64,000 bases of DNA, taken from contig OZ024740.1 in the NCBI GenBank assembly GCA_964016885.1, positions 140,740,001 through 140,804,000 of the forward strand, given 5' to 3'. Source of the stretch: Eledone cirrhosa (lineage: Eukaryota). Below, piece after piece: positions 1 to 64,000 of this stretch; position 1 is the stretch's first letter; each line of letters begins with the position of its first letter. Under the pieces are notes generated by a model that was given only the letters and a program-made list of their open reading frames with translations, was not told where the DNA came from and made no database searches. Position numbers and translations under genes: made by a program.

Positions 1-61
1 AATAAAGTTTAAGCAAAAAATAGAGCCCTCTTTGGATTTTAGTCTTCAAATTTATTATTAT

Positions 62-65
<4 letters not shown>

Positions 66-154
<89 letters not shown>
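66..154. repeat. (TA)n microsatellite
   Basis: Pure TA run. Confidence 0.99.
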
Positions 155-157
<3 letters not shown>

Positions 158-231
158 GATGTCCTCCAAAAAGGTATACACACTTTGATTAGAATGGTGT
201 TGAAGTGTATATACATTTTTTGGACACCCTG
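155..231. mobile_element. Tc1/mariner-type MITE (77 bp)
   Basis: Imperfect ~30-bp TIRs CAGG(A/G)TGTCC..AAAAA(G/T)GTATA(C/T)ACACTT, TA on both sides. Confidence 0.7.
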
Positions 232-637
232 TATATTGGAAAGCGGCTGGTAAAATGACGGCGATGATAATGATGATGATTTATATATATATATATATAA
301 TAAAATGAAGCCAAACTAGCAGAAATCTATTTATTAATGAAAGCTAGGGGTAATAATTTTCTTGAGAGAGCAAACATAAAAAGAAATTGTTATAACTTAA
401 TTAGCACAGCTCAGTTATCTTCAGGAAATTGACACTATTTATGTTGTAACTATTTTAGCTTAACAATTAATCAAATATTTCTGGATATTTTTGCAAGTTA
501 ATATTGTCATGTTCCTAGTTAAACATCTTTTAAATGTCAGATTAAAAATAGATATTCTTCAGCTGAAGGTAAATCAATACTTACAAGTTTTTGTAAGAAA
601 GAGAGGTGGAGAGATGAAAGGAATGTTATATATGTAT

Positions 638-1021
638 ATCATCATCATTTCATTTTACGTCCACTTTTCCCTGCTTGCAAGGGTGGGACGGGAACTGATT
701 CTGGCTTGATTTCTACAGCTGGGTGCCCTTCCTAATACCAACCTCATTTACAGTAAGTGCTGGGTGCTTTTTTCCGTGGCGCCTACACGTCCACTTTACA
801 GTGTGGGCTGGGTGCTTTTTTGCCGTGGCTCCTCCACAACCACTTTGCAGTGGAATGATAAGGACTTGGGTCCCTATCATCTCATTTCTACAGCTGAGTA
901 AACTGGAGCAATGTGATATAAAGTGTCTTGCTCAAGGAAACACCACATCACCCGGTCTGAGAATTGAACTCACAACCTTTCGATTGCAAGGCCAATGCTC
1001 TAACCACTAAACCATGTGCCT
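638..1021 (-). mobile_element. tRNA-CORE SINE with RTE-derived 3' tail
   Basis: tRNA-like head (TGGTTTAGTGG A box, GAGTTCAATTC B box), CORE-like CCTTGAGCAAGACACTT, RTE motif GTTAGGAAGGGCATCC (variant here), (GAT)n tail; 4 more copies in window. Confidence 0.85.
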
Positions 1022-1029
1022 AATGTATG

Positions 1030-1068
<39 letters not shown>

Positions 1069-1345
1069 TCAAATGAATCACTGACTTGATTTTCTCATTT
1101 TTTCCTCTCTTTACGTTGCCTCACCATTCTTGTTTGTTCACCTGTCTCTCTTTCTCCACCCTATTCTTTTTATCCCAATAACTTATTTTAGCTATTGTTC
1201 GCGCTAGCCGGAGGTATCTGGTCTGTAATGCGAAGAAATACCTATGATGGCTAGCAGACCACTGATGATGGATAGTCCCGGCTTCTCTTTCTAATTTTTA
1301 CTTAATATGTATCACATTCACAACAGCACAGCGCGCCATTTTTTA

Positions 1346-1426
<81 letters not shown>

Positions 1427-1812
1427 CATCATCATCATCATCGTTTAACGTCCGTGTTCCACGCTTGCATGGGTTTGGACGGGGGTTTTCCCACTTGAGG
1501 CAAGAGTGATTGTCTTGCTCGCATAGGACTGTCTGGCAGGTTTTCTACAGTTGGATGCCCTTCCTAACACCAAGCACATTTACAGTGTGGGTCTGGGAGG
1601 TTTTTACCGTGTTGCCTACACAGCCACATTACAGCGTGGACTGTGTGTTTTTTTGTCGTGACACCTACACGATCTCATTTGTTTCGGCCTGGATGTTGTG
1701 GCACCAACATAACTTTACATAGAAGGGGGCGGTGTGGATGGGGTGGGGGTGGTGGGATGGGGGTGTATTTTGTTAGAGATGCCTACTGACTGTAGTAGGT
1801 TTTACTTTGTAT

Positions 1813-4800
1813 TTAGGTAAGGCGGGTCTTCTCTATTACCGAGTACCGCCAAAGGTCTCGGTCCAGTGACATTGTCTTGGAGAGGTGTAAGTGTGTGAGG
1901 TCGGAGTTTATCAGCTCGTCCCAGGTTTTTCTGGGTCTGCCTATTCCGTGGCTACCGCCTATCTTTATTGCCCTGCACTTTGTTATACAGCTATCGTCCT
2001 TCATGCGCATCACGTGACCATACCAACGTAGCCTTCTCTCTAGTAAACAACATCTGATCCCTCTTATTTCTAATTTTTTCCTTAGTTCGTTTATGCTTTG
2101 TCGTTCACGTATATTACTATTACACATCCAGCGGAGCATGCAAGCTTCGTTTCTCTCTAGTCTGCGTATATCCTCTGCACACAATGCCCAGGTCTCACTG
2201 CCATGCAACATTGCTGTTCGTATGCAGGCATCGTACAACCTGCCTTTCATTTTTAGGGAGAACCCTTTAGCGGCTAATAGTGGTATAAGCTCTCTGAACT
2301 TTTTCCACCCAGTTCTGACTCTAGCTACTGTACTTTCAGAGCACCCTCCCCCACTGCTGATTTTGTCACCCAGGTAACGGAAGCTGTCCACTATTTCTAT
2401 AGAACCCTCTGCGCAGTTGAAAGAGCTAGTATTTTGTGGGCACTTACCTGTGATCCCACTACATCTTTTATGAACCCAAACTTTACATTTGGGACACAAA
2501 ATGGAATTTCTACCTACGCCTTTCCTACACTCTGCGCATGGCCACTTCCCGGAGGGGACCGCCGCCTTATTTTCTTTCTTACAAACTAGAACTTTAGTCT
2601 TAGCCAGGTTAATTTTAAGGCCTTTTGATTCTAGCCCGTGCTTCCATGTTTGGAATTTCTTCTCTAGCTCGGCCATTGATTCAGCTATGAGCGTTAGATC
2701 ATCTGCGTATAGGAGTTCCCATGGGCAGCCGGTCTTGAACTCCACTGTTATAGCCTGGAAGGCAATAATAAATAGTAGGGGGCTAAGAACAGAGCCCTGA
2801 TGAACACCAACTTTTACACTAAACTCTTCACTATATTCGTTGTTAATTCTAACCTTGCTGACTGTTTCTTTATACATGGCTTGTATAGCTCTCACAAGCC
2901 ATTCATCGACACCTAGTTTTCTAAGAGCCCACCAGATAATGGAACGGGGGACTCTGTCGAAGGCCTTCTCCAAGTCGACGAAAGCTAAGTATAGGGGTTT
3001 ACTTTTAGCTAGGTACTTCTCCTGTAGTTGTCGTACAATGAAAAGAGCGTCTGTGGTACTTTTTCCTGACACAAACCCGAACTGCATTTCATCTAGATCA
3101 ATTCGCTCTCTGATTAGTTGCGCTATTACTTTTTCCGTGACCTTCATGACCTGGTCGATTAATTTAATGCCTCTATAGTTACTCCTATCTAGGGCATCTC
3201 CTTTACCCTTATAACAGTTAACGATAATGCTGCTACGCCAGTCCTTCGGAACAACCCCATTCTGTATGACTTGGTTGACTATCCGGGTGACCATGGTGTG
3301 TCCCACCGTACCAGATGCCTTCAGCATCTCGGCAACTATTTCCGAAGGCCCAGCCGCCTTGCCTGTCTTCATATCTTTGATTGCCTTACTTATTATACTA
3401 CCCTCGACTAACACTGCTGGTCCCTCTATTGGGTCAGTGTGGGGGAGACTGTCTTTCTCCCATTTATTCTCCTCATTGAGTAGCCTTTCATAGTGACACT
3501 TCCAAGCTACCTTCTTATCGGCGTCGGTGATGGCAAGTACGCCGTCATCGTTAAGTACACACTTCTCCCCGACAATATCACTGTTTTCCTTGACACATTG
3601 CCTAGCAATCCTGAACACCTCACGTTTTTGGTCCTCACGTTGTAGAACATGCTTGAACTTTCTTTCCTCTGCTTCCCTTCTTGCGAAGTACATTTGTCTC
3701 CTAGCTTCCCTCCTGGCCACTTGATAGTCTTCTCTGCTTCCCCCATCCCGCCATACTTTCCAAGCCTGCTTTTTGGCCTTAATTGACCCCTCCACCTTAC
3801 TGTTCCACCACCATGTTACTCTCCTCCTGCCTACAGGCCTGCTCCAGCCACAGACTTCGTCTGTCGCCGTCAGCAGGTTTGCTTTCAGGAATTCCCACTG
3901 TTCCTCTACCTTGTACGACTCTATTTGCTCTTCCTTACTGTCGAAAGCATCAAGTAATATGCTTTGGAATTTATTTTTGGCTGTTGGGTCCTTTAGCTTC
4001 CATATTTTTCTCCTGAGGGTAGTCCTCCTCTGTTGCCTAGTACGTCTCGTCCTGACTATTAGGTCGCTAATTATCAGTCTATGTTGGGAGGTGCATTCTT
4101 CATGGGGGAGGGATTTAGTGTTTACAACAGTCACTTTGTCACGTCTTCTGGTAAGGATATAATCTACCTGGCTGGTATGTTCCCCTGATCTGTAGGTGAT
4201 CAAGTGATTGTCTCGTTTTTTGAAGTTAGTGTTGCAGATGTTAGGTTATTTGCGTCACAGAATTCCAGGATTCTGGAGCCTTCCTCATTTCTAGTACCAA
4301 ACCCATAGCCTCCATGGATTTCGTCGTAGCTGTCACAATGTTGTCCAACGTGACCGTTTAGGTCGCCTGCAATAATTATATAGTCACTGTCGGTTATTTG
4401 GGAGGTAGTGAGCATCAGTGTCTCATAGAATCTGTCTTTTATAGTGCTGGGCAGTCCGGATTGGGGTGCGTACACGGATATTACTGTCACCGTGGTTCTA
4501 TTGAGGACAAGTCTTATTTTAATTATTCTGTCGTTCACTCTATTTACGTCTATTATCTTATCTGCCCACTTTTCTGCTACCATGATTCCTACCCCACCCA
4601 GCCCATTGTCATTTCCCACCCAGAAAAGCTTATAGCATCGTTTTCTACCCACAATGAATCTAGCAGATCCACCCCTCCACCTGGTCTCTTGAATACAACA
4701 AACATTGACCTCCTTACGTTCAAGCATTTCTACAACCTCGTTAGAGCGACCCTTTAAGGTGCCTACATTCAAGGTACCAAATCTGAAGTTTTGGATTGCG

Positions 4801-4923
4801 TTTGGGGGGGTGGGAAAGGTGGGGAGAGGGGGGAGATGGGGTTGTGTTAGCCATCCGCGGCCGAAACAAAGAGGCATGTTCGCATTCTCGTCCTCGAGGT
4901 GTGTTTGTCTTTAACTTTGGCAT
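1813..4923 (-). pseudogene. RTE-A APE-RT ORF, two frameshifts and an in-frame 60-bp deletion in the PHD finger
   Basis: ORF pieces 4741-4983, 4200-4877, 1813-4203; GITGK|CPQ versus [21 protein letters not shown] in other copies. Confidence 0.9.
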
Positions 4924-5033
4924 TGTCGCTGAGCGTCCAGATTTTTCTCTCTTCAACTCTCTGAAACTCCGTAGTCCTTCCATCCTACATACCGAAGGCG
5001 ACCAGGTAAGCGATAGTATAGGCCTCTGGCTTA

Positions 5034-5080
5034 TGATTGGTCCACGTGATAATAATGGTGGTGCGTGGGGGCGGGAGGGA
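5034..5080 (-). promoter_or_regulatory. GC box + CCAAT box in RTE-A 5'UTR
   Basis: CCTCCCGCCCCCAC and GGACCAATCA conserved with the otherwise diverged 5'UTR at 40851-40893. Confidence 0.5.
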
Positions 5081-5272
5081 GGGGTCTTGAGTTGTTAGCG
5101 AGAAGAATAGGTTTAAGTTAGATCCTAGTATTTTACGAACGTAAACAAAAATACAAGATTTGTTTAGTAAGATACGCCAAAAACTTCCGTATTTTACAAT
5201 CAGGACAAAATACAAGAGATTTGTTTTGGAAAATACAGGAGGAAATAGGTATATATATATATATGTATATAT

Positions 5273-7340
<2,068 letters not shown>

Positions 7341-7377
7341 ATATAAGATCAAAAGATGGTTAAAGGAGTTCCATGTA

Positions 7378-7444
7378 TTTTATTATGCGCATTTCAAAAA
7401 CAAACATCATCATGCAATAATATTTGTGTTTTCATCAGATAAAA
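7378..7444 (-). ncRNA. Type I hammerhead ribozyme
   Basis: TTTTAT-CTGATGA-long stem II-GAAA-TGCGCA-TA-ATAAAA. Confidence 0.85.
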
Positions 7445-8737
7445 CAGGAGAACATGATATGAAGGCTAAAAAACACTTGTGGATAGTGCAGTTTTAAATC
7501 AACATATGAAAAGTGGTTTTAGATTGATGTGTGATATTGGGAAAAATATTTTATTTAGAGAGGGGGGGGGGTTGGAAAGGATGAAAAAGGGGAGGAGATG
7601 AGAGGGAGAGATGGGTGATAGAGAGAAAGAGATAGTTTTTATAACTGAGAGGAGATATATTGTTTTACATAGAGAGGTTGAAAACCGTTGGAAGATAATG
7701 TATAAATTAAAAAAATTTGAAAATTAACGAAAGGAGGATATGTGCGAGGAAAAAGTATTTTATTTAGGGGGGGGGGGGTGGAAAGGATGAAAAAAGGGGG
7801 AGGAGATGAGAGTGAAGGTGGAGAGGGAGAGATGTGTGATAGAGAGAAAGAGATAGTTTTTATAACTGAGAGAAAGATATATTGTTTTACATAGAGAGGT
7901 TGAGAACCGTTGGAAGATAATGTATAAATTAAAGGAATTTGAAACTTAACGAAGGGAATTTATGTATGAAGATAGAGAGAAGAAATAATAATTGTGGATG
8001 AATATTCTAACGTCAAAAAAGGGTATGTTGATAAGTATTGTGGCAATTTCAAAATTAACGAAGAGAAAAATTATTAAGGTTTGTGTGTAGAAGGATTTGA
8101 GAAAAATAATGTGAAGTTAAAGTTTGTATATTGGAGGAATTGATAATATATGCGAATAAAGAGTTAATATGTATTAAGAATGAGTTCGTTGATGGGGAGA
8201 AAAAAATAATAAATTAAGGATGAAATTGAGATTAAAAAGATTTATGATAGAGAGAAAAAAATAATGATTGCGGATGAATATTCTAACGTCAAAAAAAAAA
8301 ATGTATATGTTATGAAGGATTTTACAAGGTGAAGATAGAATGAGGGTAATGAGTAAACAAGTATTATAGAGTGTATAATGCCCTTTAAAGTATGGTAGGA
8401 AGATGGGTATATTTTAAAGAGGTGTATGTATATGTGCCTTTGAGAAAAGATTCTAAATTAATAAAGAATTGAATATTAACTGTATACTTTGTGAAAAGTT
8501 CTATGGAATTTATGCAGGCAGATAGAAAACAAATCTGTACGTCTATTTATTATAGAATCTAGGTTAGAGATAATGGTAAATTTTTCATTTAGGCAGAGAT
8601 TACAGATTTTAGATAGAGAGCTGTTCAAGTATGAGGATGCAGAAGAAACCTTCTTCCAAAAGATGGTATATTTAATGTTTTTGTCTTTTAAGGACCATAT
8701 GAGTTCTGAGAGAGCAGTGTTGGTTCTTTTAAGTTTG

Positions 8738-8804
8738 TTTTATCTGATGAAAACACAAATATTATTGCATGATGATGTTTGTTTTTGAAATGCGCATAAT
8801 AAAA
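8738..8804 (+). ncRNA. Type I hammerhead ribozyme (inverted copy)
   Basis: Same motif as 7378-7444, on + strand. Confidence 0.85.
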
Positions 8805-8933
8805 TACATGGAACTCCTTTAACCATCTTTTGATCTTATATTATGTATACTCCAGTCCTACAAACTGTAGAGTGCTTCTTATCCGATATCTGCATTGCTT
8901 TATTGTACTACAATAAAACTCACCTCCTACATT

Positions 8934-9974
<1,041 letters not shown>

Positions 9975-10086
9975 AGGCTTAGCTCTGTTTCTCGACCGTT
10001 ATATCGCGTGACTATCTCCCCCTCCGCCTTTTGGGATTCTTTCTCACGTCGTGTAGACGCGTTCTTGAGACTAGTAAAATGAGGTA

Positions 10087-10174
10087 TCCTCTTGATAAGT
10101 CGGCAGACCTCGCAAGGACGCTATATCTTTGGTATATTGTTTTTGTTTATGCCACGAAACTACGTAGTCGAGGA
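10087..10174 (+). ncRNA. Type I hammerhead, U3-A8 core
   Basis: TCCTC-TTGATAA-GT(C)GGCA...TGCCAC-GAAA-CTACGTAG-TC-GAGGA. Confidence 0.85.
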
Positions 10175-10677
10175 ATTTAGGAACAGTTTAGGTATGATAC
10201 ATTTTATTACTAATTATATCTAAATGTTTCTTCTCTCTTCATAATGTATTTTTAACTCTGATACTGGTTCAGTCTGGTTCAAACTGAATTGGTCTGTCCC
10301 AGTCATTCATTGAGCAACATCGGTGAAGTTGGCACCCTTAACTCACAGTTGGGTGCGGATGCATTCATGTATATATGTGTGTGTCCGCATGTATCTGTGT
10401 GTTTCTAAATGTATTAATAACTCCCTCTGGTCGAGCAATCTTTGAAGTGTGGGGACAACTGGAAAGCTTCCATTACTCATACTTCTCGCCTTCTTCACTA
10501 CCTCTTCTACGGCCTCGATATGAATACCCCCTCCGCCTCCGTGGTATTTTTTTCGTGGTTATAAGAGGCTTAGCTCTGTTTCTCGACCGTTATATCGCGT
10601 GACTATCTCCCCCTCCGCCTTTTGGGATTCTTTCTCACGTCGTGTAGACGCGTTCTTGAGACTAGTAAAATGAGGTA

Positions 10678-10765
10678 TCCTCTTGATAAGTCGGCAGACC
10701 TCGCAAGGACGCTATATCTTTGGTATATTGTTTTTGTTTATGCCACGAAACTACGTAGTCGAGGA
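10678..10765 (+). ncRNA. Type I hammerhead, U3-A8 core (copy 2)
   Basis: Same sequence as 10087-10174, offset 591. Confidence 0.85.
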
Positions 10766-11026
10766 ATTTAGGAACAGTTTAGGTATGATACATTTTATTA
10801 CTAATTATATCTAAATGTTTCTTCTCTCTTCATAATGTATTTTTAACTCTGATACTGGTTCAGTCTGGTTCAAACTGAATTGGTCTGTCCCAGTCATTCA
10901 TTGAGCAACATCGGTGAAGTTGGCACCCTTAACTCACAGTTGGGTGCGGATGCATTCATGTATATATGTGTGTGTCCGCATGTATCTGTGTGTTTCTAAA
11001 TGTATATATATATATATGTATATATG

Positions 11027-11061
<35 letters not shown>

Positions 11062-11096
11062 ATATATATATGTATGTATATATATATATATGTATG

Positions 11097-11145
<49 letters not shown>

Positions 11146-11146
11146 G

Positions 11147-11260
<114 letters not shown>

Positions 11261-11266
11261 TATATG

Positions 11267-11655
11267 TAATATAGTATTTACGTATCGAGAAAGAGAGAAA
11301 AAAGGAGGGATAGGTGATACATATAGTTATTTGCCAAGTAGCGTATGCCAAAGGTGCTCGATACTAGTGCCGGCAGTATTAAATATTCAAAGTGTTAATA
11401 TTTAGTGGGCTAGAGAGTTAGCAGAGCGTAAGCACGTGGGAAAGTGAAAAATCGGAGAATAGACCGTTAAAACATGTTTATTGAAAATATCACCTACGTA
11501 CGTTTCGCCCAGTTGGGCTTCTCAAGGGCATAAACAGTCACAAGTGTTCCTTATATAGTTTGGAAAGAGATTTGGTGGTTAAATCGACATCAAGATTCAT
11601 TGTTCGCAAAAATATCTTGTTTTGATTTTGCAGCAGGTCAAGGGAGGTAACATGA
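11267..11655 (-). mobile_element. Penelope-like 3' fragment
   Basis: C-terminus ..TMNLDVDLTTKSLSKLYKEHL* resembles PLE endonuclease ends and is immediately followed by a hammerhead. Confidence 0.55.
11488..11532 (-). ncRNA. Minimal hammerhead, U3-A8 core
   Basis: CC-TTGAGAA-GCCC(AACT)GGGC-GAAA-CGTACG-TA-GG; weak stem I. Confidence 0.75.
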
Positions 11656-11695
11656 TATATATATATACATATATATATGTATATATATATATAGG

Positions 11696-11724
<29 letters not shown>

Positions 11725-11726
<2 letters not shown>

Positions 11727-12716
11727 CATCATCATCATCATTTTACGTCCGCTTTTCCCTGCTTGCCTCATTTCTCTCCAGCCGTCACATATCCTCTGCA
11801 GTTGCTGCCCATGTCTTACTACCATGTAGCATCGTGCTCCTCACACAGGCATCATACAACCGGCCTTTCGTACGCAGGGAGAAACCCTTCTTCGTCAACA
11901 GAGGAAGCAGCTCCCTAAACTTCTTCTAACCCGTCCTTATTCTAGATACTATGGCCTCGGAACACCCTCCTCCCATGCTAATCTGATCTAGGTACCGGAA
12001 GCTATCCACCACTTCTATAGCGCCCTCTTGCATTTGAAAAATGTGTCTATCAATGCGACTTCTACTGTCTAATTTCCCTGTACACCTACTGCATACATAT
12101 TTCTCCCTACCTGTTAGTTTCCCTGCTATCCCGCTACATCTCTTGTGTACCCAGGATCTGCATTGTGTGCATTTTATAGAATTTATGCCAGTTCCTTTTC
12201 TGCATATCGAACATGGCCATTTCCCAGACGGAAACAGGGTTTTGTTCTCTTTTCTACTCATCAACACTTTTGTCTTAGCTAGATTTATATATATATATAT
12301 TGTCTCACCAAGAAGAGGGCATCTGTTGTACTCTTCCCAGGCACAAAACCAAACTGCATCTCATCTAGTTTGACCCTTTCTCTAATTAGTTGTGCTAAAA
12401 TCCTTTCTGCCACTTTCATAACCTGATCTATCAGTTTTATACCCCTATAATTGCTCCTCTCCAAAGCATCCTCTTTACCTTTGTAGCAATTTATGAGAAT
12501 ACTGCTGCACCAGTCTTTGGGTATGACACCACCATATATAGCCTGATTGATGATGCGTGCAACCAGTTTAGTGCCTACATCCCCTGATGCCTTTAGCATC
12601 TCAGAAACTATTCCCGACGGTCCAGCAGCCTTACCATTTTTCATTTCCCTAATCGCCTCTTGGACCCTATATTCGTCAATCTCAATAGCTGGTCCCTCTG
12701 TCGGATCTCTCTCTCT
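11725..12716 (-). mobile_element. RTE family C, internally deleted fragments
   Basis: Colinear with 25875-27615; two deletions, one replaced by (TA)n. Confidence 0.9.
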
Positions 12717-12840
12717 ATATATATGTATATATATATATATATAGTAATAATAATAAATTTGAAGACTGAAATCCAAAGAGGGCTCGATAAGGATAAATAG
12801 AGCAAATATTTATTAATCTGTTATTTAATCTGTTATTTTA

Positions 12841-12875
<35 letters not shown>

Positions 12876-12878
<3 letters not shown>

Positions 12879-13462
12879 ACGTTGGTATGGACACGTGATG
12901 CGCATGAAAGTCGATAGCTGTATAACAAAGTGCAGGGCAATAAAGATAGACGGTAGCCACGGAATAGGCAGACCTAGAAAAACCTGGGACGAGCTGATAA
13001 ACTCCGACCTCACACACTTACACCTCTCCAAGACAATGTCACTGGACCGAGACCTTTGGCGGTACTCAGTAACAGAGAAGACCCGCCTTGCCAGTAGGCA
13101 TCTCTAACAAAATACACCCCATCCCACCACCACCACACCCACCCCATCCACACCACCCCGTCCTATGTAAAGTTATGTTGGTGCCGCGCCATCCGGGCCG
13201 AAACAAATGAGATCGTGTAGGTGTCACGACAAAAAAACACACAGTCCACGCTGTAATGTGGCCGTGTAGGCAACACGGTAAAAACCTCCCAGACCCACAC
13301 TGTAAATGTGGTTGGTGTTAGGAAGGGCATCCAACTGTAGAAAACCTGCCAGACAGTCCTATGCGAGCAAGACAATCACTCTTGCCTCAAGTGGGACTAC
13401 CCCCGTCCAAACCCATGCAAGCGTGGAACACGGACGTTAAACGTTGATGATGATGATGATGA

Positions 13463-13465
<3 letters not shown>
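12876..13465 (+). mobile_element. RTE-A 3' fragment
   Basis: [15 protein letters not shown], 3'UTR, (GAT)n. Confidence 0.9.
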
Positions 13466-13520
<55 letters not shown>

Positions 13521-13521
13521 G

Positions 13522-14000
<479 letters not shown>

Positions 14001-14044
14001 GTAAATATATATATATATATGTATATATGTATATATATATATGT

Positions 14045-14161
14045 GTCAGGTCACCAGTTGGTGCTACTGGTAACATGTATCCCAGTACAACCTGTCCCAT
14101 GGTCGGGTCGTTGGCGACTAAACTGGCAACCCAACCAAGGTTTCTTAGTGAGGAGGGTGAC
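14045..14161 (+). ncRNA. Twister-like ribozyme (degenerate cleavage loop)
   Basis: P4 ACCTG/CGGGT with loop TCCCATGGT, 3' TGAG-GAGGG, P3 TACTGG/CCAGTA, possible P1 GTCA/TGAC. Confidence 0.5.
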
Positions 14162-14636
14162 TTTGGACATACTGCAGGACTAAAAACAAAACCTGTCAAA
14201 GGGCAAACGACCTCTTAAGAGTCAATGGCCATCCAAAATCACCGGGAGAGATGACCCCTTAGCCTTTGTCAAGGCAGAATTCTAGGAGAAGGAAAACTCT
14301 GATATAACACCTGCAACTCTGATGGCATCCAATGATGTTGACTTGTTCTTCTTTTTGGTAAATATCATCTTGGTTAAGAGAGTGGGACTGGCTTTGTGCA
14401 GTGCCTTTGCTCACTATAAAAGCTTCACGACACAGGCATTGCTCTCTGCACTTGTCGTGACATGGTACCATGGGCCCAGCACTATGTGTCAATAATTGTC
14501 ACAAGTGTAGTGTTTGTACCAGAGTTTTCAAGTCGCTGGCTGGATTAAAAATCACACTCGTTCAGCGCATCGGTAGGGGTTCTCCTACATGGATATAAAG
14601 TAGTGGCTGTACTCGAAAACGAGTTGGCAGCCACCA
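14045..14636 (+). mobile_element. Bipartite non-autonomous RTE derivative (5'UTR + C-terminal C2H2 finger/3'UTR)
   Basis: RTE 5'UTR motif TAGGAGAAGGAAAACTCTGA; [24 protein letters not shown] (1-nt frameshift) at 14500-14576; second copy at 62882-63276. Confidence 0.7.
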
Positions 14637-14660
14637 TATATATATGTATATATATATATA

Positions 14661-15212
14661 TATAAACGAACTAAGGGAGAAATTAGGAATAAGAGGGATC
14701 AGATGTTGTTTACTCGAGAGAAGACTACGTTGGTACGGTCACGTGATGCGCATGAAAGACGACAGCTGTATAAAAAAGTGCAGGGCGATAAAAATAGATG
14801 GTAGCCACGGAGTAGGCAGACCCAGAAAAACCTGGGACGACTTGATAAATTCTGACCTTACACTTACATCTCTCCAAGACAATGTCACTGGACCAAGAGC
14901 TTTGGCACTACACAGTTATACAGAAGACCCGCCTTGGAAGGGCATCCAGCCATAGAAAACCCGCCAGACGTGTAGGTGTCACGACAAAAAAACACACAGT
15001 CCACGCTGTAATGTGGCCGTGTAGGTAACACAGTAAAAACCTCCCAGTCCACACTGTAAACGTGGTTGGTATTAGGAAGGGCTTCCAGCCGTAGAAAACC
15101 CGCCAGACAGTCCTATACGAACAGGACAACCAATCTTGCTTCAGGTGGGAAAACTCCCGTCCAAACGCATGCAAGCGTGGAAGATGGACGTTAAACGATG
15201 ATGATGATGATG
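14661..15212 (+). mobile_element. RTE-A 3' fragment, rearranged 3'UTR
   Basis: INELREKLGIRG..GRPRKTW; (GAT)n tail. Confidence 0.88.
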
Positions 15213-15242
15213 ATATATATATATGTATATATATATATATAT

Positions 15243-15585
15243 GGAGGCACATGGCTTAGTGGTTAGAGCATTGGCCTTCCAATCGAAAGGTTGTGAGTTC
15301 AATTCTCAGACCGGGTGATGTGTTGTTTCCTTGAGCAAGACACTTTATTTCACATTGCTCCAGTTTACTCAGCTGTAGAAATGAGATGATAGGGACTGGG
15401 GTCCATATCATTCCACTGCAAAGTGGTCGTGGTGGTGCCACGGCAAAAAAAGCACCTCACACTCACTGTAAATGAGGTTGGTGTTAGGAAGGGCATCCAG
15501 CTGTAGAAATCAAGCCAGAATCAGTTCCCGTCCCACCCTTGCAAGCAGGGAAAAAGTGGATGTAAAATGAAATGAATGAAATGAT
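15243..15585 (+). mobile_element. tRNA-CORE SINE with RTE tail
   Basis: Homologous to 638-1021. Confidence 0.88.
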
Positions 15586-15782
15586 ATATGTATATATATA
15601 TATGTATATATGTATATATATATATATAAATGTTTATATATATATATGTATATATGTATGTATATATGTATATATGTATATATATATATATATGTATATA
15701 TGTATATATATATATATATGTATATATGTATATATATATGTATATATGTATATATATGTATATATGTATATATATATATGTA

Positions 15783-15821
<39 letters not shown>

Positions 15822-15854
15822 ATATATATATGTATATATGTATATATATGTATG

Positions 15855-15926
<72 letters not shown>

Positions 15927-15938
15927 TATATGTATATG

Positions 15939-15989
<51 letters not shown>

Positions 15990-15998
15990 GTATATATG

Positions 15999-16032
<34 letters not shown>

Positions 16033-16043
16033 TATATGTACAG

Positions 16044-16074
<31 letters not shown>

Positions 16075-16175
16075 GTACATATATATATGTATATATGTAT
16101 ATATATATATGTATGTATATATGTATATATATATATACATATATATATATATACATATATACATATATATATATA
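15586..16175. repeat. (TA)n/(TATG) array
   Basis: Direct reading. Confidence 0.97.
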
Positions 16176-16387
16176 AATATATTGGTAAAAGGAAAAGAAA
16201 ATGCTGACAAATTGTTCCCAGTGAAAAATAGTTTAATTAGGAATAAGCAAAAATTAGTAATAAGTATTGGTTAGTATTCAGTTTTGGCTTTAAGTTTTTA
16301 CCGGTTGCGCATTTCTAATGGTTTTCAAAAATAATTTTGAGATAGAGCGCCCGTGATGTTTGCTCTTATATATATATATATATATAT

Positions 16388-18248
16388 TTCTTTAGGTTTG
16401 TTGGTTCACCACTGGATAGAACTGGTCATTCCGTATGGTCAATCCTGGTGTAATATTGTGAAGAGTACTCAACGCAGTGCAGTTCACCCATCTTCGTTTG
16501 TGTAGTTGGTGGTGCGAATACGGAGTTAATTATAAATGAAATAACAGGAGGCTGGACTGGTGTAAATCCTTGAAAGGTTTATTATACTATGATCATTTCA
16601 ATGACCGGGTTCCATATGAATCCGGTGATATCATCAGATATTGGAATATAACAAAGGAATATGTAAAAAGCCATGGGTCCGAAAAATCAGAGGCAGAGGT
16701 GACGGCTGACCGACTAGCTTCTCAGCCAGCCGCCCTCAAAGTGTTGGCAACTGAAAACTACCAATGAATATCTGGTGAGGGGGCGAAGGCTTACAATGCA
16801 CTACCACCCTTCCGTCAAAGAAGAAGGGGAAGAAAGAAAGAAAGAAAGGGAGAAAGAAGTGTAGTGTAAGGGTCAAACTTCATTCATGTTAGAAAATGCA
16901 GTGAAAAAATGCTACCCAAAGAATCTATAATGGGTGTCTGTACGGTCTAATGTGTGAACCAAAGATTGGAACGTTAAACTTATGTTGCAAGTTATAGGAT
17001 GAAATTAAATTAAATTAAAAATATTAAATTGCAAAATGGTAAATTGAAAAATAGAGGTAGCGAGATTTATTTATTTAATGAAATTACGGACAGAGTCTTA
17101 TATGAAAATTTTTTTAGATATTAGGATGGGATATAGAGTAAAGATCTTGATTGGGAGACCCAGCCAGCACACCCACCACCATGAGTCAGCCAGTCTGGAG
17201 TGGTATCGTCCAGCGAAAGAAATGGAAATAAATTTTTCCGAGTACTCTAGGAACGTAGCTAACTTTGGCCCCGAGATCACTAGCGGGAACTCCACAATTT
17301 CGACAGGCCATCGTCTATACCACGAATACTATTAAATCACACATTAGGGGTTTCTTTACGTGTCAGTAGAGGCATGACACAGCTAATAGTCATGCCCAAA
17401 CCGGAGTTTGTACAAGTATAATGTGGCAGCCAAAGCAGGCGGTGCGGTGGGACCGGGGCAAAGCAAGCCGGTCTGAGTAATTTCATTTATCGAAAGAGGA
17501 GAAATTTATTTTTCCGAGCACTCAAGCAAGGCTGAACTTTCCGAGTGCCCAGCGCGCAGCTGGGCAAAGCCACCACACAAGTCGAAGGTAACAACCCAGT
17601 GAAAAGTGCAAATAGACCAAAATTATTTTAAAGTCCCAGTTAGTCAGGGTTATAGGTAATGTGGTTCTTAGGTGGGTAGGGGGCTATGAAAGGTGCATAA
17701 TGATCTGAGTAAGGAAAAGTTACAAAAAAATACGAAAAAATAATAAAGGCAGCATACAAGGATAAAATACCAATATAAAGACAGAATACATTGATAAAAA
17801 TACATTAATAAAATAATAAAAAATAATAAAATATACATCAATGAGATAGAAAAAAAATTAATAAAGGTAAATAAGAATCAATATAGATCAAGTTGTAGTA
17901 AGATAATACAAGTTGTACATATAGATATAGATGATGGAGGAGATGGAATGGTAACAGGTTGTACCTAGTGTAAAGTGCAGTGCGTGTCACAAAAAGTCCT
18001 GAGGTATAGAGTAGAGAATTCAGTCCATACAATACATGTTTTAGTATAATACGTAGAGTTTTGTCGGAATCGGAATCATCCCGACAAGGAAGTAGTATCA
18101 GGTGGCGGTAGATAAGGCGCAGAGCAGCCAAAATCCGAATGGTAAGTAGATCAGTTAATCCCATGCTGGTAATAGCTGTACACTGAAGTCAGTGCCGCTG
18201 TTCAATATTACATTTTGAAGTGCTCAACATTATAGAAGCATTATTTAT
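16388..18248 (-). mobile_element. Unclassified 1.9-kb non-coding hammerhead-bearing insert (PLE 3'UTR or non-autonomous element)
   Basis: (TA)n-bounded; hammerhead ~200 bp from the left end; no convincing ORF. Confidence 0.45.
16584..16641 (-). ncRNA. Type I hammerhead ribozyme
   Basis: ATAT-CTGATGA-..ACCGG..CCGGT..-GAAA-TGATCA-TA-GTAT. Confidence 0.78.
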
Positions 18249-18321
18249 GTATATATATATGTATATATGTATATATATATGTATATATATGTATATATAT
18301 ATATGTATATATATATGTATA

Positions 18322-19748
18322 TCATCATCATCATCATCATCATCATCACCGTTTTACGTCCGTTCTTCCATGCTAGCATGGGTTAGACTGGTTGTCCTGT
18401 TGTGGGCAGTGTCTGGTCGGCTGACCATGCCTTTCTCATACAGGAACTGATCTGGCTTGATTTCTACAGCTGGATGCCCTTCCTAACACCAACCTCATTT
18501 ACAGTGAGTGCTGGGTGTTTTTTCGTGGCGCCTACACGTCCACTTTACAGTGTGGGCTGGGTGCTTTTTTGCCGTGGCACCTCCACGACCACCTTGCGGT
18601 GGGGTGTGTGGGGGCATATTGTCTATATGCTTCAGCTTGTACCCATGGGAGGTCGGGTACTCTGTATTACTGCGTGACGCCAGAAGTCACGGTCGTGTGT
18701 CATTGCCTTTGAGAGGTGTAATTGGGTAAGGTCGGCTTTTATCACCTCATCCCAGGTCATCTTGGGTCTCCCCACTCCGCGGCTTCCATCAACTTCTAGT
18801 GCTCTGCACCTTTTTATGCAGCTGTCATCCTTCATACACATCACATGTCCATACTAGCGCAACCGCCTCTCCTGCACAAAGCATATGATTCCTCTTATGC
18901 TCAGTCTCTCTCAATTCATTTATGCTTTGTCGTTCATGTATATTACTGTTACACATCCATCGGAGCATGCAGGCTTCGTTTCTCTCTAATCTACATAAGT
19001 CTTCCACCTTCAGCACCCAGGTCTCACTACCATGCAACATTGCTGTTCGGATACACGCATCATACAGTCTGTCTTTCATTCTGAGGGAGAAGCCTTTTGC
19101 AGCTAGCAGTGGTAGCAGTTCCCTAAACTTCTTCCATCCCGTTCTTACCCTAGTTATTGTACTTTCTGAACACCCACCTCCGCTGCTAATTCGGTCACCT
19201 AGGTAGCAGAAGCTGTCTACTGTTTCTACAGAGCCCTCCCAGAGATTGGTGGTACTTGTTTCTTGTGGCTGTTTGCTGCTTGCTGTCTCAGCACAGCTGC
19301 TGCATGTGAAGCCTACATTCTTAATTAAGCTTCCTGAGATCCCGCTACATCTCTTGTGTACCCATTGTTTGCATTTGAGGCAGAGAATGGAGTTCCTACC
19401 TACACCTTTCCTACATACTGAGCAAGGCCATTTCCCTGAGGGGATCTGGGTTCTGTTTTCTCGTCTACTTACAAGGACCTTAGTCTTTGTCATGTTGACT
19501 TTGAGACCCTTTCTTTCTAGTCCCTGCTTCCAAGTTTGGAATTTCTTCTCTAGTTCTACCATAGATTCAGCTATGAGTGCGAGGTCATCAGCATACAGGA
19601 GTTCCCATGGGCATCCGGTCTTAAACTCCTCCGTTATTGCCTGCAGGACTATGATGAACAGGAGGGGGCTAAGAACAGAGCCCTGGTGGACCCCAACCTG
19701 TACGCTAAATTCTTCGCTATATTCATTGCTAATCCTAACTTTGCTGAC
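18322..19748 (-). mobile_element. RTE family B, 5'-truncated
   Basis: RT C-terminal half, distinct tail (CTAACCCATGCTAGCATGGAAGAACGGACGTAAAACGG(TGA)n). Confidence 0.93.
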
Positions 19749-19756
19749 TATATATA

Positions 19757-21268
19757 GCCATGTATAAAGAAACAGTCAGCAAGGTTAGAATTAACTGTAT
19801 ATATATAGCCATGTATAAAGAAACAGTCAGCAAGGTTAGAATTAACAACGAATATAGTGAAGAGTTTAGTATAAAAGTTGGTGTTCATCAGGGCTCCGTT
19901 CTTAGCCCCCTACTATTTATTATTGCCCTTCAGGCTATAACAGTGGAGTTAAAGAGCGGCTGCCCATGGGAACTCCTATACGCAGATGATCTAACGCTCA
20001 TAGCTGAATCAATGGCTGAACAAGAGAAGAAATTCCAAACATGGAAGCATGGCCAAGAATCAAAAGGCCTTAAAATTAACCTGTCTAAGACTAAAGTTCT
20101 AGTTTGTAGGAAGGAAAATAGGGCACCGGTCCCATCCGGGAAATGGCCATGCTCAGTGTGTACGAAAGGAGTAGGTAGAAACTCCATTTTATGTCCCAAA
20201 TGCAAAGTATGGGTGCATAAAAGATGTAGTGGGATCACAGGTAAGCTAACTAAGAACATAGATTTTATATGTGGCTGGTGCTCTGGTGCAATATGTAGCA
20301 GCAAGTGCCCAAGAATATTAGCTCATTCCATTGCACAGATGCTTCTATAGAAATAGTGGACACCTTCCGTTACTTGGGCGACAAAATCAGCAGTGGTGGA
20401 GGGTGCTCTGAAAGTACAGTAGCTAAAGTCAGAACTGGATGGAAAAAGTTCAGAGAGCTTATACCACTATTAGCTGCTAAAGGGTTCTCTCTAAAAATGA
20501 AAGGCAGGCTGTATGATGCCTGCATACGAACAGCAATGTTACATGGCAGTGAGACCTGGGCATTGTGTGCAGAGGATATACGCAGACTGGAGAGGAACGA
20601 AGCTTGCATGCTCCGCTGGATGTGTAATAGTAATATACGTGAACGGCAAAGCATAAACGAATTAAGAGAAAAATTAGAAATAAGAAGGATCAGATGTTGT
20701 TTACTCGAGAGAAGACTACGTTGGTATGGTCACGTGATGCGCATGAAAGATGACAGCTGTATAAAAAAGTGCAGGGCAATAAAAATAGATGGTAGCCACG
20801 GAGTAGGCAGACCCAGAAAAACCTGGGACGACTTGATAAATTCCGACCTCAGAGACTTACACCACTCCAAGACAATGTCGCTGGACCGAGACCTTTGGCG
20901 CTACACAGCCATACAGAAGACCCGCCTTGCCTAAGTACAAAGCGAAACCTACAGTCAGTAGGCACTTCTAACAAAAATACACCCCGTCCCACTACCCCCA
21001 CCCCATCCACACCACCCCTTTCAATGTAAAGTTATGTTGGTACCACAACATCCAGGCCGAAACAAATGAGGTCATGTAGGTCATGTATATATATATATCA
21101 TCATCACCACACTGTAAACGTGGTTGGTGTTAGGAAGGGCATCCAGCCGTAGAAAACCCACCAGACAGTCCTATACGAGCAGGACAACCAATCTTGCCTC
21201 AAGTGGGAAAACTCCCGTCCAAACCCATGCAAGCGTGGAAGATGGACGTTAAACGATGATGATGATGA
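19757..21268 (+). mobile_element. RTE-A, 5'-truncated, frameshifted
   Basis: ORFs 19760-20350 and 20305-20934; 3'UTR partly rearranged. Confidence 0.93.
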
Positions 21269-21609
21269 TCATCATCATCATTTCATTTTACGTCCGCTTT
21301 TACCCTGCTTGCAAGGGTGGGACGGCAACCGATTCTGGCTTGATTTCTACAGCTGGATGCCCTTCCTAACACCAATCTCATTTACAGTGAGTGCTGGGTG
21401 CTTTTTTTCTGTGGCACCTCGACGACCACTTTGCAGTGGAATGATATGGACCCCAATCCCTATCATCTCATTTCTACAGCTGAGTAAACTGGAGCAATGT
21501 GAAATAAAGTGTCTTGCTCAAGGAAACAACACATCACCCTGTCTGAGAATTGAACTCACAACCTTTCGGTTGCAAACCCAAAGCTCTAACCACTAAGCCA
21601 TGTGCCTCC
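21268..21609 (-). mobile_element. tRNA-CORE SINE with RTE tail
   Basis: Homologous to 638-1021; tail-to-tail with RTE-A at GATGATCATCATC. Confidence 0.88.
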
Positions 21610-21632
21610 ATCACATATGTATATATATATAT

Positions 21633-24600
21633 ACCATAATACATACTCTAATTTAACACCAACACAACCACCAATAACTCAAACAAGGAATCCACAAATC
21701 TGCCGTTTTTCCCTGCGAGACAGATTGTGTTTAGACCGGGATTGTCCCTTTACCCATCTCCCGGGGACCCGTCGGATAAATGAAAATAAAATTAAAAATA
21801 AAAGCAAAAACAAAAACCATAACCTACATAAAAATAACCACTACCACAGTCACCAACAGTCTTCTAAACAGGATACTTCTTCCTCTTTTTTAGCCATAAT
21901 GAATCTGGCAAAAGAACTGGAAAAAAACATTCGAGCTATCACCCAGCACCACCCTCCACTATCACCCCACTGCACAAACTCCCATTGCTGCCATTAACAA
22001 ACAAACAAATTAACAACACACCAAAACAATTAAAACCATCCACTCTCGCCTCTACATTTTTGCTTAACGCCCAAGGCATCAGCCCTTCCACCAATACTCA
22101 AAAATGGAAGATCAAATTCCTGGAGGACTAGATTGATGTCCATCCAAACCACATCCCTTTCTTCGTCCTCACTGAAACCCATCTCAGTAACCTCCACTTG
22201 GAAGCCGAGGTGAAAGTGAAAAATTTCAAAGCCATCCGTGCTGATCGCGCTGGCAGAAGAAAGGGCGGAACTGCCATTTATGTCCATAATTCTTTCTCAA
22301 CAGAGGCTATGAACATATTCACTAATGGATACTGTGAGGCAGTCACTGTATTCAGTCAAACCAACAACCTATTAGTGGTTGGGCTCTATAGGCCACCCCA
22401 AACGCCTGTACCATGCTTCAAGGAATGCCTCAACAGCATAAAGTGTTTCATCCAAGAGTGTCACCCTGACAACATCTTAATGATGGGGGACTTCAACCTC
22501 CCCGGAGTTGACTGGTCCACAAACACCCTGCCACCAGGTTCTTCTGCCTCAACCTCTGACAGGGAAGCTGTGGAATCGCTTCTTGACTTCATGGATGATT
22601 TCTTCCTATCCCAACTAGTGCTCGAACCAACGAGGTGCCACAAAAACGTCCTAGACTTAATTTTCAGCAATCACACTGACAATATCCACAATATTGCAGT
22701 GGAGAAAACTCTACTCTCTGATCATGACATGGTTCTCTGTGATCTGAGATTCCACCGTCCAATATACAAACCCAATGTCATCTCTCCTGTCCATCCGTTT
22801 GACGCTATGGATTTCCACAATGCAAACTGGGAAGCGATCAGTCATGATCTTGCACATGTCGACTGGTCCTTCACGCACACTCATACACCCACTAACATCA
22901 AAAAGTCCTGGCAGACATTTGTGGACACTGTTACAAACATATGTGCTAAACACACCCCATTAAGAACTATAAACAAATCTAAGAGCAGAATCCCTAGAAA
23001 TAGAAAAACGCTCATCAGAAAAATTAAGAGAACGAACAAAAAAATCAACAAGCTGAAATACTGTCAGCAGCAACACATCAACTTGACTGCCATTTCATCA
23101 CTAGAGATTAAAAAACATAACCTCCAAAACAACATAATGTCCCTCATCAACAATCAGAGAAGAGCTGAAGAGGCCTGGGCCATTGAGAAGATCAAACTCA
23201 ATCCCAAAGTGTTCTTTTCATTTGCAAAAAAACACAAAATCACTGGCTCTACTGTTGGCCCTCTAATTGATGAAAATGGCACTCTTCAAGACAATGCTAA
23301 AACCATGGGTGAGATACTGCAGAAACAATACTGCTCTGTTTTCAGCAATCCTGATATGGCCGATCTGGGCTGTATCGGCGATGTTACTCCCCATTACACC
23401 TTATCGGACATAACGTTTGGCGCCCCTGATGTCTTGGTGGCAATAAAGGAAATCAAGCATAATTCAGCAGTAGGTCCCGATAGGTTCCCTGCTTGTGTCT
23501 TGAAGGCGTGTCAACACCAACTTGCTTCTCCTCTTGCCAATCTGTGGCGGAACTCACTGGATGCTGGATATGTGCCAGAAAACCTTCTATCCCAGTCTGT
23601 TGTCCCAGTTTTCAAAAAGGGAAACAAATCCCTTGCCGTGAATTACCGTCCAATCTCACTCACCTCTCATATCATTAAGGTATTTGAGCGAGTGGTGAGA
23701 TCGCGAATGACCCACTTCCTTGAGAGTAACAATATGCTGAACTCCAACCAGCATGGATTCCGTAATGGAAGGGATTGCCTGACGCAACTACTGCATCACT
23801 TTGATGACATTTTGAGAGCCTTGGGAGAGGGTTCCAACACTGATGTTATCTACCTTGATTTCAGCAAGGCCTTTGACAGGGTTGATCATAACATTCTACT
23901 GAGAAAGCTGTCCAATATTGGTGTCACTGGAAAGCTGCTGCAGTGGATCAAGAGCTTCCTGTCAAACAGAACCCAACATGTTGTAGTTGAGGGAGTCAAA
24001 TCAAGCCCAGCCAAAGTCAGTAGTGGAGTCCCACAAGGCACTGTGTTGGGCCCACTTCTCTTCATCATCTATATTAATGACATCACTGACATCATCAAAC
24101 ACAGCAACATTAAAATTTTCGCTGATGATTCCAAGCTCCAAAAGGTCATCAATGGCGTGGATGACCGGATAAGCCTTCAGTCAGACCTACTGGCTGTTAC
24201 CCAATGGGCAGAAAAGAACAACATGTTACTGAACGAAGACAAATTCGAACTGATCCACTTTGGAAAAGAGGATGCTCTGAAACTCCCGTACTCCCTTCCC
24301 TCCGGAGAAACTCTCGTGGCATCTAACAGCATCAGAGACTTGGGAGTAACCGTGGACAGCAACATAAGCTGGACCACGCATATAAGCAGCAAAGTTGACA
24401 TGGCCCGCAGAATGTGTTCCTGGATCCTCAGAACCTTCCAGTCGAGAGATTCCCGCACCATTATCCTTCTCTTCTCTACTTTCGCCTGACCACACCTTGA
24501 ATACTGTTGTCCACTGTGGTCTCCCCACACGAAACAAAGTATCATGAAACTTGAAGCTCCTCAAAGGGCAATCACGAAAAAGATAGATGGCATGTCAGAC

Positions 24601-25081
24601 CTTGACTACTGGGGTCGATTGGAAAACCTGAAACTTTACTCACTCCAACGTCGCTGTGAGCGTTATATTATCTGCATGATGTGGAAAATGTTCCATCATC
24701 ACTGCCCAAATGATGTTGGCATCGCCTTCAAGATACACCCAAGGCTTGGGCCCCGTGCTATCCGTCCCATTCAAAAATCTAAATCGCAACTCATAACAAC
24801 AATACGGCACAATTATTTCACCTCAATCGGCCCTGCTCTCTTCAACATCACACCAGGACACGTCAAAACAGAAACTGACCACACAAAATTCAAGAAGTCT
24901 TTGGACAAATTCCTCCAAGTAATCCCGGACAAACCACCCACACCCGGATATGTCTCCGCAAACAGTAATTCTCTTCTCGAATGGGCCATGGTGCCCAAAT
25001 CCTGAATTGAAAGACTTCGCCAGGTGGTGCTATTAAGTTAGACATGGCCTCGGCCAATACTGGCCAAAACATTTCAAAGTT
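21633..25081 (+). mobile_element. CR1-group LINE (ORF1 end + ORF2), near complete
   Basis: ORF1 CCCH finger; APE (TETHL, YRPP, GDFNLP, SDH), RT (DFSKAFD, GVPQG, FADD); 3' end runs into (TA)n. Confidence 0.9.
22050..25005 (+). pseudogene. CR1-group ORF2 with two premature stops
   Basis: TAG near 22129; TGA at 24487-24489 is CGA in the paralog at ~30910. Confidence 0.85.
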
Positions 25082-25154
25082 ATATATGTATATATATATA
25101 TATACATATGTATATATGTATATATATATATATATATACATATGTATGTATATA

Positions 25155-25191
<37 letters not shown>

Positions 25192-25278
25192 GTATATATA
25201 TATATGTATATATACATATGTGATGGAGGCATATATATACATACGTATATATATATATCTGTATATATATATATATGT

Positions 25279-29034
<3,756 letters not shown>

Positions 29035-29076
29035 TATATATGTATATATATATATATGTATATACATATATATATG

Positions 29077-29107
<31 letters not shown>

Positions 29108-29136
29108 GTATATATATATATGTATATATATATATG

Positions 29137-29167
<31 letters not shown>

Positions 29168-29240
29168 GTATATATATATATGTATATATATATATATGTA
29201 TATATATATATGTATATATATATATGTATATATATATATG

Positions 29241-29289
<49 letters not shown>

Positions 29290-29290
29290 G

Positions 29291-29322
<32 letters not shown>

Positions 29323-29347
29323 TATATATATTGTATATATATATATG

Positions 29348-29379
<32 letters not shown>

Positions 29380-29555
29380 TATATATATTGTATATATATA
29401 TATATGTATATATATATATGTATATATATATATATTTATATATATTGTATATATATATATATATGTATATACATATATATATATATATATGTATATATAT
29501 ATGTATATATATATATGTATATATATATATTTATATATATATGTATATATATATA

Positions 29556-29598
<43 letters not shown>

Positions 29599-29599
29599 G

Positions 29600-29656
<57 letters not shown>

Positions 29657-29657
29657 G

Positions 29658-29701
<44 letters not shown>
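29035..29701. repeat. (TA)n/(TATG) array
   Basis: Direct reading. Confidence 0.97.
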
Positions 29702-29706
<5 letters not shown>

Positions 29707-29823
29707 TAATAAGAGGAATTCCAACTTTGTCTGATTTACTCGTTTTATTTACAATCCTTTAAAATATATATAATGGTATTATAATGAAATAGTATGATAG
29801 AATATTAAATTCTAAGTGTTAAT

Positions 29824-29862
29824 TGAACAAGTACTTTCATGCTTTCGCAATCTTCAGGTTCA
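29824..29862 (-). ncRNA. Minimal type I hammerhead
   Basis: Mirror of 29936-29974. Confidence 0.8.
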
Positions 29863-29935
29863 TGATATGTGGTGACAGTCGAGTTTGCAATTTTCAACTG
29901 TTGAAAATTGCAAACTCGACTGTCACCACATATCA

Positions 29936-29974
29936 TGAACCTGAAGATTGCGAAAGCATGAAAGTACTTGTTCA
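29936..29974 (+). ncRNA. Minimal type I hammerhead
   Basis: TGAAC-CTGAAGA-TTGCGAAAGCAT-GAAA-GTAC-TT-GTTCA. Confidence 0.8.
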
Positions 29975-30170
29975 ATTAACACTTAGAATTTAATATTCTA
30001 TCATACTATTTCATTATAATACCATTATATATATTTTAAAGGATTGTAAATAAAACGAGTAAATCAGACAAAGTTGGAATTCCTCTTATTAATATAATCT
30101 TCTATACACAATCATACACACCCGTGTATATTTACCTATCTATATCTATATATGTATATATATATATATT

Positions 30171-30205
<35 letters not shown>

Positions 30206-30206
<1 letters not shown>

Positions 30207-30962
30207 TCATCATCATCATCATCATCAACGTTTAACGTCCGTGTTCCACGCTTGCATGGGTTTGGACGGGTGTAGTCCCACTTGAGGCAAGAGTGATTGT
30301 CTTGCTCGCATAGGACTGTCTGGCAGGTTTTCTACAGTTGGATGCACTTCCTAACACCAACCACATTTACAGTGTGGGTCTGGGAGGTTTTTACCGTGTT
30401 GCCTACACGGCCACATTACAGCGTGGACTGTGTGTTTTTTGTCGTGACACCTACACGACCTCATTTGTTTCGGCCTGGATGTTGTGGTACCAACATAACT
30501 TTACATAGAACGGGGTGGTCAGTTTCTGTTTTGACGTGTTCTGGTGTGATGTTGAAGAGAGCAGGGCCGATTGAGGTGAAATAATTGTGCCGTATTGTTG
30601 TTATGAGTTGCGATTTAGATTTTTGAATGGGACGGATAGCACGGGGCCCAAGCCTTGGGTGTATCTTGAAGGCGATGCCAACATCATTTGGGCAGTGATG
30701 ATGGAACATTTTCCACATCATGCAGATAATATAACGCTCACGGCGACGTTGGAGTGAGTAAAGTTTCAGGTTTTCTAATCGACCCCAGTAGTCAAGGTCT
30801 GACATGCCATCTATCTTTTTCGTGATTGCCCTTTGAGGAGCTTCAAGTTTCATGATACTTTGTTTCGTGTGGGGAGACCACAGTGGACAACAGTATTCAA
30901 GGTGTGGTCGGGCAAAAGTAGAGAAGAGAAGGATAATGGTGCGGGAATCTCTCGACTGGAAG
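30206..30962 (-). mobile_element. Chimera: CR1-group ORF2 fragment fused to RTE-A 3'UTR
   Basis: RTE tail 30206-30519, CR1 30515-30962, same orientation, GTGGT overlap. Confidence 0.85.
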
Positions 30963-30968
30963 TATATA

Positions 30969-31657
30969 TATTGATTTATTATTTTCTAGATCGTACAGGC
31001 AGACCTTATGTTGTTGAATTAAGATTTTTCACTCTAGCGATCTTAGTCAATTGCAACTATAACATGTAAATGTTCATCAAATATTAATTTATACTGCTCA
31101 GAAGCGATTCCTAGAGCTGAAATGATTGTAAATGACCTCTTTGAGTCTAAACTCTAAGCTATTTATCACTGCTCCCCCAGGTGAGCTGAATTTTGTAATC
31201 CCATATAAACGGCTGTTATTTCTAGCACTATGTGTGGGACGTTAGAGGACTGGAATAAGCCGTGTGCAAAACCTTGTGTATTTTCGCTACGCTAACCAGA
31301 CCTTAGATATTTTTCTGAGGTAGAGTTATTTTATTTTTATCTGGGTACCTATTGATAAACACAGAAAAAGTTGATTAACTCACTGCTAATTAGTTAATTA
31401 TTTTACTATTATACCATCCTTTGTGAAACATGTTTGAAGTTTGAAGTTCTGACCGATCTGCGGAAAAAGTTTGTATTTTGAATTTTAAACGTGTCTAGGT
31501 ACCAAGGCTTTTTGCCCATATGAGTCTGTGAGTATTGATTTATTATTTTCTAGATTGTACAGGCAGACCTTATGTTGTTGAATTAAGATTTTTCACTCTA
31601 GCAATCTTAGTCAATTGCAACTATAACATGTAAATGTTCATCAAATATTAATTTATA
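30969..31657 (+). mobile_element. Non-coding hammerhead element, 564-bp unit with 125-bp terminal redundancy
   Basis: Direct repeats 30969-31093 and 31533-31657; (TA)n flanks. Confidence 0.7.
31348..31439 (+). ncRNA. Hammerhead, U3-A8 core, decayed stem I
   Basis: TTGATAA-ACACAG..CTTTGT-GAAA-CATG-TT. Confidence 0.55.
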
Positions 31658-31727
31658 TATATATATATATATATATGTATATGTGTATATATATGTATAT
31701 ATATGTGTATATATATATATATATATA

Positions 31728-32432
31728 TCTGATTCATCTGAATTATTGAGCCCTCTGCCGCTCATATCGAATTTCGTTTATCGTGAACTCGTGCGCCGAT
31801 TTTTCGATACTCGATCTTTCTAATATATTTAGCTCTGGACATAGCTATCCACCAGTTAATTTTATTGCTCATTTTTTGTCGATTCTATTGAGTGATGAAT
31901 AGCTTTTGTTTTATTTTAACATGTCTATTGAGCACTCTAATTCGATATGTGTATTTCCACATTCACTCGAATTGTTTTCGCGGATATAGGGGTCATCTCC
32001 CTTGTCTAATGCCATGTGCGTTTTTCACTGGTAGTTGGCTCCTCTGCCGCCAGGAAAAAACTCGTTGATAACGTAAACCTCCGTTCCACTTGCTCTAGTA
32101 GGCTTTTATATTTATATGTGAGCTGATAGAGTACAGTCTAAGGATTTACAGAAACCCATGAAGCTAGATTTAACACCTGTCTAGTGGGTCCGGGTATGAT
32201 TTTACATTCATTTTAATTATTGACGTATTGTTTTATTGATATTTTTTATCTGTTTGGCCCGAATCTTCCTTTATCGATTTTAAATCGTATGGTTGATTGT
32301 AGACTTGTTCTATATGTGACGGTATTTTAACGATAGTTATAGCTCTGATTCATCTGAATTATTGAGCCCTCTGCCGCTCATATCGAGTTTCGTTTATCGT
32401 GAACTCGTGCGCCGATTTTTCGATACTCGATC

Positions 32433-32444
<12 letters not shown>
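31728..32444 (+). mobile_element. Non-coding hammerhead element, 616-bp unit with 101-bp terminal redundancy
   Basis: Direct repeats 31728-31828 and 32344-32444; (TA)n flanks. Confidence 0.72.
32060..32195 (+). ncRNA. Type I hammerhead, U3-A8 core, hairpin stem III
   Basis: ACTCG-TTGATAA-GTAAACCT..AGGATTTAC-GAAA-CCCA..CTAGA..TCTAG-TGGG-TC-CGGGT. Confidence 0.8.
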
Positions 32445-32476
<32 letters not shown>

Positions 32477-32481
32477 ATATA

Positions 32482-34311
32482 TCATCATCATCATCATCAC
32501 TGTTTTACGTCCGTTCTTCCACGCTAGCATGGGTTAGACGGGTTGTCCTGTTGTGGGCAGTGTCTGGTCGGCTGACCATGCCTTGCTCATACAGGAACTG
32601 ATCTGGCTTGATTTCTACAGCTGGATGCCCTTCCTAACACCAACCTCATTTACAGTGAGTGCTGGGTGCTTTTTCGTGGCGCCTACACGTCCACTTTACA
32701 GTGTGGGCTGGGTGCTTTTTTGCCGTGGCACCTCCACGGCCACCTTGCGGTGGGGGGGGGGGCATATTGTTTATATGCTTCAGCATGTACCCATGGGAGG
32801 TCGGGTACCCTGTATTACTGCGTGATGCCAGAAGTCACGGTCGTGTGTCATTGACTTTGAGAGGTGTAGTTGGGTAAGGTCGGCTTTTATCACCTCATCC
32901 CAAGTCATCTTGGGTCTCCCCACTCCGCGGTTTCCATCAACTTCTAGTGCTCTGCACCTTTTTATGCAGCTGTCATCCTTCATACGCATCACATGTCCAT
33001 ACCAGCGTAACCGCCTCTCCTGCACGCAGCATTTGATTCCTCTTATGCTCAGTCTCTCTCTCAATTCCTTTATGCTTTGTCGTTCACGTATATTACTGTT
33101 ACACATCCATCAGAGCATGCAGGCTTCGTTTCTCTCTAATCTACGTAAGTCTTCCACCTTCAGCGCCCAGGTCTCACTACCATGCAACATCGCTGTTCGG
33201 ATACACGCATCATACAGTCTGCCTTTCATTCTGAGGGAGAAGCCTTTTGCAGCTAGCAGTGGTAGTAGTTCCCTAAACTTCTTCCATCCCGTTCTTACCC
33301 TAGTTATTGTACTTTCTGAGCACCCACCTCCGTTGCTAATTCGGTCACCTAGGTAGCAGAAGCTGTCTACTGTTTCTACAGGGCCCTCCCAGAGATTGGT
33401 GGTACTTGTTTCCTGTGGCTGTTTGCTTGCTGTTTCAGCACAGCTGCTGCATGTGAATCCTACATTCTTAATTAAGCTTCCTGAGATCCCGCTACATCTC
33501 TTGTGTACCCATTGTTTGCATTTGGGGCAGAGAATGGAGTTCCTACCTACACCTTTCCTACATACTGAGCAAGGCCATTTCCCTGAGGGGATCTGGGTTC
33601 TGTTTTCTCGTCTACTTACAAGGACCTTAGTCTTTGTCATGTTGACTTTGAGGCCCTTTCTCTCTAGTCCCTGCTTCCAGGTTTGGAATTTATTCTCTAG
33701 TTCTACCATAGATTCAGCTATGAGTGCGAGGTCATCAGCATACAGGAGTTCCCATGGGCATCCGGTCTTAAACTCCTCCGTTATTGCCTGCAGGACTATG
33801 ATGAACAGGAGAGGGCTAAGAACAGAGCCCTGGTGGACCCCAACCTGTACGCTAAATTCCTCGCTATACTCATTGCCAATCCTAACTTTGCTGACTGCTC
33901 CCCTATACATGGCTTGTACCGCTTTCACAAGCCATTCATCTACTCCTAGTTTTCTAAGAGCCCACCAGATTACTGCACGTGGAACTCTGTCAAAGGCTTT
34001 CTCAAGGTCGACAAATGCCAAGTAGAGTGGCTTACTTTTAGCTAGGTACTTTTCCTGTAATTGCCTCACAAGGAAGAGGGCATCAGTGGTGCCTTTCCCT
34101 GGTACAAACCCAAATTGCATCTCGTCTATATTCACCCGGTCCCTAATCAGCTGTGCTATAACTCTTTCTGTTACTTTCATGACCTGGTCCATCAACTTTA
34201 TACCTCTATAGTTTCCTCTATCTAGTGCATCGCCTTTACCTTTGTAGCAGTTGACAATGATGCTACTGCACCAATCTTTTGGTATGGCCCCCTCTAGTAT
34301 TACCTGGTTAA
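32482..34311 (-). mobile_element. RTE family B, 5'-truncated
   Basis: RT ORF 33110-34195 (stop at 33110), C-terminus, B-type tail. Confidence 0.93.
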
Positions 34312-35330
<1,019 letters not shown>

Positions 35331-35639
35331 ACAGTTCAAGAGTAACCAATCTTAAAGAGAGAGATGGAGATAGGAAAAGAGAGATTGAGATAGGAAAGCA
35401 GATATGAGAGGAGAGATTGGTGAATTAGTTAGAAGCCAAAATGTAAAGGCATGTGCTCAATGTGCAATATACAGTAGAAAGCAGCTAGGTAGCTGAGTTC
35501 ATGCAGAAGTTAAGTGCGCAGAGCTGGAAATATTCATTAATTAAGCAAAACAAGACCACAAATTTCACAAGGAAGACATTATTAAAAGATTGTCAACATA
35601 TTTTAGTTTGATGTAAGGAATGTAGAGAATAATAATAAT

Positions 35640-36060
35640 AATATTAATAATAATTGTTTCTACTTTAGGCACAAGGCCAGCAATTAACCCAGTGCATTAC
35701 TGGTACTTTATTTTATCGACCCTGTAAGGATGAAAGGCAAAGATAACCTCGGCGGGATTTGAACTCAGATCATAAAGGGACGTAACTATGCTGGAAAGCA
35801 TGGCGTCCGACCCTCTACCAATACTGCCAATAATATTAATAATTGTTTCTACTTTAGGCACAAGGCCAGCAATTACCCAGTTCATTACTGGTACTTTATT
35901 TTATCGACCCCGTAAGGATGAAAGGCAAAGTCAACCTCGGCGGGATTCGAACTCAGATCGTAAAGGGACGTAACTATGCTGGAAAGCATGGCGTCCGACC
36001 CTCTACCGATACTGCCAATCCACCTTGTTTCTACGTTAGGCACAAGGCCAATAATATTAA
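35640..36060 (-). mobile_element. Nin-domain tRNA SINE, tandemly duplicated (~190-bp unit)
   Basis: GCCGAGGTTGACTTTGCCTTTCATCCTT..GGTCGATAAAATAAAGTACCAG twice. Confidence 0.7.
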
Positions 36061-36336
36061 TAATAATAATGTCCGTTTACAATTGTTTCGCTACTCCATA
36101 TAATATTTCTGGATCAGATGACTATATATCATAATTGATCTGGTTCAGTTGAAAATAATTAACATATTTAAAGAACAGAGCGGCTCATGGAACTTCAAAG
36201 GAATATAAATTAAAATAATGAGAGAATATATAATGTTCCATATATTGGTTTTTCACTATGCTGCCTTGGTTGCATCAGTTGTCAGCCATAATCAAGCAGT
36301 ATTCATCTGTCGAGGCTGCATTGTGTGAGATCTGCC

Positions 36337-36531
36337 TACGGCTAAGCTCAAGCCGTTTTGACGGCTAATTCTGGACAAATTTAGTCCAGAATATATATAT
36401 ATATATAGGAACAAGTAGGACCCCGACGACTAAGCTCGAGCTGTTTCATCATCAAATTCTGGGCTAATTTAGTCCAGAATTAGCCGTCGAAACGGCTTGA
36501 GCTTAGCCGTCGGGGTCCTACCCGTTCCTAT
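36337..36531. mobile_element. Foldback fragments of the 25279-25712 family
   Basis: Imperfect palindrome 36407-36531 plus half copy 36337-36392. Confidence 0.7.
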
Positions 36532-36552
36532 ATATATATATATATATATATA

Positions 36553-36763
36553 CGCTGTAATGTGGCCGTGTAGGCAACACGGTAAAAACCTCCCAGTCCC
36601 ACACTGTAAATGTGGTTGGTGTTAGGAAGGGCATCCAACTGTAGAAATCCCGCCAGACAGTCCTATCCGAGCAAGACAACCACTCTTGCCTCAAGTGGGA
36701 AAACTCCCGTCCAAACCCATGCAAGCGTGGAACATGGACGTTAAACGATGATGATGATGATGA
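36553..36763 (+). mobile_element. RTE-A 3' tail
   Basis: Homology to 1425-1640. Confidence 0.88.
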
Positions 36764-36806
36764 TATATATATCTATATATCTATATCTATATATCTATAT
36801 ATATAT

Positions 36807-37151
36807 GGAGGCACATGGCTTAGTGGTTAGAGCATTGGCCTTGCAATCAAAAGGTTGTGAGTTCAATTCTCAGACCGGGTGATGTGTTGTTTCCTTGGGC
36901 AAGAGACTTTATTTCACATTGCTCCAGTTTACTCAGCTGTAGAAATTAGATGATAGGGACCCCAGTCCCTACCATTCCACTGCAAAGTGGTCGTGGAGGT
37001 GCCACGGCAAAAAAGCACCCAGCACTCACTGTAAATGAGGTTGGTGTTAGGAAGGGCATCCAGCTGTAGAAATCATGCCAGAATCAGTTCCCGTCCCACC
37101 CTTGCAAGCAGGGAAAAGCGGACATAAAATGAAATGATGATGAAATGATGA
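36807..37151 (+). mobile_element. tRNA-CORE SINE with RTE tail
   Basis: Homologous to 638-1021. Confidence 0.88.
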
Positions 37152-37174
37152 TATATGTATATATATATATATAT

Positions 37175-40100
37175 ATCATCATCATCATCGTTTAACGTCC
37201 GTATTCCACGCTTGCATGGGTTTGGATGGGAGTTTTCCCACTTGAGGCAAGAGTGGTTGTCTTGCTCGCATAGGACTGTCTGGCGGGTTTTCTACGGCTG
37301 GATGCCCTTTCTAACAGCAACCACATTTACAGTGTGGAACTGGGAGGCTTTTACCGTGTTACCTACACGGCCACATTACAGCATGGACTGTGTGTTTTTT
37401 TTGTCGTGACACCTAGGCGACCTCATTTGTTTCGGCCTGGATGTTGTGGTACCAACATAACTTTACATTGAAAGGGGTGGTGTGGATGGGGTGGGGGTAG
37501 TGGGACGGGGTGTATTTTGTTAGAGGTGCCTACTGACTGTAGTAGGTTTTACTTTGTATTTAGGTAAGGCGGGTCTTCTCTATTACTGAGTACCGCCAAA
37601 GATCTTGGTCCAGTGACATTGTCTTGGAGAGGTGTAAGTGTGTGAGGTCGGAATTTATCAAGTCGTCCCAGGTTTTTCTGGGTCTGCCTACTCCGTGGCT
37701 ACCGTCTATTTTTATTGCCCTGCACTTTTTTTATACAGCTGTCGTCTTTCATGCGCATCACGTGACCATACCAACGTAGCCTTCTCTCGAGTAAACAACA
37801 TCTGATCCCTCTTATTTCTAATTTTTCCCTTAGTTCGTTAAAGCTTTGCCGTTCACCTATATTACTATTACACATCCAGCGGAGCATGCAAGCTGCGTTC
37901 CTCTCTAGTCTGCGTATATCCTCTGCACACAATGCCCAGGTCTCACTGCCATGCAACATTGCTGTTCGTATGCAGGCATCATACAGCCTGCCTTTCATTT
38001 TTAGGGAGAACCCTTTAGCGGCTAATAGTGGTATAAGCTCTCTGAACTTTTTCCATCCAGTTCTGATTCTAGCTACTGTACTTTTAGAGCACCCTCCCCT
38101 ACTGCTGATTTTGTCACCCAGGTAACGGAAGGTGTCCACTCCACTATTTCTATAGAACCATCTGTGCAATTGAAAGAGCTAGTATTTTGTGGGCACTTGC
38201 TGCTACTTATTGTACCAGAGCACCGGCCAAATGTAAAATCTATGTTCTTAGTTAGCTTACCTGTGATCCCACTACATCTTTTATGCACCCATACTTTGCA
38301 TTTGGGACATAAAATGGAGTTTCTACCTACGCCTTTCCTACACACTGAGCATGGCCATTTCCCGGATGGGACCGGCGCCCTATTTTCCTTCCTACAAACT
38401 AGAACTTTAGTCTTAGCCAGGTTAATTTTAAGGCCTTTTGATTCTAGGCCGTGCTTCCATGTTTGGAATTTCTTCTCTAGTTCGGCCATTGATTCAGCTA
38501 TGAGCGTTAGATCATCTGCGTATAGGAGTTCCCATGGGCAGCCGGTCTTGAACTCCACTGTTATAGCCTGAAGGGCAATAATAAATAGTAGGGGGCTAAG
38601 AACGGAGCCCTGATGAACACCAACCTTTACGCTAAACTCTTCACTATATTCGTTGTTAATTCTAACCTTGCTGACTGTTTCTTTATACATGGCTTGTATA
38701 GCTCTCACAAGCCATTCATCAACACCTAGTTTTCTAAGCGCCCACCAGATAATGGAGCGGGGACTCTGTCGAAGGCTTTCTCCAAGTCGACAAAAGCTAA
38801 GTATAGGGGTTTACTTTTAGCTAGGTACTTCTCCTGTAGTTGTCGTACAATGAAAAGAGCGTCTGTGGTACTTTTGCCTGACACAAACCCGAACTGCATT
38901 TCATCTAGATCAATTCTCTCTCTGATTAGTTGCGCCATTACTTTTTCCGTGACCTTCATGACCTGGTCGATTAATTTAATGCCTCTATAGTTACTCCTAT
39001 CTAGGGCATCTCTTTTACCCTTGTAACAGTTAATAATGATGCTGCTATGCCAGTCCTTTGGAACAACCCCATTCTGTATGACTTGGTTTACTATCCGGGT
39101 GACCATGGTGTGTCCCACCGTTCCAGAGGCTTTCAGCATCTCAGCAACTATTTCCGAAGGCCCAGCCGCCTTACCTGTCTTCATAACTTTGATTGCCTTA
39201 CTTATTATACTACCTTCGACTAACACTGCTGGTCCCTCTATTGGGTCGATGTGGGGGAGACTGTCTTTCTCCCATTTATTCTCCTCATTTAGTAGCCTTT
39301 CGTAGTGACACTTCCAAGCTACCTTCTTATCAGCGTCAGTGATGGCAAGTACACCATCATCATTAAGGACACACTTCTCTCCGACAATATCACGGTTTTC
39401 CTTGACACATTGCCTAGCAATCCTGAACACCTCACGTTTTTGGTCCTCGCGTTGTAGAACATGCTTGAACTTTCTTTCCTCTGCTTCCCTTCTTGCGGAG
39501 TACACTTGTCTCCTAGCTTCCCTCCTGGCCACTTGATAGTCTTCTCTACTTCCCCCATCCTGCCATACTTTCCAAGCCTGCTTTTTGGCCTTAATTGACT
39601 CCTCCACCTTACTGTTCCACAACCATGTTACTCTCCTCCTGCCTATAGGCCTGCTCCAGCCACAGACTTCGTCTGCCGCCATCAGCAGGTTTGCTTTCAG
39701 GAATTCCCACTGTTCCTCTATATTGTACGACTCTAAATGCTCTTCCTTACTGTCGAAAGCATCAAGTAATATGCTTTTAAATTTATTTCTGGCTGTGGGG
39801 TCCTTTAGCTTCCATATTTTTCTCCTGAGGATAGTCCTCTTCTGCTGTCGAGTACGTCTCATCCTGACTATGAGGTTGCTAATTATGAGTCTATGTTGGG
39901 AGGTGCATTCTTCATGGGGGAGGGATTTAGTGTTTACAACAGACACTCTGTCACGTCTTCTGGTAAGGATATAGTCTACCTGGCTGGTATGTTCCCCTGA
40001 TCTGTAGGTGATCAAGTGATTGTCTCGTTTTTTGAAGTTAGTGTTACAGATAGTTAGGTTATTTGCGTCACAGAATTCCAGGATTCTGGAGCCTTCCTCA

Positions 40101-40920
40101 TTTCTAGTACCAAACCCATAGCCTCCGTGGATTCCATCATAGCCGTCACAATGTTGTCCAACGTGACCATTTAGGTCGTCAGCAATAATTATATAGTCGC
40201 TGTCGGTTATTTGGGAGGTAGTGAGCATCAGTGTCTCATAGAAACTGTCTTTTATAGTGCAAGGCAGTCCGGATTGGGGCGCGTAAGCAGATGTTACCGT
40301 CACAGTAGTTCTATTTAGAACAAGTCTTATTTTAATTATTCTGTCATTCACTCTATTTACGTCTATTATCTTATCCACCCATTTTTCTGCTAACATGATT
40401 CCTACCCCACCCAGCCCATTGTCATTTCCCACCCAGAAAAGCTTATAGTATCGTTTTTTACCCACAATGAATCTAGCAGACCTGCCCCTCCACCTGGTCT
40501 CTTGGATACAGCAAACATCAACCTCCTTATGTTCAAGCATTTCTACAACCTCGTTAGAGCGGCCTTTTAAGGTGCCTACATTCATGGTACCAACTCTGAA
40601 GTTTTGGATTGCGTTTGGTGGGTGGGGCGCAGGGAGGGGTGAGGTGGATGGGGTTGGAGTTATGTTGGCCATCTGCGACCGCAACAAAGAGGAGGGGGCC
40701 TTGCCCTTTCGTCCGGCAGCATGAGGTGAATTTGTCGTTATCTTTGGCATTGTCTTCTGGTGTCCAGATTCTTCAGACTATCCAGAAATTCCTTAGTCCA
40801 TCCATCATATCGAAAAGCAACCAGAAGTGATAGCATAGGCCGTTGACTTGTGATTGGTCCAAATAATAAGGTGGAGAGTGGGGGCGGGAGGGACGGGTAT
40901 GGGTAGTTTGCGAGGAGCAG
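37175..40920 (-). mobile_element. RTE-A, near full-length copy 3 (frameshifted)
   Basis: ORFs 38726-40750, 38073-38708, 37699-38169; start MPK at 40750. Confidence 0.95.
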
Positions 40921-41434
40921 GCTTATTTATATTTGGTGCGTAGGGAGTGAGAAGGAGTGAGAGAGCGACGTATATGATAGAGAGAGAGTGATGGTGAAGC
41001 GCTTTTAGAGGGCCGAGAGAGAGGCCATTTCTATGAATCCTGGAAAAACTTTTTGGCCAAAATGGTAGCGGGAAGATTATTTAGAACAACGTGGAGAAGA
41101 TTTTTAGAACAGTGAGACAGAATTATAGAAGGACAATTATGAATAAGATTTTGATTCTGGGCGATTTTAGATATATGGATGAATGAACCGAAGGGTGGGG
41201 AGTTAAGAAGAAAATGATATTTGTACGTTACATTTCTTAGAAGCCGACTGACCATCAATAAAAGTTGACAAATTCTGAGTTTTGTCCCCCGTAACAGGCT
41301 TATTTATATTTATATTTGGTGCGTAGGGAGTGAGAGGGAGTGAGAGAGCGACGTATATGATAGAAAGAGAGTGAGGGTGAAGCGATTTTAGAGGGCCGAG
41401 AGAGAGAAAGGCCATTTCTATGAATCCTAGAAAA

Positions 41435-41436
<2 letters not shown>
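40918..41436. mobile_element. Non-coding element, ~385-bp unit with ~130-bp terminal direct repeats
   Basis: 40918-41048 repeated at 41296-41436. Confidence 0.6.
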
Positions 41437-41465
<29 letters not shown>

Positions 41466-41518
41466 TATATAGAAATTATAGAAATTACATGAATCAAAGT
41501 TCTGTTTAAACCCTTTAT

Positions 41519-41567
41519 TTGCTTACAATTGTTTCTTCCAAACCGAGGTTTGAAGTCTTCGGAGCAA
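41519..41567 (-). ncRNA. Minimal type I hammerhead (CCGAAGA core variant)
   Basis: TTGCT-CCGAAGA-CTTCAAACC(TC)GGTTTGGAA-GAAA-CAATTG-TA-AGCAA. Confidence 0.75.
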
Positions 41568-42079
41568 TTTTTCAATAATTTTTTACATACTTGACCTCCT
41601 TTCCAACACAAGAGACATATAGAAACATATGTATATATCGATGCACAGTGTGTTGACATCCATTATAATAATATAGCATGGCAATTTACATACAAAGATT
41701 AAAGTCATATTAAAGGACAAAATTAAAGTTAAAATACAATATTGGCAGTTTACGAAGATAAAGCAAGAGGATAGTTTGAAGTAGTTAGTGTATGCAATAG
41801 TTACACGTGGGGCATGCACGTGTGTCTTATTTATATAAGATTAAAGTGCGGCAGGGTGTTATATGTAATACAAGCAGTTTAAGCGGGCAATCAAGAGTAT
41901 TATGGGGGTTGTATTGGTAAAGTATTTTTTATATATGTATGATATAGAAGCCTGTGTGTAGAGAAATATCAAAAATATTAAAAATGAGAAGCAAAACAAC
42001 GCCATGGTCCACGCATACACCACCATTTTCACAATCCAGGAAATGCAATTTATAGATTATATATACATATATATATATA

Positions 42080-42210
42080 TTTCTCTGTTAATGTATTAAA
42101 TATATATATATATATAGAGAGAGATTATTTAGAGATTACAATAATCAAAGTTCAGTTTAAATCATTTATTTGCTTACAATTATATATATATATATATTTA
42201 ATACATTAAC

Positions 42211-42249
<39 letters not shown>

Positions 42250-42296
42250 ATACATTAACATATATATATATATATATATATATTTAATACATTAAC

Positions 42297-42349
<53 letters not shown>

Positions 42350-42359
42350 AATGTATTAA

Positions 42360-42391
<32 letters not shown>

Positions 42392-42558
42392 GTTAATGTA
42401 TTAAATATATATATATATATATATGTATATGTTAATGTATTAAATATATATATATATATATGTATATGTTAATGTATTAAATATATATATATATATATAT
42501 GTATATGTTAATGTATTAAATATATATATATATATATATGTATATGTTAATGTATTAA

Positions 42559-42592
<34 letters not shown>

Positions 42593-42633
42593 GTATATAT
42601 ATATATGTATATATATATGTATATATATATATG

Positions 42634-42724
<91 letters not shown>

Positions 42725-42739
42725 GTATATATATATATG

Positions 42740-42818
<79 letters not shown>

Positions 42819-42967
42819 GTATATATATGTATATATATATATATGTATATATATATGTATATATATATATGTATATATATATATATGTATATATTTATAT
42901 ATATATATATGTATATATGTATATATTTATATATATATGTATATATATATATATGTATATATATATG

Positions 42968-43040
<73 letters not shown>

Positions 43041-43055
43041 GTATATATATATATG

Positions 43056-43112
<57 letters not shown>

Positions 43113-43141
43113 GTATATATATATATGTATATATATATATG

Positions 43142-43195
<54 letters not shown>
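42080..43195. repeat. (TA)n array with amplified TGTTAATGTATTAAA word, then (TA)n/(TATG)
   Basis: Direct reading. Confidence 0.95.
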
Positions 43196-43199
<4 letters not shown>

Positions 43200-44862
43200 G
43201 GAGGTGAGTTTTATTGTAGTACAATAAAGCAATGCAGATATCGGATAAGAAGCACTCTACATTTGTAGGACTGGAGTATACATAATATATAAGATCAAAA
43301 GATGGTTAAAAGAGTTCCATGTATTTTATTATGCGCATTTCAAAAACAAATATATATGTAATACAATAAATAACCTCTCCAATCCAATAAATAACTTCTC
43401 CAATCCAATTCCTTCTATAGATAACACTAGGTCACTCGTTAATAACTCTGCTAATCTCTCTAATCACAATTGCAATTGCCCTGTTAAAAATAAATGTCCT
43501 CTCAACAACCATTGTCTTGAAAAAAACTTAATCTACGAATGTAAAGTTATAACTGACACCAATTCCTTCACCTATTTTGGCTCCACTTCCACCTCCTTTA
43601 AAGCTCGTCTTTATAATCATCATTCGTCTTTTAAATACCAACTTAAAAGAACCAACACGGCACTCTCAGAACTCATATGATCCTTGAAAGACAAAAATAT
43701 TAAATATAACATCTCTTGGAAAAAGGTTTCTTCTGCTTCTCCATACTTGAACAGTTCTCTATCCAAGACTTGCAATCTCTGTTTAAATGAAAAATTTACC
43801 ATTATATCTAATTTAGATTCTATAATAAATAGACGCACTGACTTGTTTTCTCTCTGCTTGCATAAATTCCACAGAACATTCCTTAAAGTATACAGCTAAT
43901 ATCTAATACTTTATCAATTTAAAATCCTTTTCTCAAAGGCACATATATATATATATACTTCTTTAAAAATATACCCATCCTTCTACCTTATTTCAAAGTT
44001 ATTTATTATACATTATATAATACTAGTTACTCATTCTATATCACTCCTATTTATCACTTCCCTTTCTTCCTTTTCCTTTTAATTTCTAACCCCTAATCTG
44101 TATCTTTTCTCATTGTGCCTAACATAGAAACAATTATTACACAGTACAATATATTCTTACTTTATATCACCTTGAAAAAATCCTTCGTAAACATAAATAT
44201 TTTTTTGACGTTAGATTATTCATCATCAATTCATTATTTTTTCTCCCTTTCATGCTCATCTAATATATCCTTACTTACATTACTATTGTTTTTTTAATAA
44301 TACATATCAACATTTTCTTTCCATCGCACATATTATTAAACCCTTAAATATTATTCTCAATACATATTAACAATTTCTTTTCATCGCACATATTATTAAA
44401 CCCTTCAATATACAAACCTTAACTTAACATTATTTTTCTCTTCGTTAATTTTCAAATTCTTTTAATTTATATATTATCTTCCAACGGTTTTTCAACCTCT
44501 CTATGTAAAACAATATATTTTTCTCAGTTATAAAAGTTATCTCTCTCTCTCTATCACCCATCTCTCCTCCTATCTCATCCTTCCTCATTATACTCCTCCT
44601 CCTCCACTTTTTACTCTCATCTCCTCCGCTTTTTCACCCCCCCCCCCTCAAATTTTTTTTTCAAAATATCACACATCAATCTAAAACTACTTTTCATATG
44701 TTGATTTAAAACTGCACTATTCACAAGTGTTTTTAAACCTTCATATCATGTCTTCCTATTTTATCTGATGAAAACACAAATGTTATTGCATGATGATATT
44801 TGTTTTGGAAATGTGCATAATAAAATACATGGAACTGTTTTAACCATCTTTTGATCTTATAT
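43196..44862 (+). mobile_element. Naiad-type PLE 3' fragment (same family as 7339-8933)
   Basis: NCNCPVKNKCPLNNHC..LIY..YFG..CNLC..CLHK at ~43440-43899 with TGG>TGA at 43678; inverted tail+end at 43196-43352. Confidence 0.88.
44759..44825 (+). ncRNA. Type I hammerhead
   Basis: TTTTAT-CTGATGA..GAAA-TGTGCA-TA-ATAAAA. Confidence 0.8.
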
Positions 44863-44869
44863 ATATATA

Positions 44870-45120
<251 letters not shown>

Positions 45121-45136
45121 ATATATATATATATAT

Positions 45137-45327
45137 ATAGGAACAAGTAAGACCCCGACGGCTGAGCTCAAGCCGTTTCGACGGCTAATTCTGTACAGAA
45201 TTAGCCGTCGAAACGGCTTGAGCTCAGCCGTCGGGGTCTTACTTGTTCCTATTACCCACTCTACTACCCTAAGTATTGAGTACTTTGGTGCGTTATGGTC
45301 CACCTGGTTCCTTACCACATTTCCTTC

Positions 45328-45332
<5 letters not shown>
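45137..45332. mobile_element. 116-bp palindrome (45137-45252) plus 3' tail, 25279 family
   Basis: Centre CTGT|ACAG; 58-bp arms. Confidence 0.85.
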
Positions 45333-45404
<72 letters not shown>

Positions 45405-45704
45405 GTATATATGTATATATATATATTGTTATACTTTGGGAGGGTCATGTTGCCAATATATATATATATATAAATGAAGTTAGAGGTAAATATTTATATT
45501 ATATTTTTTAATTTATTTTAAAAAATTGGTTAAATTTTCCTTGTTCTGCTTAATACTCTGATATGCCCAGTTCCTGGTTGGGTTGTTATGTCACTGAAAT
45601 ATATATAGCAGTAATAAACGTCGGTGAAATACGGGCATATCAGAGTATTGACACTATTATACACCTCAACAACATATGTACTTGTCTATACCATACTAAT
45701 TTAA

Positions 45705-45759
45705 ACTACCTGAAGAGGTCACAGCCAAAGATGGCTGTCACTGAAATATATATAGCAGT
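45705..45759 (+). ncRNA. Minimal type I hammerhead with ATATATAT stem III
   Basis: ACTAC-CTGAAGA-GGTCACAGCCA(AAGA)TGGCTGTCACT-GAAA-TATATA-TA-GCAGT. Confidence 0.78.
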
Positions 45760-45847
45760 AATAAACGAAGCTAAATATTAAACATTTGACTTTTTATTTA
45801 ACTTTATTTTATATGTATATATATATATGTATATGTATATATATATG

Positions 45848-45954
<107 letters not shown>

Positions 45955-45969
45955 GTATATATATGTATA

Positions 45970-46020
<51 letters not shown>

Positions 46021-46093
46021 GTATATATATATATGTCTATATATGTATATATATATGTCTATATATGTATATATATATGTCTATATATGTATA

Positions 46094-46187
<94 letters not shown>

Positions 46188-46231
46188 TGGCTCCCTCGGT
46201 TGACTGAGTACTCTCTTGACTTATATTCATC

Positions 46232-48339
46232 ATGCAGAAACAACATCTGAATATTTCTACAAAGAATATACCCGTACCAAGCAGGAAAACATACCTAAAA
46301 CTCCTGATACAGAAAACTGACGTGTTCATTAAAAGGTTGCGTTGGAGTGCCTTTTATTCCGATAATCCGCGAAAAGCAGACAACAAACAGGATACATTTG
46401 GGTTTAAAACCTATAATAACCCTCCGTGTAACCCAGCATTGCTACCCTTCGAAAATGATGTCTTGTTTCGGAATCGGAGTAATTCCTTCCAGAAGGACCT
46501 GAAGAATACAATTCGTTCTATTAAGGATTCTAATGCCGTGCACGTCCATTCCGACAAAACTGGCAACCTATATCAAGTGGAGCGCAGTACTTACCATCAA
46601 CTACTACATAATGCTGTAACTAAGGATTACCGTAAAACTAATCGGTGCGTCATCAATGAAATCAACGATGCTGGGTTTAAAATCACCTCTGATCTCAACA
46701 TCCTGGACCGGACCGAACCTCTGGACCCTATTTCTTCCCACTTTACCCTGAAGGATCACAAATCCAATTTTCCGAACAACCCCTCTATTCGGCTTATTAA
46801 CCCTACGAAGTCCAATTTAGGTAGACTTAGTAAAAGGATTCTTGATAGAATTATACCTGAAATTAGAAGTTTGGCCCCTCTTGCACTGTGGAACAATTCT
46901 TTCGCGGTGATTGATTGGTTCAACGGCATATGCAACAAGGAACATTGCCGTTTATCCAATTCGACATCAATAATTACTACTCCTCCATCACTTTACCACT
47001 TCTCCTTAGAGCTATCAATTTCGCAAAAACACTCACAGTGGTTAAGGATTTCGAAGTTGATGTCATCCTCAATGCCCGTAAGTCAGTGATTAATTTTGAC
47101 GACTCTATTTGGATTAAAAATTCCAATAGTACCCCATTCGACGTGAGTATGGGCCCCGGCGATTCTGCGGAGGTTACTGATCTTATCGGCCTTTTCCTTC
47201 TTTTCTCTATCAAGGACGAATTCCCCAATGCGGGCGGTGGTTTGTACCGTGATGATGGTCTTTTGACCATGACTAAGTGCGGCCCTCGTGCTTGCGACAG
47301 GTTCAGGAAAGAACTCACAGCCTTCTTTAAAGGCTTCAACCTCTCTATACAGGTTGAGGCCAACCTCTTGGTCGTTAATTACCTCGACGTCACCCTCAAT
47401 TTATCGAATGGCTTGTATTACCCGTATAGAAAGCCGAATGATACGCTTAATTACATAAGTAAGCATTCCAACCATCCTGCCAGCATAACCAAGAACCTGG
47501 TAAGAAACGTTTCGTTGAGGCTTTCCCGTCTATCTACTAACGAGCATATTTTCAACGACCATTTCACATATTACAATGAAGCTCTTGCTCGGAGTGGATT
47601 TGTAGATAAGGTAGCATATACAGAGTACGAAAATAGACCTAGAAGAAATAGATCCCGACGTATTATATGGTATAACCCAACATATAATAAGGAGGTGGCC
47701 ACACCATTAGCTAAGACCTTTCTATCCCTTATTACGAAGCATTTTCCCCCTACACATAAATATAGTAAAATTTTTAATAGAAATACTATTAAAATTTCTT
47801 ACTCTACGACTCCTAACCTTGCACATAACATCACAGCTTCAAATTTAGCCAAACTACCTAGCCATAGGAACACGTGCAACCCTGTAGTTAGTACTAATTG
47901 TAATTGTAGGAATCGGGTTGATTGCCCCCTATCCGGGAAATGCCTCTCTAGTAACATTGTCTACAAATGTAAGGTTGAAACATCCACGTCTCGTAGGGCC
48001 TACATAGAGTTAACCGCCAATAGATTCAAGCAGTGTCTTTACATGCATGCCCATTCTTTTCGTTACCCTCTAAGAAGGAATATGACGTCACTTTCAGCTT
48101 ATATCTGGAGTCTAAAAGACAACCACACCCAATATAAGTTACACTGGGAGATCCTAGCTAGGGCTAGATCGTATAACGGAAATAAAAGACCATGTGACCT
48201 CTGCGCCGCTGAGGCCCTGGAAATACTCTACGCCACAGACCACATCTTAAACAAAAAATCTGAGGCAATTTCGGCTTGTAAACATAAATTGCTCAAAACT
48301 TTCCTGTATTACAGCCCCACATTATACCCTAACGGATAG
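46232..48339 (+). pseudogene. PLE RT + GIY-YIG ORF, one frameshift near 46945
   Basis: Overlapping ORFs 46232-47089 and 46915-48339; YIE instead of YIG. Confidence 0.85.
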
Positions 48340-48920
48340 TACGAACTATACGCGGATATTTTACGTCTTGATGTGGTAGCTAAGTATATGTTATGTTTAT
48401 ATCATTACTTATTTGCATAGGTAAGTATATATTACCTGTATGTTTTGTGAAGGTATGTATGCTTTCTCGTACGTATATTTGATTGTATATGTTATGGCGT
48501 ATATTTTTATATATTCTGGTACATATGCTTTTGGCTATGTGTATATGTGAGTTTTGCGTCTGTGTGAGTATGCGGGTTCGTACGTATGTAGGGTGTATGT
48601 ATATGTGTACTTCGTGTTTTGGTTGACGTACGTCTCCGAACATTTGTGTATTTACATGTAGGTATGTGTGTGCGCTTGTTATATACGTATTTATTTATTT
48701 ATATACGTTTATTTAATCATTTGTATCCACGCACACACACACACACACATATTTATATGTGCTTCTATTTGTATACCTATGGCGAGTGTTTTCGCGTATG
48801 CTTGTGTATGTACGTATATGGATGCGTGTATGTATTTATTTAATTTCAATTACCTCTGTATTTTATTTAATTTATTCTTAACTCTGAAGCGGAGAATCAT
48901 TCGGTTTCCTAGTTAGAATT

Positions 48921-49191
48921 TTAGTCTACGACTTCAGTTATACCATTTACGTGGTTTTGTTTTTGCGTGCAATTGTTCTCCATGATCCACATATGACGTA
49001 TTATCTTCGTTTTTTCCGTTCATTGCCAGAGAACGTCTCTATGAACCACCTAAGAGAATATTAGTCTACGACTTCTTTTATACCATAAACGTGGTTCTGT
49101 CTTTGTGTGTAATTGTTTTTCACCGCTCCAATTAATGACGTATTATATTCGTTTTTTCCTGTTCTTTGCCAGGGAACGTTTCCACGAACCA
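48921..49191 (+). repeat. Diverged 140-bp tandem duplication in PLE 3'UTR
   Basis: TTAGTCTACGACTTC at 48921 and 49061. Confidence 0.8.
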
Positions 49192-49406
49192 AAGTATCAT
49201 CTTCCTGTCTTCCTCCGGTTGCAACGTTTTTTGAAATATTCACTTCTGCGTTTACAGATTGACTTTGTTAGTTTCAGAAGACCCCGTTAAGGGTGAAAAC
49301 AGCGATTCTTTGCTTAAACTTTAATCTGTTATTTTAATAAATATATATATATGTATATATGTATATATATATGTATATATATATATGTATGTATATATAT
49401 ATATAT

Positions 49407-49439
<33 letters not shown>

Positions 49440-50024
49440 TATATATATGTATATATATATATATGCATGTATTGTTATATTTGGGGAGGGTCATATTTGC
49501 GTAATATTGCCAGAATTAATAACAGAACACACTCACTGTTTGGTTGGTTTTCGCTTCTCGCTGTCTTTTATATATATATATCTGCGATCTAACTTACTCG
49601 GTCCTCAATGTTGCCATTGACTGACCGGCGGTCAAAAATAATACAGATACAATATAGACAAACACATATATATATAGTTTACATAATTTACATAAATCTT
49701 TCGTTGCACATCTGCAACATCGTCAGTGGTGTTATATTCATTGTTCCTCCTGTTGTGTTGTATGTCTACGCCATTTTTTTTTGTATGTTTATTTATTTAT
49801 TTGCTTGTTTGTTTATCTTATTTTATTTTGTCTTCTTTGCGCATGCGTTTGCGTGTGTGTATAGTGTTATGTGTGATGTGTGACTAGTGTGTATAGTGCT
49901 GTGTCTGCTGGGTGACTAGTGTGTGTTTATGTGCTTGTGTATGTATTTATTTATCTTATTTTATTTATTTTAATTTACTTATTTATTTATACTTCTCTTA
50001 GGTCAGTGTTGTTTGTTTGGGTGC

Positions 50025-50072
<48 letters not shown>

Positions 50073-50085
50073 GTATATATATATG

Positions 50086-50133
<48 letters not shown>

Positions 50134-50186
50134 GAATGGAAAACGAAAAATCAGTAATGCATCGGAACCCAATTATATATATGTAT

Positions 50187-50543
50187 ATCATCATCACCGT
50201 TTTACGTCTGTTCTTCCACGCTAGCATGGGTTAGACAGGTTGTCATGTTGTGGGCAGTGTCCAGTCGGTTTACCTTGTCTTGCTCATACGGGAACTGATT
50301 CTGGCTTGATTTCTACAGCTGGATGCCCTTCCTAACACCAACCTCATTTACAGTGAGTGGTGGGTGCTTTATTTTATCCGTGGCGCCTACACGTCCACTT
50401 TACAGTGTGGGCTGGGTGATCTTTTGTCGTGACACCTCCACGACCACTTTGCAGTGAAATGATAGGGACCCCACAACAGGACCTGTCTAACTCATACTAG
50501 CGTGGAAAAACGGACGTAAAACGGTGATGATGATGATGATGAT
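50187..50543. mobile_element. SINE/RTE-B tail fragment with inverted second tail
   Basis: 50187-50240 inverted at ~50480-50543. Confidence 0.75.
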
Positions 50544-50924
50544 GTATATATATCAAATCCTACCACACTTGCCATACATCCATAAGTTCATACCTCCCTT
50601 TTCCCCTTGCCACCTCCCCAAACTCCACAGAGCAAAGAGGGATCTTCAGTCGGGACAATGACTAATAACTAACATTACAAATAAAAAAAAAGTTATACAA
50701 TGATGGGAGTATGAATAAGATGGGAATATGAATAAAGTTAAGTAATGAGAAAAAAGGGAAGGGGTAAAGAAGGGCAGATCCAGCTCTATGGGAAAGTAGA
50801 GGAAAGGACTATAATGCCATAAATGAGAAGAAAGGAGGGAAAAAGCAAGGACTCTTGGGCCACAAAAAAGGGGGGAGGGGAGAGGTTAATGGAATCTAGG
50901 CCTATGGTGGGGTGGTGTTTAGGC

Positions 50925-51365
50925 TGTACTCCAATGAGAGTGTCACATAAATGTGCACCCTGCAAGGTGACTGGTGATATGAAAGATACCTAGCTGTAAA
51001 AACTGTGCCTAAAAGGGTTGAGAAGACCCCACAGTTGTGCCACCAGCTCAACAACCTTTCTAGTGTTGGTGGTCTACATAATAAACACACCCAGTATAAT
51101 CTGTAAAGTGGTTGGTGATAGGAAGGGCATTCATCCATAGAAAGCTTGTCAAACAAAAGGTTGGGAGGACCCGTCAGTTGTGCTGGTGCCATGATAAAAT
51201 GCATTCGGTGGAACATGAAACCGTATGCAAGCAAAATGCAAACCACCCGCCTGTCTGGGAGGTCAGTAGCCCTGCTTCAGAACTGACTCAATCTGTGAAG
51301 ACCTGTTCAACCCTTGCTAGCAGGGAAAGTAGATGTTAAATGATGATGATGTTAAATGATGATGA
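50925..51365 (+). mobile_element. Old bipartite RTE-derived repeat
   Basis: GGTTGGTGATAGGAAGGGCAT motif, CCCTTGCTAGCAGGGAAA..(GAT)n tail. Confidence 0.55.
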
Positions 51366-51470
51366 TATATATATATGTATGCAAAAGGCAAACAGAAATA
51401 ACAAAGCAAATGACACAGTACAATGAAGAAAAATCTTATTAGTTGTATGCTTGATTTAGTAGGGAAAGAA

Positions 51471-51506
51471 TCTTAATGTTTCGGACGTTAGTCCTTCATC
51501 AAAAGA
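51471..51506 (-). ncRNA. Decayed Penelope-type minimal hammerhead
   Basis: TCTT-TTGATGAA-GGAC(TAAC)GTCC-GAAA-CA-TT-AAGA. Confidence 0.55.
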
Positions 51507-51599
51507 TATATATACACGATTCATTTTCCCTTAAAAAACGAACATTATATTTTGGTCGTGTTATGAAATTTCTCATGGCTGACAAATCAACAACAGTAG

Positions 51600-51735
51600 T
51601 GGATAGACAGATCTTGGGTTCTACCCCACTGCATGGCTCTCAGGACAAGTGTCTTCGACTATAGGCTCGAGCAAACCAATATCTTGTGAGTGATTTTAGC
51701 AGATGGAAACTCTATGAAAGCCATTGTGTATATTT
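51600..51735 (+). mobile_element. Old SINE fragment
   Basis: B-box-like segment, GGACAAGTGTCTT CORE-like, GATGGAAACT. Confidence 0.45.
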
Positions 51736-51759
51736 ATATATATATATATACACATATGC

Positions 51760-51834
<75 letters not shown>

Positions 51835-51835
51835 C

Positions 51836-52122
51836 ATAGCTTTGATAGGTTTTGGCCAGTATTGGCCCAGGCCATGTCTAACTTAATAGCACCACCTAGC
51901 AAAGTCTTTCAAATCAGGATTGTGACACCATGGCCCACTCAAGAAGGGAGTTATTGTTTGCAGAGTCATATCTGGGTGTAGGAGGTTTATCTGGGATTCC
52001 TTGAAGGAATTTGCCCAAAGACTTCTTGTACTTTATGGGGTCTGTTGCTGTTTTAATGTGTTTTGGTGTAATGCTAAAGAGAGCGGGATCAGTTGAGGTG
52101 AAATAATTGTGCCGTATTGTTA
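51836..52122 (-). mobile_element. Diverged CR1-group 3' fragment
   Basis: TIRHNYFTS..PDKPPTP..NSLLEW and 3'UTR as in 24800-25081. Confidence 0.85.
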
Positions 52123-52192
52123 CACACACACACACACATATATAAACACACACACACATATACATATATACACACATATACATACATATATA

Positions 52193-52291
52193 CATGGTGT
52201 TCCAAAAAATGTATACACACATGCTGTGCATTCTAATAAATATTGCTTGTACAGGTAATCAAAGTGTGCATACATCTTTGGAGACACACTG
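52193..52291. mobile_element. Decayed Tc1/mariner-type MITE related to 155-231
   Basis: CATGGTGTTCCAAAAAATGTATACACAC ... AAAGTGTGCATACATCTTTGGAGACACACTG. Confidence 0.5.
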
Positions 52292-52489
52292 CTTGTGTGT
52301 GCTTGTTTTGTCTCTTTGCATTTGACATTGATAGTGCAGGTGTTGATATTTGTTTACATTCTAAGCCAGCATGGAAAAGCAAATTTAAAATCAATGATAA
52401 TGGTAAAGAATTCTGCTCCAGCAATCATAATATTCCTCAAAGATGAAAGAACTCTATTTTGAAAACAGATTATTATATAAATATATTTT

Positions 52490-52880
52490 TAGGTCATTGG
52501 ATAAAATGCCATTGCAGTATTTGTTCTGACTCTTTACATTCTGAGTTCAACTTTGTATTTCATCCTTTTGAAGTTGATAAAATAAAGTACCAATCAAGTA
52601 CTGGGATTGATGTAATCGACTTTCCTCTCCCCCAACAAATTGGTGGCCTTGTGTTTAAATTATAAATCATTATTACAACATGGTAGGGGAGTGGATTGGC
52701 AGACTCATTAAAGAGTCAAACAAATGCTTTTCAGTATTTGTTTTGGCTGTTTATGTTCTAAGTTCAAATGCCATCAAGATTAACTTTACCTTTCATCCTT
52801 CCAGAGTCGATATAATTGACTTTCCTCTCCCCCATAATTGCTGGTTTTTTGCCTAAATTAAAAACCATTGTTACAACATG
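52490..52880 (+). mobile_element. Two decayed Nin-domain SINEs in tandem
   Basis: TTTCATCCTT..GTCGAT / ATAAAATAAAGTACC motifs. Confidence 0.55.
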
Positions 52881-52899
52881 GTCATAAAGGAAAAGAAAG

Positions 52900-53170
52900 A
52901 CACACCCTTTGGCCATGATTGGTCATGGATTCTGCACACACGATTGATTCTTTGAGGCACTAGGTTGGGCAGATTGTTTTGTGCATACCAGTCTCACTTC
53001 TCCATGATACTGATGTTGTCCAAGGGAAATGCAAAGGTTGATAAACCAGGGTTGCCAGAACTCCTTTTTCTTCCAGAGAGTGGATTGGAGCCCAGCCCAG
53101 TCTGGAAATCAAACTCATAATCTTACGATCACGAGCCCAGCACTCTAACCACTAAGCTACATGCCTTCAA
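52900..53170 (-). mobile_element. tRNA-derived SINE
   Basis: TAGCTTAGTGGTTAGAGTG..GAGTTTGATTTCC head. Confidence 0.55.
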
Positions 53171-54174
53171 CATGATCACAGTGTTTCAGTAAAGGGGATA
53201 TTTGTTAAGCATCATCATACATATTATGTATGCATGTGTGTATGTGTGCAGGATACATAGAACAAGTGTTTTAAGTATTTTTTCCCTGTTAAAGTTTTGC
53301 GGGTCCTATGATTGCCTTTATTCTCATCATGAGGTTCTTTTTGATGCAATATTTCACAGCCAGATTTCCTTCCTCATACTAAACCTTTTAGTCATCTCTT
53401 ACAACATGCAGAGATATGGTGTAGCTATTCTAAAATGGTGGAGAGATGATTTTGATGATTAAGTGTATGTTATTTACAATAAATCATTATTTAACATTAT
53501 TCAACATATGTTCATCATTCTGCAGTATAAAGTATTTGTAGTTGAGGTAAACAGCAAGCTGAACTGTAAATGTGCAAGGAAACTGCATGTTCAACTGTAA
53601 ATGGCCAGGTAGATTGTACAGTAAAGTGTAAAAGAACAAGTAGACTACACACTAAAGTGGCACCAAAAATTGTTTATCTAAATATTTATCATTTTGTCAA
53701 AATCAAATTATGCTATTTCTTGTAAATGAAAGTATGGACACAACGATAACATCAAAGACAGCAATAATAACATCAACAGTGATAACAATAAAGACATCAA
53801 CAACATCAACAACAATGATAACAATGACAACAACAACAATAATACTAATAATAACAACAATAGTAAAGACTAAAGAACATATGTAATAAATACATCTCTG
53901 CTCTTCAACACTAACAAGGAAGATATTCTCAGTCAAAAATTGAGTGAAGAGAAGAACAGTCTAGAACACAAAAGAGTACAACAGCAGCCAGTGTATGGTT
54001 TCTTTTGAATCAATGGTAGCATTTTAGTATCAATTCTTAGTTTTTTTATTCAGAAATTATTCTTTTGTACATGTGTGAAGTGTCTTATGTAGTGTGTTGT
54101 AGTATGTGTAGTGTGTGTATTGGTATGTAATAGTGTGGAGTGGTGTGTAGTAGTGTGTGGTGGCGTGTATAGGG

Positions 54175-54362
54175 TTGCATGGATTGGCAGTATCGGTAGA
54201 GCATCAGACACCATGCTTTGTAGCATACAGTGTTGGCCCTTTACGTTTTGAGTTCAAATCCTGCCGAGTTTAACTTTGCCTTTCATCCTTACAGGGTCGA
54301 TAAAATAATGTACCAGTAATGCACTGAGCTAATTGTTGGCCTTGTGCCCAAAGTAGAAACAA
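54175..54362 (+). mobile_element. Nin-domain SINE
   Basis: Homologous to 35640-36060. Confidence 0.7.
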
Positions 54363-54692
54363 TCTATATACTACTAAAACTCTGTGATTGTGTCTTGTCT
54401 GTAATTTAATACAACCAAAATGGTGCATAACAGGAAAATACTTTGAAAGGAAGTTGCCTCTGAAATGGGAATACAAATGGAATAAAACAAGTTTTGCATA
54501 AATTGGAGCATAGGTTCCCGAGATACAGGGTTTTTCCAGGTACCTTCATAAATAGAGAGAGAGAAAGAGATAATGGTTGTGAGAGAATATATTGAAAGAG
54601 GGACATAGAGAGAGAGAGGAGACAGAGAAGGAAAATGGGAGAGAGAGAGAGAGCTGGTGTTATTGTTCAATGAAATTATAAGTGTGTGTGTG

Positions 54693-54733
<41 letters not shown>

Positions 54734-54994
54734 CTGTGACCAGTATATATAGATCACAGACACCCACATATACACACACACACACACATATATATATGAG
54801 CCTTCCAACTTCAAGTGAACGTGACCCAACGGGTCACGGGTGGTCTATTTATTAATAAGGTTGACAAGGCTGAAGGCTAAGGGTCCCCCAGGGCCTAGGA
54901 ACTCATCAATTTTCCCCCTTGTAGTGGGGTGAAAGATTGGAAGGCCAGAACTGGTCTGAAATACATAAAACCTTGGGACCTTGCCATGGGTTAT

Positions 54995-55240
54995 TATAGT
55001 CCTGGGTGTATAGTTTTTGGTAGTGTGTGGTGGTGTGTAGTGGTATGTGGTAGTGTAATGGTGTGTGGTGGTGTATAGTAATATGTGGTGATGTAGTAGT
55101 ATGTGGGGATGTGTAGAGGTGTATGTTGTGTGTAGTGGTGTGTAGTCTGTGGTATGTGGTGGTATGGTAGTGTGTGGTGGTATGCAGGTGTGTAGTGGTA
55201 TGGAGTGGGGTGCAGTGGTATGTAGTGTGTAGTGATGCGC
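54995..55240. repeat. GT/GTA-rich low-complexity repeat
   Basis: Direct reading. Confidence 0.85.
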
Positions 55241-55804
55241 AGTTTTTCATTTTTGTTTTCAAATAATGAGAACAATGTTCCTACTGTCTCAAAGCATTTC
55301 GACAAATGAATAAACAGATAGATTGATAAATGAATTGATTAGATAAATACATGGCACACTAACATACACACATTTTATAGTTGAAAGTCTGCTAAAGAAT
55401 AGATTTAATCTGCTTTTTGTTTACAAGATGCACAAGTATGAGGGAGTGTATGTGTGTGTATGTATGCATTTATTATAAACCTCTATTATGTATGCATTTC
55501 TATTTTGTATATGTGTTTGTATGTGTATAGAAAAGAGTGAGAGAAAGTGTGTGCATGTGGGGGGTGGGTGGGGTGTGTGTTATGTTGTGTCTATTTCAGT
55601 AGTGCTTACAGTTTGCTGTTGCTGACTATCTCATGAAGTGAATCAGGGTGGGCGGAGAGAGAAGAGCCTAGTGTATGATCCTTCCCTGCCAGTATGTGGC
55701 CCACACTTCTCACCAAAGTTCCTGCCAGGCCTCCCTAAAGCAACTGGGTGTTTTGTGGACCCAGGCTAAGTTAACTCTCTGAGCTACAGTGGGCCTCCAA
55801 GATA

Positions 55805-55947
55805 GTGGATATATCTTGGTATTTATCAATCTGGTGGATATATCTTGGTATTTATCAATCTGGTGGATATATCTTGGTATTTATCAATCTGGTGGATATA
55901 TCTTGGTATTTATCAATCTGGTGGATATATCTTGGTATTTATCAATC
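55805..55947 (+). repeat. 29-bp minisatellite x~4.9 inside a decayed CR1-like RT remnant (to ~56160)
   Basis: Unit GTGGATATATCTTGGTATTTATCAATCTG; downstream VRPTMEYYSHIW resembles a CR1 C-terminus. Confidence 0.8.
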
Positions 55948-56599
55948 CCTATCCTACTACTTTGTGAAGAAGACAAAAACTAACAGTGGTGATCAGCTTT
56001 AAAGTAAACAGACTCAAGTGAGACCCACAATGGAATACTACTCTCACATCTGGAGCAGTGTTGCTGTTGCTCACAATGGCATCCTAGACTGTTTTCAGAA
56101 AAAAAAAACCTCTTGGCTAATTAGATTCAAGTCACTCTTTGGTCCACAGATGTGTTGTCCCCTCCCTCTGCTTCTTCTACCATGCTACACATGTGCCACA
56201 GAGTGGAACCAAACCCAGGATCTTATCAACCTCTTAACCACTCAGCCATGCCTGCAATGCATCCACAAAAGAGTGATTCTTGGCCTTTCCAACCAAACAT
56301 TTACATGTCCTCTCCATGTTTTAAGTTATACATCAAGGAATGGGATATAGTCATCAAATGGTCCACAAATTTGATGGTTAACCAAAAGCAAGCATTCATA
56401 TGTATTAATTGAATTTGTGTGTGTGAATGGATTTGAGTGTATATGTGAGGTGAAATCATCCATGATGCAGTCATGTCAGAGCCCCTTCCAGGATGGTGTA
56501 AACAATGAGACAGATAGCTAAAATTGTGGATTTGACTTGATTAACTAGGATCTTGAGCTAATCTCTGGTCCTTACATATATGGCATCTGCCATCAGAAT

Positions 56600-56812
56600 C
56601 ATGGATTAGCAGAATTGGTAGAATGTTGGATAAAATGCCATTGCGATATTTGTTCTGGCTCTTTACATTTTGAACTAAAATCTTGCTAAGGTCTTCCTTG
56701 ATCTTCCTCCTTCTGGGTTCAATAAAATAAAGTACCAGATAAGAAGTGCAGTTGATTTAATCAACTTTGCTCTACCAACAGATTTGCTGACCTTGACTCT
56801 AAATTAGAAATC
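56600..56812 (+). mobile_element. Decayed Nin-domain SINE
   Basis: ATAAAATAAAGTACCAG and 3' CCTTG..AAATTAGAAA. Confidence 0.5.
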
Positions 56813-56929
56813 AAGATCAGTGTTGGGCATTTGTGAGTGCTGTGCATGGGCAGCATCTATCTGTGAATCTGTGGTTGTACTAGTTGGAGCTGACTCAACC
56901 TACTTTGGTTGAGCATGAATGCAAGTACA

Positions 56930-57695
56930 AATAAGTAGATGTTTGTGTTCGTTTGGGCGTGCACAATTGTATGAGTGTATGTATGTGTATGAGTGGTAGA
57001 TGTTTCTGTGAGCATGTGAGTCAATGTATGTTTGTGTAAGTATGAATGTACATGTAAGGTAGATGTTTGTGTGAGAGTGCGTGTGTGCATGTGGATGTAT
57101 GAATGGGTATGTGTATGAGTGTACATGTGTGGTAGATATTTGTCTGTGTGGGTGTATATGTGTATGTGAATGCGCATATGGGCGAGTGTATGAATGTACA
57201 TGTGTAGCAGATGTTTGTATGTGTGTATATGTTAATGTATTTGTGGGTAAGTGTATGAATGTGCATGTGTGTAGTAGATTTTGTGTGAGTATATGTGTGT
57301 GTGTATAAGTGTACTTGTGTGGTAGATACTTGGTCTGCGTGGGCGTATTTGTGTGTGCATGAATGTACATGTGAAAGATGTTTGTATCTGTGAGCATGTA
57401 TGTGTGTGTGTGAAAGAGAGAGAGAGAGTACATATGTTTCTATAGATGTCAGAGTTTATGCATGTAAGTGGAAGATATCTATCTGGCTGTGTGTGAGAGT
57501 GTATATGTGTGTGAGAGTGTATATATGTATTAGTCTGGAGTGTGTGTATGCATGTGGTTGTGTACGTGTGCATGAATTTGGAGTGTGTGTGTATATGTTA
57601 TTGTGTGTGTATGTGATTATGTGTGTGGGTGTGTATCTGCGCATGAGTCTGGTGTGTGTGAGAAAGTGTGTGTACATGTGTAGTGGTGGTGTATA
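56930..57695. repeat. Degenerate (GT)n-rich tract
   Basis: Direct reading. Confidence 0.85.
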
Positions 57696-57975
57696 GTTCT
57701 AAAGCATCAATTATATTTACAGTCTAGAGAAGTAGATCTGGTTGTTTATAACAACAGATCTATTGATAAATACAATAAACTAGTTGATAATGGAAGTGTT
57801 TCCTCTCTCCCCCTCTTTCTCTATTTCTATCTCTCTCTTTCTCTCTCTCTCCTAAATCTATTGTAATTCTAACATAGAAAGGTTTTACAATTTCTAATTA
57901 GTATCGTCACATCATGAAGACTAGGTCTTTAGATTCCTGTTTATTCTTTTACTGCTGTGGCATATTTGGGTGGTG

Positions 57976-58280
57976 TGAAGACCTGTGGCTTAGTGTTTAG
58001 GGTGTTCAGCTCAAAATTGTAAGGTTATGAGTTCAATTCTTGGTAGTACATTGTCTCCTTGAACAAGACATTATATTTCATATTGCTTCAGTCCGCTGGA
58101 AAAACTGAGCTGTACATGTAATTCAAAGGACCACACTGTGTCATGCTGAATCTTCCTGAGAATTACATTATGAGCACATATATTTGTGGAATGCTCAGCT
58201 ACATGCACATTAATTTCACAAGCAGTCTGTTCCAGTGTTCAAACAACTGGTACACTCATAAGAATTGATGGAGGTTCAAC
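57976..58280 (+). mobile_element. tRNA-CORE SINE with cephalopod (Ceph-like) domain
   Basis: tRNA head, CCTTGAACAAGACA, GCTGAATCTTCCTGAGAATTAC..TTAATTTCACAAGCAG..TGTTCC (recognised from memory of octopus SINEs). Confidence 0.6.
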
Positions 58281-58518
58281 ACTATTTAGGTGATAGATTT
58301 AAACTATCACCTGGTTCAACACATCCACTTGACCATTAGGAGATTTTATTAGAGCTTACTCTATTGCAAAGATCCAAAACAGGTCTGTAGTGAAAATACC
58401 TTTCTTGCACCAATCCTAGAGACCTTGAAAAGTGTCATAGGAGATTGTCTTTTCTCTTGAATTAGCATTAAAGAAAATACCAATAAAATAAACCTCTTTA
58501 CTTAACTGACACCCAATA

Positions 58519-58909
58519 ATCATCATCATCATCATCATTTTACGTTCGCTTTTCCCTGCTTGCAAGGGTGGGACGGGAACTGATTCTGGCTTGATTTCTA
58601 CAGCTGAATGCCCTTCCTAACACCAACCTCATTTACAGTGAGTGCTGAGTGCCTTTTTTCCGTGGCGCCTACACGTCCACTTTACAGTGTGGGATGGGTG
58701 CTTTTTTGCCGTGGCACCTCCACGACCACTTTGCAGTGGAATGATAGGGACCCCAGACCCTATCATCTCATTTATACAGCTGAGTAAACTGGAGCAATGT
58801 GAAATAAAGTGTCTTGCTCAAAGAAACATCACATCACCCAGTCTGAGAATTGAACTCACAACCTTTCGATTGCAAGGCCAATGCTCAAACCACTAAGCTA
58901 TGTGCCTCC
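58519..58909 (-). mobile_element. tRNA-CORE SINE with RTE tail
   Basis: Homologous to 638-1021. Confidence 0.88.
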
Positions 58910-58911
58910 AT

Positions 58912-59130
58912 ATGGTTTCTAATACAGGCCTAAGGCCAGAAATTTTGGGAGATAGGAAAGTCAATTAAATTGACCATACTACTTGACTGATACTTTATTT
59001 TATTGACCCTGGAAAGATGTAAGGCAAAATTGACCGTGGCAGGATTTGAACTCAAAATGCAGAAAATTGTAACTAAATGCTGCAAAGCATTTAGTCTAAT
59101 GCTCTGATAATTCTACCAATCTGCTACCAT
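58912..59130 (-). mobile_element. Decayed Nin-domain SINE
   Basis: TACTTTATTTTATTGACCC..AAAGATGTAAGGCAAA on + strand. Confidence 0.55.
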
Positions 59131-59447
59131 CATACACCCAATAGTGTAACACATTCCATATGTCAACAACAAAGTACACAACTCATATTCTGCACAACTG
59201 TCACCCAATAACGTAAAAACACAACCCACATAACATATATTCTACATTAAGGGTCAGCAACCTCATTTTCCTATGGCCCACATATATATTTTATCATATC
59301 TTACATTAAATAATGTGAACAATGACCCACATGTTACTGACTCCTGCTCTACATAATCACACCCAGTAGTAAAATACATAACACAACACAGAGACAATAT
59401 ATGATTGGGGAGAACTTTCCAGTCTGGCCTAGCATATGACAATTTCT

Positions 59448-59655
59448 TTAGTGTTGGTGCCACAATAAAATGCACTCAATACACCCTGCAAATGTTAGTG
59501 TTGGTACCATGATAAAATACACCTAGTTTGCTCTGTAAAGTGATAGTACTGGTGTCACAAATAACACACTTGTGCTGTTGTCATGAAAAAAATGTGTCTG
59601 GCACACCTTGTAAGGTGGCTGGGGTTAGGAAGGGCATCCAGCCATAGTAACCATG
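59448..59655 (+). repeat. GTGCTGGTGCCAC-type subrepeats ending in the RTE 5'UTR motif
   Basis: Four diverged units, then GTTAGGAAGGGCATCCAGCC. Confidence 0.55.
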
Positions 59656-60311
59656 GACTCCACAAAATTGTCAAAACAGGCGTTTTCAATAGTGCCACAT
59701 TGCCCTTAATGTTATGAGATGATTGTCATTTTACAGTTATTGTTACCATTGTTGTGACCCACCAGGGTCATGGGGGCACTTCAGGGTGGAGCTATGTGCC
59801 ACCTCCCTTTATCTATCTCTGTTGTGAGCCAGATCATTGGGAAGTCATTACCAGTCCATTCTGTGATGTTATCTACATTCTTTGATGTTTTATCAGTAGC
59901 ATGCTTAACATCCCCTCCTGATATTTGATGTAAAGTGTGGTCTTTGTTGACCTGGGTGACAACTGAGCCAATATGGAGTTTGGTAATATCCTGAACATAT
60001 ACATAAAGATGGAAATTTTCAGTGGTTCATTTTTGCCTTGAAAGGATTAACTATGTCACAGTACATACAAATTTTAAGTTTTCAATGGTGCCACATGGCC
60101 CTGAAGGGGTGATAGTTCATTACTTGTATCAGTTATTAACCATGGATACCCACTACTTTGTTTTGCTCACTAATATAATTAATTTAACAAGGAATTTGGG
60201 CTGCTTCACTTCAACACACAACAGAAGAAAAACATTGCTTTGTTTGTTTCCATATCTAAATTGATTTGATGAGACCACAATGTTTTTGTTTGTCTGTTGT
60301 TTTATAATCAG

Positions 60312-62881
<2,570 letters not shown>

Positions 62882-63276
62882 TGGTGGCTGCCAACTCGTT
62901 TTCGAGTACGGCCACTACTTTATATCCATGTAGGAGAACCCCTACCGATGCGCTGAATGAGTTTTAGTCCAGCCAGCGACTTGAAAACTCTGGTACAAAC
63001 ACTACACTTGTGACAATTATTGACACATAGTGCTGGGCCATGTGACGACAAGTGCAGAGAGATCTCCAGATATAAAGCAATGCCTGTGCCATGAAGCTTT
63101 TATAGTGAGCAAAGGCACTGCACAAAGCCAGTCCCACTCTCTTAACCAAGATGATATTTACCAAAAAGAAGAACAAGTCAACATCATTGGATACCATCAG
63201 GGTTGCAGGTGTTATATCAGAGTTTTCCTTCTCCTAGAATTCTGCCTTGACAAAGGCTAAGGGGTCATCTCTCCCA
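62882..63276 (-). mobile_element. 5'-truncated copy of the bipartite RTE derivative (14045-14636)
   Basis: Reverse-complement homology to 14244-14636. Confidence 0.85.
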
Positions 63277-63509
63277 TATACATATACATATATATACATA
63301 TACATATATATACATATACATACATATACATATATATATACATATACATATATATATACATATATATATATACATATATATATACATATATATATATACA
63401 TATATATATATACATATATATATATACATATATATATATACATATATATATACATATATATATATACATATATATATACATATATATATATATACATATA
63501 TACATATAC

Positions 63510-63558
<49 letters not shown>

Positions 63559-64000
63559 CATATATATATATACATATATATATATATACACATATATATA
63601 TATACATATATATATATACATACATATATACATATATACACATATATATATACATATATACACATATATATATATATATATATACACATATATATATATA
63701 CGTATATATATATACATATATATACATATATATACATATACATATATATACATATACATATATATACATATATATACATATACATATATATACATATATA
63801 TACATATATATACATATACATATATATACATATATATACAAATACATATATATACATATATATACATATACATATATATATACATATACATATATATACA
63901 TATACATATATATACATATACATACATATACATATATATACATATACATATATATACATATACATACATATACATATATATACATATACATATATATACA
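63277..64000. repeat. (TA)n/(TACA) array
   Basis: Direct reading. Confidence 0.98.

Follow-up and report, generated by a model that had tools for sequence, protein, structure and literature searches.

A 717-nt stretch of the window, the 64,000 nt of DNA analysed here, consists of a 616-nt unit followed by a 101-bp repeat of its beginning, and is flanked on both sides by (TA)n that blurs both boundaries of the insertion (Table 1). The two copies of the redundancy differ at a single position (31771/32387), so that the unit length and the terminal redundancy given in a preliminary description of this DNA were borne out. No ORF of at least 150 amino acids lies over the element, and neither simple polymerase III A and B box patterns nor a promoter were found in the unit. 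The stretch is one recent copy of a 616-nt non-coding repeat that is inserted at hundreds of sites in the genome.

Table 1. Positions in the window of the insertion, its parts and the neighbouring Penelope-like copy
Feature	Positions	Strand	Remarks
Whole insertion, 1.16 units of the 616-nt non-coding retrozyme-type element	31728..32444	+	
One full unit, 616 nt	31728..32343	+	Equals the tandem period in the genome
Terminal redundancy, repeats 31728-31828	32344..32444	+	Covers most of the 107 nt from site A to site B (Penelope-type tail)
(TA)n target microsatellite, 5' side	31654..31728	.	
(TA)n target microsatellite, 3' side	32439..32468	.	
Type I hammerhead	32060..32195	+	Three stems; core U3-A9 at 32065-71
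GUC, predicted cut after 32190	32188..32190	+	5' ends of the family accumulate in the next 28 nt
Start site B, fixed 3' end of nearly all copies	32441..32444	+	Internal copy at 31825-31828
Hairpin after site B	31832..31938	+	GCTC 31832-35 pairs with GAGC of GAGCACTCT 31930-38
Start site A and its hairpin	32335..32372	+	Site at 32335; GCTC 32342-45 / GAGCCCTCT 32364-72
Frameshifted coding Hydra-clade Penelope-like copy, outside the insertion	46187..49345	+	Candidate kind of enzyme donor

A search of the 3.0-Gb assembly with the exact 3' junction of the element, a 24-nt half of the hammerhead and the junction of a sister subfamily gave 775, 1,767 and 738 occurrences, respectively, and none for the reversed control of each. 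The family is young. The analysis covered two sets of loci on one contig. The first comprised 99 of the 100 junctions at the head of the list, and the second 70 of the first 71 junctions of the sister subfamily, from which one near-duplicate locus was omitted. The insertions at the 99 loci range from 44 nt to 26.6 units in length, with a median of 720 nt, and (TA)n was seen at the 3' side in 86/89 and at the 5' side in 54/89.

Only the 5' end varies among the copies. A sample picked by its junction necessarily shows a fixed 3' end. Loci were therefore also selected by the hammerhead, and 18 of these 19 end at the same 3' site (14 with the exact junction and 4 others), the nineteenth ending in an assembly gap. 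The same 3' end was found at all 30 loci fetched with a 74%-identical diverged copy. With its 3' end fixed the element is not freely permuted, and free permutation of both ends was rejected. The earlier term "circularly permuted hammerhead element" thus stands for a hammerhead-bearing non-coding retroelement whose insertions cross the cut site (77/99), but not for free ends. The redundancy fits the interval that separates two start sites of reverse transcription, A and B. The 101 bp correspond roughly to the Penelope-type tail between these sites: the 5' end of the window copy lies 9 nt into the ~107-nt A-B interval and its 3' end lies at B, which accounts for the redundancy.

The 591- and 564-nt units of the window (9973-11005, 30969-31657) have no significant similarity to the 616-nt unit by BLAST, as had been noted before, and all three carry a TTGATAA core with a long stem II. 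A (G/A)CTC...GAGC hairpin lies directly past the 3' end of the 591- and 564-nt units, as in the 616-nt unit. The three look like one structural class.

The hammerhead and its conservation

The hammerhead is built around the core TTGATAA. Stem I is formed by ACTCG (32060-64) and CGGGT (32191-95) with one U.G pair, and the base of stem II by GTAAACCT (32073-80) and AGGATTTAC (32141-49) with one bulged A. GAAA is placed at 32151-54, and stem III pairs ACCCA+CTAGA with TCTAG+TGGGT (32154-68/32180-89; 9-11 predicted pairs). Two features had been missed in the preliminary description: C32072 and A32150 remain unpaired between the core and stem II, as an offset 1x1 mismatch, and stem II is prolonged as a rod of ~78 nt. 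The type I core (Y3 U G A N R8 A9, G12 A A and N-U-H) is present around three helices, with a stem II that does not close directly on A9/G12.

The U3-A8 hammerhead with three stems and its GUC, as first described, agrees with the minimum-energy fold of the local stretch, which is the three-way hammerhead, with an energy z-score of only -1.2. A relaxed hammerhead descriptor matched the unit but none of 1500 dinucleotide-shuffled versions of it. Rfam gave no hammerhead match for a 201-nt stretch, nor among the 150 of 252 matches listed. In many relatives the hammerhead is not the minimum-energy fold even of the local stretch, and the minimum-energy fold of the whole unit does without stem I, the active fold lying 3.2 kcal/mol higher. 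This penalty might protect circles or might signal weak activity. Cleavage of the monomer by way of the stem III hairpin is predicted from the fold, which is locally favoured. At 32186-32195 (GGGUCCGGGU) the ACCC of stem III has two possible partners, each a GGGU; the predicted minimum of the whole circle has the shifted, inactive register, which might keep circles from being cut.

Conservation was followed across 74-78 insertions, in which U3, U4, G5, A6, A9, G12, A13, A14, A15.1 and C17 are invariant, U16.1 being retained in 76/77. Core position N7 is free (T in 20, C in 29, G in 25), and position 8 is A in 64 and G in 10, so that the 3-8 pair is U-A or U.G. Among 22 diverged copies, G5 is retained in 21, and the C/A after A9 together with an invariant A before G12 is present in every row. 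The stems of these copies are 95% paired, against 26-47% in slid controls, and changes on both sides occur in 7 cells and 2 pairs of stems II and III (counts uncorrected for relatedness). As the 22 rows are related to each other, the shuffle count is not a probability. Another diverged relative adjoins young copies in the same (TA)n tract at two loci (L125, 4160-4745, and L109), with stem III altered on both sides.

Start sites, shared hairpins and a candidate partner

An RNA hairpin, GCUC...GAGC(C/A)CUCU, follows each of the two start sites of the unit. The family of the Hydra-clade copy in the window has the same arrangement: GCTC pairs with GAGC, and GAGCCCTCT follows site A and GAGCACTCT follows site B, as in the 616-nt unit. 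The sequence GAGC(A/C)CTCT occurs twice, in the same order, in the 616-nt unit, which holds no others, and in the 3267-nt Hydra unit, and two occurrences never appeared in 3000 and 300 shuffles. A GCTC following Hydra end B, predicted before the search, was found at 278 places (other continuations not being counted). Twelve diverged copies yield a consensus fold that contains hairpins A and B, pairs with both sides changed being few.

Because the two hairpins are common to the unit and the Hydra family, a second start site was predicted in the unit. The first pattern tried for 3' ends at site A gave 0 occurrences and a register four to six bases earlier gave 14, of which 13 belong to the family and one is unrelated. 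Eight of the 13 are two-armed, head-to-head copies, and in 8/8 the other outer end is site B. Their arms, both often longer than one unit, differ at 0-5 of 117-583 positions, some of these at the joint, a closeness that other insertions can equal. Site A is the 3' end of ~1% of the 616-nt copies. No inverted 5' arm was found at the 87 site-B loci with 300 nt of flank, and a tail-to-tail neighbour was seen once in 100 loci.

In the coding Hydra family, 3' ends fall 14 times at A and 17 times at B (30 loci), and the window copy begins exactly at its own site B and ends at site A. This family is large and young (median nucleotide identity of 97.8% among the 14 top copies, ORFs of ~710 amino acids) and has a hammerhead-like core, CAGAAGA. 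Its clade, which is marked by an RWK-like motif, DKT, a CxCX5C linker, a GIY-YIG at the C-terminus and insertion in (TA)n, was assigned by motif, RWR and CxCX5C being present in 3/3 long ORFs and DKT in 2/3; Pfam returned no family for the ORFs of the window copy. Hydra-clade elements are described as inserting in (TA)n (PMC8557442), and for the anole Penelope enzyme a two-site start that corresponds to the genomic tail is reported from in vitro experiments (PMC11167929). Penelope-type copying of the 616-nt unit is very probable, and, judging from sequence, a Hydra-clade reverse transcriptase-endonuclease likely copies it in trans.

The start-site hairpins and the hammerhead common to the unit and the Hydra element would also suit a unit that belongs to a coding Penelope element as its pseudo-LTR or 3' UTR, the copies being 5'-truncated remains of that element, and Xenopus retrozymes are related to pseudo-LTRs according to a preprint (10.64898/2026.07.22.740005). 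The copies, however, run 5' into further units or into (TA)n, and no ORF is joined to the element in register in 100 loci (at least 250 amino acids) or in 70 sister loci (at least 150 amino acids, same strand), which speaks against the UTR of a coding Penelope-like element that the preliminary description had named as a refutation. The few Penelope ORFs upstream of copies are set apart from them by (TA)n and other repeats, and no alignment of the unit to the 3' UTR of the window Hydra copy was obtained. This reading is mostly refuted and highly improbable, and descent of the unit from such a repeat is likely. As a whole, the 717-nt stretch is probably to be explained as a young hammerhead-bearing non-LTR retrozyme insertion, likely copied in trans by Hydra-clade Penelope-like elements.

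Five-prime ends, tandem arrays and the template

The 5' ends of the family are not evenly placed along the unit: 17/97 lie within 28 nt 3' of the predicted cut, against 4.6 expected (p = 7e-6). With TA weighting and any window the pile-up has p = 5e-5 (first 88 events), and in the independent set of the sister subfamily 12/70 5' ends fall in it, against 4.1 expected (p = 0.001). Only 1 of the 17 coincides exactly with the cut site, most lying 4-27 nt inside. The same site is crossed in 77/99 insertions, twice in 43 and ten or more times in 12, up to 26 units. Stops at the cut amount to 12/89 on the first pass and 5/259 on later passes (p = 8e-5; background 1.1-1.5%), the later-pass counts being possibly inflated by growth of the arrays at the DNA level; in the sister set, 2/6 second passes also stop near the cut. 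A mixed template population of cut linear monomers and circles would produce such a pile-up, and cleavage by the hammerhead in vivo is quite likely. Stalling of the enzyme on the hammerhead structure would give equal stops at every pass and is disfavoured as a cause. A further 8/97 5' ends lie at the base of hairpin A (unit positions 609-4), against 2.2 expected, in an interval chosen post hoc and with the window copy included.

Divergence is 0.14% within insertions and 3.8% between them (55 and 65 insertions, respectively), and 21 private substitutions were found in every pass of their own insertion. Arrays were studied in a set of 50 with ~357 units (35 junction-screened loci of at least 1,300 nt and 15 added by choice). 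Out of 88 within-array substitutions, 76 are confined to a single unit, and 12 are common to several but not all units, some of them in adjacent blocks, so that DNA-level duplication or template switching also occurs. On the RNA-sense strand T>C exceeds A>G (18 vs 2, p = 0.018), in one of six tests and with significance lost after correction; in the youngest arrays, which were picked as a subset post hoc, the lean is 15 vs 1 (p = 0.009). It might reflect misreading of U by the enzyme. An RNA-editing test for a single template gave no A>G excess, with 3/21 among the private shared changes. A contig from four of the seven sequencing runs listed, none of them recorded as RNA, wraps by 616 nt, a pattern that tandem DNA also gives. 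The array data favour one RNA unit read repeatedly, and a read-through multimer of a homogeneous parent would be compatible with them. A circular template is, on balance, rather likely.

Such a read-through multimer is the basis of another explanation, in which a long linear transcript of a tandem array is copied in Penelope fashion, the hammerhead being slow and no circle being formed. Homogeneous parent arrays would then give homogeneous daughters, and 27 of 2080 insertion pairs are indeed identical; in vitro, the anole element is reported to have used mainly unprocessed RNA as substrate (PMC11167929), 8/9 tested dimers of Xenopus retrozymes stayed uncleaved according to the preprint 10.64898/2026.07.22.740005, and the second-pass stops of the sister set point the same way. 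A constant chance of cutting would, however, give equal stops per pass, in conflict with the drop seen after the first one, and the 12 insertions with at least ten crossings of the site, the longest with 26 units, also argue against it. We consider this explanation unlikely.

Alternatively, one to two units would be retrotransposed and the long arrays would grow later by unequal crossing-over or slippage, in the manner of satellites. The 12 multi-unit substitutions, several of them in adjacent units, would fit such growth, as would two linked changes (L183, unit positions 188 and 264) present in units 1 and 3 of one array, and the older sister subfamily, in which 0/70 insertions have two full units, is compatible with a change of length at the DNA level. 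On the other side stand the 76 single-unit substitutions, the T>C lean on the RNA-sense strand and the two-armed insertions with both arms longer than one unit, and this reading does not explain how the cut site came to be crossed a first time. This makes later growth very unlikely as the source of the arrays, and repeated reading of one RNA unit is preferred. Variants in non-adjacent units were also observed in two arrays (L064, unit position 409, 5/13; L072, unit position 17, 5/14). Together with the linked changes of L183, these scattered variants could come from a damaged template base read in two ways, from a dimeric template or from exchange at the DNA level.

Proposed mechanism and relation to known elements

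A fixed start, a (TA)n target, variable truncation, near-identical head-to-tail units, shared hairpins and rare two-armed insertions are seen directly in the sequence. For the steps leading to them we infer transcription, cleavage, ligation, binding of the Hydra protein and repeated laps. Tandem 616-nt loci would be transcribed, the hammerhead would cut the transcript after the GUC, and some monomers would be ligated into circles, by a host ligase as proposed in PMC7229834. A Hydra-type enzyme would bind the GCUC/GAGC hairpin and nick (TA)n DNA, and would prime on AU-rich sequence immediately 5' of hairpin B. If the template is a cut linear RNA, the enzyme would run off after ~250 nt, as in about one insertion in eight; if it is a circle, the enzyme would lap repeatedly until it drops off, and the end of the cDNA would join (TA)n by short homology. 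A two-armed insertion would arise in ~1% of events, when site A is used as the start by a second enzyme working from the opposite DNA strand. In this scenario the window copy would represent one lap plus the tail. For one Penelope element tested, the ribozyme is reported as dispensable for insertion in vitro (PMC11167929). The complete proposal, namely a circular RNA of 616 nt whose hammerhead is oversized and of new structure, which parasitizes a Hydra-clade enzyme by mimicking its two start-site hairpins and is copied for up to 26 laps into (TA)n, the insertions recording the ribozyme cut and the lap-by-lap errors of the enzyme, is tentative and has slightly less in its favour than against it. 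If true, the hairpin would be a portable signal making any RNA circle a template for rolling-circle integration.

By its sequence features the unit belongs to the metazoan non-LTR retrozymes, as it shows dispersed tandem non-coding units with one type I hammerhead each and no attached coding region. Elements of this group, as portrayed by Cervera and de la Pena (2020, PMC7229834) and by Li, Clavereau and Pollet (2026, 10.64898/2026.07.22.740005), are likewise tandem and non-coding with one type I hammerhead per unit, and are also alike in a GC content below 50%, the lack of LTRs, dispersed arrays and Penelope elements in the same genome. The unit measures 616 nt, against 170-400 nt for the retrozyme RNAs studied in invertebrates and axolotl; the sizes of 51-972 bp given in the preprint mean that size alone is not new. 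Unlike the metazoan retrozymes as these sources present them, the family has an oversized hammerhead without Rfam match, fixed start sites, strict (TA)n targets and a motif in common with a named Penelope clade. According to a review of 2020 (PMC7761336), such repeats have no conserved motif that points to a partner, and a Penelope origin of retrozymes has already been argued in the preprint 10.64898/2026.07.22.740005.

The Hydra-clade elements described by Craig et al. (2021, PMC8557442) resemble the family in their (TA)n targets, 5' truncation and partial tandems, in an occasional inverted 5' arm, in a tail between two ends and in a hammerhead upstream of the tail; those of this genome also carry two start-site hairpins. 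The 616-nt unit differs from them in having no ORF, in the use of site A (~1%, whereas in the coding family A is used about equally to B) and in the build of the hammerhead. For Poseidon, a green anole element (Frangieh et al. 2024, PMC11167929), two internal RNA start sites whose interval forms the tail are reported, along with AT-rich targets and extension of both strands. Its start is an AC-rich stem-loop without homology to the target and its tail measures 30-40 nt, in contrast to the AU-rich start matching (TA)n and the tail of ~107 nt in the 616-nt unit, and in the account of Poseidon considered here no reads end at the cut, where the 5' ends of the 616-nt family accumulate.

The hammerhead itself is close to Penelope variants described by Cervera and de la Pena (2014, PMC4209133), with which it has in common the U3-A8 core (Schistosoma Cercyon), an extra base on the 5' side of stem II and a short stem I; a large stem III is found both in the unit and in fungal and protist Penelope forms, reported there as active as monomers. 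Unlike the variants seen in that source, it has a stem II rod of 75-82 nt and, before G12, a second extra base (A), and some copies have U3.G8. No earlier description of the extra base before G12 or of the rod was found in the literature searched. Since a hammerhead of this build has no Rfam match, such elements may be undercounted. In a squid genome, to judge from the part of PMC6962438 considered, hammerheads were only counted. The Chlamys non-autonomous elements such as MRC1 (PMC8557442) are also non-coding, multicopy and head-to-tail, target microsatellites and travel as passengers of a Penelope-like element; as described there, their sequence resembles that of the partners' 3' ends and most of them have no hammerhead, in which the 616-nt unit differs.

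The 616-nt family and its hairpin were not described in the literature searched, mainly open-access main texts. Three things are additional to the prior descriptions examined: the hairpins in common with the Hydra family, the start sites and the trace of the cut. For the return of animal retrozymes to the genome, a circular template and a Penelope enzyme have been proposed, without demonstration in the parts of the literature examined. With this family a candidate for the partner clade can be named, the recognition hairpin is defined, the start sites are exact, and both a target sequence and a genomic trace of the cut are available, which makes the model testable with one protein and one 616-nt RNA.

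Several other elements lie in the window. A short palindromic element flanked by TA is present at 45140-45327, 25573-25707 and 36335-36531, and also at two loci of the 616-nt family: in L062 it abuts the 616-nt element precisely at the predicted cut, and in L091 the junction lies at unit position 538. Remnants of another Penelope-type element, with a CTGATGA hammerhead, occupy 7346-8932 and 43195-44871, the first of them with inverted ends. Much of the window is made up of nested remnants of LINE-type reverse transcriptases (1813-4910, 18825-20934, 26467-28754, 32826-34486, 37699-40777 and 22132-25005), which we take to be RTE-like, with one presumably CR1-like.
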